This document shows, piece by piece, positions 1 through 64,000 of a stretch of DNA of 64,000 nucleotides. The notes under the pieces were generated by a model. The model was not told the origin of the DNA. It did not search any database and saw only the letters and a program-made list of their open reading frames with translations. The stretch comes from a virus, in IMG/VR virus record IMGVR_UViG_3300029904_000004, positions 1 through 64,000 of that record; one strand, given 5' to 3'. The position numbers were made by a program, and so were the translations under genes. Positions within the stretch are counted from its first letter, which is position 1. Each line of letters begins with the position of its first letter.

Positions 1-39
1 AATTTCAAACCGGCTTGCAATTATCAAAATTTAGATAAA

Positions 40-258
40 ATGACAACAGTTACTTATTATCGCTTGCGAATCTCCAGGAGGTTGCGCAACGGGCAGTACG
101 ACCACAAGTATTCTAAGGAGTATTCATCAGTTGCTGAATTATTCAAGCAGCCTGGGTTTGCTAAATACTTAGAAGAAAACGTTGCTGGTAACATCTATGT
201 CTCACTTCACTTAGAAAGGCGTAGTGTAGTAGTAGAAGAGAAAGGGGGTGCCAAATGA
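40..258 (+). CDS. hypothetical protein (72 aa)
   Basis: ORF track. ATG start; the TGA stop overlaps the next ATG (ATGA at 255-258). Confidence 0.5.
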   Translation: MTTVTYYRLRISRRLRNGQYDHKYSKEYSSVAELFKQPGFAKYLEENVAGNIYVSLHLERRSVVVEEKGGAK

Positions 259-443
259 AGCACCTCTTTTCTCAAATAATGATAGCTCTCGCACTTATGT
301 GCGGAGCTGTCTTTATTGCCAGCGTGTTTGTTGCTTGTTTGTCGGATGACATCAATGTGATTCGTATAGGGTGTCTCATGTCGTGGGTTAGTAGCGGTTT
401 CGGGTTCTTATTCGCAGTATTCGGGACTGATTTATCTGACTAA
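255..443 (+). CDS. small membrane protein (62 aa, two hydrophobic helices)
   Basis: ORF track. Hydrophobic segments IMIALALMCGAVFIASVFVA and WVSSGFGFLFAVFG. A hairpin plus T-tract follows. Confidence 0.55.
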   Translation: MKHLFSQIMIALALMCGAVFIASVFVACLSDDINVIRIGCLMSWVSSGFGFLFAVFGTDLSD

Positions 444-447
444 GGGG

Positions 448-476
448 GTGCGCTTATGCGCACTCTCTTTTATTTT
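448..476 (+). terminator. intrinsic terminator-like hairpin
   Basis: GTGCGC-TTAT-GCGCAC stem-loop followed by a TCTCTTTTATTTT run, directly after the stop at 443. Confidence 0.55.
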
Positions 477-681
477 GCTTCTAAGGCGTTTAAATTACCT
501 CAGCGGTACAATTGTCCACCTAATAGGAGAAAACCCGTCAGATCGCTTTAAAATGCGTTTTAGAGGTGTTCTACAATACTGTATACCCAATCCGCTCAAT
601 TTCCCGGCTCACTTCGTTCGCTAATCTGTACACTTTACAGCAGTCCGCAGATTTTAAGTATAACCCTTAAATATTACCGAA

Positions 682-1260
682 ATGGATACTCAAGAGAAAA
701 TCAAAGCGTTGAGGAAGATGATTCTCGCATCAGGAGACCCGATGAAGATTCCAACACCTATCGAATGTGTGTATTTGATGAGTTACGCAGACCCTATCTT
801 CAGGGATGAAAATACCTTATACATCAACTACACTGCCGACTACGTTGACGCGTATGAAAAATACGACGACAAACTCGAATTGATATTATACGGCAAAAAA
901 GGATATGGAGTTGCAACAACATCGATGTTCGAGAATGAGGATGAAATCATCGACAAGCTGTACGAGCAACTATCTGGTAAGCCTATGACGTATTACGCGT
1001 TCATGCCATTCTTTCATTGGCGCGAATGTTGTGACAAGCGACCAGAAGACAACAAGAACTTACACGGAGATTACATTCTTGCGCACATCACGAAGACTAC
1101 AGATGGTGCATACGCATATCATCTGTACGCAGAAGTTCCGTGTCCTGCAAGTCAGCTTGTTCAGGCAGATTCTCCAGAAGAGCTCGAAAAGAAGATTGAC
1201 GAAATGATTAAAAATTTCGAAAATCCTGAATGGGTTTCGGAGCTTGAAAAAGCACTCTGA
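682..1260 (+). CDS. hypothetical protein, paralog of 3993..4502
   Basis: ORF track. The C-terminal ~90 aa are shared with 3993..4502 (YYAFMPFFHW, GDYxLA, KTTD, YAExPCPASQLV, EEL.KKI). Confidence 0.75.
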   Translation: MDTQEKIKALRKMILASGDPMKIPTPIECVYLMSYADPIFRDENTLYINYTADYVDAYEKYDDKLELILYGKKGYGVATTSMFENEDEIIDKLYEQLSGKPMTYYAFMPFFHWRECCDKRPEDNKNLHGDYILAHITKTTDGAYAYHLYAEVPCPASQLVQADSPEELEKKIDEMIKNFENPEWVSELEKAL

Positions 1261-1284
1261 ACGACGAACTTAGAGGGGTTTAAA

Positions 1285-1310
1285 GTATATATATTTATAT
1301 ATATATATAC
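1285..1310. repeat. TA-rich simple repeat
   Basis: The tract GTATATATATTTATATATATATATAC is seen directly in the intergenic region. Confidence 0.7.
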
Positions 1311-1317
1311 TTTATTT

Positions 1318-1440
1318 CCCTTGGCTTCGCTCGCTTCGCTCGCTACGCCCTTCCTTCCCAAGTCCGCCCAATTACAGCTCCGCTTCGCTTCGCTTCTGCA
1401 GCTAATTCCTACACTTTCCAGCAGCTCGCTTCGCTCACAT
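1318..1440. repeat. GC-rich CGCTTCG(CT) short tandem/dispersed repeats
   Basis: GGCTTCGCTCGCTTCGCTCGCT, CCGCTTCGCTTCGCTTCTGC and CTCGCTTCGCTCAC occur within 120 nt, in an otherwise AT-rich genome. Confidence 0.7.
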
Positions 1441-1501
1441 CAAAACGAAGTGCTATAGTGTTAATATATAGCTTATCATTCAACTTAAAAATTGCAAGAC
1501 T

Positions 1502-2158
1502 ATGTTGTACGATTACAGACTCCACGAATTGAAATTTGGACAAATTCAATCGGGAACAAACAAAGGCAAAGTGTTTATGGCAGGCATTGCTCGCAACACA
1601 AAGTTTAGAATGGACCAGACAAATGTCGTAATTCTCCCAGGAGTAGACGATGAACGAATACAAATGTGTCGTTCAGTCTTCCCTAAAGGGGATAAATGGC
1701 ACGGAACTGGAGACATCAACCCTGAGAAATTCAATTGGCGAGAAGCCGAGAAAAGTCTCAAGGACTTAGATGGCGAAGACTGGACTATTCTGAACAATGG
1801 CAAGATTGAGGATTATATTCTCCCAATCCCGCAATGCATGCAATACAACACTGATTTTGCAGAATTTAAGAAGGGTGACTGGATTACAAATCGGATGTCA
1901 GGCAAAGTACGTATATTTACCAAAATAAAAGTATTCTGCCTATATACAGACGATGAAAGCCAGCCAGTCAACGGATGGGACGCAGAAAGCAGGGCCCGTT
2001 CAAGACTCACCAACATGTATCCTGCAAACCTACTGTATCAGGAGCATCCAGAGCTATTTGACAAATTCGAGTTGGAACACGCATGCGGTTTCAAAATCGA
2101 TGATGTATCAGGCGAAAATGCTCCTGTAGAAACACCGAATAACGAAGAACCGTTCTAA
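1502..2158 (+). CDS. hypothetical protein (218 aa)
   Basis: ORF track. Long ORF followed by a strong terminator hairpin. Confidence 0.7.
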   Translation: MLYDYRLHELKFGQIQSGTNKGKVFMAGIARNTKFRMDQTNVVILPGVDDERIQMCRSVFPKGDKWHGTGDINPEKFNWREAEKSLKDLDGEDWTILNNGKIEDYILPIPQCMQYNTDFAEFKKGDWITNRMSGKVRIFTKIKVFCLYTDDESQPVNGWDAESRARSRLTNMYPANLLYQEHPELFDKFELEHACGFKIDDVSGENAPVETPNNEEPF

Positions 2159-2175
2159 TTTGGTAATTGCACTAA

Positions 2176-2213
2176 CCTCCTTGTAACGCGTCAGCGTTAC
2201 TTGGGGGTTTTTT
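2176..2213 (+). terminator. intrinsic terminator
   Basis: CCTCCTTGTAACGC-GTCA-GCGTTACTTGGGGG hairpin followed by TTTTTT. Confidence 0.7.
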
Positions 2214-2305
2214 CGAGGATCCTACATCTAAAACATCAAATACGCAATTTTAAAGTGGAATATCAACAAAAGAAATCTTACAAGATTAATCAATAATCAC
2301 GAGAT

Positions 2306-2545
2306 ATGAACGAATTTGTATATGTGGTATCACTTGTAGGTAAGCATGTGTTCCACGATTGGAGTATCAAATGTGTAATTAAACACATAGACGACTTAGA
2401 TAAAGTTCGTGCTTTGATTAAAGAAAATCACAACATTGAGTTTGAAGAATTATCATCACGCTCTTACAACGGTTGGTGGAGTTTTGACAATATCACCGAC
2501 AATAGAGACATAAAGCTCGTTGTTGAACGTGTTGATGTACTATAA
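2306..2545 (+). CDS. hypothetical protein (79 aa)
   Basis: ORF track. Confidence 0.55.
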   Translation: MNEFVYVVSLVGKHVFHDWSIKCVIKHIDDLDKVRALIKENHNIEFEELSSRSYNGWWSFDNITDNRDIKLVVERVDVL

Positions 2546-2732
2546 TCGTTATTGATGATTTAAATCAATATATCCTGAGTATGATATAAAACTACTCACT
2601 CTTTGTGTTCTGGAGTATAAACTAAACGTGGTTAATCACCAGGAGAATACTACGTGTTGGCAGCCTGGAATAGACAGGCATTATTTACTAACTTTTGAAC
2701 CTCGCACTGATTAGGTAAAGTGTAGAATAGCT

Positions 2733-3182
2733 ATGAGATACGTTGTAAATATCGATCCTGTCACTAATTTATCAAGTGATAAAAACTTCTTCTTTGGCAC
2801 TGGTTTCCTGGGTGCAGAGTTTTCTACTAAGAAGGAATTGACAGAGCTTCTTTACAAGTATGCAACCATTGAGAAGGATGGAAAACGCTACTGGAGAGAG
2901 TATATCAAACTCTCTTTTTCTCTTGCTTCTACTATCTCCTCTATTAAAGAAGAGGGTGATAGGCAGGCTAAAGAGAATGGTGTTGTTAACCTATTCACCG
3001 CTTGTCTTGCTGCAAAGAAAGACCCGTTTTACGGTATTCATGTCTATTATCGTCCTGCTGGATGGTTAGATGAGAATGGGAATGTCTTTAAATTTGTGGT
3101 TGAGAAAGGAAAGGAGTTAACTCCTAACTACGGTAAACTATCTAATATCCTTAAAGAACTTGGTATAGAGATTGAGCAATGA
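2733..3182 (+). CDS. hypothetical protein (149 aa)
   Basis: ORF track. The stop overlaps the next start (ATGA). Confidence 0.65.
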   Translation: MRYVVNIDPVTNLSSDKNFFFGTGFLGAEFSTKKELTELLYKYATIEKDGKRYWREYIKLSFSLASTISSIKEEGDRQAKENGVVNLFTACLAAKKDPFYGIHVYYRPAGWLDENGNVFKFVVEKGKELTPNYGKLSNILKELGIEIEQ

Positions 3183-3436
3183 AAAGGATAACTGACTATT
3201 GCAGCAGGGTCTGGGTAAATCCCGAAGATTCTGCTGCTACTGGTAGTATTGTTTGTTATGACGGTTATATGGATGATGAGAGGATTTCCTTTATGGAAAT
3301 AGCCTCTTGTCATTCTAAGGCCAGGTTACATCAATACAAGGATAGTACACCAGAAGAGTTTTTGAGTAAGCTCAAGCTAGTTAGAGAGGAATTGGATAAG
3401 TTTATTAACCATTTAGAAGAACAACTATGTATATAG
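3179..3436 (+). CDS. hypothetical protein (85 aa), terminates on TAG
   Basis: ORF track. The final codons are TGT ATA TAG. Confidence 0.6.
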   Translation: MKRITDYCSRVWVNPEDSAATGSIVCYDGYMDDERISFMEIASCHSKARLHQYKDSTPEEFLSKLKLVREELDKFINHLEEQLCI

Positions 3437-3669
3437 CATTTCCCCCTTCAAAAATCGTTGCGTTCTATAGATACAGAACAGCATTGGTATTTGGCTTTAG
3501 TATTTCGGATGTAGATGAAACTACTCTACGTATTGTTCGAAGAGTATTAAAGCGAAATGGATATGAAATGGATAATCATATCTGTTGGACAACTGAAGAT
3601 GGTCTTTCTTACATGTGGTCTGATGGAAGATTAACCGTAGGAACTAACCTGGTTGTGAGAAACTGGTAA
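3427..3669 (+). CDS. hypothetical protein (80 aa)
   Basis: ORF track. Confidence 0.5.
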   Translation: MYIAFPPSKIVAFYRYRTALVFGFSISDVDETTLRIVRRVLKRNGYEMDNHICWTTEDGLSYMWSDGRLTVGTNLVVRNW

Positions 3670-3751
3670 TATACAGAAAGCCAGCGCTGTAAAGACTGGC
3701 ACATTTTCTAATAATCTTAAAACTCGCGATGGTGGTTAATCGCAGAACAAC

Positions 3752-3985
3752 ATGAGACAGTATTTTTATCTCGTAGGACACGACATCGTAGGTGATGATT
3801 TTGTTGCTGATAAGATTTTCTTGCAGGAACATGAAGCACTGAGATGGGGAAGGAAGCTTGCTACTAAAAATCCTGATTATAGTGTTAAACTGTATAAGCA
3901 GGAAATTACTAGAACTGGCAAATTGAAGTTTGTAAAACAGCTCAAAGCTTTCCTAACACCAGAAATCGATAATAATCAATATTAA
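3752..3985 (+). CDS. hypothetical protein (77 aa)
   Basis: ORF track. Confidence 0.55.
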   Translation: MRQYFYLVGHDIVGDDFVADKIFLQEHEALRWGRKLATKNPDYSVKLYKQEITRTGKLKFVKQLKAFLTPEIDNNQY

Positions 3986-3992
3986 TCGAAAT

Positions 3993-4502
3993 ATGGAAAC
4001 AAAAGACAAAATCATCCAGTTATTAAACACCACAAAGACTGGTAGTGTGAAAATACTTGTAAGTATGACTTATGAACACAGTTCAAGTTATACGACAACT
4101 ATTATGGCACGCAAGGTAAGCTTGTTAGGTAAGAATGACCTCTGTATAACGAATATAAATGGTAATTTATATCCTATCAGTGACCGAATTCGTAACAGAG
4201 ATGGAGTATTAGACGCTATACTTTCGCAAGTTATGACCGCTACTAATAAGCAAAAGTACTATGCGTTTATGCCATTCTTTCATTGGGGTGAGATAATGGA
4301 TGAAAAACCTGAACCAGATGGTGTAAAGGTATTTGGTGATTACGTGTTGGCAAATATTTGTAAGACAACAGATTACAATCTTGCCATGACTCTTTATGCT
4401 GAAACTCCTTGTCCTGCAAGTCAATTAGTTGAAGCAAACTCTTGGGAAGAACTCGATGAAAAAATTGAGGAAACGAAAAAGCTTTTTGACAAGCGAGAAT
4501 AA
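3993..4502 (+). CDS. hypothetical protein, paralog of 682..1260
   Basis: ORF track. Shares the C-terminal motif block with 682..1260. Confidence 0.75.
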   Translation: METKDKIIQLLNTTKTGSVKILVSMTYEHSSSYTTTIMARKVSLLGKNDLCITNINGNLYPISDRIRNRDGVLDAILSQVMTATNKQKYYAFMPFFHWGEIMDEKPEPDGVKVFGDYVLANICKTTDYNLAMTLYAETPCPASQLVEANSWEELDEKIEETKKLFDKRE

Positions 4503-4530
4503 GTTAACGAACTTGAAAAATATCTATAAC

Positions 4531-4809
4531 ATGACTAACAAAGCCAAAAACAGCCTAATATTTACATTAATTGTATTATTGGGTGTGAGTATTTTCTGCA
4601 ACTTGTATCAATCACATTGTTGGAGTAAAGCTTGCGAGCTCGTTGAATGTTATGACCGTGTAGTAGACACAATTGACGATGATTATTTTTTGGATGTCAT
4701 TTGTACAACAGATGAATGGAGAAATCTTCAGAATTGCGTCGAACGTAATCATCTTGGGTGTGGTTGTCCTAAAGATATCATGCCCATAGATAGTCCTGAG
4801 CAAGACTAA
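4531..4809 (+). CDS. membrane-anchored Cys-rich small protein
   Basis: In-frame ATG inside track ORF 4429..4809, chosen to avoid overlap with 3993..4502. N-terminal hydrophobic helix (LIFTLIVLLGVSIFC), then several Cys. Confidence 0.55.
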   Translation: MTNKAKNSLIFTLIVLLGVSIFCNLYQSHCWSKACELVECYDRVVDTIDDDYFLDVICTTDEWRNLQNCVERNHLGCGCPKDIMPIDSPEQD

Positions 4810-4843
4810 AACTGCTCATATTGCTAACTTATGATGATTAAGT

Positions 4844-5035
4844 ATGACTACAAATAGACAAAAAGCTGCTGTTCACTTTTGTGAACAATGGCTCCATGTT
4901 ACCTTTGAAGGTGATATCAATGACTTTCAACAAGTAAGTCACTTTTTGTCAATTTACTTAGACGAGGCTAAAAGTCTCTATAATGAAGTCAGATGCGAAT
5001 ATGAATCTTATTTATGGGATTTAATGATGGATTAA
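4844..5035 (+). CDS. hypothetical protein (63 aa)
   Basis: ORF track. Confidence 0.5.
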   Translation: MTTNRQKAAVHFCEQWLHVTFEGDINDFQQVSHFLSIYLDEAKSLYNEVRCEYESYLWDLMMD

Positions 5036-5381
5036 CGTGGAATCAATCAAGTATAGTTCCGAACCTTGCAGGGGCAAGCACAATTCTCAGTGTAATTGAG
5101 AGAGTAGTCTATGATGAGGACGAATATAAATCATCACGTTAAAAACACTTATATTAAGTGGGAAGTTCTACGTAAACTGAACAAATACGATATTCAATAT
5201 GCATAAATTGAATATCCTGCATAATGTACGACGGCAAAGTATGTATATGTAGATTCAAGCAGCAAAATGCAAAATAATGCTGAAGGATGTAGTCGCTACC
5301 TGACAAGCGGTAACCCAGGCCTAACGTATATTTGTGCCTTACGGGTGAATATGTTCGCCAAAACATAGTCAGATTTGCAGT

Positions 5382-5420
5382 GTAGGGGAGATTGTACAGT
5401 CTCCTCTACATTTTTAATTT
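5382..5420 (+). terminator. intrinsic terminator-like hairpin inside an ORF-poor spacer
   Basis: 10-bp stem GTAGGGGAGA/TCTCCTCTAC with an 8-nt loop, followed by ATTTTTAATTT. Confidence 0.55.
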
Positions 5421-5555
5421 GGTTATTCACGCAACAGTATATACTTTGACTACGTTTGCCATCAAGGCATACTGCGAATAATAGTAACAGTAGTTTAAAA
5501 TGTAGGTATTGCCTATAGAAATAGGACACAAAGCCTCAAATGGCGCAAATAAATC

Positions 5556-5801
5556 ATGCTTACAAAACAGATTGAGACATCACATTTTATAGCGTGTTTT
5601 AATAAGAATTATTCATTGTGTTCAATCGAGTCTGATGAAAAAGCAGAGAGTGTACCAGGTGTAACTGAATGTGTATACGATATTATAAATACATATCGTG
5701 GACAACAGTTCGATACATGTCAGTATGACCTGCACGAAGAGCTTGCTTCATTAGACAAAGATATTGACGAATACATCAAAGCTCACCCTGCTAATGAATA
5801 A
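5556..5801 (+). CDS. hypothetical protein (81 aa)
   Basis: ORF track. Confidence 0.55.
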   Translation: MLTKQIETSHFIACFNKNYSLCSIESDEKAESVPGVTECVYDIINTYRGQQFDTCQYDLHEELASLDKDIDEYIKAHPANE

Positions 5802-6156
5802 GGCTTATTATGCTCAATTTGGGGACATGAAATGTGTTGTTAAACCAACAATATTCATGGCTCAATTAGACACATTGTACTTATCGATTTACATTAATCA
5901 TCGTGTTAGTGAAAAAGTATATGGTACAATACTCTGGAATTATACGAATAATCTTCGTATAGTGGAATGGTTACAATTGCGAAAATATGACAAAATAACA
6001 TTTGCTATAGATTTGCAAGATAAACAAAAGACGATATATAAAGCGTATCCACAACCGCATATTGTCAAAATCCCTTATCGTTATCTACCAATATATAGTG
6101 TAGAAGACGCAATACGCATGTTACAAAACGCAATCGAGAAATTGTATACAGCATGA
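5794..6156 (+). CDS. hypothetical protein (~120 aa)
   Basis: Track ORF 5764..6156. I prefer the internal ATG at 5794, which overlaps the upstream stop (ATGAATAA). Confidence 0.6.
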   Translation: MNKAYYAQFGDMKCVVKPTIFMAQLDTLYLSIYINHRVSEKVYGTILWNYTNNLRIVEWLQLRKYDKITFAIDLQDKQKTIYKAYPQPHIVKIPYRYLPIYSVEDAIRMLQNAIEKLYTA

Positions 6157-6398
6157 AACGCTTATATTTAATTCTACCAGCTTTGGAATTTTATGCTTCG
6201 TGTGCAGGTATAGCTTTAATCGTGCTTTCTGCAGATTATATTCTATCACTGTCACTCAACGCGATAATTGCAGTATTATTTTTATTCGCCATATTTTGTT
6301 TGTGTATAATATCATTAACCAAGATACTAACAGACGAAGAATGGGAATATATAACACTGTATCACTGGTGGAAACAGTTATTCAAAAACGAAAACTAA
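6153..6398 (+). CDS. small membrane protein (81 aa)
   Basis: ORF track. Two or three hydrophobic helices; ATGA overlap with the previous gene. Confidence 0.6.
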   Translation: MKRLYLILPALEFYASCAGIALIVLSADYILSLSLNAIIAVLFLFAIFCLCIISLTKILTDEEWEYITLYHWWKQLFKNEN

Positions 6399-6567
6399 AA
6401 CAGTTGTGATGGTAACCCTAATGGAGGGCCGGATTAAGAAAAAAATATCGATTCACAACGTCTCCTAAATATGAGATGATAAACTATTTCGTATGTTAAC
6501 GCGTAAAGTAAACATCCACCTGAGCATGTGGCAATAAACTGCTCATTTCACCTAAATCATTATCAAA

Positions 6568-7137
6568 ATGACTGAAGAAAAACTAATCAATGGCTATAAG
6601 TGCTGTTTTCAAGATTTAAGAAAAGCTCCTGAATGTAATTTCATTAGCATTCCGATTGTACACGATGCCAAATACAACAATGTTTATTTCGCTATTGGAT
6701 TTACTCCTGAAGAGAAAGAAACATTTGGCAAACGTATACAATTAATAGGATCTTCAACACATCCTATTAAGGAAGGACATTTTGCTGTATCCGTATTTAC
6801 GTTCACGTATATGGAAGATGATGATCTTAAATTTATCAAGAAAAAAGTTACATTTTTCTTCAAAGAAAGGAAGAGTGTATTAATAGAAAAAGATCAAATG
6901 TCCACATCTAAAGCACCAGAAGTACTGACATTATACAATCATGGTTGTAGCAAACTTATAACTGTTAAATTAATAAGAAACTATCTCAACATGGGATTGA
7001 GCGAAGCAAAAAACTCTATAGATTCAATGTCTATAACGGGATATGTAAATTATGATTTATCAGAGCTTTCTGAAACAGAAAGACTAAGTTTGTTAAAAGA
7101 TCTTAAATCAAACGACGTAAAATACGAGGTAAAATGA
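6568..7137 (+). CDS. hypothetical protein with a ribosomal L7/L12 C-terminal-domain-like tail
   Basis: ORF track. The C-terminal ~70 aa (KLITVKLIRNYLNMGLSEAKNSIDS...LLKDLKSNDVKYEVK) parallel E. coli L7/L12 ([25 protein letters not shown]...[15 protein letters not shown], recalled from memory). Conserved leader AAATCATTATCAAAATG. Confidence 0.7.
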   Translation: MTEEKLINGYKCCFQDLRKAPECNFISIPIVHDAKYNNVYFAIGFTPEEKETFGKRIQLIGSSTHPIKEGHFAVSVFTFTYMEDDDLKFIKKKVTFFFKERKSVLIEKDQMSTSKAPEVLTLYNHGCSKLITVKLIRNYLNMGLSEAKNSIDSMSITGYVNYDLSELSETERLSLLKDLKSNDVKYEVK

Positions 7138-7180
7138 AAATTAACTCATACTTTATGTTCAACTATTAAATATATGCAAA

Positions 7181-7687
7181 GTGGAAAAGATTAATTTGTG
7201 TAATTGTAATGTGTGGAATTTTGGAGAACCAGAAAAATATTATTTCTCCATATTCATACCTGTTGGTCTACATGATGTGACTTCTGTAGAAAAACCAGAA
7301 GAATTGAAAATACATGGTTCTTACATGTTGCCCGAAGGAGATTTGTACATATTTGAAACAGATGACCCATGTCATGATGAAAACTACATTCGTAGTAAAG
7401 TAACATTCATCATATATAAAGAATGTATACAAATATCCATAGACAAACGCGACATGCCTGGAGAAGAAGTTACACAAAAATTAAACCTTGTATTTGAAAA
7501 GATGAAAGGGTTTGATGAAATGGACTTCGATACCTTTTGTATGAACTTATGTGGGAATTGCAACAAACAAATGGTGTACAATTTTCCATACTCTGAACGC
7601 GTTAATGTAGTAGACATCGTAAAAATACTTAATGATGCCGGTATTAACACAACGATGAGATTACGATTTAATCGACCTGTAGCATGA
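7181..7687 (+). CDS. hypothetical protein (168 aa)
   Basis: ORF track (GTG start). Confidence 0.6.
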   Translation: MEKINLCNCNVWNFGEPEKYYFSIFIPVGLHDVTSVEKPEELKIHGSYMLPEGDLYIFETDDPCHDENYIRSKVTFIIYKECIQISIDKRDMPGEEVTQKLNLVFEKMKGFDEMDFDTFCMNLCGNCNKQMVYNFPYSERVNVVDIVKILNDAGINTTMRLRFNRPVA

Positions 7688-8196
7688 AAACATACAAGTA
7701 TTTAATCGCAGAACATTGTAAAGACGGTTATTATTTATTCAATACTGTCGCAGCAATTTCAACAATAGATGCCCGTAAGTACAGAGATTATGTTTTTGGA
7801 TATGATATAGCACACGATGTTATAAAACACGTGTATGTATTTCCAAAAATGGTTCACTTATGTTTATCAACAATACATGTCAGTGAAGTCGAGTACTATA
7901 AACTGAAGTATACAAAATCGTTGAAAATAAAGAAAACTCCTGCAAATATACGAACTGCACAAAATGCAATAAAAGCAAATAATCTATTCATAAAGCAATT
8001 GAATGAGTATTTTAGTTCTATCTATAAGAGTCATACTCGTGCAAGAAAAGCTTGTTGTAATGAAGATTGTATAATTTTTGCTTATTTTAAATCAAAAACT
8101 GATTATAAGTATGCAGTTTGTAAACTTAGTGTAAACATGAATGGTGATTATATTTTAATATATCAGCGAGAATTAATAACACTCAAAGATGACTGA
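7684..8196 (+). CDS. hypothetical protein (170 aa)
   Basis: ORF track; ATGA overlap. Confidence 0.65.
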   Translation: MKTYKYLIAEHCKDGYYLFNTVAAISTIDARKYRDYVFGYDIAHDVIKHVYVFPKMVHLCLSTIHVSEVEYYKLKYTKSLKIKKTPANIRTAQNAIKANNLFIKQLNEYFSSIYKSHTRARKACCNEDCIIFAYFKSKTDYKYAVCKLSVNMNGDYILIYQRELITLKDD

Positions 8197-8407
8197 TAAC
8201 GTAAGAATACGAAATCAAGTAAATCCCCCAGAACGCGTAGTACGTAATAAATGGGGTAAAAAACCTGGCTGGAAAATCTATTTTAAAAAAGATGGGAACA
8301 GCATGCTCTTATTCAGCGGATTGCAACGTCATATAGCGTTTGTTCGCTGTAACACTCTCAAGCGTATTTATAACGATTGGCGTGGTAAATTTATAATCAC
8401 GAGATAA
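8189..8407 (+). CDS. hypothetical basic protein (72 aa)
   Basis: ORF track. Confidence 0.5.
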   Translation: MTDNVRIRNQVNPPERVVRNKWGKKPGWKIYFKKDGNSMLLFSGLQRHIAFVRCNTLKRIYNDWRGKFIITR

Positions 8408-8410
8408 GGT

Positions 8411-8650
8411 ATGTCAAAATACAAATGTGGACAATTCATATCAATGCATGATAGAAAAGATAATAAGTGGTTATGCAGAATTGTACGATGTCTTTCTATA
8501 AGAGACATTTGTGATACGTGTGATTTCCATAACGAATCAGATGATATATGCAAATGTGTTGCTAGAAGTGACGATAAACAAAAATGTATTTTACATATAC
8601 CAGTATTATCGACAATCAAAAAGATAAGAATATGTCAAAAAAAGGAGTGA
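8411..8650 (+). CDS. Cys-rich small protein (79 aa)
   Basis: ORF track. Multiple Cys residues, with a CxxC pair (CDTC), suggest a zinc-ribbon-like fold. Confidence 0.5.
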   Translation: MSKYKCGQFISMHDRKDNKWLCRIVRCLSIRDICDTCDFHNESDDICKCVARSDDKQKCILHIPVLSTIKKIRICQKKE

Positions 8651-8913
8651 CACGTATTCAAAGCCAAAAAGAGCTTGAATTACGTAGATATCATGCTCAA
8701 GTACGTAAATTACGTGAATTATGTAACAACAATAATATATGTTTGAATACGTACAGTGAAGCAGATGACAGTATGAAATGTGTATTATCTAAATCAGATT
8801 ACGAAATAGGTGATACAAAACCGTATTGTTGTGAAGAAAATGAAAATTACTTTGTAACCGAAAGTGATTTAGAAAAACTTGACAAATTGCGAAACTATGA
8901 AGAAGATTTTTAA
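8632..8913 (+). CDS. hypothetical protein (~93 aa)
   Basis: Internal ATG of track ORF 8584..8913, chosen to minimise overlap. Confidence 0.5.
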   Translation: MSKKGVTRIQSQKELELRRYHAQVRKLRELCNNNNICLNTYSEADDSMKCVLSKSDYEIGDTKPYCCEENENYFVTESDLEKLDKLRNYEEDF

Positions 8914-9082
8914 ATATCTTTGTGCAATACTATTAACATTATTTGTTATGGTATTTATACATGCAATAGCTGTTGTTAATTATGCACAAATGACATTTTT
9001 AGGAGCATTCTTCACATGTGTTTCTATAATTGTTATAGTGCTGATTACAGTAATTGCGATATGTAATTTGTTGTCAGATTAA
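8879..9082 (+). CDS. small membrane protein (67 aa)
   Basis: ORF track; two hydrophobic helices. Confidence 0.55.
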   Translation: MTNCETMKKIFKYLCAILLTLFVMVFIHAIAVVNYAQMTFLGAFFTCVSIIVIVLITVIAICNLLSD

Positions 9083-9251
9083 TCTTCAACTTGGGGCGTA
9101 AGTATCAAACTTACGTCCTGAGTAAATTTAGTAAAACAGCGTATTTAACCAATACACGGTTCAAAGCCCGTAAAGCAAATTAGCAAATGTTGATGACTAA
9201 ATAGGTCTTATTGACCAAGTAACTTAAGTTTAATTTAAAATCATTATCAAA

Positions 9252-9503
9252 ATGAAAGTAAAAGAGATTAGTACCGTAAGAACGGATGGGATGATTCAAT
9301 TCATCAAAATCAAAGACAATGACGACACCGAAACACTCGTCAACATCAACAAGATCTCCATGATTACGGAGAAAACGAATGGCGATATTGACATATCGAC
9401 AACCAACAATGAGAGAATCTTGTTGCAAGGTACGTCTATTGTCGAAATAACAAACCTGGTCGAAGATAACGACGATGACGACGATGACGACGATTGGGAT
9501 TAA
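9252..9503 (+). CDS. hypothetical protein with a poly-Asp C-terminal tail
   Basis: ORF track. Ends in DNDDDDDDDDWD. Conserved leader upstream. Confidence 0.7.
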   Translation: MKVKEISTVRTDGMIQFIKIKDNDDTETLVNINKISMITEKTNGDIDISTTNNERILLQGTSIVEITNLVEDNDDDDDDDDWD

Positions 9504-9528
9504 TTAACCACTTAAAACTATTATCAAA

Positions 9529-10005
9529 ATGGGAAAAGTAATTAAATTCTTAATGTTGTTGTGCTGTGTAACATTAATCACAGCATGTAAAAACGAACAA
9601 TCAATTTCTCCGCAAGAGAAAGCAAGTATTGTTCAGTTGAGTGTTGAACAGGCTACAACGCCTACATTCGACAGTGTAGACAGTTTTGTCAATTACACAA
9701 TCGATTATCGTGAAAAAGCACGATTTGTAGATGTATGTAACACCCTCTCCTTAAAAGAACTAAAGGAAATGTCCAAAGTTATATTACAAAGGGAGGGTTA
9801 TATCGACTACAAGCTGCTTCTGAAAGAATATGATACATCATACCAGCGTGTATATCGTTATTTGAATAATGAAAACGAAGATGTTTCAAACTTAGAATCG
9901 GCAAGTCATGATAAGAACGACACGATTGTAGTAAATAACATAACACCTAATTCAACACCAAACAATGGAACAACAAGCAATAGTAATTCTGTTCACAGGA
10001 AATAG
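9529..10005 (+). CDS. putative lipoprotein, terminates on TAG
   Basis: ORF track. Signal peptide with a lipobox-like LITAC. Stop is TAG, followed two codons later by TGA TGA. Confidence 0.7.
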   Translation: MGKVIKFLMLLCCVTLITACKNEQSISPQEKASIVQLSVEQATTPTFDSVDSFVNYTIDYREKARFVDVCNTLSLKELKEMSKVILQREGYIDYKLLLKEYDTSYQRVYRYLNNENEDVSNLESASHDKNDTIVVNNITPNSTPNNGTTSNSNSVHRK

Positions 10006-10447
10006 TCTTCCTGATGAGACGAGTGGAAAATTATGTAGCATACTTTCAAAAGATACATTTGCACATCCGGAAGATGTGAAAATATATACTTTTGACGAGG
10101 ACAATCTTGCAAAGCTTATTGCTGAGAAGATTACAAAGGTTCATACACCTAAATGTACAGAAAGTACTACAGAGGCTGCAATGATACTCTCCAAAGAGTT
10201 TCCTCTTAACAACAATGTAGCGCTCGCAATACATTTTGGTCGTATTATGCCAGAGATTTACGCTCGAATCAAGTACGGTAAAGCCATTCAGCATGATATC
10301 GATACGGTAGAACGTATCAAAGTCATACTTGACAACGGTATAACCGGAAGATTTGCAATAGAACGCCAAGGCGGAGATAAAGAGACTATCGAAATCATTC
10401 GTAAAATCTTTAATAATTATTTCGATGAAAAAGGAAATGCGAGATGA
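9965..10447 (+). CDS. hypothetical protein (160 aa)
   Basis: ORF track. Confidence 0.6.
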   Translation: MEQQAIVILFTGNSLPDETSGKLCSILSKDTFAHPEDVKIYTFDEDNLAKLIAEKITKVHTPKCTESTTEAAMILSKEFPLNNNVALAIHFGRIMPEIYARIKYGKAIQHDIDTVERIKVILDNGITGRFAIERQGGDKETIEIIRKIFNNYFDEKGNAR

Positions 10448-10524
10448 GTTTTCAGAAAAGAAAGTAAAGAACTCAAAACATAAAGCAAAATTAAAACCTT
10501 ACAAACGAAGTAAATACAAAGATT

Positions 10525-10752
10525 ATGAAACAGAAGATGTATAGTTTCGATGTTTTCGCTACTATCAAAAATGGCAAACGTAAAAAAGTAGCAACGCATT
10601 CATATCCTACAATAAAACAGGCAAAAGATGCACGTACTGCTATTGAACGTATGCCTTACGGTAATTATATTTACCAACCAAGAGAGAATGCCCCGTATGT
10701 TTATCGCACATTAGGTGGATGGACATGCAGTGACATAACAGAGATTAATTAA
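10525..10752 (+). CDS. hypothetical protein (75 aa)
   Basis: ORF track. Confidence 0.6.
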   Translation: MKQKMYSFDVFATIKNGKRKKVATHSYPTIKQAKDARTAIERMPYGNYIYQPRENAPYVYRTLGGWTCSDITEIN

Positions 10753-10786
10753 CTTAAGTTTAACTATTTAAATCATTATCAAAATG
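10752..10786 (+). promoter_or_regulatory. conserved gene leader TAATTAAC...AAATCATTATCAAAATG (best copy)
   Basis: Near-identical leaders end at the start codons at 6568, 9252, 9529, 10784, 14460 and 16015. Confidence 0.6.
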
Positions 10787-11275
10787 GCAAAACAAAAAAA
10801 TCAAGCACAGACAACAGCTCCTGCAAAACCAGTTGAAGCAACAGAAGAAAGCGTAATGGATGTAATCCGTAATCAGAACATCGGTGAAAAGTCAGTCGCA
10901 GAAGAAGTCGACAAACGAATGAAAAACGAGAAAAACGAACGACTGATTGAAGACACCAAACGCAAAGTTGCTGCAGCAGAGTACAACAACATGAAGGCTC
11001 TCTTGATGTTGCGTCTTCGCCGGCGTGAGGAGCGTGCTACGAAGGAGTATCTGAAGTCAACAAAGGAACTCCTTGACAAGTTGAAGGGATATACAGACGA
11101 GAAAGGTGAATTTGTAGAACCTACACTCACCATATTCCAGTATGAAGGCGAACGTGATAAGATTATCAAAGCAAAGCGTGAAGCATTCCGCGATGCTGAT
11201 AAGGTTTATCGAGACGAACTGTCTGAACTTCGCTATCAGTATCCTCAATACTGGTCGTATGAATGGGATGAGTAA
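10784..11275 (+). CDS. charged coiled-coil-like protein (163 aa)
   Basis: ORF track. K/E/R-rich; conserved leader upstream. Confidence 0.7.
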   Translation: MAKQKNQAQTTAPAKPVEATEESVMDVIRNQNIGEKSVAEEVDKRMKNEKNERLIEDTKRKVAAAEYNNMKALLMLRLRRREERATKEYLKSTKELLDKLKGYTDEKGEFVEPTLTIFQYEGERDKIIKAKREAFRDADKVYRDELSELRYQYPQYWSYEWDE

Positions 11276-12183
11276 TCCTGCTCGTATACACTAAAATCAT
11301 CCGCACAAGAACCTTAGAGTCACGTGCTGGTGTTTATTAATCGAGGATTACAGGAGTTTAATCAAAATTAATAACCACCGTCTATGAATTGACATAGAAT
11401 CAAAGAGCCTTGGAGCCATGTAGGATGTAAAACTCTCAAAATAGGGAGAATAAACTATATTATCTTTTTACCACCAATCATTGGTTACAATTTGAGAACC
11501 TTTGAGTCATTGTGTATTATTGAATTTGCTCTGATACATAACAAATTGTAAATCAAAAAGCGTTGTATAGCCTCAAGAACCGCAGAGTCACGAGATTACT
11601 ATATGTATTTCAATCATATTCTTTATACAACACGTGTTAGACTCATTTATTTGCGTTTTAAGAGCTTCAAAAATCGTCGATGGATTAGCTACCCATAAGC
11701 GAGAACTGAGGCGATTAGAGCGCATTTAAATGACGTTTTAGGGCATTTTGAGTTTGCTACTCAATTTGCCCACTATTTGTTCTCAAGTGATTATGACGCA
11801 AATATTATGGACCGCAGTTCGAGTCTGCGCACGTCCACGACCTCTTATTCACTGTTTGACATAATAAACACTTGGCTCAGGCATGTTGTGAAACACCCTG
11901 AGTTTTTAATACGGGCGTGACAGGATTTGACATAATAGGAGATAAGTATGATGGGAACAGATGTTCAAACAATAAATGGCAATGTAAACAACATTGTTGA
12001 CTACACTCACGTAGCGTGAGCACAGTCATTAAGTAGCTGTACTTAATTAATTAAAACAGTAAGGAGCCTGGCACCCAGATGGTAAGTGGTTGATGTTATA
12101 TAGGAGAGTTATTTAAATAACCTTGTATATAGCTATAAAAGTTCATGGTTCGAGTCCATGCAGGCTCCCAAAATCAATTTATT
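11276..12183 (+). other. ORF-free region with periodic repeats and T-arm-like hairpins; candidate structured RNA(s) or regulatory array
   Basis: The track has no ORF of 60 aa or more in any frame here. Four copies of an AGAACC-NN-(A/T)GAGTCA-like motif occur at about 11307, 11403, 11494 and 11575. GGTTCGAGTCC-type hairpins lie at 11809-11836 and 12144-12160. Confidence 0.5.
12063..12168 (+). other. tRNA-like element (acceptor-type 7-8 bp helix plus canonical T-arm) of non-canonical length (~105 nt)
   Basis: GGAGCCTG at 12063-12070 pairs with CAGGCTCC at 12161-12168. T-arm is CATGG-TTCGAGT-CCATG. The middle part folds as a long AT-rich hairpin and I could not fit a normal D arm or anticodon arm by eye. 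Confidence 0.3.
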
Positions 12184-12636
12184 ATGAATAACGGATACAA
12201 AGGAATGTTGAGGGACAGGTTGTTACCCTCTTGGAATCTTGCATTACTTTGGTGTAAAGTTAAACAACGTTGGGTAGATACTGTTTATGAACGTAATATT
12301 AGGCATTGTCCAAGGAAATTACGTTCTGAAAATTGTAAATTCATAACCGGTCATAAAAACAAATATGGAGCTGCAGGTACGTTTATAAGTTCTGTAGACC
12401 CTGATGGATTTTTACATAGTATTGACGAAAGTGAATATCATTTATGGCATACAGTTAACGCTTGGGTAAAATGGTTTAGTAAACATCAAATGTTTATCTA
12501 TGACTTAATAGAACATTATTATGCAACAGGGTTCAATGATGAAGAAATCATAGAAAAACTAAATTATCCGGGAGTAAACAAAACGTTATGTAAATTTATG
12601 ATCAAACATAAACATATCTATTATGGACACGATTAA
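12184..12636 (+). CDS. hypothetical protein (~150 aa)
   Basis: Track ORF 12145..12636. Its first 13 codons lie inside the tRNA-like element, so I prefer the ATG at 12184 (MNNGYKG...). Confidence 0.65.
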   Translation: MNNGYKGMLRDRLLPSWNLALLWCKVKQRWVDTVYERNIRHCPRKLRSENCKFITGHKNKYGAAGTFISSVDPDGFLHSIDESEYHLWHTVNAWVKWFSKHQMFIYDLIEHYYATGFNDEEIIEKLNYPGVNKTLCKFMIKHKHIYYGHD

Positions 12637-13087
12637 TTTATTTCCAGAGTCTCCGGGACTGTATATAGCCCAGAGAAATGCAGATGTTGTCCTGTTTAAA
12701 TTGACAGGAATGAGTCCTACATTAGTAGTGACTAAATCTATCTATCTATCTAAAATGATAGAAGGAAACTCTATTGTCGAAGCTCCTAAAGAATTGTTAG
12801 CAAATATGCTTCTGTATGCTAATAAATGGAGTTTCAGTATGCTGAAGCAAATTAACATGGACGTATTTCCCAGGCTTGTATTCAAGTGTGATGGAAACTT
12901 GGACCTGACTACAGACGAATTGTTGTCAATGAAAACAACATATTATCGTTTTGTACAATGTGGAGTTCCTCCATCAATTATACTCCGAGCCTTAATGTAT
13001 GAGTATAAAATTACGATGACCCAAGTAATCGACCTCGTAAATAAATTTGACAGAGATGTTAATACCTCCAGTTTTAGACAGGTATGA
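12623..13087 (+). CDS. hypothetical protein (154 aa)
   Basis: ORF track. Confidence 0.65.
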   Translation: MDTINLFPESPGLYIAQRNADVVLFKLTGMSPTLVVTKSIYLSKMIEGNSIVEAPKELLANMLLYANKWSFSMLKQINMDVFPRLVFKCDGNLDLTTDELLSMKTTYYRFVQCGVPPSIILRALMYEYKITMTQVIDLVNKFDRDVNTSSFRQV

Positions 13088-13439
13088 AAATACCTTACGA
13101 CTACAAGACCATTATGAATGGGCAAGACGCGTATGGACATTATATCGATTTGAATATGTAGAATATAACAAACGATGTATTGAACCATTCGCCTGTTGTT
13201 TAATTTGTGGAAATTGGAGAGATTTACGAGAGTGGTTACATTGGGTCAATCGTAATATCGTACTTAATTTGGGATTAGATTCTAAAGAGACTATCGCAGT
13301 CAAACTAAGAATTGCTACGGGAATGTTGAATAAAATAGAAACACTTGATTCTGTACAAAAAATCCAAATTCATTCGAACCTAACTCGTAATATATGGTAT
13401 GAATCATATATTATCGAGACAGAAGATTTACCATTTTAG
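13047..13439 (+). CDS. hypothetical protein (130 aa), terminates on TAG
   Basis: ORF track. The stop is TAG, followed by TTA then TGA. Confidence 0.6.
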   Translation: MTEMLIPPVLDRYENTLRLQDHYEWARRVWTLYRFEYVEYNKRCIEPFACCLICGNWRDLREWLHWVNRNIVLNLGLDSKETIAVKLRIATGMLNKIETLDSVQKIQIHSNLTRNIWYESYIIETEDLPF

Positions 13440-13441
13440 TT

Positions 13442-13999
13442 ATGAACAGTCTCAAAAACGCAGTGACGATTGAGACTATCAAACAAGCTCAACAAGGGTC
13501 TGTAAAAGCATTTAACAAAATATTTTATGAATATAAATCTTTTGTAGAATATATTCTACGAGATTATATAAAAGATGATGATGAAGCTAAAGATTTAGCG
13601 AATATTGTTTTCTTAAAAATTCATGATAAGTTAATGTCTTTTACGGACTATGTTAATTTTAAAGGGTGGATTCGTACAATTACGAAGAACACTGCTATTG
13701 ATTATCTTAGAACCATAAAAGAAAAAATGGTTTCTATAGATGATACGGAACGAAATGTTCAGTTAAATGAAGACGAAATAGACAAAGAAAAGTCTTATAC
13801 AGACCGATATACTTACGATTACGTAGTAAATATGTTCGATTCATTACCTGAACAATACTCTCGAATATGTAAGATGTTTTATATAAACAATCTTACTATT
13901 AATCAGATTTCAAAAAAGCTCAATGTGCCAAAGGGAACTATTAAGTCGTATTTGCATAGAGCCCGTTCAATAATCAAAAACCAGTTAAAATTATGTTAA
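13442..13999 (+). CDS. ECF-type (sigma-70 family group 4) RNA polymerase sigma factor
   Basis: Region 2-like DEAKDLANIVFLKIHDKLMSF...FKGWIRTITKNTAIDYLR. Region 4-like LPEQYSRICKMFYINNLTINQISKKLNVPKGTIKSYLHRARSIIKNQL. Confidence 0.85.
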   Translation: MNSLKNAVTIETIKQAQQGSVKAFNKIFYEYKSFVEYILRDYIKDDDEAKDLANIVFLKIHDKLMSFTDYVNFKGWIRTITKNTAIDYLRTIKEKMVSIDDTERNVQLNEDEIDKEKSYTDRYTYDYVVNMFDSLPEQYSRICKMFYINNLTINQISKKLNVPKGTIKSYLHRARSIIKNQLKLC

Positions 14000-14361
14000 A
14001 CTTACTTATGTTCTTTTTAGGAATAACTATGATTTTCCTGATTGCCCGTTATAACAGGAATAACAAGTTGTTCTGGATGTTACTGCTCGCAATGCTGAGT
14101 GGTTTCGTGGGAGGAACAGTCGCTAACAGTATGTTAGAAGACGATAAGCAAGTTAACGTAACAATCTCTACCGACGAAGGTACATCGGTGAACACATTCG
14201 ATTTGTTCAAAACAGATATTCCTACATATCTGTTCGATGAGCCCGAAAAAGAGATTGAAAAACCGTATGCAAATACGGAATACGTTAATTTGTATGTTTC
14301 TCCAAGTAAGTCTGGCACATTTAAGCCAAGACAATACCACGATTTCGTAGATACTTCATGA
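13993..14361 (+). CDS. two-helix membrane protein; candidate anti-sigma partner
   Basis: ORF track. Its start overlaps the sigma-factor stop by 7 nt. Hydrophobic segments LLMFFLGITMIFLI and LFWMLLLAMLSGFVGG. Confidence 0.6.
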   Translation: MLNLLMFFLGITMIFLIARYNRNNKLFWMLLLAMLSGFVGGTVANSMLEDDKQVNVTISTDEGTSVNTFDLFKTDIPTYLFDEPEKEIEKPYANTEYVNLYVSPSKSGTFKPRQYHDFVDTS

Positions 14362-14459
14362 ATGTAATTTACGTAAATCGCGCGACTGAAGAAAGGAGGA
14401 AAATTCAGTCATCAACATAATTTATTCATTTAGTATTAACCCTTTAACATTTATCAAAA

Positions 14460-15860
14460 ATGGCAAAGACAAAGAACAAGCCTGCTGTACAGCAGAAACA
14501 GAAAACGGTAACACCTCCCGTAGAAGAGGCTGTAATTGAGACAGTATCTCAAGAAGAAAACCCAGTAAACATATCACAGATGACAACGAAAAATGCCGTA
14601 GGGCAAACAAGGTCTTCTTTGGATGCAAACCACCGAGTGGATTTGTTGGGCCTTGCTCATAAAGTATTCAAAGAGGACCCTGATGCAGGTAGGAAGTATT
14701 CGCTTGACTTCCTTGACGCAATGGATTCTGTCATTGCAGCCGGAATTGTATCCGCTCTTGCAGATGAAGCAGCCTTCGGTGAAGGTAGTTTCAGTGTTGT
14801 ATTACAACACAAGTTGTATCCGCAATTGGTTCTCGCTGCAAAAGAGATGGGAGTCACATTGCCTACTCCGAAGAACTTACCGCCGGCAGAGGATGGTACA
14901 GTCACTGTGAACAAAGAACAAATCAAGCTTTCTAAAGAAGTAAAGGAGGAATTAAAGAACGAGAAAGCTATTGAAAACGAACAACCAGAACTTGACCCGA
15001 AGAAAGTAGCAGAAATGGATGAAGAAGCTCTGCGCAAAGCTTTGACATACATTATGATTACTGGTCCGAAGGCGACTAATGTAAAGAACACATTGGTCAA
15101 GATTGTAGATTTTATGCGAGAATATCGCATGACTCTTGCCGACAAAGCTGAGAATGCAGCAGAAGCAAAACTGAAGTATGACGACTATACCACCGGCCAG
15201 TGGTTAGACGACGCGTTCAGTTTTATCAAACCTACATTCCTCATATCTGGTATAGGTCGTGGTATGACTACAAATGTAGCATATGAGAAGACGCCTATAT
15301 CGGCATTCTGTATACTTCGAAAGAGTATGACAGACAAAGACGGAAACGTAGAGTGGGATGACCAGTCTATTGCAGACGCGGCTAAGTCTATGATAATATT
15401 TGTCGCAAAAGACAATATTGAAAAAGAAAAGAAAGGTCTTGAAGCTCTTGACAAGAAAGCAAAAGACTATAAGGATGTCGCAGCCAAGTATGAGGCATCT
15501 ATTAGGAGGTACGAAGACTGTATTGAAACAGTTAAGAACCCGAGCTTTAGTGTGATAGACCATATTATAGAAGGTCTTGAGCGCGATGATGAAACATTGA
15601 AGAAGATGTATTATCGTGTACGCGATGCTTATTACAAAGGTAAGAGTCGTGACATGATTAAGAACTTGGATACGAACGTTATTCAGCATGCCGGCATTAT
15701 ACTGAATATGTTCCGTGAACCGGGTACGCGAAACATCGACTACAATGTATCAAATCTCTCTGAATTAGTTCAGTATACCGCAGAGGAACTGAAAGAAAAG
15801 GCTAAAGCCGAAATGGAAGCGAAAAACGCTGAAAAAAAGGCCGATGCAAAAAACGACTAA
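14460..15860 (+). CDS. large charged, probably helical protein of unknown function (466 aa)
   Basis: ORF track. Longest early-region ORF; conserved A-rich leader. Confidence 0.8.
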   Translation: MAKTKNKPAVQQKQKTVTPPVEEAVIETVSQEENPVNISQMTTKNAVGQTRSSLDANHRVDLLGLAHKVFKEDPDAGRKYSLDFLDAMDSVIAAGIVSALADEAAFGEGSFSVVLQHKLYPQLVLAAKEMGVTLPTPKNLPPAEDGTVTVNKEQIKLSKEVKEELKNEKAIENEQPELDPKKVAEMDEEALRKALTYIMITGPKATNVKNTLVKIVDFMREYRMTLADKAENAAEAKLKYDDYTTGQWLDDAFSFIKPTFLISGIGRGMTTNVAYEKTPISAFCILRKSMTDKDGNVEWDDQSIADAAKSMIIFVAKDNIEKEKKGLEALDKKAKDYKDVAAKYEASIRRYEDCIETVKNPSFSVIDHIIEGLERDDETLKKMYYRVRDAYYKGKSRDMIKNLDTNVIQHAGIILNMFREPGTRNIDYNVSNLSELVQYTAEELKEKAKAEMEAKNAEKKADAKND

Positions 15861-16014
15861 CGCAGTTGCGTCGTGAAAGAAAAAAGCGACATGTACAATT
15901 AGTCATTGATGATGTCAAAGATACAATTAGTAGACGTATTAATAATATCAAAGACAAAATCAGCAACTGCTTAGACAATATGAGTAATTAACTAACCACA
16001 AAATCATTATCAAA

Positions 16015-16425
16015 ATGAAAAAATTAAGTACAATGCTTTGCTGTATATGCTTAGCAGTTTTCGGTGCTGTAGTGGGATTAAATAATAAAAGTCCCGCAGT
16101 AACAGCAAATGCGGCACCTGTGTTTGCAGGTGTTCCGTTAGACCTTAGAATGCCTAAAATGCATTACGACACAATATATGTGTCAAAAGACACCGTAATG
16201 CCGTGCAATAAGCGTCACTATCCAAAAGTTAAGGTTGTAAGGAAACCTTATGCAGTACACGATACTTTGTATGTACCTGTACTGAAAACAATTGTCCTGA
16301 GGGTTCGTGAGGAGATTTCCCAGAGTTATACGAAGTATGGTGTTGTGCATGATACTATACAAACTCAAAAAACGTTAGAATCTCCCGACAGTGTGAGTGT
16401 GACCCCTGTCGAGTATATTCATTAA
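16015..16425 (+). CDS. secreted or membrane-anchored protein (136 aa)
   Basis: ORF track. N-terminal signal-like MKKLSTMLCCICLAVFGAVVG. Conserved leader. Confidence 0.65.
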   Translation: MKKLSTMLCCICLAVFGAVVGLNNKSPAVTANAAPVFAGVPLDLRMPKMHYDTIYVSKDTVMPCNKRHYPKVKVVRKPYAVHDTLYVPVLKTIVLRVREEISQSYTKYGVVHDTIQTQKTLESPDSVSVTPVEYIH

Positions 16426-18498
16426 TGATTAGGTCTCATTAGCCTGATATAACAATGAAATACTTCAAAAGTAACTGGGTGGGAGAATATGTTAGCCTCC
16501 TCAAGAGGTGAGAAACTCAAAAGGTACCACGAAAGGCATATTGCGTGAAAAACAATATGTCAGTAGGGAGAGCGTTGTATCAACCCTAACATTTTGTATA
16601 TGAGAACCGACTGGAGATATACAATCTAAGGAAGACGCGTAAGTCGTGAGTTGACAATCATGCAAAACGAACCGTAGCTAATACTCTTTATTATTCGATA
16701 CAGATAATATTGGTAACGTTACAAGTGCTGCAAGATATAAGTCTCCAAAACTTATATTATGTATCAACAATGCTTACTCTAGTGTTTCTGCGTTCCAAGC
16801 GTAGTATAAAGGGAGGACAATAATCGGAGTAATAGTAGAGAAGGACTTGGTAGATATTCTATGATTTAGATTAGGGTATGTCAAATAGACCAAGCTGTAT
16901 GGTAAATACAGTGTCTAGATAAATCCGTACTGTTTGATTCAGTAGCCTTTTGAGTCATTAAAGGGTCCAGAGATGCGGTAAAAATTATGGCTGAGAAAAC
17001 TACTACCGACCGCCAGGCCTTGGTCGTTCATGCGGTATATAAAAGTGGAATGACCAGATGTATGGGGCAAATACATAGCGTCTAGAGTCCGCGTTCATAG
17101 GACTGAAGACAGAATTGTGGTATGTGCATTAGCAACACAAAACACATGAAATAGATGTTAATGAGATGACTACTTGACAGTCAAAAGAAGGCATTTTAAT
17201 GCTTGGATGCCCGAAAGAAATAAGCATACATTAGTTGATTCGAGGTATAGCACGCCAGCTATAACTGACCTCCACTAATGCCAGTAAAATGTTATAATCC
17301 CTATTTACAGATATATTCATAGAATTATATAATATCTATTATTCTCTATGTAAAGAGAAAGAACCTATTACACTAAGGAATAATGATAGTTATTACATAT
17401 GATAGTAGTGCATATAATTAGAGTATTGAAATAAAGAAAAAGATTATACATAAAGGTGTAGGAGAAAAGCTACATATTAAGTATTCTCACAAAGTAACAT
17501 TGTTTAACAAAAATCGATGTCCTCCGGATGTGAAAAACCTTATGTTGTAAATAAGAAGTAACTCCCGGAAAGTTCGAGTGCCAACCGTTATGTGGTAACC
17601 AGACTAAACTTTACATGTGAAAATGTGAAGGTAAATCTAAAGGTAGAACCAATACAGAAAGATAAGTAGGCAGCTCATGCTCAGTATCGCAGTGCAGTAA
17701 GCGTATGCGTGTTAGTGATGAACTAACCTTGGTGTATACTGTCTCTATACATCAGGAAAGTATGAGTGGGTGATAACTATTTAGTATGTATTCAGTTAAA
17801 TTCTGACGTATTCGCGCACTATAAATAAAGTTGGTTTTTAGTAAGGTTTTCCGTAGAATAACCACCGTAGACTCGTAGATACCCACTGAAGGCTAGAGTG
17901 TTCGATAATGAAACGTTTGGTTGTTTACGTTAAAAACAATACGTGGAGACTATTGATTGTTCTACCTGCCACAAGTAAAGGGAGAACAGGGGTAGCTGCG
18001 CCTAATCAGGTATCGCAAGACAGGATTACAGCAGCGGAGAATGACCACTCCTTAAAACACTTATATCCAAGTCTGGGAAACAAGGATATTTGAATCTTAT
18101 CGGTTTAACTTAATCTGGCAGAGTATATCTACGATTCCGCGAAACATTAGATATATATCTGTCAGATAAAAACAATTAGTTTTCTATTCCAAAAAAGAGT
18201 TTGCATATGAAATGCTAAATGTCATTCGAAGCTTTCCTGGGATATGGTTAATATGGGTTATGAAGCTTAGCTAATCCTACCATTGGATTCTTCTGTTATA
18301 TTGAGCCTCCTCGAACGAGTAATAGTATATAACAAGCCTGTATTGTATTAAAGCGAATCTTTAGCTACAAAGATAACATTAAAAAGAAAAACTCTGGAAT
18401 CAAAACAAACAAAAAGCTCGTGTAAAGCTGATTTACACATTAGTAATAAAATTTGTCGTGGGTGGAATCAACCACGATATCAAAAAGGACAAATTTTT
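16426..18498 (+). other. 2.07-kb ORF-free region; candidate large structured non-coding RNA(s)
   Basis: The track shows only one marginal 61-aa ORF (17908..18093) in six frames. Several GC-rich hairpins are visible (for example AGTCC-GCGTTCATA-GGACT near 17085 and CGACC...GGTCG near 17008). It shares motifs with the 11.3-12.2 kb and 20.57-20.66 kb regions. Confidence 0.45.
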
Positions 18499-19107
18499 AT
18501 GGAAAAAACAGCCATTAACGTACGGTTGGTAGAAGACAACCGCGTAAATATTTCAATGTTCGGCCCGCTTTATGGCCATCGTATTTATAAAGCAGCGAAA
18601 ATAGCATGTATTCTTGACTTTAACGCAAAGTTGCGTGACGCACAAGAAAACAATGCCGGTTTGTTAACCAACCGTACTCCATATCGATACAAGATTATTC
18701 CAATCGATATAGTTGGGTTAGACTTGGAGAAGGATATCGACGGGTCTAACGTAATTGTAATTAACAAGGGAAGGGTTGACGAGAACGGCGATTCTATAGA
18801 GATTCGATGCCCGATTGACAATAGCAAGTTTACGAAGGAAGTTAGCGTAGAGACTGTATCAGACGTCCTGAACAAGAAGGATTCTACTGCAGTATACTTC
18901 GCAAACGCACGTAAGCTTGTGGAGGTATTGAATCCGAGTAACAACAACGAGATTGCTCGCATAGAGCGTCTTGTAGACGACCTTAACAAGATTAAGGACA
19001 TGATTAAGCAGACTCGTGATTACAATATCACAAGTGTTAACGATTATTTCCGACAGCTTGATAAGGACAAGGAGCAGGTAAAAATCAATGTAACTGTTGA
19101 AGACTAA
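18499..19107 (+). CDS. hypothetical protein (202 aa)
   Basis: ORF track. Confidence 0.7.
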   Translation: MEKTAINVRLVEDNRVNISMFGPLYGHRIYKAAKIACILDFNAKLRDAQENNAGLLTNRTPYRYKIIPIDIVGLDLEKDIDGSNVIVINKGRVDENGDSIEIRCPIDNSKFTKEVSVETVSDVLNKKDSTAVYFANARKLVEVLNPSNNNEIARIERLVDDLNKIKDMIKQTRDYNITSVNDYFRQLDKDKEQVKINVTVED

Positions 19108-19640
19108 TGAACAAGCTTTCTGAGCGAAGTAAGAAACAGATAGAAATTCTTTTTATGGATGAATCTATCAAAAGGAACCTGATAGACGATTCTAAGAAAG
19201 AATTTTATAAAACAGTCACTATCAACGATGATGGGTCAATCACTTTTGGAAAGACAAGGGTCTTATGGTGGAATCGACTTATCGGAGATGAGAAGACAAT
19301 CAGTTTCTCTGATTTCGCATTAAGGACAGTTGCTGCTCTATCGGGACAAAAGCGCAATGTTAACGACGTTATCCTAAAGGGACTTGGAGAGGAAGTTATA
19401 CGTAATGCGATTTTGGAAGAGCAGTATGATTTAGTTGTAGACAGGTTGTTTGATGCAGCTCGATACGGTGTTCAATCTTCGTTGAATACAAAAGGTTTTG
19501 AAGTTACGGACCAAATAAAACAACACGTTAAAATCCAGTCTAAGGATGGAGTAAAGGTAATTCGACTTCCTGGGTCTGGAGATCCGTTGTGTCAAGTAAA
19601 AATTGGTATAACTGGTGTTGAAATGATTGATCCGGAATAA
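19107..19640 (+). CDS. hypothetical protein (177 aa)
   Basis: ORF track; TAATG overlap with the previous gene. Confidence 0.7.
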   Translation: MNKLSERSKKQIEILFMDESIKRNLIDDSKKEFYKTVTINDDGSITFGKTRVLWWNRLIGDEKTISFSDFALRTVAALSGQKRNVNDVILKGLGEEVIRNAILEEQYDLVVDRLFDAARYGVQSSLNTKGFEVTDQIKQHVKIQSKDGVKVIRLPGSGDPLCQVKIGITGVEMIDPE

Positions 19641-19657
19641 TCTCTAAGATAGTTGCA

Positions 19658-19700
19658 AGTATGAATACTAAGGTACAACAAGGGTTGTTGTATTCATACT
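19658..19700 (+). terminator. long stem-loop downstream of 19107..19640 (terminator or processing hairpin)
   Basis: Inner stem TACAACAA-GGG-TTGTTGTA and outer stem AGTATGAA/TTCATACT. Only a weak T-run follows. Confidence 0.4.
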
Positions 19701-19744
19701 TTCTAAATATCGTCATCCCTTAAGTAATTACTTAGGGGATTTAT

Positions 19745-19820
19745 GACTCTATAGCTCAGTTGGTAGAGCAACAGGCTTTTAATCTGTGGGTCCAGAGTTC
19801 GAATCTCTGTAGAGTCACCA
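19745..19820 (+). tRNA. tRNA-Lys (anticodon UUU), CCA encoded
   Basis: Hand-folded cloverleaf. Acceptor GACTCTA/TAGAGTC. D-arm GCTC-AGTTGGTA-GAGC. Anticodon arm ACAGG-CTTTTAA-TCTGT. T-arm CAGAG-TTCGAAT-CTCTG. Ends in ACCA. Confidence 0.85.
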
Positions 19821-19879
19821 GGTAATCGATTTGGATTTCAAATTCATTGTAATTTATGTTTAATTAAAAATCAAGAAAT

Positions 19880-20428
19880 ATGAATAAATCAATGAAATTG
19901 ACATCTAAAGATATAATTGCACAGCGTGATAATATTTGTAAGACAAAGACTAAGTATTGGCGAATAATTAAAGCCGAGAATGTGATGACAAAGAAGGCTA
20001 AAGCGGCAGGTATGGGGTCTGGTTTTGACCTTAAGGCTCTCCACAATCAGATACTTCAAATGTCAGATAAGCTTATAAAAATTAAACTTATGCTCAATGC
20101 TATTAATAATGGCATTACAACATTTAATTTTGAAGAAGCTAAGAAGACTCATTATTACACAATATATCTCGCATGTGAGAAAAAAGAGCAAATGGCTCAT
20201 TGGGATGAAATCCTTACAAAACACACAATAAATCCTGCAACTAAGGCTAAAGCCGGAATTAAGGGTACAGGTAAGATTGAAACATTTACTTCAGCTAAGA
20301 TAGCTTCTATTAAAAAGAATCTTCAGCTTGAGATAAATAAGCTTGATGCAGATATTGCCAAGTTTAATGATAATACGACATTGGAAATAACCAATGACGA
20401 CGATATTAAAGAACTTATGGCAGTATAA
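19880..20428 (+). CDS. hypothetical protein (182 aa)
   Basis: ORF track. Confidence 0.7.
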   Translation: MNKSMKLTSKDIIAQRDNICKTKTKYWRIIKAENVMTKKAKAAGMGSGFDLKALHNQILQMSDKLIKIKLMLNAINNGITTFNFEEAKKTHYYTIYLACEKKEQMAHWDEILTKHTINPATKAKAGIKGTGKIETFTSAKIASIKKNLQLEINKLDADIAKFNDNTTLEITNDDDIKELMAV

Positions 20429-20440
20429 ATATCATATATT

Positions 20441-20498
20441 ACTATATGCATAGGGCAGTCCTTAGAGAAGTGTGGTTCGAGTCCCACTATAGTAACCA
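20441..20498 (+). other. truncated tRNA-like minihelix (acceptor stem + T-arm + ACCA, no D-arm)
   Basis: TACTATA pairs with TATAGTA. The T-arm is GTG(T)GG-TTCGAGT-CCCAC and the element ends in ACCA. Only ~21 nt lie between the acceptor stem and the T-arm, and no 7-nt anticodon loop could be folded. Confidence 0.3.
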
Positions 20499-20603
20499 AT
20501 TCGGTCTCGTCTATCGGAAACATCGCTTCCTTCTTTTTCAAGCATAATATCAGTTTTTAATTTTTGTTAGTTGGTTTTTGTTTGTATTAGTAAGGCGTTG
20601 AGG

Positions 20604-20655
20604 ACGTATGCGTAGTGATACGTATAAAAGATAGGTTCGACTCCTATGACCGAAC
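20604..20655 (+). other. tRNA-like 3' module (hairpin with 8-nt loop + perfect T-arm)
   Basis: ACGTAT-GCGTAGTG-ATACGT hairpin, then ATAGG-TTCGACT-CCTAT, then GACCGAA. The only complement (TTCGGTC) lies ~150 nt upstream at 20500-20506. Confidence 0.25.
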
Positions 20656-20788
20656 TATTTATTTTCGATTTAACGGCCTTTCTTTGCCTCTGTGAGTAAT
20701 TATACTACTTTAGCCATGACATGCGCTCAGAACGCAAGGAAATGGCCTTAAATCGAATGTTTTGTTTAACCATTAAAGCATAATCAAT

Positions 20789-21586
20789 ATGAATCCGAAT
20801 AATAAAGTAAACCGCATATATAAGTTTGATAATCTTAGTAAGAAAATTGATAAATTTTTGGCAACCAAGAATGGTAAAGAAGTCGTTAATAATATACATC
20901 GTTTCACACTGGAAGATTTAGTATATCGATATAATCTTAAATATCTGCTTAAAATGCACAGTAATAAGCAGTCTATTATGGATTATATTCGTAACAAAGT
21001 AAAGAACGAAAACAAGCCAAAAAATATTATCGATTATACTCATACGAATGAGACAGATGAGACAGATGGGTATAAGTATATACATTATCCAAACTTAACC
21101 AAAAAAGAGTTGAAGAAGATATGGGATACAAAGACAAGTCCCAAATTACAGTATGCCGAGCGTATGAGTATGCTCGAACAGCATAAGATCGACCGTTGGG
21201 AAAAAGAAAATAAACCGACTTTCGAACAATTGAAAAACGATTTCTTTCCACGTAGTATTATACAAGCATTTAATGATAAATTGTTTAAGAAACGTGAAGA
21301 AATACGTTTAAAACTCGCACAGAAATACGAAGACCCTATAAACAAACCGGTATATGTACGATATTATAGTACGCCCGAAATCATAAAAGAGAAACTTATA
21401 GGGTATGTACGAGATATTAAAAATACAATACGGAAAAAACCTTCATTCTATACACTTGATAAGGTAGATAAGTATTTGTATAACCAAATAAAGTTTTTGC
21501 AAATGCGAATGAAAGCGATATTTAACGACGACTTTGTTTGTTTAAAAGTAATGACAGCCAATAATCATGTAGGTTGTTGGGCTTAA
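20789..21586 (+). CDS. hypothetical protein (265 aa)
   Basis: ORF track. Confidence 0.7.
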   Translation: MNPNNKVNRIYKFDNLSKKIDKFLATKNGKEVVNNIHRFTLEDLVYRYNLKYLLKMHSNKQSIMDYIRNKVKNENKPKNIIDYTHTNETDETDGYKYIHYPNLTKKELKKIWDTKTSPKLQYAERMSMLEQHKIDRWEKENKPTFEQLKNDFFPRSIIQAFNDKLFKKREEIRLKLAQKYEDPINKPVYVRYYSTPEIIKEKLIGYVRDIKNTIRKKPSFYTLDKVDKYLYNQIKFLQMRMKAIFNDDFVCLKVMTANNHVGCWA

Positions 21587-21593
21587 TTTAATG

Positions 21594-21679
21594 GCCTCGA
21601 TGATGGAACTGGGAGACATTTAACACTTAAAATGTTATGTTCCGTAAGGAACGTGTGGGTTCGAATCCCACTCGAGGTA
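21594..21679 (+). tRNA. tRNA-Leu (anticodon UAA), class II with long variable arm
   Basis: Acceptor GCCTCGA/TCGAGGT. 3-bp D-stem ATG/CAT. Anticodon arm TAACA-CTTAAAA-TGTTA. Variable arm GTTCC-GTAA-GGAAC. T-arm GTGGG-TTCGAAT-CCCAC. Confidence 0.8.
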
Positions 21680-21773
21680 CTATACCGTTAGCATGTTGTT
21701 GTTAATTTAGTTTTTTTCGAGTACGGTGGTTCGCGAGAATAGCCGTATTTTTATTATTAAGAGTCCGTGAACC

Positions 21774-23633
21774 ATGATAATACACGATAAAACAGTAATA
21801 ATATATGATATAGAATCGTTTCCAAATTTCTTTTGTTGTACATGTAAGAATACAGAAACTCAAAGTATAAGAACATTTGAGATTTCTCTAAGACAAAGTG
21901 ACATATTAGAATTAAGTAATTACTTTTCAAAGAAAGAATTATTATTTTGTGGATATAATAATAAACATTACGACGATGTTGTAATAAATTATATTATTAT
22001 GTATGCAGAAAAAATGATTCAATTTCCAAAATTACGTATTACTGATTCTATTTTCAATTTGTCGCAATATATAATAAAAGAAGATATTGATAAATATAAG
22101 CGATTTAAATATGCAAATTTGTTTGAATCTATGGATTTACTAACTATGATGTTTAGTAGTAAATTAAGAGTAGGTTTGAAAGAAATGCAATTGACAATGC
22201 ATTACGATAATGTACTCGAATATGAAGGTGACTTTAATGATTATGTACAACCTGAAGATTATTCTAAAATAATTGAGTACAATATAAATGACGTAGAATC
22301 TACTACTTGTTTGTTTAATAAACTTGTAGATAAAGGAGAAATAGATTTACGTTTATTCATTGAAGAAGAATACGGATTCAATGCGCTTTCAATGGATAGT
22401 GTCAAGTTTGGAGAAACAATTCTGGCTAAAAAAGTTTGTGAAGAATTACACATAGACAAAAGACAACTAGAAAAAATGCGTTCCCCAATGGACATGATTC
22501 CATTGAAAGATGTCATATTACCGTTTATAAAATATAAAAATCCGAAATTTCAACAAGTTCTTGAAGATATGAAAGAGCAAATAGTATCTTCTAAAGAACG
22601 TAAAAGCTACGAGAATAAGTTCGTTGTCTCGAATTTACAGTATTCTATAGGAATTGGTGGAATACATTCTATCAATAAACCAAGGATATATGTTCCTAAA
22701 GAAGACGAATATATTGGACATCTTGATGTTGCTTCAATGTATCCGAGTTTCATTGTGCAGTATGGGTGGTTTCCTACTCAATTAGGTAAAGCAGGTTTGG
22801 ACGTGTATATAGATTTATATTACCAAAGGTTACACGCCAAACATAGCGGGCAGAAACTTAAGAATCTTGCTCTAAAATTGGTTCTTAATTCTGTTACAGG
22901 AAAAATGCAACAAGAGACCTCTTGGTTATACGACCCGAAGAGTGTATTTAAAATAAGAATAAATGGGCAATTAGTCTTATTGATGCTTGCAGATATCTTA
23001 CTTCAATATAATTGTGAGATAATACAAGTAAATACAGATGGTGTGATGTTTATTGCTAAGAAAGATAGAGAATCAGATATAATGGAATCGGTATCTGAAC
23101 TTGAGCGATTAACTAAATTGTCTTTTGAAGCGGACCGCTATGAAGCGTTTTATCAATACGCCGTTAACGACTATTTCGGTGTGGTTAACGAAAATAAGAT
23201 AGAAAAAAAAGGTATGTTTATAACAGAAAACAAATTGGGTAAAGGACTCACACCAACCATTATTCCAAAAGCTGTTATAGCATACTTTACTAAACATATC
23301 CCTATAAGGGATACAATACGTAATTGTAATGATATATATGAATTCTTGATGGCCCAAAGAGTTGATAAAAAATTCAAGATAGAATATAATAATCATTACG
23401 TTCAACGTATAAACAGATATTATGCAAGTACAAAAGGTTATTGGCTTTATAAAATAAAACACGAAAACGGAAAAGAAAGCTTTGAAAACATGCTTACTAA
23501 ATCTGGTGTAAAAATATTGAATAAAATCGATAATACTGACGTACCTGATGATATAAACTATGCGTATTATGAAAGTGAAGCACGAAAAATTATTAATGAT
23601 TTAGAGTGTAGACAACTTGATTTATTTGCATAG
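21774..23633 (+). CDS. family-B DNA polymerase, terminates on TAG
   Basis: Exo motifs YDIES, YNNKHYDDVV and YNINDVES. Polymerase motifs DVASMYPS (A), KLVLNSVTGK (B) and QVNTDGV (C). Stop is TAG, with TAA five codons later. Confidence 0.9.
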   Translation: MIIHDKTVIIYDIESFPNFFCCTCKNTETQSIRTFEISLRQSDILELSNYFSKKELLFCGYNNKHYDDVVINYIIMYAEKMIQFPKLRITDSIFNLSQYIIKEDIDKYKRFKYANLFESMDLLTMMFSSKLRVGLKEMQLTMHYDNVLEYEGDFNDYVQPEDYSKIIEYNINDVESTTCLFNKLVDKGEIDLRLFIEEEYGFNALSMDSVKFGETILAKKVCEELHIDKRQLEKMRSPMDMIPLKDVILPFIKYKNPKFQQVLEDMKEQIVSSKERKSYENKFVVSNLQYSIGIGGIHSINKPRIYVPKEDEYIGHLDVASMYPSFIVQYGWFPTQLGKAGLDVYIDLYYQRLHAKHSGQKLKNLALKLVLNSVTGKMQQETSWLYDPKSVFKIRINGQLVLLMLADILLQYNCEIIQVNTDGVMFIAKKDRESDIMESVSELERLTKLSFEADRYEAFYQYAVNDYFGVVNENKIEKKGMFITENKLGKGLTPTIIPKAVIAYFTKHIPIRDTIRNCNDIYEFLMAQRVDKKFKIEYNNHYVQRINRYYASTKGYWLYKIKHENGKESFENMLTKSGVKILNKIDNTDVPDDINYAYYESEARKIINDLECRQLDLFA

Positions 23634-23667
23634 TACAATAACGCTTGCTAACCTTAGAGTATAAGAG

Positions 23668-24237
23668 ATGATTATTGATGTAAATTTAAAACTTTTGGGA
23701 ATAGACCCAAAAATCAATTTAAATCAGTTAATATTCCTTAGTATGGTATTGAATAAGAATCAAAAATATAATGATCAAGACGTTCGCAAGTTAGTCAGCC
23801 TTATTAGCGACGACGAAATATCATACTTAATCTCCAATAATTTAATCACCTCGATGGAGAGAGGTGGTTTTGTGTATTATAATCCATCAAATAAACTTAA
23901 AGAGGCGTTAGCTCCTCAAAAAGATTATTTCGATGTGTTTTTTGAAACATACCCTACGTATATAACACGACCAGATGGTACAAAAGCGTTTTTACGCACT
24001 AATAAAAACAAATGTAGAGTAATGTATAATGATTATATTCACGATTCTGCAGAAGCGGCAGAACATTTGTTAAAGTGTTTGAATTATCAAATACAAAAAT
24101 TAACAATGAGTGGCAAATTAGGATACATGAAAACAATGTACAAATGGTTGGTACAACACGAATGGGAAATTATTGAAGAAGAAATGCAGTATCAACAATC
24201 TAAAGCAGAACAGTCTTATGGAACAGAGCTACTATAA
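23668..24237 (+). CDS. hypothetical replication-module protein (189 aa)
   Basis: ORF track; sits between the polymerase and the helicase. Confidence 0.65.
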   Translation: MIIDVNLKLLGIDPKINLNQLIFLSMVLNKNQKYNDQDVRKLVSLISDDEISYLISNNLITSMERGGFVYYNPSNKLKEALAPQKDYFDVFFETYPTYITRPDGTKAFLRTNKNKCRVMYNDYIHDSAEAAEHLLKCLNYQIQKLTMSGKLGYMKTMYKWLVQHEWEIIEEEMQYQQSKAEQSYGTELL

Positions 24238-25147
24238 TTTACCTATAAGACATATTTCAACTGTTACTAATGAAGCATTACAATATATTACTTCACGTAA
24301 GGAACATAAAGTAACTTCATTGGCTACACGTTGGAAAAAACTGAATAGTTGTTGTATGGGAGGTATTGAACCAAACACCGTTTACACCATAGCTGGAATT
24401 TCTGGTTCCGGAAAGTCATCGGTAGCAAATTTAATCGAAACTGATTTAATTGATCTAAATCCTAATAGGAATATTGTTATACTTACTTTTTCTTTAGAAA
24501 TGGTTGGATTTAGGCAAATCGGAAGAACACTGTCTAATAAATTACGCAAGACAACTTCTTATTTGTATAGTTCTCAACAGGACCTTGACGACGATACGTA
24601 CCATAAGGTCGTCGATGTTTCTAATCAGCTAAAGAATTACCCGATTTATTTTGTAGATAATCCGGGTAGTCCCGAACAAGTAAGACAAACAATACTTACG
24701 TTCTATGAAAGATATGTTAAAGACCAAAACAAATATTTTGTAATAATCTATGACCATACTCTTTTAACGAAGAAGGTTGGAACTACAATAGATACTTTAA
24801 GTGAATTACAAGAAGTATTTATCCAAATTAAAAAACTTCCGTTAACGTCTGTTATACAATTATCACAGATGAATAGAAATATAGAAAGTCCTGAAAGGAT
24901 AAATAATCCATTGGCACATTATCCAATGAGGAGTGATTTATCGTCGTCCGATTCGATATTCCAGGCAAGCGATTATGTACTTGTTATACATCGTCCTGAA
25001 ATATTAAATATACGTGAGTACGGACCAAATCGATTACCTACACAAAATAAGGTATATATTCACATTCTTAAAAATAGGGATGCTGGTAAACCTTGTATAC
25101 TTGAGTTTGAAAACGACCTCATGTATAATAATCTAATCGAACGATAA
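24173..25147 (+). CDS. DnaB-like replicative helicase (RecA-fold domain)
   Basis: Walker A GISGSGKS, Walker B VIIYDH, and SQMNRN...MRSDLSSSDSIFQASDYVLVIHRPE, which resembles the DnaB C-terminal motifs. The true start is probably an internal ATG. Confidence 0.85.
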   Translation: MKKKCSINNLKQNSLMEQSYYNLPIRHISTVTNEALQYITSRKEHKVTSLATRWKKLNSCCMGGIEPNTVYTIAGISGSGKSSVANLIETDLIDLNPNRNIVILTFSLEMVGFRQIGRTLSNKLRKTTSYLYSSQQDLDDDTYHKVVDVSNQLKNYPIYFVDNPGSPEQVRQTILTFYERYVKDQNKYFVIIYDHTLLTKKVGTTIDTLSELQEVFIQIKKLPLTSVIQLSQMNRNIESPERINNPLAHYPMRSDLSSSDSIFQASDYVLVIHRPEILNIREYGPNRLPTQNKVYIHILKNRDAGKPCILEFENDLMYNNLIER

Positions 25148-25173
25148 AGTATAACAATTAAAGGCTGAAAATT

Positions 25174-25641
25174 ATGAAGAAGTACACGTTTTATACAAAG
25201 AAGACAAACAACAATACAACTCCCAGTAACGATTATTCTAAGATTCTTAGTGACATTATATCTTCTAATATTTTGAAGGCAAATCCGTATTTTGCAGATA
25301 TTGAGAAGCCAAAGAGTAAGAAGGTAAATATCGATATTGAGATAACGAAGAAACCGACGTATACTTTCAAGGATGACCAGTACGAGGGAATCCTTAATGC
25401 TATAGACTTGTTCTATAACAGTTTGATTGAGAAGGACACGTATGACTTTAAGCTTCCTGATGGTACTCCTGTTAAGAAGTTTGGAAACGAGATTCAGATT
25501 GGTCTCGATTTGTTCCCGCTTAACAAGTTTACAGAGAAGATTTATGATTATCTTAAAGATATGAATAAAGAGAAGATATACGAGTTCTATATCAATCTTC
25601 CGAAAAAATCTAAAAAAGAAATTAACATTCTTATTGCGTAA
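25174..25641 (+). CDS. hypothetical protein (155 aa)
   Basis: ORF track. Confidence 0.65.
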   Translation: MKKYTFYTKKTNNNTTPSNDYSKILSDIISSNILKANPYFADIEKPKSKKVNIDIEITKKPTYTFKDDQYEGILNAIDLFYNSLIEKDTYDFKLPDGTPVKKFGNEIQIGLDLFPLNKFTEKIYDYLKDMNKEKIYEFYINLPKKSKKEINILIA

Positions 25642-25647
25642 TAAAAT

Positions 25648-26385
25648 ATGAGTTTAGTATTACCTACAAGTAAAATTCCAGCAGTTTCTACTAATCCTAA
25701 GTTTTTGATTATTTACGGAAGGCCTAAAGCAGGTAAAACAAGTTGTTTAGCACAACTTGAGATGAACCTGATTATAGACCTTGAAGGAGGTAGTCAGTTT
25801 ATTGATGCTATGGCTGTACAAGCACGTAGTGTTAACGAATTAGGAGAAATTGCTCAAGCCATTCGAGCTAAGAATAAAGAAGTAGGACATAATTTTTATA
25901 AACATATTACAATAGATAACGCTACTCGTCTTGAAGAGATGTGTCTAAGCTATGCAAAATTATTGTATATGCAAACTCCGATGGGGAAGAACTATAAAGG
26001 TGAAGATATACGAACTTTACCAAATGGTTCTGGATACATGTATTTAAGACAAGCAGTACGTAAAGTTATAGATATGTTCCGTGAGTTATGTGACGAATTC
26101 ATTCTGGTAGGACATGTAAAAGATGTTCAAATAGAACAGAATGGTGAAGAACTTAGTCAAATGGCTTTGGATTTAGTTGGAAAATTAGGTTCTATTATTT
26201 GTGGAGAAGCTGATGCTGTAGGATATCTTTACCGCAAAGGTAACGAAACACACATTAGTTTTAAAGGAGGTGATGGAACTATAAAAGAAGCCAGAGCTCC
26301 TCATTTACGTGGACAAGATATTATAATCGCAACAGGTAATGAGGATGGAACAATAACAACATATTGGAATAAAATTTATAAATAA
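25648..26385 (+). CDS. P-loop ATPase (AAA_24/Sak4-like, RecA-related)
   Basis: Walker A YGRPKAGKTS close to the N-terminus and a later hydrophobic strand FILVGH, typical of small phage recombination ATPases. Confidence 0.75.
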   Translation: MSLVLPTSKIPAVSTNPKFLIIYGRPKAGKTSCLAQLEMNLIIDLEGGSQFIDAMAVQARSVNELGEIAQAIRAKNKEVGHNFYKHITIDNATRLEEMCLSYAKLLYMQTPMGKNYKGEDIRTLPNGSGYMYLRQAVRKVIDMFRELCDEFILVGHVKDVQIEQNGEELSQMALDLVGKLGSIICGEADAVGYLYRKGNETHISFKGGDGTIKEARAPHLRGQDIIIATGNEDGTITTYWNKIYK

Positions 26386-26387
26386 TT

Positions 26388-26990
26388 ATGTATAGTACAC
26401 AAACTGCAGTTGTAAGTACTGGCAATTCGAGCTTTATGCCTGCCGGTATAAATGAAAATGTAACACTTAAAGAAGTAAATGTAAATACAAGTCCTACTGG
26501 AAAGAATTTCCTTGAAGTAATATTTGAGGATAAAGACGGTAAGACTGCAACATATGATGAATGGAAGAACGAAAAGAATATGTGGATTAAAACTGATGCT
26601 GAACTTCAGCAGCGTGATAATCAACAGTTTGGACGTATTCTACAAATCGTAAAATGTTTCTATGATGAAGTACCTCAGGCAGAGTTTAATACATTTATCG
26701 ATATGATAAATTGGGTTAAATCACTACTCGATGGTAAGATTGCTGAAAAGAAACCGTTGCGTGTAAAGACTACGTACGATAAGAAAGGATTTGTACGTGT
26801 GTCTAAGAATGGTATTTATGTAGAACCAATGAGTGTTGCCGAGACTCAGATAGTTATTACAGGTCGTGATGTACTTGTACGTCCAGAAATACCTGTAGAT
26901 AAAGAACAACCTACAAAGGACCCGCTTAGTACATTAAATACTACTCCGGAAACTGAGTCGGGAAGCTCCGATAGCGATTTGCCGTTTTAA
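26388..26990 (+). CDS. SSB-like single-stranded DNA-binding protein
   Basis: Acidic C-terminal tip SDSDLPF resembles the SSB tail (DDDIPF type). Located in the replication module. Confidence 0.6.
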   Translation: MYSTQTAVVSTGNSSFMPAGINENVTLKEVNVNTSPTGKNFLEVIFEDKDGKTATYDEWKNEKNMWIKTDAELQQRDNQQFGRILQIVKCFYDEVPQAEFNTFIDMINWVKSLLDGKIAEKKPLRVKTTYDKKGFVRVSKNGIYVEPMSVAETQIVITGRDVLVRPEIPVDKEQPTKDPLSTLNTTPETESGSSDSDLPF

Positions 26991-27196
26991 CGTATAATAA
27001 AACGGCTGGTGGTCAACCCCGCACAGGGTGTATAGTGAAATCAGCACATTCTGTGTAATTAAATAAAAAACTAAAAACTCTTCCAAAGATGTTGATGGCA
27101 CCTTAGTTCTTATGATAAGCATAAGGCATTTTCAGTAAGTCCTTTATGTAAATGATAATGTCATAAGTTTTAGGTGTAAAACACAAATCTAACATT

Positions 27197-28186
27197 ATGT
27201 ATAGTACAAAAACAGCAAAAACAAATACTTTAAAAGATATTTTGCTAATGTTAGATGACTACGATATATTCTCGTATTATTTAGGGAATTTTCAAGTTGG
27301 AAAGCTTTATAATAGTCCGTTAAGAAGTGATGATAAAAATCCTTCATTTGCTGTATTTCGCAGTAATAAAAATAACTGTCTATTGTTCAAAGACCACGGA
27401 AGTGGACAATTTGGGAATGCTCTAACGTTTGTAAAAACTATAAATCATATTACAAATGATGAGGATTTAGAAAAAGAATTATTACGAATTGTACGAAAAA
27501 GAAATCCTACTGGGAAAGTATTAACGCAAAATAGGAAATATGTAAATGAACACGTTACTGAAATTCAAATAGCTAGACAATCGTTTACTATTACAGATAT
27601 TCAGTATTGGAGTAAATATCATATTTCTACGAATACATTAAATAAATTTAATGTGTTTAGCATAAAGTATTTTCTTTGTAATGGAACCGTCAGAGGAGTC
27701 TATAAAGAAACAAGTCCTATGTATGCATATAAAGTGTTTGATAAATTTAAGATTTACAGACCTTTAGCCTCAAAGTATACTAAATGGCGTAGTAATCTGA
27801 CAAATTATCACGTTCAGGGGCTTGCTGAATTACCTGCAGATGGAGGGAATGTTCTCATAATAACAAAGTCTTTAAAAGATGTTATGGTACTATATGAGAT
27901 GGGATATAATGCTATTTCTGCGTCAAGCGAGACTACTTTTATACCTCATGAAATATTAAATATGTTGAAAGCAAAATGGAAACATATTTTAATACTTTAT
28001 GATAGAGATAGTACTGGTATGATTAAAGCTCGTGAATACAGTAAACAAAGCGGATTCCCCGCATTTTTCGTACATCGTAAGTTTCATTCTAAAGATATAT
28101 CAGATGCAGTTATGAATAATAGTTTTGAAGAAGTTGAAAAATGGTTAGATAAAGAACTAAAAAAATATGGGGACACAAAGAGTTAA
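27197..28186 (+). CDS. primase-like protein with TOPRIM domain
   Basis: LIITKSLKDVMVLYEMGYNAISASSE...ILILYDRDSTG pattern. Replication-module context. Confidence 0.7.
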   Translation: MYSTKTAKTNTLKDILLMLDDYDIFSYYLGNFQVGKLYNSPLRSDDKNPSFAVFRSNKNNCLLFKDHGSGQFGNALTFVKTINHITNDEDLEKELLRIVRKRNPTGKVLTQNRKYVNEHVTEIQIARQSFTITDIQYWSKYHISTNTLNKFNVFSIKYFLCNGTVRGVYKETSPMYAYKVFDKFKIYRPLASKYTKWRSNLTNYHVQGLAELPADGGNVLIITKSLKDVMVLYEMGYNAISASSETTFIPHEILNMLKAKWKHILILYDRDSTGMIKAREYSKQSGFPAFFVHRKFHSKDISDAVMNNSFEEVEKWLDKELKKYGDTKS

Positions 28187-28544
28187 AAATGCGACAAAGG
28201 TCAATAAGTATGGTATACAATTCAGGTCAAAACTTGAATGTTATACTTATGAAGCTTTTATGAATGCTGGAATACCAGTTAAATATGAGCCAAAGCATTT
28301 TACTCTTTTACCAAAATTTGAGTATATGGGAGAAAAGATACGTCCTATTACATATTTACCTGATTTTATAGGTAAAGGATTTGTAGTAGAATGTAAAGGT
28401 CTTATGGGGGATTCGTTCCCTTTAAGATTTAAGCTTTTTAAGCATTACTTAAAACGACATCGTAGTAAGATGAAATGTTACTTGGTGAGAAATCATAAAC
28501 AAGTAGACGAAATGATAAAAGACATTAAATGCAATATATCATGA
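28167..28544 (+). CDS. small PD-(D/E)xK-fold nuclease (resolvase-like)
   Basis: YLPDF...VVECKG matches a D...ExK signature. 125 aa. Confidence 0.6.
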   Translation: MGTQRVKNATKVNKYGIQFRSKLECYTYEAFMNAGIPVKYEPKHFTLLPKFEYMGEKIRPITYLPDFIGKGFVVECKGLMGDSFPLRFKLFKHYLKRHRSKMKCYLVRNHKQVDEMIKDIKCNIS

Positions 28545-29314
28545 ACACAAATTTTATAAAAAGAGGAACACGAATATTTACAACACCGTTAGGATTAGAT
28601 TATACTTTAAGGACTGACGTTGCTTATAAATTGTCTTTCGACGGATGGGAGGGAATTTGTTATCTTGAAGAAACAAAATTACCTGTATTCCCAGAAGGAT
28701 GTTATACAAAAACGATAGATAAATTTATAAATAAAGTACTCGTTAGTTTTAATAGTGCAACTAATTCTAATACGGGAGTATTGCTTACAGGATTGAAAGG
28801 TTCTGGAAAAACACTTACAGCAAAACGATTAGCTGTACGTAGCGGTATTCCTATGATTATTGTAAGTGATAATTGTCCTGCATGTAAATTGATAAATTTC
28901 TTTTCTAATATACATCAAGAAGTATGTGTAATATTTGATGAAATAGATAAAAATACCAAGATGTGGGATACTTCACAATTATTATCATTTCTTGATGGTT
29001 TTGAAACATTGTGTAAGAAATTAGTTATATTTACATGTAACAATGTAAGTTTTGCAAATGAGAATCTCATAGACCGTTGTTCAAGGATTCGTTATTTTAA
29101 AGAATATCAAGGTCTTTCTGAAGAAGAAATAGACTTTATATTAGACGATTTGTTGTTGTATGATGATAAAAAAGACGTTTGTAAAAAATGTATATCGTCT
29201 ATAAAAACAAAGAGTTATGATAATATTATTTCTTTTATTAAAGAAGTAAATAATTATAAAGACGAAGACCCTGAAGAATTGTTAAAAGATTTGAATATAA
29301 ATGTAAAACAATGA
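28529..29314 (+). CDS. AAA+ ATPase
   Basis: Walker A GLKGSGKT and Walker B VIFDEIDK. Confidence 0.75.
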   Translation: MQYIMNTNFIKRGTRIFTTPLGLDYTLRTDVAYKLSFDGWEGICYLEETKLPVFPEGCYTKTIDKFINKVLVSFNSATNSNTGVLLTGLKGSGKTLTAKRLAVRSGIPMIIVSDNCPACKLINFFSNIHQEVCVIFDEIDKNTKMWDTSQLLSFLDGFETLCKKLVIFTCNNVSFANENLIDRCSRIRYFKEYQGLSEEEIDFILDDLLLYDDKKDVCKKCISSIKTKSYDNIISFIKEVNNYKDEDPEELLKDLNINVKQ

Positions 29315-30279
29315 ATATAACAATTCCATATTACGATGATGTTTCGCGTATCTCAAATTCTAATATAGGCTGGTTCATTAAATATGGGCCGGCCTATTTG
29401 CATAAAATGCTGACAACTCACCCAGAAGAACAAAGTACAGCAGCCATGCGAAAAGGTACAATGATACATATGTATTTATTACAACCTGAAGAATTTGTAA
29501 ATACGTATGAACAAAAGGATTTTATAGAACCTAAATCTGTACAACAGAAAAAGTTCTGTGAAAGCCTTATAAATACATTAGAAATAGAGCCAAATAAAGC
29601 CCTTCTGAGCGCATATAAAGATAGTTATAGTACAGTTGGCCAGTCAGAGGATTTAATGCTCTCTAAAGCAAAGGAAATGGCCTCTACGTTTAAATCTTAC
29701 ATCGAGTATAATAAAAACCCGAACAGTAAGACTAAAATATCACGATATGATGTAGCAATGCTTGAAAATATACGTGATAAAGTACAGGAACATAAACTTG
29801 CAAAAGAACTTATAAATCCTAAAGAAGGAGAAACACACCACGAGTTTCATATAAACTGGGAACATTGTGATGTACAATGTAAATCGTTATTGGATAGTGT
29901 CAACTTTAATTTTAAAGCTAAAATATGTACACTTGTAGATTTAAAAACTACTGTACATATTGGTTGTTTTGAAGAAAGTATGAAAGAATATGATTATTTA
30001 AGACAACTCTGTTTTTATCAGGAAGCTTTAAAATGGTATATAAGTAATGAATTACATCAAGACCCGATGGATTGGATGTTTGATGTATACATTGTAGCTA
30101 TAGACACTGTAAACGATAATGAGATACGTGTATTTAGGTTTTATCCTTCACAGATTAAGTCACGTTTACAAACTATCGAAAATGTCTTAAAAGAGATTAA
30201 ATGGCATCAAGATACTGATAAATGGGAACATCACAAACAATATTATGACGGTGATGGAAGTGAAACATTGAGCCTATGA
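29311..30279 (+). CDS. RecB/Cas4-family PD-(D/E)xK exonuclease
   Basis: LVDLKTT (DxK) followed by QLCFYQEAL (QxxxY). ATGA overlaps on both sides. Confidence 0.75.
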   Translation: MNITIPYYDDVSRISNSNIGWFIKYGPAYLHKMLTTHPEEQSTAAMRKGTMIHMYLLQPEEFVNTYEQKDFIEPKSVQQKKFCESLINTLEIEPNKALLSAYKDSYSTVGQSEDLMLSKAKEMASTFKSYIEYNKNPNSKTKISRYDVAMLENIRDKVQEHKLAKELINPKEGETHHEFHINWEHCDVQCKSLLDSVNFNFKAKICTLVDLKTTVHIGCFEESMKEYDYLRQLCFYQEALKWYISNELHQDPMDWMFDVYIVAIDTVNDNEIRVFRFYPSQIKSRLQTIENVLKEIKWHQDTDKWEHHKQYYDGDGSETLSL

Positions 30280-30770
30280 GCCTAAAACTAAAAACAATAA
30301 TTCCTTTTATAGATAAAAATATAACTGAAAAAGATGTATCTCCATGTTCAGGTTTTATTGAAGCGTATCGTTTTGATGAAAACAGACCTAATATTAGAGA
30401 TTGTATATTTTTAGTATATGATGCAAGTATGCATAGTATAGAACAATTCGAACGATTACATAAGTTTAAAAACTTTAAATCGTTACGTAGCACGGTACTT
30501 TATACTATAAAAGGGAAAAAATATACAATTTATGCATTTACAATTACAGATAAAAGTTTATTATTAAATTTAGACAATGCTGTAACATTTGTTCATAATC
30601 CTGCCCGTGTTTTGCAATTTTGGGGCGTGTCTGATGAACACTTTGTGAACAATGTTGTATGTCCGGATAAAATAATATATCCCGACAATACGTATATCCC
30701 AGAAAAGGATTTTATTCCTGATCTGAATGATGTACGTAAAATGCATAAATTAAGGGTGGCCGCTTCGTAA
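30276..30770 (+). CDS. hypothetical protein (164 aa), last gene of the plus-strand block
   Basis: ORF track. Confidence 0.65.
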   Translation: MSLKLKTIIPFIDKNITEKDVSPCSGFIEAYRFDENRPNIRDCIFLVYDASMHSIEQFERLHKFKNFKSLRSTVLYTIKGKKYTIYAFTITDKSLLLNLDNAVTFVHNPARVLQFWGVSDEHFVNNVVCPDKIIYPDNTYIPEKDFIPDLNDVRKMHKLRVAAS

Positions 30771-30792
30771 ATCGGAGCAGTCACCCTTTTTT
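30752..30792. terminator. bidirectional terminator hairpin at the convergence point
   Basis: AAGGGTGGC...GTCACCCTT stem with an inner GCTTCG/CGGAGC stem. TTTTTT follows on the plus strand and an A-run precedes it. Confidence 0.65.
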
Positions 30793-30848
30793 CTTTAGGT
30801 TATTTTAGTCATTACATTATAAATACGACTTTTTTTAATTTTTTTTCA

Positions 30849-33800
30849 TTATCTTAAACTTTCACGCAATTCGCGTTGAAATTCATTTTTTTCTCTATTG
30901 ATTTCTCTCATCTCTCTTCGTATGTCAGGATCTACATATTTTTTAGTCTTTTTAGATTTTTCATCGTTTTTACCAAATATTTGATTTCTAAACGGCATAA
31001 TACTCTTATAATATTTGGTATTTTGATTTATCACATAAGATCCACCTCCTCCGAGAGATTTAGGCATATTCGTATACCAGTTATGTAATCCGACAAAATT
31101 CAATACGTTGAACGTGTGGTAAAATAATCGGCTATGTCCTTTATAATTTCCATTTTTTACAGGATCGTCCAATTTATGATTACTTAATTCTAATGCCTCC
31201 ATTATCATATCTATAGCATGCGCATTTTTATCAAACGACGACGTTGCTGAAGTTATAGATCTGATTAAATCATTCAATGTACTCGCACTATAAAATGTAG
31301 CTCTATCAATAGTCAAACGTATTAAATTATTCTACATCATGTACAACAAGAAATAATCGTCATCGTCAGGATCTTTGTCTTTTAATAAAGAATTCATGAT
31401 AGAATCTATTAAAACTAATAATGCTATAGTTCCAACTTCCATCATAACACGATTCAATGCATAAATTTCATGTCTATTTATGTTATTCTGACCCATTATT
31501 TCTGAAGTTTGGTCAGAATATGTTCCATGTTTAATTGATGCAGAAACGTATTTTAAATACGGCCATATTTTCAAAATTGCAGCAAATGCAGATCTGTATA
31601 TTCCGTTTTCTATTCTGCCTGTTTGAAAATTAAATCCTCCTGTAGGACTATTTTTCTTTACATCGCGTAGATTTTCAGGATCTATAGGACTATTATACAC
31701 AACACCTGTGTTAGGATCTACTTCTCCGACAAAATCTTGATAGTTCTAAAACCTTTCCCACAAACCTACAATTAAGAAGTTACGCATCATAGTTATGAAC
31801 TACGTCCACACATTAGTTTGAGCCCACGTTCTTTCCGCATCCTGTATGATTCCTGTATAAGCGGCAGATCTGGATCTTATCTGTTGTCCTACTTTATACA
31901 AATCTTTTTCAGATATTTCTGTATCATCTTTAGGAACAAATCTTCCATTTTTGTCTCGTTTCATCCGATCGTACATATTCACAGAATGTTTCCACATATA
32001 AATTGCATCTTTATACGTCATTCCTTTATTTTGAGCTTTTTGTAAAAAGGCTTGTTTATTCATCCATTCATGCGTACCATCTTCGTTTACATATTTACGG
32101 TATGCACGCATTGTGGCGGTCATGTTAAGAGCGTTTATGGTATAATCTCCTATAGTAAATCCTTTCATAAGAATTCCGTCAGATACGAATCTCCTTAAAG
32201 CACTTTGGTCTGTATTTTTAAATGTGTCATATATTCCTCTAGATAGACCAAAATACTACATGCCTGCAGTTATTTTACTATACGTATTAACTCTACCCAA
32301 ACTGGCTAAAGCTCTAAATGAATTTATCGTCAGTCGACTCATTGCGAAAAACAAATCTTTTTTATTAATGTATCTTCCGGTGCTTGCGTCTATTCCTAAA
32401 GATACCGCTGTATCCCAAAAAGACACTACCGCAGATCTTAAATTTAATCCCAACATACCTAAACTACTAATCGCTCTAATTTGACCTAGATGTTTTAACC
32501 ATGTTGGAGTATCTGCAACAATATATCTTCGAACCCAATCAAAATATTTCCATTTTTTATCATCGCCGTAATTTTTACCGAGCCCTGTAGATAAATTTTC
32601 GTAATACTGTCTATCCATCATTCCTTCTAATACCGAAATCTAATTAGAACCAGTACCTTCTGCATACGATTTGGCTGCATCTATAATAGCCTATACTTTA
32701 GGTGCCGATTTAGATTTCACTTTATAGTTTTCAGCCATTTTCCAAAAAAGAACAACGTTGCCGATTATATTGGTACTTATATATTCCGGTTTTTCCAACA
32801 TTTGTAGATATCTTACTGGAATATTTTTAATATCAGAACCGTCTGGACGTTTGGTATAATTATACTGTACAAGATCAACATCCGATTCGTTTGGCATAAA
32901 CCATCTATTGAACCAATATGCTAAATTTTTACCAAATCTGGAAAAGAATTTTCGCATCATTATATTAAAAAACCTACTTTCGCCAACTTGTACAAGTCTC
33001 CCATCGTACGGTTTTGAAAACGGTATCTTTTTAAAACTTTCACCCATCAATTCGATACATCTATTCAAAAGAATACGGTTTTCTTCAGATTCGTTTACAA
33101 ATTCGTCATACCTTTTATCGTGATACAAAGCATCTTTTATTTGTACAGCCTCCTGATTAGAAGTGTCAAAATCTTCATTTACATATTCTTTAGAACTATT
33201 TTTAAAATCTATTTTTGAAAACATTCTAATAGGGGTGCGTATTATGCTATTATGTACTTTACCTTCGCTACGGAACTGTTTCAATTGTTTAGGATACGGT
33301 GTTGTAAATATGGACAATGGGTCGTCGTAAGCATAAAACGTTGATTTTATTTTTTCATCTATTTCAGATTCCGATAAACCTTTAGTACGTAAAAATTTAA
33401 TATACCCGTACTTCATTTCTTCAAATTTACTACCTATTAAGTCGGGAACAAGGTCGTACTGACTGTTACTGCCTGCAAGATATATATAATCAAAAATATC
33501 ACTAAACTTAATGTCGTTTTCGTCATACGAATACGTCTCGCGTATAGTTCCTGATAATTTTTTTATTTCAGAATCTAATCGAGCAAGTTCTTTAAAAAAT
33601 TCCAAACTCTTTATTTCACCGGTATTTTCATCATATAATTTATCCCAGTTTATTTGATAAAATTCTTCTCCTCGAACATACGATAATAGTTTAGAGCGTC
33701 TTTTTTTCAGGATATTTAATTCTTTTTCCATATCCTCCATTGAAGAAGGTGTGGGTTTTTTTGTTATTTTTGACCACAATAACGGATTTATTACACGTTT

Positions 33801-36095
33801 TGTAAACATCCTGTCAAATTCTTTTTTGTTTCTGGCTTTCTCTCTTGCTTTTTCATACATGTCCATATCGGACACATATTGTATTTTACCAGCTATGTGG
33901 GCATTCCAATTAGTAAGCTCTTTCGCCGCTTTTCCGTATTCATCTTCGTCGTCTTTAATTGTTCCGTCGGGATTATAAGGATTAGACAATTCCGAATATT
34001 CTTCCTAATATCTATGTAAGTCGTCTAGTTGAGCATCGGTTAACAAATCAGGTCTAAATTCTCCGTCAACTGTACCAGCTTTAAGTACATCGTTTATCTT
34101 CGACTATACTTCGTTTAATAATCTTAAAGTAGAAGGAGATAAATAATCTATTCGCTCTAAATAATATTTTTCTGTAAATCTACGATTAGCGTGATGGCAT
34201 ATCCAACTCTCCATATCACGAAAATAGCCTTTACATATATCGTCAAGCCTTTCGTCTTCTGGGAATACAGGGTCTCCGAATTGGTTTATTTCGAGATTAA
34301 ATTCGCCATTTTCGTCTCTGAAAATATATCGCCCATTTTCGTCTTTCATGTTTGCGATACGTTCTACAACACCTCCTCTAGTGTATAACAATTTTGCTCT
34401 ATAGTCTTCTAAATCTTGATAATACTGTCCTTTATTGATCGGCTCTATGAAATAACCTGTGGTAAGACCTCTTCTGTCTAATGCAGCCATGCGTTTTTGA
34501 TAGTTTCTCTATGTAAATCTGCCTTTCCACTTAGAAGCTTTTATAGCATTTCTATATAATTTATTTAGCTCCAAACCAACTTGCATTGCTGCTGTATGTA
34601 CTTCATTCTGATCTTTATCTATAATTTCCTGAACAAGACGTATTAAAATACTTTTAGATCTACTACCTATGCCTACATACCGCTCGAACGCTTTAACGTC
34701 TCCGTAATCGAATTGATCCTTTAACCATTTTATAGTGTTTACACGAAGACGCTCCCTCTTATCGCCGTCTATTTCTGCAGAATCTAACTCATCTATAGCT
34801 TCATTTATATACTATTCAACTTTCGTACGTAAAGAATCAATATACATGTTTTGTAGAGTAGATACTCGTTGTATAATATTACTGTCTCTCAATAGATCTT
34901 TTAATGCTTGTACAGATTCCTGTATATTTTCTAAAAGCTACTGCTCTTCAGACGAAGGGTTTTGAGGTAAGAAGTCTAAGTTGATATTATCCAACATACT
35001 TTGCATTTCAGATATAATCTTAAAATAATATCCTACAACGTCAGTATGAGTATACGTCAATTGGTCAAAATCTAACTCCTCTGAAAACTATGCGTTGCTG
35101 GCATTAAGTAATTCTCCGTTATTGTCTGCGTATATTTTTCTTCCTGTTCTTGGATCGGTGTTATAAAATACTCTTCGATAATTATTAGCTTTTGCATTAG
35201 CTACCAATGATATACAATTAGTGATTTCCTAATTTGCACGAGATATAAAGTCAGAGAATAGGTCTAATTTCTACAATAACTCCATACAATCATTTCCGCT
35301 CTATACCGCCTCTGATATTCTTGTATTGTGCATTTTAACATTACGAACAGCTTCTTGATTTTCTACAATTTGATTCGAATCTACGTGCTAATTGTGTTTA
35401 GACTTCGATGACTTTTGTTTACTTATAGTACCCTCTATGATTTTTGTAGTAATTTTATCAATCTCTTCTTGAGTAGCAGTTTTTCTACCTTTAGATATAA
35501 AAGTAATAAATTTTTTATTTCTCCTGGCAGCACGTTTAGCTCTTCTGTATGCGTTACGAATTCTTTCCGTAACTCTAGTAGGATTTTCTACGTCTTTCAA
35601 AGCCTCCCTTTCGTTACGTATATTTTCACGCTCAACAGTGTCCGATTCAGGAGTTTCTTTTTCTCTGTCATCCAACTCGGCATTGACTATTTCTATTGTA
35701 GACTTTCCTTCAGAAGCTGCTTTATACGCTAATACAGAATTTATATAATCCTTTTCCTCTTGTGTAAATGCGTATTCTTCGTTTTCTAGTACAGATATTA
35801 CATCCTGGGCTAAATATTCTCCGTTTTCATCTACACCCGAGCTGTCTTCAACCTGATCTTTAAAACGCTGTAAATACGTTTTTCCTTTCTACTGAAGGGC
35901 TTTCTACCTATTACCTGAGTAATAGTCCATAAGGTCTTTAAAAAGCCTTGAATTGGCCCCATTTGGGGCCTTATCCAAAGCGTATCCATTGTTTCTGTCC
36001 CATAGGAGATAAGCCATATCTTCTCCTACAGCTTGTACAAGTTCTTCAAATTCTTGTTTTACTTGTTTATTACTAAAATTCGGACAAAATATCAT
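30849..36095 (-). CDS. large late/virion protein (~1,748 aa) readable only with TAG as sense
   Basis: Eight track fragments (30849..31316 through 35904..36095) share one frame. Every internal break is TAG and the gaps I walked have no TAA or TGA. The true stop is TAA at 30849. The ATG at 36093-36095 overlaps the upstream TGA (ATGA). One spot near 34440-34500 could not be reconciled with the track (see rejected items). Confidence 0.7.
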
Positions 36096-39000
36096 GATTT
36101 ACCTCCTCTGTTACAATGTTTATTAATTTGTTCCGCTTGTTTCTTTTCTTCAGGTGTTGTTAAATCTTGTATGTTTCCGGACAGGGAAGCAGTAGGTTTC
36201 CCAGAATTATCTGTTAATACACGTGGTTGGTTATTTCCAACGTCTACACGAGTGATTTTTCTATCTACAATGTTTCCATTATCGTCGTAATACCTAAAGC
36301 TGTTAGAGTCTGATTGACCGGCATAACAATATGCACAGCTACTGAAACACTTCTTTTCGTTCATTCTAAACATATCCTGATGTGCGCCATAACACATACA
36401 ATCAGGTCTAGAAGTATCTCGCTTATATGTACCGTCTTCAGAAGTAACATCTACACCTGTAAGCCTTTCGATAATCAATGGGTCGAGACACGCAGAAGCT
36501 TTCAGCCCTTGTACAGTAAACGAACAAGTTTCTATTTCTATTTCCGGATCTTTATTCAATTCTCGTAAAATATCACCTACTTGATCTACATACTCGAATT
36601 TAGGAGTAAAGTGTATCTTCCCGATACTACTAGCAGTTACAAGTCGTATTCTCTCAGCAAAGGCTTCGCTTATCATTCTACCCCACCAAGCTTTTATGTT
36701 AGCTTTAGCTTCAGGATGTTTTTCCTTGAAGTTATTCATGAATTGATTACTTATATTCACATCGTCTTGTGAAATTATTCCGTAATACTCTTCCCAGTTA
36801 TACGATTGTCCAGCTTCAGCAAGTGCTGTATTGATACCGCTCACAACTTTTCTCGTGCTAGATGTACCTTCGAGGTAACCGTAAGATTGTACTAACGAAG
36901 TTACAAATTTACGGATACCCATAGACTTACAACGAGCTACAATCTTCTTAATATCCTCCATATTTGTATATCCTACAAGTATAGGGTCTAATCTAACTGT
37001 AGTTGTACGAGGATCCAAATCTCCAGCTTGTATCAATTGTTCAATCCTATCTAACAAGTCGTCGTATTTTAATACACCTTTTTCTAATGGAGTATCTCCT
37101 AGACCTGTAATACTAAAGGAAACCATTGGTGCAACTTTATATTGCTTACAAGCTCTTAATATGTTTTGTATAGGTAGACCGTCATGTTTGGTCCATAGTT
37201 CCATCGCATAATATCTACGAGTATCTCCGAACGGAATTTTATCATTCTCTTCGAGACTTTTGATTATTTCGTTAGCGAAGAACGCAGGATCTGTAAATCT
37301 ACTAACAGATTTTATCATAAGTTTACCAGTCTTGTCGAACACCTGTTTTAATTTAGATATTTCCTCTTCTGTAAACACAGGCTTCACCGTATCTAAGACA
37401 TCTTTAAATGTTAAACCTTTCTTGACAGTTTTTACAGTATCTTGTATCTCAGATGCAACATTAGGATCGTCTTTACCCCCGAGTATTTCTTCAAGATCTT
37501 CCATCTACTGTCTTGCTATAGAAATCTAATCTTTATTATTTATCAAATATCCTATCACCGTAGCGTGACTCGGTCTATTCAATTCTTTATAATAAAGGAT
37601 TGGGGTATTTAATGGAGATTGCAGTATTTTATTTATTATAGCCTGTCTAAATTCTTCAGTAGCCTTCGTATTATCATAATTGTCTCCATACAATAACCAG
37701 CGGTAAAATTGGTCAACAGTACCCGCACCTCTCACAGATTCTGAGAACGGATTTCCGATAATTCCCTATTCTACCGCTTCGGGAGTGTTGTAATTATTAA
37801 AGTTCACTCTATACGCAACTATGCCGTCAGGATTGTTCTTTTGCCATTCTTTATAGTTAGATCGTAAGTTCTAATCTATATATACTCCGTATGTTGCAGT
37901 AAGTATTGTATTCGATGTTGGATCAAATCTTGCAGTATTGCTTTTAGATAATACCAAACCGTATCCGTCATAACCTTCTTGCGTATTCTTTATTACCTCG
38001 TATCGCACTCCTAATTCGTTCTATATTTTTTCTTGTAACCATTGCGCAAACCTTAAAGGAAGTGCCGAACGTCTTGTAGCCATTTGTTTAGGAACAATCA
38101 GTTTAGAGTATTCTGAATTTTCATATTTGGATCTAATATACGCAAAAGCCCGACTATTTGCATTAACAAACGCCTTAAAATCAGAATCTGTATCTTCAAA
38201 TTGACCTTCGTATTGTACGAAATCCCCAGATTCGTTTTGTTGATATTTCTTAACAACTATTCCTTCTGCGTTTTCCGTAAGCACGTTGTTAGAATCGGTA
38301 CGTATTACTGCCTGATTTGTGCCGTTCGCTGACGATACATTTAACTGTAAACGATCTGTTTGAGGAATAGATTCATTTTCCGTATCAAACCCATATATTT
38401 TAGACTGTACTTGCAGATTTTCTGTATAAAGATAGAAATAATCTCTATTTTCTTGCGGTTCGTTTTTATGATATCCTGTAGACGTTTCTACAGTATATAT
38501 ACCAAAACGACCTACGGGAGTGTATACGTCTTTATTTCTACCAACATGTAAAGTCGCAAGTTCTTCAGCACTTATTCCTATAGGATTCTGGAACTTACGC
38601 AATAAAACAGAGCCGTTCAAAATATTTCCGTCTTCGTCGAATTTTACGAAATTCTTTAAGATATCGTCTATTCTGGATATATATTGTTGTGCTGTTGTAA
38701 CTGGTATATTTTCCCTTTCGTATATATGTTTATAAACGTCGTCTCGCTCAATACTGTAGAATTGGTATACTTGAGAACCTATTTTAGTAGAGAATCCTTT
38801 AGGTGTAACCAATCCGTACACAGGTCTCGCAGCACCATTTTTAGTAGCATACGTTGCGATGTTGGTATATAATAAGAATGAGTCTGCACTATTCCTGTTG
38901 GTTCCATTTCTTCTTAATTTTATATATCTCGGGAATGTACCTGTATTTTCTATTCTACGTATATCGTATGTGGGGAATAATATAGCGTATTCACTAGCAT

Positions 39001-42000
39001 CTACAATTTCTCCATTTTCGTCAAGAATGTTGAAATGTCTAGATGTTCCTACAAATCTGTTTACTGATAGACCATCATATGTTGTCGTATATTTATCTGT
39101 ATACGGAATAATTGTGTCGTCGTATGCAAAATTCATAAAGAATTCATCAATATCGAATGTAAATACACCATCTGTACGAGATTCGTCAGAATTAACAATC
39201 TCAACATCACCGGACATAAACTGCTGGTGAGCTTGTCGTATATACTGGTCGTATCCAAAATCTCTTCTCCAGCTTATCGGTACATATTTAAAGAATTTAG
39301 TAAACCCTCTACTATCTGCAGAAGTCATAAATGCGTATATTGCAAGATCGTTAGCTAACTTTCTAATAGCAAGACATTCTTTTGTTAGATTTCCGTCGTC
39401 ATCTGTAACAGTAAATTCTAACAATTGCTGCCATGCGTCAATATAATTATTCATTCCTTCTTGAGAATCGTCCTGTGTATTGTCGAGAGTAATAAAATCG
39501 TAATGTTCGTTTCCAAATTTAGTTAAATACGGCAATCTTCTCAGATTATTGAGTAAGGGGTTAATTATAACTCCGTTAGAAACAAGTTGTTCATATTTAC
39601 CAGATGTATCTTTTAATAACCACTGTTTCAATCCTTCTATCCTTGAAGCAAGTGTACGATTCCCATAAATCATATTTCTCCAATCATCCTCTGTAAAATT
39701 ATTATCACGCAAAGCTTGATTCATACATACTTGTTTTATATACGAAAGTAATGAATTTGCAACTTTTGTATGAGCGGATTCGCTATCGTCGTTAATGTAT
39801 CTACATATATAATCGGTAAGATTACTAAATGATGGAGTAGCTTGTATAGCAATCTGTCCCATAATAAACTAAAGTGTAGTACAACCTATTCTGGTCTTTT
39901 TGTCTATAAACGAATCTTTCACCATATTGTGTAAGGTCTTTTGGTCGAACATGGGGTTTTCAAGCAGTTTGCTATATTTTTTGATATACGACAGTTGTTG
40001 CTGAACCGTGTTTCCTTGTTTCTTGGTATCTATTTTAGTACATTGTACCAGATCATTCAGCGCATTGGCATAAGGAGCAAAAGCATCTTTAGTAATATAC
40101 AATATTTGTTGAATATCTTTCGGTGAGTACATTTTACCATCAATGTCGTATATTTTTTCAGTACTCATATTAGATACCGTAAGACCTTTATTAGGATCTA
40201 TTTTAGACCGTTTATTAACAAGAATATCTTCCAATATGGACCTTGTACCATCTATGAATTTAGGATCGAATATTTTTTCGATTATTTCAAAATAGTTTTT
40301 CTAAACACCCTTTTTAACATTGTCTTTTGATTTAGCATACCGATCCAAACTGTTATCTCCAAATGTATTATGAATATATTCTTGTGTTTTTTTCTATATT
40401 CTTATATATATTGGAGTTGCTGCATCTTCAACAATATTACCAGACTCTCTCAGTTCTACCTATGCTAATTCTCTAATTACAGGTTGATTTAAGAAATACA
40501 ACGCCTAATTTCCAAACCCTGTACGTAATAACAAGTTTATTAAGTTGTACGTAGCTCCGTTTATATTTAATCCTGTCACATACGGATCTTTCGCAATGTC
40601 TACGTGACCATTGATTAAAGCACTGATCCACGATAGTATAGCGTTGCCTTCGTCGTCTACAATGTTACCGAGATTATTTTTATGAAGGAACGTTAATATT
40701 CTACTTGGATTGTGGGCGAATTTTATACCGTATATTTGGCATAATATTTGATTGTTGTTGTTAAGGGCAAACGGACCTATTCCAACCTTTCCTGTAGCAA
40801 ACTGCTGCATCGTTTTCACCTAATTTGACAACTGTTCGTATTGATACGGTTCTACCTCTTTTGCGTAAGCTCCTTGTATTTTACTTACAATACTTGTCAC
40901 TAAAGAAGTATCGTTATCAATAGATCTGTACTTCAAGTGGTCATAACGACGATCTTTAAGTAAATTCAGATACGCTCGCAGCATTTCGTTTGCTAAATTC
41001 TATTTGCCATCCTTCAGATTTATTGTGGTGACTTTTGTACGAGTCTTCTCTTTACCGTTCTTGTCGATATATTTTTCTATAATCTTGTCGTAATATAAAG
41101 AAGACAACATTAATTTATCGATGTCGAAATCGGAACCGGTCAGTTTAGTAAATTCTTTTGGAAGTATTATAGTATCTCTGACTACAGGTATTACGTCTAC
41201 AAATCTTAATGCGGAAATAGATGCTAGCGCCTAAGTAGGAATACGATATCCCATAGTTTGGGCAGAAGCATTATGCCATTCTGTTTCCCCAGTTTTTACA
41301 CCTGAAATAATATCGTTGTCGATAAGCCATTGTTTTGCCTTATTAAAATTGTAAAATATTCCAGGTGGGATTATGTCTTTAAAATAATCTATACTTATCA
41401 CGGCGTCCATAGAACCTTCTTCGTTTATCATCTACAAAGGTTTTCCTCCGTTGAGTTCGTATTTAGAATCCTTATCAGATATAACCTTCATCGGAGAATC
41501 CATACCAAATACAGACCTTTGATAAAACGCATTTCCTTTGAATGTTATGTCTATCGCATTCTTATTGATGACCGAATTTATTATTGTTTCCAGCCACTGT
41601 ACATTGGATACGGTATTTATGTCTACCGGGAATCGTACTGTTTCAGGTATAATATTTCCATCGTTATCTGTTTCGTACGTACAGGTTAATGCATCCAGTA
41701 TATTTTTATCCGCATTTCTATTTTTAAGTTCATTAATCGCAAATTTTGAAAATTTTACAAGGTCTATTTGACCGTTTTTGTCTGTAAACTATTCCATTAC
41801 TCGGTTGTACCCGATGTCTGCCATTTCATTCATTCGGCTCATTATGTAGCTCACATATTCTGAACCGCTGACCGATTTAATTACAATCTTTCCATCTTCT
41901 ACTACAGGCAAAGAATATATCTGTTCAGGTCGTATTGCACTCAATGCTATTTTCATAGCCTGTGTACCTGCCTGCATTTCTTCATCTTCTCTCGGGTCAG

Positions 42001-45000
42001 TATTAAGCTGTCTACGAATGAATTTATATTTCTACTTATATGTATGACCTGCAAATGTAAACTGTGCAACTTCTTCATCAGTCATGTCTGGGTTAAATCG
42101 TTGCGCCGCCTAAGATCCAGATTTTACTGCTGAATCAAACATCACCATATCTACAGGATTTTTAGGATCTGTCATTTTATTGTACAGATTTCTAGTAAAT
42201 CCGTAAGAAATTCCTTTAAACAATGGGAACAATGCGAACTTGTCGTAGAAGTGTACAGGGATTCCATTCTACATTCTGTATCCGAACGCAGAGTATTTTT
42301 GAGTACTTATCAAAGCGTCGAAGATAAGCTGATAATCTTCTACAGAATTTAAATATCCCTTGTCTCCACGAAGCCTATCAAAAGCAGCTTTGATTTTACT
42401 ATTGTAAGCTCCTCGCATTTTCAACAAGTTTTCAGCCATTGTGTCGCTAATATATGCAGTACCATCAGCAACGTTTATTTTAGACAAGTAGGAGTCCGCT
42501 TCAATTTCTATTTTAGCGTCTATTATATTGAGTAGACCGCGGCTTTTCAAATACTCCTGCATCATGTCTTCTGAAATTTCTCCACTGTCTACTTTTTCGC
42601 AGAGTTCACGTGATGTTAGTTCGACATCGTGTCCGGGGAGTGTGAAAGACCTTTCACCTAGGATTATATCATTTATAAATGCGTCCGCATACTCACATTT
42701 TCTGAAAGACTGTTTTAATGTATCATATACAGATGAGCCTATCTCCCAATCTTTTATCTCCGCACAAATGTATTCTGAATCTACGTTAGGCAAATCCTCT
42801 CTGTTATTTTCTCCGGTAGATCCGAGACCTCCGTAACGTTTCGTCTCATCGACACCGTACTGTACAAGTTTACCATCGGAATATTGTGTTTTAAAGAACT
42901 ACGGCATACCTGTAAACACTCTACGAGTTTCTTCCATAGACATTATAGATTTACACATAGTATCGTATACCATAGCAACTACCGCCATAGATTCGCACGC
43001 GCTATATCCGTATTTATCTGCGATACGAGAATATTTAGTTTTCAACGCATCGATTTTATCCTGATCCATCAATTTATTCTTATACTTAAAATACGGATGT
43101 GGATCTGAAGCGGGTCTTGAAACTTCTTCAATAATTCCGTTTTCGACGAGGAAATTTAATTCGTCGTTCAGTCTGTGTTGTAATATTTTAGCCACATAAT
43201 AACGTCTTTTTTCTTGAGATACATGATCTCCGAAGAACATATCGTACGCCTTATTAAAACTATTTATTACACCACCGTCTTTTGAATTGTCTTTAAAATT
43301 AAATGATACATAATTACCGTTCTCGTCATATATACCCATCAGACTAAAGAATCTGGCACCGTTTATATTTTCTGTATGATAATTTTTTACTTTGTCATTT
43401 TCTGATATAGGTGTCGCAGTATTAGTTTCCCCATACAATCCGAGGTCGTTGATAGTTTTCTTTACGTTTTCGAACTCACATTCAAAATATTCCAAAAACT
43501 GATCCAATATCGGATTTGCAGAGTATCCTTCAGAATTGTCAGAATTCTAAAATATTATATCTCCAGTACGCCTGTTAAATAAAGGCAGAATACCTATGTC
43601 CTAACTATTCCAGTTTAGTCCTGGCAGCTAAAATCCTCCCAGCACCATATAAGTAGATTTGTCAGAAAGAGTTGGAGATATTATCAGCCCTTGTTGGAGC
43701 ATTGTCATTTTACTGATATAATCTTCAGAAGTTGTAGACGAAATATATTTTGTTCCACCTTCTCTTTTATTTTGTAATTTAACACCGCTCGCTGTATATA
43801 CTACTACTTTATTATGTTTCGGGTTGAATTCTGGATCAGTCAATGATTTTACAATTATCGATCCTTTTCCATTGTGCATTACATATGATACTTCAGACAA
43901 ATCTTTTATTATGGAATCTTCTTTCATATTACCGTTTTTATCAAACGTATTATTTAAATTATCCACAATATCCGAATAAGTATGGTTTTGAGCAAACGTA
44001 TACTACTTGGTATTTTCTGCACCCAATGTCATCAATTCTACATTGCGTTGTCGATATGCACCATATTGGGACGCCAACAATCTAATAAACCCGTTTGTAG
44101 AATACATATATGCACCAGAAATAGTATCTCCAACTTTATTTCGTAATTTTGGGGTATCTTGTAAAAATAAATAGACATTGCCTTGTTCAACAGCAGATTG
44201 CATTTTATCGAGCAGCATTCCATCTCTGACAATAGTACCTAATCCTCCCGAAGTATTTCCGTCTCCGTATTGAATTAACTCGACAAATTGATTCCACAGA
44301 TTTGTAGAACTAAGATCCATATTTTGTAAAGTATAAATTAAATACGGTTTGTCTATACCTATACCTATTTCGTTCATTGTTTGTATAAATATAGAATATA
44401 TTTGATCAGCATCTTCGGGTTTAGTCACGTCATATTTTTTACCGTCTACAGTCAATATCTGCATATAACTTTGCGACAGTATTTCATTTAAAATCTTTTT
44501 AGCCTTTTTAAATCCTTCAAAACTACTATTTAATTGTGGCGTTTTTCCAGATTTAAATAATTGCGAATACGAAGATCTCAGATTATCGAACCATTGTATA
44601 GGATATTGTTGTACGGACTGATCTGCATTTGTAGACTTAAATTCATACGTATATGTTCCTTGTTTAACATTCCCGTCTTGATCCGTATAAGGACGTACAT
44701 ATACGAAATTAAAACTCAAATGTTGTGATTTTATAGCTTGGAATAATTGAGTTGTCAACGACTCCATATCTGCGTTTGTAACATATACAGCGCCCGGAAT
44801 CAAATCTCCTTTTTTGAAAATTATGTTCCCATCTTTATCTTTTATATCAATTGCAGCATACACCCTCTTCGGATACAACTCGTCATGAGTAGGATTTTTT
44901 AAATCGGAGATATAATATTTCGGGTTCAATCGTTTGTTTTTATACATCACTACCGGAATATTGTCATATTCTTTAGCATTTGTATACCTTACATATGACT

Positions 45001-48000
45001 GCCATCTACAGTTAAATAATATTTTTGCAATATTTTCAAACATGTAGTCGTTTTCTCCAAGCTTGTGTAATCTGTTGTATAAATCATCAACACTTTCAAC
45101 ATCGCTTAAGGCAGACAACAATCTCTAATGAACCGATTTAAAATCTAAGAATTGTACAGTTCCTAAAGAATTTCTACCTATAGGTACTAACGTTCGTTTT
45201 TTGTTTCCGTTTTTATCCACAACCTCTTTACCAGACTTGTCGACTACGTATATAGATTTCACCGCTCCGGAATTTACATCTTCTTGAGTAGCATACCTTA
45301 ATGCAGGTCTTGTAGACAATATAAATTTTACTTGTGATGTGACATCTTCAGAACGAGAATGCGTATAAAATTCATCGGAGTGTCCTGTAATATCGTTCGC
45401 AACTGCTCCAGATTCTCCTCCTTCAATATTACTTATAGTTTGTTCCTCTTTTTCTCTGGTTGTAATTATACCTATAGAACGAAGTTTGTCAAATAATAGC
45501 TATTGTGTAGCTTCATAATTGTCGAATAACTCTCTAAATATCAAAGCGTTTCTGTAAGTTAAATTACTTATCACACCTTGTTCGTATTTTTCCTTCAACG
45601 CCTTTTCTGTGTTTAAATTGTCGTACATCAACGTGAGCTTCAAATACGTCTTAGCAAATCGACTTTCAAACTTACCATCTTTTTGAGTCAGATTGGTCAA
45701 ATACTGTTTGCTTAAATTTAAATTTTTAGCATTGGACCCCAATTGATTCAAACCTTCACACCTAACGATTTCGTACAACAGCGTGTTTATAGCATCATCT
45801 AATTGCGTAGACGTGAAAATATGTTTGAATTCGACAGTCTTGTCTCCAGACTATACTTTCATAGTTAATCCGCCAGGGAATCTACGCTTGAAATTTTCGA
45901 TCTGAGAGGGTTTTATTACGTTGTTGGAGTATTTACCCCAATCCACTTGTACAAACAGCCTAGCGAGCTTTAAATCGCTTGTAGCAGCATATGCTTTAAC
46001 CCAGCTCCACATCTTAGCGAAGAAGGCTCCTATTTTATTATTTGGATGGAATGTATGTCTACTATAATTGAAGAACTTATCTGCCAAATCCTCAGCTATA
46101 TCTCGTTCAGATTTATCTCCGTATTTATTACGATAATATGAATATAAATCTTTGCGTTCAGATTCGTCCATTAACAACTCTACAGCAGCGTGGAATGCCT
46201 CGTGGAAATCTGTACCGTTTTCGGCATTTTCTGCAAGAGCTATACTTGTAGCTTTACACATTCCGACAACATCCCAATCTCGTAAAGTATCTTCAAATCT
46301 ATCGACAAACTCTACCGGAATTGAATCTCCCGTTATTCTACGAATAGTACGTTCTGCTTTTTTACGATTCATTGGTCGTACTTTCTTACCTTTACGCTGC
46401 TTATGAAACAATGATGGACCCAATATATCATTATTAAAATCGTCTTGATTTGTAGGAAGTATCTTCAAATCCTCGTCCGATATAATCAAGCCGGCTGGAA
46501 CAGAATCTTCGGGAGTACCTTCTGGAGTCAATGGCTTATCTTCTGGTTCTGGGTTAGGATCTGGTTTTGGTTTGTTGTCGACTTCTTCTACATCTGTAGC
46601 GTATATAAATGCGTCAGTAACGCCTTCGTATCGTGTACTAAACCATCCATGACTCATCATCCAGTGATATCCGAATTTACCAATATCTTCTCGATCGAAA
46701 ACCAACGATTCTGAGAATTTAAGTTGTTTCTCGTTAGGATGTTCTTCAAACCATTTTGCAATATATGTAAACGGATGTTCTAGATCGGAAGTATTCTTTC
46801 TATCAAGTTTAGATCTTAAAATTCTAACATTGTTAGAGTACAGATATAATTTGTCAACCAAATACTTCTTTAGATTTATAAGATCGGTGTCGTTGTTTAA
46901 AGAAAACATTCTTTCTTCACCTTGTATCTTAATGTATACACGAGTATTGTCAACATCTGTCGTTTGTGGTTTAGGATTATTTAACTATTCGTCTTTATAC
47001 GCATATCTAAAAACAAACGTAGAGCCTGGTATTTCCTCTGTAGCACGTCCAAATCTTACGAGCATTTCTAATATTTGTCCATAAGTCAACGGAGATTGAA
47101 CACCGTTTACCGTTGGACGTTTTCTGCTATCGTTCTACAGACATTCTATTATCATGTCTGCGTCACTTTCCGTAATTCGTTTACCGTCCAAATATATCGG
47201 CACCTTTTGACCAGGATTTTCTTTATAACCGAGACTATGTAAAATCATAACTCGTCCAGATTCAAGACGTTTACTTTTATCGTTTATACCACTTTTATTC
47301 ACGTATATAGTTCGGTTATTTCCCAAGCGTGAACTTTGAGTTATTCCTTTAAGGTTTCCATCCTAATCAACAACTCCAATCTGATCTCCAAATTTCCCGT
47401 TATATAAACCGTCAACTTTAGTTTTGTCTTGTTCAGATTCGCTGAGTCCGAACTGTTTCAATACAGAGTGAGGTTCTTTTCCAAATATAATTCTACCGTT
47501 ACTTCTACTTAAACCTACTAATTTAACTGTAACATTCGTTCCTTTTTCCTTAATGATTGATTCTAATTTAATAGCGATAGGATGATCTATGCTCGCACTA
47601 TTATACTATTTTCCGTCAGCATCTACTTTGGATAATTGCAATCTTATACCTTTTACGGAATTTCCAGATTTACCTCTGAGGTCTAAAACTTCCCCATTGT
47701 ATCTTATTTCGTCAAATGTCAGATAGTCTGGTCGTGTACGTCTAAAATGATGCAGGTTTACAACAAATACAGCTTTTTCTAAAAAATCGGGTTGAGTGGA
47801 CCACTCCATCAACTTCTACTTCGATTTTTGATCTGCGTCCTAGAAACCAATCTTGTTTGACGGTTTTGATTCCTCATCCAACGGTTTGTTTTTTAAGTTA
47901 TCCTTAGCCTGTTCGTTCTATGCAGATGCAGCATCTTGTAGTAATTGTGTAGACTAATCTAATATATTAGTAAGACTTCTAAAAAGATTCTGAGCATCTG

Positions 48001-51000
48001 ATTTGTCATATATATCGAGTATTTGTTTTTTGCGACGTATATTATCTAATGTAGTAATTATTTTCTTTGCACGTCGAGCAATATTCTGATTCTAATTATC
48101 TCGAAGTGCAGAAACCTATTGAAATATAGAATCTGCTCTAGAAAGCGAATCGGATAGTTGTTGTACTATTGCAGAAGTTTCTTCCCCGATACGAGATAGT
48201 TGTTCTTTGTTTTCTATACGTTCAGAATAAATGCCGTCGTTCTTCTATAATAAAATCTCTTGCGGAGAATCTATTTGTAAAATTTGGCCTAATCCTACAT
48301 TTTTTTGATGCAAAGAATCACGCATATCTAATTCTGTATAGAATCCGAGCAATCTTATATCTTCTACAGGTTTACCGACAGCATTAGAAATTAAACCTGA
48401 ATACATATTCAATTGGTTAGTATAACCTTCTCGTTGAGTAAAATTTGCTCTATGATACTTTTTATCTAACGCTTCTATTTTTCCGTTTTGTTCGCTATAT
48501 GAATCCGTAGAAGTTTTAAAGTCTACAATATGTATTCCACCATTCTTGTCTACAAGAATCATATCGGTTTCGCCAGCAATACCGTCTGCATACCAAAGAT
48601 ATCGATTTGATAATATAGTATATCCTTTATCTTCGTATTCTTTCTTTTTTGCCAATATGTTTTGCTTGTGAGATTCGAATACTTCTTCAGACATCATGAA
48701 TGACGGATCGTACTAAACATCTTCTCCTAAAAACAACCTACGATTAATGTCGTCAATTATTGTTCCAGAGATTGCTGAAGCTTTTGGCAACCTTATATAA
48801 AACTTACTATTTATATTTGTATTGGAATTTTCACCGACTTTCACTCCTTCCGTAATCATTTTCATGGAATCAAATATTCTTAGAACATGATTGTACGCTT
48901 CGGAATCTTTAAGTAAATCACAATATTTAAGATAGCCGTCTAGATTTATATAATGTTCGCCACGTTGAGTTTCGTCAGTAAATTGCTCGTCTATCTGTTG
49001 ATTGTATCGCTGTTGTAATTCACGTATTCGTCGATGCAATTCTGTAATATTTCCGCTATTCCTAGCTTCGTTCAAATACTCGTGTACATATACATTCGGC
49101 TCGTTCGGGAACATGTTCTGAAGTACACTATGTACTCTGGAATATCTGTGAATATTTCCGTCTTCGTCTTCGATAAAATAATCGTATCCAGTACGTAATT
49201 CGTAATGTAGTTTGGGGTTATTATCTGCGTTAAATTTATTTATTACTTGTATCACCCTACCCGCTTGTTCAGAATTATCTGATTCGTTTTCCGTGTGTTG
49301 TGTAGGATTTGGGTTTGAATAAAATCCAGCATAATTATACTTAACTTTACCTATTTGTTTGCGATTAGATCCTTTTCTTAAATAATATTTACCCCCTGAT
49401 TCTACAACATCGTAACCATCACGAAGATACGATTCCAATTCTAGTGCGTCTGATAACGATATTCTTCGGTTTTCATGTTTTCCTGCACGATTATTGAATT
49501 CTACAACCCTTCTCTCAGTCTATCTGTTGTTTTCTAACTCTTCTACAGTAAGTGTAGAAAGAGAAATTTCTCCTTTCTCCAAATCAACAATCGGTCGAGA
49601 TAACCGCATCTACTCGAGAGACGCATTATTAATTGTAGTGGTAAACTATTCCGCATGTTCGTTCTATTCAATATCGTAAACGTCGTCGTATATCGGTGCT
49701 TCTTTTTGCAATTGTTCGTTTTTAGCAAAACGATCTATTTCATCCTACGTGTTACGATATTGATCAAATTTATCTTCGGTGAACTCTTTTATCAATCGTT
49801 CGTATTCGCTTGCCTCTTCGGACGTAAGATCTTGATGATTATCTATTTTATTTTTCAATACAGAATATACAATATAATCCAGTCGTATCTTACGAAGATT
49901 ATTTAATTTTTCGGCATGCTGTTTCTTTTTTTCTTGGTAATCGTACCACTCTTCTTTATCAAACGGCAATGGCTAATTGTCCACAACACCGTCATTGTAT
50001 AAATGCTTTTCGGCAATTCCAGAAGGATTTATTACAACAACAGCAAGATTTCCATTACGATCTTCGTATACATTATTATCGTTAGTAATAACCGCATCCT
50101 GTACGTCATATTTTTTTATAGTGTCGTCAATGTATTTAGACTCCACTTCTTGGCGTAATCTCTCGTCATCTTTTTTAACCTCTTTGTAATGGTTTACATG
50201 CTTTTTAGCAGTTCGAGTATCGTTCTATAATTTTTCATAGATGTTTGTATCAATATCCAACTGCACTTCGTATAGAGACTACTGTCTCATACTTTCTACT
50301 AATTCATCGTTGATCGACAATCCGTTTTCGGCGAAAGCTTTATCTACGTCTTCTTTAGTTTCGATGTTTAATTTTGTAGCTTTATTAAACTGATCTATTT
50401 TTCTCTAAACTTGTTTTGATAACAATTTACTGCCTCGAACTTTTTCTTCAGGTTTGTTTTTTTCTACAACATCTAAGTAGTCTCGTACATCTATTAAACT
50501 TTTAAGATGATATAAATTTTTTAAAACGTTTTGTTTTTTAACTAAATCCTCTTCAGTTTCATTGGGATTTTGTTGTTTTAATTTTTCAAGCTCTCCCTGC
50601 TGTAATTTTAGAGTTTCTTCTAACGACTGTTTATATTCATTTATATCGCCTCGTACTCTATTTTTATGTAATGCTAATAAAGAAGCATAATAGTCCAAGT
50701 CTTCTTTTTTAAATCCTGCTTTCTTTGCAAATTCTTGAAAATGTTTATTGTTATATATAATATTTATATCGTCAAACAATTCAACCTCTTCGTCGATCAT
50801 TTTTGAATCAATTCCGACAGGATCACCTTCTTGTTCGAAGTTCTAATTTATACGGTCATTGATTCGTTTATACTGCAACAACTTATCTCTGGTAGCAGAT
50901 CCTCGTCCTTTTCTAATCTATTTGGCATATCTCGCTCCTTTTTCGATATTCGAATCGTTTTCCATCTTACTTGCCAAAAGATTATTTGCTACTGCATGAT

Positions 51001-53176
51001 TTAAACGAATTTCTTTCACCGTTCCTGTAGTAACTTGAGCTGAGCTAACAACTCCTCCTTGTGTCCACGCTCCGAGAATACCTCCGGACATATTATTGTG
51101 TATATCTCTTTCTCGTTCCGTAGCTGTTTCTGGGTCGTATAACAAGTAATCTGTCCAAAGTCTGGGGCCCGAAAATATAGTATTCAACCACTGATCCTAA
51201 GCATAGAAATAATTATCGTCACGTTCATCAATTCTTTGATACTGTTGTTCCTATTGCAATCCCTCTTCTATTGCCTCAGAATACGCACTTAATGCAGAAC
51301 GTTTTGCTAAGCTTTTTATTCCTTTCCTAACTGCTTTTAAATCAGCTTTTCCTTGTAAGATTTTTTTCGGAAGCATTGCTGCGTAATCTGCAACATTTGA
51401 TGCGTGCTTTAAAGATTTCTCTGCGAGTTTTTTAACCGTTGCAGTACCTATGTTGTCTATAGTTCTTCCTATTTTTTGTGTCAGCGGTATCATTTTTTGC
51501 ACACCTTTGCTATCTTTTATTACGGTGACAAAACCTTTCCCCATTGACTTTACATCGCCTTTAAACTATTGTAATTTTGTAGCCCTCGATATAGACCCCA
51601 TAGGAAGAACTTCTATTGCGGTGTCGAATGTAGCATCTATTGTGTTTACGCCTTGCCCCTACATAAACTGTTTTAACGAACCTACAGATGCATTTATTAT
51701 AGTATTACGTATTTTGTAGTTTTTAGGAACATATTCCCCCATCTAATATGCAAGATACAAATCTTCTGCAGTAGCATTTGGGTTTTTCAATTGTTCTCTA
51801 CCGTCTCTTAAAAATTCTTCAAACTGCCCGTTAGCAGTAAGTTCAGCAGTCATTATGTCTTTAGTGGCTTGAGCAACATTTGCAAAATTTTCATCTGCAC
51901 CGGAAGATAAATTTAATCCGTATGTTCCCGCGACTAATGTTTTACCCAATACGTCTTTGGCTATAGAGCCTCCTCCTGTGAGATATGCCGACAGTAGACC
52001 TAATGCCATAGACCCGATTTGTTTTTGAGGAGCAGACATAGACGATCCTATTAGCCCTGGTGTTTGGAATAACCACTTTTTAGGATTAAATACAGATAAG
52101 TCCTGAGCTATTTGTTCTTGGTTCTCAAAGTAATCAGATACTTCATAACCAGAATATCTTTCCAAGTCTCTACGATCATCTTCAATGTCCTACTTCCATT
52201 TATTGCGCATCTGTGTTGATCGGTTCTGATATTTTTTATAAATATCTGTTAGGTTTTTATAATACCGATCAGCAGTCGTGGCATCTCTATTGGCAAGGGC
52301 TTTTTGCATCTTTGTTAAATTCTCATTAAAGCCTCTTAATGAATTTCCAAGACCTGTTCCAAAATCCAAATCTACTTCTGCAAGACCACTTTGCATTTGA
52401 GAAAACGCTCCGGTGAATCCGTTCAACGATTCGTACTGTTTTATTTTGTCGAACATAGACTCGTAATGATTTTTTTTCGAATTCAACTCGTTTGAACGTT
52501 TTCTTAGATTGTCCATTTCCAAACTTTCGTCATCAGTCAATCCGGCCCCTGTAGTATATTTATCTATCAAATGATTCAATCTGTCGTTAACAGATATCAA
52601 CTCTTGCGCAGTATAGACATAATCGTACATCGCTTCAGGACTAATATATCTATCCATTTGATCCGCAATACTCATTTTACCCAAAGATGTGTCTATTTGA
52701 GTCTAATTCTTATTAGTCATCATCTTTGTGTACGCATCAGAAAAATAATCTTTTTTACGATTATCCCATTGTTCTACACCCAATATTTTTCTAAAAATGT
52801 TTGTTGCAGGAACTGTTAAATTAGAAGCTATCTAAAAACCTTTTACTATAGAATTCCACCAATAATTATCGTCTGATTCGGATTCTTTTTGTTGTTTTTT
52901 ATTATTGTTTGTGTTAGGTTGTTGGGCTGCCAATCTGTTTAAATGATCTTGATATTTTTTTCTAGTTTCCGGGCCAATAAACTTATTTATATCAAAATCC
53001 TCTTTTTCTGTATCTGAAGGAGACACTTGCTATATCTAATCCTACCTGTTCTGTTTAGATTGCTCTATCTCCTAACGTCTCTATTCTTTTATATAATCTT
53101 CGTATTGCTGATTATATAATTCCTGATTACTACTCGCAATATCTCCAAAATATTGCGCCTACTTTTTTATGTCCAT
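36092..53176 (-). CDS. giant multidomain virion protein (~5,694 aa, TAG sense) containing an RNA-polymerase-like DFDID motif
   Basis: 25 track fragments from 36092..37504 to 52832..53026 all have end coordinate mod 3 = 1 and all end in TAG. I walked every gap and found ~63 in-frame TAG and no TAA or TGA. ATG at 53174-53176 is preceded by an in-frame TAA at 53192. The stop is TGA at 36092. Confidence 0.8.
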
Positions 53177-53184
53177 ATTTAATT

Positions 53185-54843
53185 TTACTGATTAATTGCA
53201 AAATCTACATCCGTCTGCTTTGCTACACCGCCGTTCCCTAAAGCGCCGGATACTCTAGATTCATAAGCACTCATCCTAGATAAAGTTTCTTCAGAAGGAA
53301 ATAACGATACCGTGTCGGAATTATTTGGAGTTGGATCTCCATACTATATAGGCATATACGCCTGTTGTAAATATTTCGTATTTCTAGTTTTAGGATTTCC
53401 ATCACTGTCGTATTCCAACGTCGATGTATATAGATTTACTTGTTGATATTGTTTTGGTCTACCTTGTGCATCGTATTTATAGAATACTTTTCCAGTAGGT
53501 GCTGCAAGTAAATTTTTACCATTTTTAAGTTTATTATAAAACACGTTGTTGTATTTATAGTTAACTGCGCCAAGAGTGTTCTATACATACTGACTCGTAG
53601 TCTCCATTCCGCCAATATCTGCAGTAGACAATTTCATATATTTGGTATTGGTTTTTGAATCTACAAATATATCGTTATTTGCTTTACCGTATCTCAATAT
53701 TTGTATTTCAGGATCTTCAACAACACCTCCGTTGCTATATTGTAAAAATTTACGCTTATATTCGGAATAATTAGATTTTTTCAAATTAGCATTATTCTAT
53801 TTCCACGTGTTGAACGCTTCTTTACCGTGTTTTGAAGCATAGTCAGCAGCTTCGTCCGCACCTTTATTTAAATATTTACCAATAGCATTCGGAATTAAAG
53901 CCAGAGCTCCTCGTATAAATAGGGACTGGTGATAATTAAATTGTCCCTTTTGTTTCTTTTCTTGTGCTTTTTGACGTGCAGCTTGTGCTTGTCTTTGTCT
54001 TGCTAACGCATGTTGATGTTGTAGATTCTCCAACGCAAACTGATTTACTCTACGATCATTCATTAAATAATCAGTATTAGCACTTACAATGTCGTTCATC
54101 AATATATCCTAAGCTCTTTTTTCTATAGATGCTTGAGATTCTCCGGGAGTTGCAGTTCCTTGCGCAACTCTTTTAGCACGATCGTAAAAATATCTACCAT
54201 AATCGCTTGCAAGGAACGCTTTTATCTGAGTATTGGCTGTTTCTCGCATATCGCCTTCGTCATATCCGTAATAATCATATCCGCCTTTCTACCCTTTAAA
54301 TTTGAGAGTTCTGTGCTGGAACCACGGATCTGTAAGAGTTCTAAGACCTTTATATTCTGTCGGGGAAGTTCTATCCCACATTCCTTGTGACAACGTATCG
54401 TAATTACCAAATTGTCTGTCTCCTAACAAGAACTGTTCAAATTCTGGATTATATTTACCTTCGGCCTGTAATTTAGCCCTGTTAGCTAAATATTGTTGTC
54501 CTGTAGCAGCGGACTGCCTTAACTATGATAGCTTCTCTCTCGGAATCTGTCTCATAACACTAGCCATTGCAGCACGACCTTCTTGAGACCTTAGAGGATC
54601 TATTCCGTTCTTTTCGAGAAAATTGTATGTCTGTATAACCGGATCCATTGTAAGCCTATCCCAGTTCTCAACATCTTTTTGGAAGGGACTTATAAAATCT
54701 CCGTACTTAGATATAAAATCTTCTTGTTGTTTAATTCCTCGCTCGTATTCATCTTTTGCAGCATTTATGTACAATCCCATCATTCCAGAATCATACAAAT
54801 CTACAACAGGATATAGAGCGGCTTCATCACGACCATATATCAT
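53185..54843 (-). CDS. late structural protein (~552 aa, 6 in-frame TAG)
   Basis: Fragments 53344..53544, 53581..53784, 53797..54102 and 54523..54843 share a frame and break only at TAG. TAA stop at 53185. ATG at 54843 with an in-frame TGA just upstream. Confidence 0.7.
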
Positions 54844-56902
54844 ACCAATTCCTCCTTCCGTAATTCATTGAATAATCAGGTGTAAAATTCCACTCGGGCA
54901 AAGTACTACCGTACATCCATTTAAACGCATTTGTAGGTATCCAAGTATTTGTATAAGGATTGTCGTTGCGTGAATACCATGGAATATATGTTGAAGCAGT
55001 CGATGTGGTCTACTGTTTCTATTCGGGATTACTATTTGTAGCACCTGCGTTAGCCCATTTAAATTCCAAATCCGCTCTATCGTTAGCCAATCTCTGTCTA
55101 TAGAAATCTGCGGTATCCATCCAAGTATTATATTTAAACTCGTTTTGATACATATTATTCATCTGATTAATAATATTAGCTATAGCAGTATCTCTATTCT
55201 TGTACTTAGCACCGTGTGAAGCAGTATAGTTTTCGTAGTCTTGCTGTGCGGCAGCCATTCTTGCAGATCTATCTTGCTGTCCTGCATTGAGTAATGAGGT
55301 ATAATAATCCTGTCTGTACTTATTATTTTGTGCAGCAGCGTTTGCGTAAGTATTAGCTATATTTCTTTGCGTTCCTATAGTATTGGCTATTTGTGCAGCA
55401 GCTCGTTGACCAGCCGTCAATCCACCCATGTTATTTATTCCGTAAGCCCCTCTACGCTCGGCATTACGTATAGCTTGTAACTCTGGGTATATATCATATC
55501 TCAATGAAGCCAACCCTTGCAAAGCTCTGTTTGCATACGGATTACTCCTATATGTATTTGTAGTGCTTACAGGTTGATTATTGTACGTTAAATACTGTCC
55601 CAAAGAAGCTGCCAAACCTACAGCGTTAGGCATTATTCTCTAATACCACGGCATATCACTTCTTTGACCAACATTCGAATAATCTGGTATTGTGATATTT
55701 ACAGCATCTTTACCGGGAGCATAATACCCTAAAGCCTATTTATTTTCGATCTGGTGCTGTTTTTCTTGTCTAGCTGATATATCTGCCAGAGCGTCTAAAA
55801 GAGGCTGTTTACGGCGATTTATTTCACGTTCTTGGACATTCTGTGTTTGCTTGCTTAATGAACTTTTATCGCTGTACTTATTTGTACGCTTTGTAATGTC
55901 ATTCAACATCTGCAATCTTGCTGTATAAGGTGCAGCCTAATCTGCAAATTTAATTCCGTTAGTCCAGTCTATATCGTTACCGAGTATTACATTATTATCG
56001 TCAGGATGTACAGATGAAGGTTGGTTATCTACACCTTTCGTACCTTTAGTAACAAGCGTTCCCTTACCCGTGTTGAAGTTAATTATACTCTCTCCTTTAC
56101 CTACCATACTGTTTATATGTCCATTACGATAACCAGATGGTGTCCATACTTTATTCATGTCTTTACCTTTATTTGCGTATAATATTCCAGAACTGTTATC
56201 GTCGTTTTCGTTATAATAATTCTATTGTAGTGCTTGAGTATTGGCTCCAGTTCTGTTATAAATATTTGTCCTATTTACTTGTCGCTAAGCTTCCCTCATT
56301 CGTTCAAGTAGCTTCTTTCTTCTACGACTACCTCCAAACAAACCTCCGATTAAACCTACAACTCCACCAACGGCGGTACCTATAGGCCCAAAAGCACTAC
56401 CTAACTACGCTCCAGATGTAACAGCATTTAATGTGTTAGAAGCATTCTCAGCCTACAATTGTTTTAGGTTTGCCTATTCGTCTATAGAATTTTGTCGTTC
56501 ATAATCTATTCCGTTTATAGTCCCTTGTGTAGAACCTGCTTCAGACATCAATTCGTTTTGCGATTTTACAGAATTTGTATTAAACGCATTGATCATGTTT
56601 GCCGCAAAATTAATTCCTTCTGTTATCGGCAAACCTTTCATTCCACCACCGGCAGCTTTATTTGCACCTTCTACTGGGACTGCTTTAACATTTTGGAGAC
56701 CTTGACTCGCATTGTTTTGAAGTATGCTGTTCGGAATCATATTCATCGAAGGCTTCGGTAGATTCTCCATAGAGGTCATTTGTATACGTCCAGAAAGCGT
56801 CCCTGTGTCGATAGGACTGTACGGTTTGAATGCGTATGCTTCTTTTCCTACTTTATACTACGGTTTTGTATTTTTAATGTATTTATATTTTCTTAAGTCC
56901 AT
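54827..56902 (-). CDS. late structural protein (~691 aa, ~11 in-frame TAG) with a Gly-rich hydrophobic segment
   Basis: Fragments 55019..55633, 55937..56158 and 56474..56779 share a frame. TGA stop at 54827. ATG at 56900-56902. Segment LGSAFGPIGTAVGGVVGLIGGLFGG followed by SRRRKK. Confidence 0.65.
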
Positions 56903-59900
56903 GACTATCTATATTTTGTAATAATGTAAGATATTGAGGTATTACCGTTAGCTGGTTCGTTTTCAATTGTACACAACATATATTTACCTCTAACTCTATT
57001 ACCGTAAGAAGGTGTATTCCCGGCAACAGTTAGTGCTCTAGGTATAGAGTACCTAAAATTACCTTCTCGGTCCGTATATTTTAAATTATGTTCTACAGCA
57101 CGATTCAAATCCGTCTCCCATGCGTATGTGTGGTTTTTAGAATAGACGTCTTTATCGTAATTATCATATCCTCTAATCTCACTCGTCACTATTTCTTGAT
57201 TGTCGAATGTTTTTGTAATTAATGGGTTCGGATTTACTACATACTGGACATATGTTCGAATCGCATTGTCCTGCGTATTTACAGGAGCTTCTTCTGTTAT
57301 TTCGTTCCATTTGTATATTCCTAATTCTTTATCACCTATAATTCTTACTAAATATGTATCGTTATCGAACTACATTGAAGTGTTATACACCATGTCGTAC
57401 AATGATGTAAACATATTATACTTTTCGTTAAAGACTATTTGGTTATCTTGTGCCAATACATTAGATACTATCTCTTGATACTTCTAATCGTAGAACATGT
57501 CTAATTCTGTAGCAGCTTCTTCTTTCTACATGAGGTTGTTCGTTTGATATGATGTATTCACTTTCTAATACTGTTGATCTCCGTATCTACGTATTTCCTT
57601 ATTCTTATCGTCATACCAATATAAGTAAGATGCAGATTCTGTGTCACAATATTTTTCAGGACTCATACCTGAAGTTTGATCTAAATAATCGTATCTACTC
57701 AATACTCCGCCATTTCCAAGAATCAACATCTGTCCGTTATCGTCTGTAATTTGAGCTCGTTCGTTAATACTAAGTAATCCTACGGCGTTATTCTGCCAAA
57801 ATACCATCTTATCTTTAAACGACTCCATGTTAGTAACCTCTCCGTATCGATTATCTACGTCTATATAGTTATTTGGCATAAACGTACTCCAGGAATCTAT
57901 AGACTCGTTATTGGTTTTTGGGTTAGAATAGTATATTCGATAGTCTACATTCTGCAAATTATTAGACTCTTCTTCAGAAATATACGGCGTACTTAATTTT
58001 GTACTGTTTTGTGAAGAATAGACTGTATTGTAATTGTATAACGGATCTGATTGGCTATAATAACCGTATACATCAGAAGGTTTTATTTGGATATTAGTTA
58101 TTCCTTCTCTCTGATAGTTTCTACTAAATTCATTACCGTACGTATAAGCTAAGTTTATATTAGTTTCTACAGGTATAGAATATATAAAACATGTTACTTC
58201 GGGGTATTTGAATTTAGAAAACCAATATTTATGTTGTGAAACATACTCCAACGGCATTATAACACAATCTCCATCAAATACAACTAACGAATCTTTTTTA
58301 GATACATCTCCGTAACTATAATAAGTATTCAGTGTTCTAGAAGTATAATCAGCCCCTCCATATGGTATAGAACTTTTTCTTATATTACATAAGTATGTTC
58401 CAGCAACACTGTTTCTGAATATTACAGTACCACTGTTGTTTGTAAGATTATCGTATACCTATAGCTCTTCTAATGTAGTTTCGTCATATTGTCGTTTTCC
58501 GAGATCTACATCAGCTTTGTATTCTATAGTATCTTTCAATACATCTTTTGTAACGTCTACATAATTATTTACAGTATCTGTAGCTATCGTCTTGTAGAAT
58601 ATATTATCGTCATCTAATGTAATCAATGCTGTTCTACCTGCAGGACCTATTACAAAACTGTTCGAATGTGCAAGTCCTGCCCATTGACCATTTCCGTCGT
58701 TTTCGTTAATATAGTCCTACGTGTTTCCGTATACTCCAAGACTTACTACATTACTGTATTGATAGTTGTCTATTACAGTCAGATTATCTTGAAAACTTGA
58801 AACAATCGTAGTATTATTACCATCTTCGTTTTTCTCATCCGTGAACATTTCGTTCCACCCGATTTCAGAGGCAACTTTAAAACTTTCTATAGTATACTTA
58901 ACATTGTTCTAAGATAAATCGCACGTGTCATATTCCGTCTTACTGCCAACAATAGACTCGTAATCAGACTGAGAGCTGTATTTTCTTAAATATGTAGACT
59001 TAGATGTATGATATAATTTAGAATAACCGTATACAAATTTAGTTATTGGTAAAGATGATTTGTTGACATATACAACCTACGTATCATTCGGACTTCCCGG
59101 AGAACGATATGTTAATGTAGATCCATCCACAATATGTCTAGTCTGGTCATAAGAATCAGGTCCAAATCCCATTATCAATCTTTGCGGATATACACAATAG
59201 TATTGAACTATATCGTAATCTACAGGACTAAATATGGATTTTAACGAAATATTAGCGAGTTTATTATCATCACTGTCTCCAGAACCCACGTATAAAGAAC
59301 CCTGGTTTGGTAAAATAGGCATTCCGTACTACATATTTGTCGAGCCTATTTGTATAAATCGAGCTCTATCTTCCATGTATACACCATCTTGGGCGAATGC
59401 TTTATTGTCTCCTGCAGATCCGTTATAATCTTCGCCGTCTCTATAATAGTTATTCGGTTGATAATCTTCGGTCTATTGAAACATGTATGTTATCGGAGAT
59501 ATACTTAAATTATACGCACTTGTTAATTGTTCTATATAATCATTCTGATAGACAACTTCTGGAGATACAAACTAATATAGGTAATGGTTTTCATAGTTAC
59601 AAACTTCATCTTTATCCAAACCTGTATCTGTCTTACTTGTATTGTATGCTACAAATTCTTTACCAGACCAGAAGTTAGCAGTAGTTAACAAACCTGTAGG
59701 AGTATAAGGATAGCTCTCTATATTTTCTTTTGTAGCATTCTTGTTGATTATTTTCCTAACAGGTCTTGATATAACACCCTAAGTAATAGTATTTATATCA
59801 GATTCGTCTCTATTACACCTAACTATTTCGTATCCTACAATCTCTAAATCTTGAGAATAATCAAGGTTTCTGGACTATACAGTGTTACGTAATTGTGTAT

Positions 59901-61758
59901 TAATGGCTTCTATATCTACATTAAATTGTATACCTAAAGAACGTACTGTTAAATCTGACAAATATCCATTCACATATCCGTCGTGTACAAATGATTCAAA
60001 GCCTTTGAAGTTTGCAGCAGGTGTTCTTATATCTTGTATCCATTTTACAGAAGACGCTTGCCCTAACTTATTATAAAATATAATACCGTATCTATACAAC
60101 TCGTCACGTCTTAAAGATTTAAGAGCATAAGATACTACAGGATTTGAATAATTGTAACCGTATGAACTATCGTCATACACACTAGACATGTCTTGTTGTA
60201 CCTTATTTTGTATCGAACCGTTTTTGTCAATATTTCCAGTCCAAATACTGGTATCGAACTATTTTGTATTATCTAGCTTTTGAATATTGTTGTGTGTTCC
60301 GAATATGTGTTCGTGGTCTCCAACAACACGTCCTGTGAAAGTACAATCGTCTCCGGATAACTCTGTTATTACGAATTTCCAACTAACATATTTACCAGTA
60401 CCTCCATAATATCCGTCTTTGTCGAATCTACACCACACTCCTTTTTTATCAGAATCTGAAACAAAATGATTCGAATCCGCATAAGTTTGAGACATGTTAT
60501 TATATATGTTATAACAGTCTGCATTTTCAGGAATATCGTTTGGTATACTGTTTATATCGAAATCTCTTTCATTACTTTCATCAGAATATTTATATAGATA
60601 CACATGTCCGTCAGGATCTGCACTATAACATCTTGTATCTATGTCTTTCAAATACTCATCTAATTGCTGTACAGTATCTTTAATATTTGCTGCAAATAGG
60701 TAATCGTATTTGGATTCTATTACTTTCGGTATTATGTGTATTCCAGAAAGTCCGTTAAACTCTTCTAAAGTTAAATGTTGTAACGATTCGTTCCCGGAAT
60801 CCACGAAGTATATATCTCTGGCATCATCTTCACCGAGACCTATACTCCTATCGAATATTAAATCTATTTCCGGTTCTTGTCCCGTTTCTACGTATTTTAT
60901 TCGGTATAGCTGTATTCTGTTAAAGTTTTTTAATTCGTTGTCTAAATGTATTTTAACTCTAACGCCTTGTCCTACATGTTTGTCTTTATCTGCTCCGTTT
61001 ATATTTTTACCGTCCCCGTTGAAAGAACCTTCTTTGGAGTATACTATAGGTATCAGTTTTGTAGGGATAGACATGTCTGTACTAATTCCGTTTTTATTGT
61101 ATAGTACGTAAGCATATGACACCATTCCGGAAGTCATATTTCCTGCAGTAAGTCCACAGAAAACAGGGGGCAATAACAACGAAGATTGATGTGCTTGTAG
61201 TTTAGTAAAATCTCCATCGAGACTATCGTTATATTCATCGTCGAGAATATTTATCACCAACAGCTCTCTATATCCGTCCGCAATATATAATTTTATATTA
61301 TCTTCGTCTTCGTATTTTAGTTCTACGGACAATCTATCAATACCGTCAGGACCACCTAATACATCGTCATCTCTGTTTTGTGTTGAAGTGAATATTCTTT
61401 TACACTCTATTCCTTCATCCGTAAGCTTTAGTCTCACGATTGTCCACGAATACTATTGTTCTCCACTTTCTAAATGTAAAGATCCTTCTAAAATTATAAT
61501 TCCGTAATTTCGTATAGTTTCTGCTGCTAGTATCTTACCTATATCGAAATCCTAAAATAAACCCTCTGTTTCTAATATTTTCTTAACGCCTTCTATAGAC
61601 TTTATTTCTCCAAACTGATTTCCAGAACTACTTAACGGGAACACTCTTATATTTTTAGCATTTATATACTAATCATTCTGTATCATTTGTACAGAAGAAT
61701 CTGTATTCATGCCTTTTACAAATGTGTTTATAAACACTGTGTCTTGATTAGTAGCCAT
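56893..61758 (-). CDS. large late structural (tail-like) protein (~1,621 aa, ~18 in-frame TAG)
   Basis: Fragments 56905..57189, 57565..58257, 59077..59322, 59875..60189 and 60259..61437 share a frame and the gaps contain only TAG. TAA stop at 56893. ATG at 61756-61758 follows an in-frame TAA. Composition is rich in N, Y, S, T and G. Confidence 0.7.
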
Positions 61759-62677
61759 AATAATAATCGTTGTAATTTAATTGTCTACGACCAACACTAC
61801 TAAAGAATGTATCGTCAGCATCCCATTCAGGTACTAGTTTGGTCCATTCGTTCTTAATACTTCTAAGTTCTCCTTCTGTAGGCATCATGGCTTCTCCGTA
61901 AGCCTATCCTCTATAAAAATTCCACTGTGATTGTATATATTGATATACTCCGGAATTACCTCTAACTCTAGCTCCGCCTAATTTACCATTTAAGAATTTA
62001 GGGAAATTTAGCTTCATCATAACATACCAGTATATCGCTTCTTGGTATGATACTGTATCAGGTATTAAAGGATATCCTCGCTCATCTGTAGCCACTGCTT
62101 TGTATGATAGTTTTACAAATCCGTCTTTTTTATTAAATACTATCCAACCTGGTTTTATAAAGTACGTAGGTTCTTTATGCTTCATATCTATCATCCTACT
62201 TACATACTTGCTCAGATTTACGCCGTAAAACTGTGATTGTGATGTTGGTAGTTTGTACCTCATAGGTTGATGTTCAGGCTACGGTTTAGTTCCTACATAC
62301 ATCGGTTTATCTTCTATAGCCACGTTTGCAGGATCGTACAACGGACCTTCTATTTGAGGCTTTGGTTTATTATCTCTTTTAGGTTCTTTGAACATTGCTG
62401 TTTCTGAACGTACAGGAACCCAGAATGATCTATCTGCTCTATTAGAGTATGCGATACCTTGTAGTCTATATAAATCATCCGGCATTGGTACCTGATAGTC
62501 CTCTATCTTTATCGGAGGTGTTTCTACGTCGATATATTGTACAGGAGCTCCTATTTTCTCAACAGCTTCAAATATCCATTCTCGTATATCTGATATTCGT
62601 ATATCTTTCTCAGACATGTTCGAGTCTGCCATTATTTTTGCTATAACAGGCTCACATTTTGTATATTTGTATATCAT
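61748..62677 (-). CDS. late protein (~309 aa, 2 in-frame TAG)
   Basis: Fragments 61904..62263 and 62279..62677 share a frame. TAA stop at 61748. Confidence 0.65.
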
Positions 62678-63101
62678 CTATGTTTATATAATCGTGTTTA
62701 TTAAATATAAGCTGTGCTAATTTACGTTTATTTGCTCGTACAAGTGATAATCTATATTTGTATATATCAGGGAATGTGTTTTCATTTTTAGACCAGTATA
62801 ACCTATATTTGTAACCATCACTATGCTCGTTTAAATGATATATTGTTTTACCGAGCTCGTTGCTTGTTTTATAATCCTTAGACAAGCTCTTATTTGTATA
62901 TGTTTTAGGCTTGTATTTAACTATGCATATAAAACCTAGTCTCTAAGGCATTTTAAAGCCTTCTGACGCGTTTAAAAGTAAATCCAGTAGATTTATATTA
63001 AACTGCTCTAAAATGCGCTTAAAACGCAAATATGACGTATTCTCGTCAATCTTTTTGTAAGCTTTATACATGTCCCTGATTGTAAATGATTTTTTCATCA
63101 T
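62652..63101 (-). CDS. HU/IHF-like DNA-binding protein (~149 aa, 1 in-frame TAG)
   Basis: Track fragment 62652..62885 extends through the TAG at 62943 to ATGATG at 63096-63101. The stretch GFKMP-*-RLGFICIVKYKPK resembles the HU/IHF beta-arm entry (GFGxFxV.xR). TGA stop. Confidence 0.55.
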
Positions 63102-63778
63102 GCTTTCCACCCTTTAAGTTCTAACGATTGTGGTTTAATATCTTCAAGGGTAGAGTTGTTTTCTTCATCACTTGGGGTACGAATTAAGAAGTTGAGTTCG
63201 TTCGCCATAATCATTTGCTTGATTTGCGGAACCATCCACCCGGGAATGTTTATTCCGTCCTCATCTTCTTCATCAGTATCTACAAATATACCAGTAAGCC
63301 ATATATATTTCAATTCGTTCTAATCTACAAGTCCTTGTATATACACACGATTGTTTGTAAAACTCCACGACAATTCACCAAATGTATACTTCCTGTAATA
63401 CTAAAAATGTCTGCGTTTACTATTCATGTACTAAATTGGACAACCTTCCTGATCGAATACTGCAATAATGTTGTATGGATCGTCTGCTATTAATTCGGGT
63501 ATATCTTCCTTGGTACGTTTTGTAAATAAACAAGAACCATCCAATCCTTTAACGTCTTCTAACTCCAAAGGACCGATGGTTTTGTACATACTCTTATCGT
63601 CTTCATCTTCTCCGTTATCACGTTCCCGATCTCTTTTTTGTTTGAGTAATAACGCTTTGTACGATAATATCCAGTGAGCAATCTACGCCCTAGAGAAGTC
63701 TTCACTTTCACTTATGTTGTTATTACGTAAAAGTAGCATTATGTCGTCTATTAACGACCTAAGTGAAAACATTTTCAT
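63098..63778 (-). CDS. late protein (~226 aa, 4 in-frame TAG)
   Basis: Track fragment 63098..63313 extends upstream through four TAGs to the ATG at 63776-63778. TGA stop overlaps the next ATG. Confidence 0.55.
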
Positions 63779-64000
63779 ATTTCTGTATTTTCTATTATTC
63801 TTACACTATCTTCTTTTATTAGTTCGTTACTGTTTACTATCTTATACTTATATTTAGTTACTTTTTTCCAATCTAATGTAAACAGTCTCTAAAAGAAGTT
63901 CTTCTTGTTTTTATATTCTTTCTTTTTGTATACATACAGATATTGCTGATTACGTATATCTACTCTCATTCGTATACTGTCTTTATCTATATTATAATAT
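63775..64000 (-). CDS. 3' end of a further late gene (partial; continues beyond the window)
   Basis: The frame is open from 64000 down to the TGA at 63775-63777 with one in-frame TAG (~63889). ATGA junction with the next gene. Confidence 0.45.

What the first reader, a model, noticed from the sequence alone, without database searches (positions are those of the whole stretch)
36092..53176. A single ~5,694-codon ORF (17.1 kb) fusing polymerase, protease-like, nuclease-like and Fe-S-like modules
Twenty-five consecutive track fragments share one frame. I checked every gap by hand: only TAG interrupts, about 63 times.
- **Boundaries:** the frame opens at ATG 53174-53176, preceded by an in-frame TAA at 53192, and closes at TGA 36092.
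- **Modules:** it contains a DFDID motif (41117-41131), HEAFH (46190-46204), a D...DFK nuclease-like module (48245-49438) and a DUF1848-like Cys cluster (36092-37504).

In the described crAss-like phages as I recall them, the virion RNA polymerase and cargo proteins are large but are separate genes. A 5.7-k-residue fusion would be among the largest phage proteins, or a polyprotein cut by its own HExxH module.
Basis: partly seen in the sequence, partly recalled or inferred. Interest (0 to 1): 0.85.

Follow-up and report, generated by a model that had tools for sequence, protein, structure and literature searches.

The report
Giant crAss-phage virion RNA polymerase fusion gene
The 17-kb reading frame is real: it is the giant virion RNA-polymerase fusion protein of a crAss-like gut phage that reads TAG as glutamine, but equally large fused versions are already annotated and discussed for this phage family, so it is a new example of a known thing.

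Summary
Window 53176..36092 (minus strand) holds 5,694 codons with 63 in-frame TAG, no TAA, and TGA only at the end. Chance would give this with P of about 1e-151. A 96%-identical independent scaffold keeps the same frame.

The product is about 652 kDa. It joins a ΦcrAss001 gp47-like part (PD-(D/E)XK nuclease-like plus conserved HExxH...E) to a gp50/phi14:2 gp66-like virion RNA polymerase (DFDID). A profile of the polymerase core hits PDB 6VR4 at E=7e-119. A variable C-terminal extension ends in a DUF1848 β/α-barrel with a Cys cluster (Pfam E=6e-14).

The novelty claim does not hold:
- RefSeq Suoliviridae genomes already annotate syntenic, collinear, TAG-recoded single CDSs of 5,801 and 6,386 aa.
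- An exhaustive search retrieved 28 cluster representatives of 5,000-6,939 aa.

Most likely mechanism: late translation with TAG read as Gln, packaging as capsid cargo, ejection into the host, and early-gene transcription. Proteolytic processing is plausible but untested.

Verdict: a new, divergent member of a known kind, of low interest. The barely studied DUF1848 module and the swappable C-terminal modules are the only mildly new aspects.

The parts
36092..53176 (-). Giant ORF: 5,694 codons + TGA, 63 in-frame TAG read as Gln; predicted product 652 kDa
49529..52753 (-). N-terminal region (aa ~142-1216). No recognised domain. Collinear with the N-terminal parts of other giant crAss proteins at 20-33% identity.
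   Evidence: Pfam found nothing
48191..49228 (-). PD-(D/E)XK nuclease-like module (aa 1317-1662; motif ETDMILVD...IHIVDFK). Homologous to aa 1599-1894 of the stand-alone gp47-like protein of Steigviridae.
   Evidence: Pfam PDDEXK_1 E=0.0055, below cut-off; PHROG 298 exonuclease E=6.4e-6; tblastn/blastp to Kehishuvirus 'RNA-polymerase subunit' E=3e-17
46481..46582 (-). Pro/Glu-rich linker (aa 2199-2232) just upstream of the HExxH module
   Evidence: read directly from the sequence
45767..46279 (-). Zincin-like HExxH...E module (aa ~2300-2470). HEAFH lies at 46190-46204 and the conserved Glu2362 at 46091-46093.
   Evidence: H, E, H and the downstream E are invariant in 6 orthologues from two families and at least 90% conserved in 35 diverse homologues. 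There are 484 relatives in the exhaustive search. No Pfam or PDB profile hit reaches significance.
38537..45079 (-). Virion RNA polymerase part (aa ~2700-4880), homologous to the RNAP region of Suoliviridae giant CDSs and to ΦcrAss001 gp50-like / phi14:2 gp66
40442..42550 (-). RNAP catalytic core used for the profile (aa 3543-4245), with the DFDID Mg-binding motif at 41117-41131
   Evidence: Profile A1 hits PDB 6VR4 (phi14:2 gp66) at E=7.4e-119, chain residues 957-2115, and aligns TGSDFDIDK
37523..37891 (-). Variable 123-aa module (aa 5096-5218). Absent by in-frame deletion from the 96%-identical relative; present at 52% identity in giant protein P0103.
   Evidence: no Pfam family
36233..37447 (-). 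DUF1848 module (aa ~5244-5648): β/α-barrel with C-terminal Cys cluster, including CX3CX2C (CFSSCAYC) at 36326-36349
   Evidence: Pfam PF08902 E=6.1e-14, 52.9 bits against a 30.5 cut-off; 47.8% identical to cr272_1 aa 5588-5998; 20 homologues; conserved Cys motifs; AF2 model pLDDT 74.8; only generic TIM-barrel fold matches
30849..36095 (-). Downstream large ORF (1,748 aa, 18 in-frame TAG). Its ATG overlaps the giant ORF's TGA (ATGA). Syntenic with cr272_1 gp22, cr130_1 gp80 and cr114_1 gp020.
53185..54843 (-). Upstream ORF (552 aa), homologous to cr272_1 gp24 and cr130_1 gp78. It sits at the position of cargo protein C2 in ΦcrAss001-like genomes. Its stop lies 8 nt before the giant ORF's ATG.

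Best explanation
This is the late-expressed 'transcription block' gene of a crAss-like phage (order Crassvirales). Its nearest annotated relatives are in Suoliviridae/Oafivirinae.

Shown here:
- The phage reads TAG as glutamine in its late, minus-strand gene block.
- The gene encodes one 5,694-residue (652 kDa) chain.
- That chain fuses a ΦcrAss001 gp47-like part to a gp50/phi14:2 gp66-like part. The gp47-like part carries a PD-(D/E)XK-like nuclease module and a conserved HExxH...E zincin-like module. The gp66-like part is a two-barrel virion RNA polymerase with the DFDID catalytic motif.
- A variable C-terminal extension follows, ending in a DUF1848 β/α-barrel with a Cys cluster.

Inferred from experiments on phi14:2 and ΦcrAss001:
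- The protein is made late and packed into the capsid as cargo.
- It is squeezed partly unfolded through the tail into the Bacteroidota host ahead of or with the DNA.
- It refolds and transcribes the early, plus-strand, standard-code genes without host RNA polymerase.

Inferred with less confidence:
- The chain is cut into at least a gp47-like piece and an RNAP piece, possibly by its own HExxH module, before packaging or after ejection.
- The C-terminal modules act as co-injected accessory enzymes on nucleic acids or host defences.
For: Open frame with only TAG interruptions, P of about 1e-151 by chance.

TAG recoding:
- It is confined to the minus-strand block, at a uniform ~1-2 TAG per 100 codons, and no late gene ends in TAG.
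- TAG codons exchange with CAG/CAA in a 96% relative.
- They sit opposite Gln or TAG in 29% of homologue positions.

Independent assembly keeps the frame, with a third-position substitution bias across aa 1753-5100, which includes the fusion junction.

RNAP: profile against PDB 6VR4 gives E=7.4e-119, including TGSDFDIDK.

Fusion map: aa 1317-1643 and 2312-2458 match the Kehishuvirus gp47-like protein, and aa 3566-4036 match the gp50-like protein.

Known kind:
- Syntenic, collinear, TAG-recoded single CDSs of 6,386 and 5,801 aa are annotated in RefSeq.
- 28 representatives of at least 5,000 aa were retrieved. The 14 best-matching of the large proteins were inspected and each has one HExxH and one DFDxD in the same order.

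DUF1848: Pfam hit above the cut-off.

No excess of promoter-like or terminator-like sites inside the ORF.

Literature:
- gp47, gp49 and gp50 detected in ΦcrAss001 virions by mass spectrometry (PMC10172136).
- RNAP gene 'up to ~6000 aa', and TAG read as Gln confirmed by metaproteomics in a Suoliviridae phage (PMC10136315).
- A PDDEXK domain in large transcription-block proteins (PMC7886860).
Against: - There are no expression, packaging or activity data for this phage. Everything downstream of the sequence is by homology at 23-39% identity.
- No suppressor tRNA(CUA) is present in the 64-kb window, so the readthrough agent is not identified. The rest of the genome is not visible.
- The HExxH module could not be tied to any curated metallopeptidase family by Pfam or PDB profile searches, and its single-sequence model was unusable. 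Protease activity, and self-processing in particular, is therefore conjecture.
- The same module occurs in stand-alone gp47-like proteins, so it did not evolve to process the fusion.
- The DUF1848 fold search gave only generic TIM-barrel matches at TM ~0.2.
Confidence: 0.87

Rival explanations
1. The span is really several genes in one frame. Some TAG codons act as true stops, depending on context or suppressor level, and each is followed by an internal start, so no 652-kDa chain is ever made.
For: Steigviridae encode the gp47-like and gp50-like parts as separate genes. No suppressor tRNA is found in the window. Two plus-strand ORFs do end in TAG, so TAG can be a stop in this genome's early genes. 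cr131_1 is annotated as 4,372 + 242 + 1,401 aa.
Against: - TAG density in the giant ORF (1.11 per 100 codons) matches every other late gene, and no late gene terminates with TAG.
- TAG positions align with Gln or TAG in homologues.
- No TAG is positioned consistently at the gp47-like/gp50-like junction.
- Coding-type substitution bias runs uninterrupted across the junction.
- 28 independent representatives of at least 5,000 aa were retrieved; the 14 best matches inspected keep the same order in one chain.
- The cr131_1 split falls exactly inside the catalytic DFDID motif (giant aa 4016/4017) around a small inserted ORF. That is the signature of a mobile insertion, not of a gene boundary.
Confidence: 0.05
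2. The giant frame is an assembly artefact or chimera that joins separate genes.
For: The window is presumably from a metagenome assembly.
Against: An independent ENA scaffold is collinear at 93-96% identity from window 47920 to 30156. Its only differences are a 100-N scaffold gap, an in-frame 123-codon indel, small gaps at the 3' end of the giant ORF and in the downstream ORF, and a 678-nt insertion in the downstream ORF. Full-length collinearity with annotated RefSeq CDSs and with many database giants is also seen. Flanking genes are syntenic.
Confidence: 0.02
3. The same gene and the same delivery route, but the chain is not cleaved. It is packaged and ejected as one 652-kDa multi-enzyme polypeptide, as N4 vRNAP is ejected whole. 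The HExxH module would then act on host targets (peptidoglycan or proteins) and not on the phage protein itself.
For: N4 vRNAP (~3,500 aa) also carries a metallopeptidase-type domain. The polyvalent-protein paper discusses autoprocessing, post-injection processing and action on host proteins as alternatives (PMC5512222, section 8). The HExxH module is equally conserved in stand-alone gp47-like proteins, which need no release from an RNAP. Drobysheva et al. list peptidoglycan digestion as an alternative role.
Against: Other families function with separate chains, so separate pieces are sufficient. Threading 5,694 residues through a channel narrower than 50 Å (PMC10172136) is harder for a single chain. 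Nothing here discriminates directly.
Confidence: 0.35

Closest known systems
YP_010113476.1 (crAssphage cr272_1, Buhlduvirus porcinus, 6,386 aa) and YP_010113266.1 (cr130_1, Chuhaivirus simiae, 5,801 aa); Suoliviridae, Oafivirinae
   Same: Same genomic position, between a C2-like gene and a second ~2,000-aa ORF, with the replication genes divergent beyond that. Single CDSs with 37 and 74 in-frame TAG. Collinear N-terminal, HExxH and RNAP segments. cr272_1 also shares the C-terminal DUF1848 part at 47.8% identity.
   Different: Only 24-34% identity outside DUF1848, and no nucleotide-level match to any INPHARED phage record. cr130_1 gave no match to the DUF1848 region. The RefSeq product names ('hypothetical protein', 'DprA-like') do not mention the RNAP.
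phi14:2 gp66 virion RNA polymerase (PDB 6VR4; Drobysheva et al.)
   Same: Homologous over about 1,100 profile positions, including the DFDID catalytic motif and flanking strictly conserved residues. gp66 is virion-packaged and transcribes early genes.
   Different: gp66 is a stand-alone 2,180-aa protein. Here the homologous part is embedded at aa ~2700-4880 of a 5,694-aa chain. No direct single-sequence match was detectable.
ΦcrAss001 / Kehishuvirus gp47, gp49 and gp50 RNAP-associated cargo proteins (Steigviridae)
   Same: The gp47-like protein carries the same PD-(D/E)XK and HExxH modules in the same order, and the gp50-like protein carries the DxDxD region. All three proteins were detected in virions (PMC10172136).
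   Different: They are three separate genes, on two strands, read with the standard code. No DUF1848 match to them was found.
Polyvalent proteins of phages and conjugative elements (Iyer et al. 2017), including N4 vRNAP
   Same: Very large, multi-enzyme, co-injected proteins that often include a zincin-like metallopeptidase and nucleic-acid enzymes. Relatives of this ORF carry ART-PolyVal, SF1 helicase and YbiA/NADAR modules.
   Different: The N4 polymerase is a T7-like single-subunit enzyme, not a two-barrel one. Neither crAss-like phages nor DUF1848 appear in that paper's main text.

Membership tests
crAss-like virion RNA polymerase (phi14:2 gp66 / ΦcrAss001 gp50 family) | DFDxD catalytic motif with Ile or Val at the fourth position | tested here: met
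   DFDID at aa 4016-4020 (41117-41131), inside the conserved TGSDFDIDK
crAss-like virion RNA polymerase (phi14:2 gp66 / ΦcrAss001 gp50 family) | Sequence homology to the solved enzyme across the catalytic region | tested here: met
   Profile of the window core plus 67 homologues against 6VR4: E=7.4e-119, chain residues 957-2115. That range covers the Connector, DFDID, bridge helix and trigger loop positions given by Drobysheva et al.
crAss-like virion RNA polymerase (phi14:2 gp66 / ΦcrAss001 gp50 family) | Two double-psi beta-barrels in one chain (fold level) | not tested
This is inferred only from the alignment to 6VR4.
crAss-like virion RNA polymerase (phi14:2 gp66 / ΦcrAss001 gp50 family) | [quoted passage not shown] | not testable with these tools
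   Needs virion proteomics and enzymology
Suoliviridae-type fused transcription-block giant protein | gp47-like and gp50-like parts in one CDS at the syntenic position | tested here: met
Code-15 type late-gene recoding (TAG read as Gln) | In-frame TAG confined to one gene block and behaving as Gln in alignments | tested here: met
Code-15 type late-gene recoding (TAG read as Gln) | Phage-encoded suppressor tRNA(CUA) | tested here: not met
   ARAGORN and Rfam find only tRNA-Lys(ttt) and tRNA-Leu(taa) in the 64-kb window. The remainder of the genome is not available.
Zincin-like metallopeptidase | HExxH plus a conserved downstream third ligand | tested here: met
   H2325, E2326, H2329 and E2362 are invariant in 6 orthologues and at least 90% conserved in 35 homologues
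Zincin-like metallopeptidase | Profile or fold similarity to a recognised metallopeptidase family | tested here: inconclusive
   No Pfam hit. PDB profile hits only FtsH/YME1 at the motif, E=0.2-3.8. The AF2 single-sequence model had pLDDT 39.7. The literature assigns 'Zincin-like' by more sensitive methods (10.1101/2020.03.07.982082).
PD-(D/E)XK nuclease | D...(D/E)xK core motif and a family profile match | tested here: inconclusive
   The motif ETDMILVD...IVDFK is present. Pfam PDDEXK_1 scores 17.1 bits, below the 22-bit cut-off. PHROG 298 exonuclease gives E=6.4e-6.
DUF1848 (PF08902) | Profile score above the Pfam gathering threshold, with the C-terminal Cys cluster | tested here: met
   52.9 bits against 30.5. 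The Cys motifs SACLDP, RPxCxCYG and CxSSCAYCYA are conserved.
Radical SAM superfamily | CX3CX2C cluster motif within a partial TIM-barrel similar to solved radical SAM enzymes | tested here: inconclusive
   CFSSCAYC is present, but at the C-terminal end. The fold search returns generic TIM barrels at TM ~0.2, with NifB only at rank 36.

The most novel reading that the evidence does not exclude
The C-terminal tail of these giant virion proteins may be a swappable effector cassette. Even 96%-identical phages differ by whole in-frame modules. Relatives exchange DUF1848, SF1 helicase, YbiA/NADAR and ART-PolyVal domains at that position. On this reading the DUF1848 module would be an uncharacterised Fe-S enzyme, possibly radical-SAM-like. 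It would be injected with the polymerase to modify or repair nucleic acid, or to disarm a host defence, at the first moment of infection.
Probability: 0.25. Interest if true: 0.5.

Novelty: new member of a known kind. Interest (0 to 1): 0.2.

Why it matters
It matters mainly as a calibration result. A striking 17-kb, 63-TAG reading frame turns out to be the expected hallmark gene of TAG-recoding Suoliviridae-like crAss phages, so it should not be flagged as a new class.

Three points have residual value:
- It adds a divergent member (at most ~39% identity to any cluster representative found) to a family whose polymerases evolve very fast.
- It shows that standard-code gene callers shatter this gene into dozens of fragments in public protein databases.
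- It highlights an unstudied Fe-S-type DUF1848 module, and module-level turnover, at the C-terminus of an injected protein. Both are testable in cultured crassviruses.

Tried and rejected
- Megablast of the 17 kb against 50,697 phage records gave no match. Relatives were only reachable at protein level.
- Single-sequence phmmer of the RNAP core, the HExxH segment and the C-terminus against PDB gave nothing significant. Only the profile reached 6VR4.
- A word-index homologue search with the HExxH segment gave nothing. The exhaustive HMMER search was needed.
- The single-sequence AF2 model of the HExxH segment had pLDDT 39.7, so it was discarded and not fold-searched.
- HExxH profiles with 6 and with 35 sequences against PDB and Pfam found no significant metallopeptidase hit.
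- The fold search of the DUF1848 model gave only generic TIM barrels.
- NCBIfam found nothing on six TAG-free segments, and PHROGs found nothing on seven of nine.
- An apparent frame break in the 96% relative looked like a gene boundary but is a 100-N scaffold gap.
- My guess that aa 5096-5218 is DUF4326-like was not supported.
- Internal promoter-like and terminator-like sites are no more frequent than in shuffles, and the scan does not model Bacteroidota promoters.
- The Yutin 2018 paper could not be retrieved. Its content is cited only through Drobysheva et al.
Full report
**1. Observation**

The reverse complement of window 36092-53176 starts with ATG and ends with TGA. In frame it contains 63 TAG, no TAA and no other TGA. 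The two other frames of the same strand carry 307 and 471 TAA+TGA. From base composition, a TAA/TGA-free run of 5,694 codons has a probability of about 1e-151. The upstream gene stops at 53185-53187, 8 nt before the ATG. The terminal TGA overlaps the next gene's ATG as ATGA at 36092-36095. The product is 5,694 aa and 652 kDa.

**2. Genetic code context**

With the standard code, the plus-strand genes (1-30770) are intact. The minus-strand block (30849-64000) forms long ORFs only if TAG is sense. Every minus-strand gene has ~0.7-2 TAG per 100 codons, and none ends in TAG. Two plus-strand ORFs do end in TAG.

Two tests support TAG being read as Gln:
- In an independent ENA scaffold (L007, ~96% nt identity), the window's three variable TAG codons correspond to CAG or CAA.
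- Across five Suoliviridae homologues, the residue opposite the window's TAG codons is most often Gln (21%) or TAG (8%). That enrichment is at least as strong as opposite ordinary Gln codons.

[quoted passage not shown] No suppressor tRNA lies in the window, but the rest of the genome is not visible.

**3. Not an artefact and not several genes**

L007 is collinear with the window from 47920 to 30156. The apparent frame break in L007 is a 100-N scaffold gap. On both sides of the gap the frame has only TAG interruptions. Substitutions fall 290/68/50 on codon positions 3/1/2, with 275 synonymous and 108 non-synonymous codon changes. This stretch covers aa 1753-5100 and so crosses the fusion junction. 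Promoter-like and terminator-like sites inside the ORF are no more frequent than in shuffled sequence.

**4. What it encodes**

- **RNA polymerase.** A profile of aa 3543-4245 with 67 metagenomic fragments hits PDB 6VR4, the virion RNA polymerase gp66 of crAss-like phage phi14:2. The hit has E=7.4e-119 over chain residues 957-2115 and aligns TGSDFDIDK. Single-sequence searches fail, as expected for these fast-evolving enzymes (PMC7886860).
- **gp47-like part.** Blast against the Steigviridae phage Kehishuvirus maps aa 1317-1643 and 2312-2458 onto the stand-alone gp47-like 'RNA-polymerase subunit' (aa 1599-1894 and 2144-2282). It maps aa 3566-4036 onto the gp50-like protein. The first segment contains a PD-(D/E)XK-like core (ETDMILVD...IVDFK). 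Pfam gives E=0.0055, below the cut-off, and PHROG 298 exonuclease gives E=6.4e-6.
- **HExxH module.** The second segment contains HEAFH. The residues H, E, H and a Glu 33 residues after the second His are invariant in six orthologues and at least 90% conserved in 35 diverse homologues. I could not connect this module to a curated metallopeptidase family, and its model was unusable. The 'Zincin-like' label therefore rests on motif conservation and on the published assignment.
- **DUF1848 module.** The last ~450 aa match Pfam DUF1848 above threshold. The model (pLDDT 74.8) is a β/α barrel followed by conserved Cys motifs, including CX3CX2C. No solved structure is closely similar.

**5. Comparison with what is known**

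tblastn finds 74 crAss-like records. The nearest annotated genomes are cr272_1 and cr130_1 (Suoliviridae, Oafivirinae). At the syntenic position they carry single annotated CDSs of 6,386 aa (37 in-frame TAG) and 5,801 aa (74 TAG). These are collinear with the window ORF, and the flanking genes are homologous. cr114_1 (Uncouvirinae) has a 4,272-aa version.

cr131_1 is annotated as 4,372 + 242 + 1,401 aa. However, the break lies exactly between giant aa 4016 and 4017, inside the DFDID motif, around a small inserted ORF. That points to a mobile insertion and not a gene boundary. Steigviridae keep the parts as three genes.

An exhaustive HMMER search with the HExxH segment finds 484 cluster representatives. 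Of the best 150, 28 are 5,000-6,939 aa long. Among the 14 best-matching large proteins, most are collinear with the window ORF over most of its length, and each has one HExxH and one DFDxD in the same order.

The literature states the same:
[quoted passage not shown] - A PDDEXK domain occurs in the large transcription proteins (PMC7886860).

**6. Mechanism**

Shown here: one recoded ORF, the modular homology, and the family context.

Inferred from phi14:2 and ΦcrAss001 experiments: late synthesis; storage in the capsid cargo zone; ejection in a partly unfolded state through a channel narrower than 50 Å; refolding; and transcription of early genes (10.1101/2020.03.07.982082; PMC10172136).

Conjectural: whether the chain is cut, and by what. 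I put roughly even odds on processing versus an intact chain. The HExxH module is just as conserved where gp47 is already a separate protein, so it was not invented to process the fusion.

**7. What is mildly new**

The phage itself is divergent. It has no nucleotide match in the phage collection. It shares 29-39% identity over the long collinear segment with the best giant homologues, and one 96% relative exists as an ENA scaffold.

The C-terminal extension is modular. The 96% relative lacks aa 5096-5218 by an in-frame deletion, while that module recurs in P0103. DUF1848-containing relatives carry SF1-helicase and YbiA/NADAR domains next to it, and ART-PolyVal occurs nearby. This fits the 'polyvalent protein' concept (PMC5512222), whose main text mentions neither crAss phages nor DUF1848. 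DUF1848 is almost absent from the searchable literature.

**8. Verdict**

The feature is the known giant virion-RNAP fusion of Suoliviridae-type crAss-like phages, and the polyprotein/HExxH idea is already published. It is a new member of a known kind, with low interest.

Noticed in passing
window 11778-12019 (+): Rfam scores a permuted tmRNA (RF04321) at 66.8 bits against a gathering score of 47, E=1e-10. ARAGORN independently calls a permuted tmRNA at 11748-12110 with tag peptide GNVNNIVDYTHVA*. It lies in the standard-code early/middle half of a TAG-recoding phage.
   Followed up: partly
window 37523-37891 (-), versus L007 ~9879/9862: A 123-codon in-frame module of the giant ORF (aa 5096-5218) is missing from the ~96%-identical ENA relative. 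It is present at 52% identity in an unrelated giant homologue (P0103). So whole modules turn over at the C-terminus between near-identical phages.
   Followed up: partly
L007 11485-12162, versus window 35831-35844: The close relative has a 678-nt insertion in the downstream large ORF. It encodes a segment with an HD-like motif (LHDIAKPFHGG) that is absent from the window.
   Followed up: no
L005 (NC_055902.1 cr131_1) 15828-16623: The RNAP gene of cr131_1 is split exactly at the catalytic DFDID motif by a 242-aa ORF annotated as similar to a Salmonella phage gene product. It is probably an intron or homing-endonuclease insertion, yet it is annotated as three separate hypothetical proteins.
   Followed up: partly
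window 1-30770 (+) versus 30849-64000 (-): Two of 26 plus-strand ORFs end in TAG, whereas no minus-strand gene does and all of them contain in-frame TAG. So TAG appears to be a stop in early genes and sense in late genes of the same genome.
   Followed up: partly
RefSeq records NC_055901.1, NC_055899.1, NC_055872.1, NC_055900.1 and others: The giant RNAP-containing CDSs are named after minor or spurious partial matches: 'DprA-like DNA recombination-mediator protein', 'DNA helicase', 'exonuclease V', 'nuclear pore complex protein-like protein'. These names hide that they are the virion RNA polymerase.
   Followed up: no
L001, L002, L004, L005, L006: downstream large ORFs: In the relatives, the second large ORF after the giant gene carries its own HExxH motif (for example HELLHA). 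The window's downstream ORF (30849-36095) has no HExxH at all.
   Followed up: no
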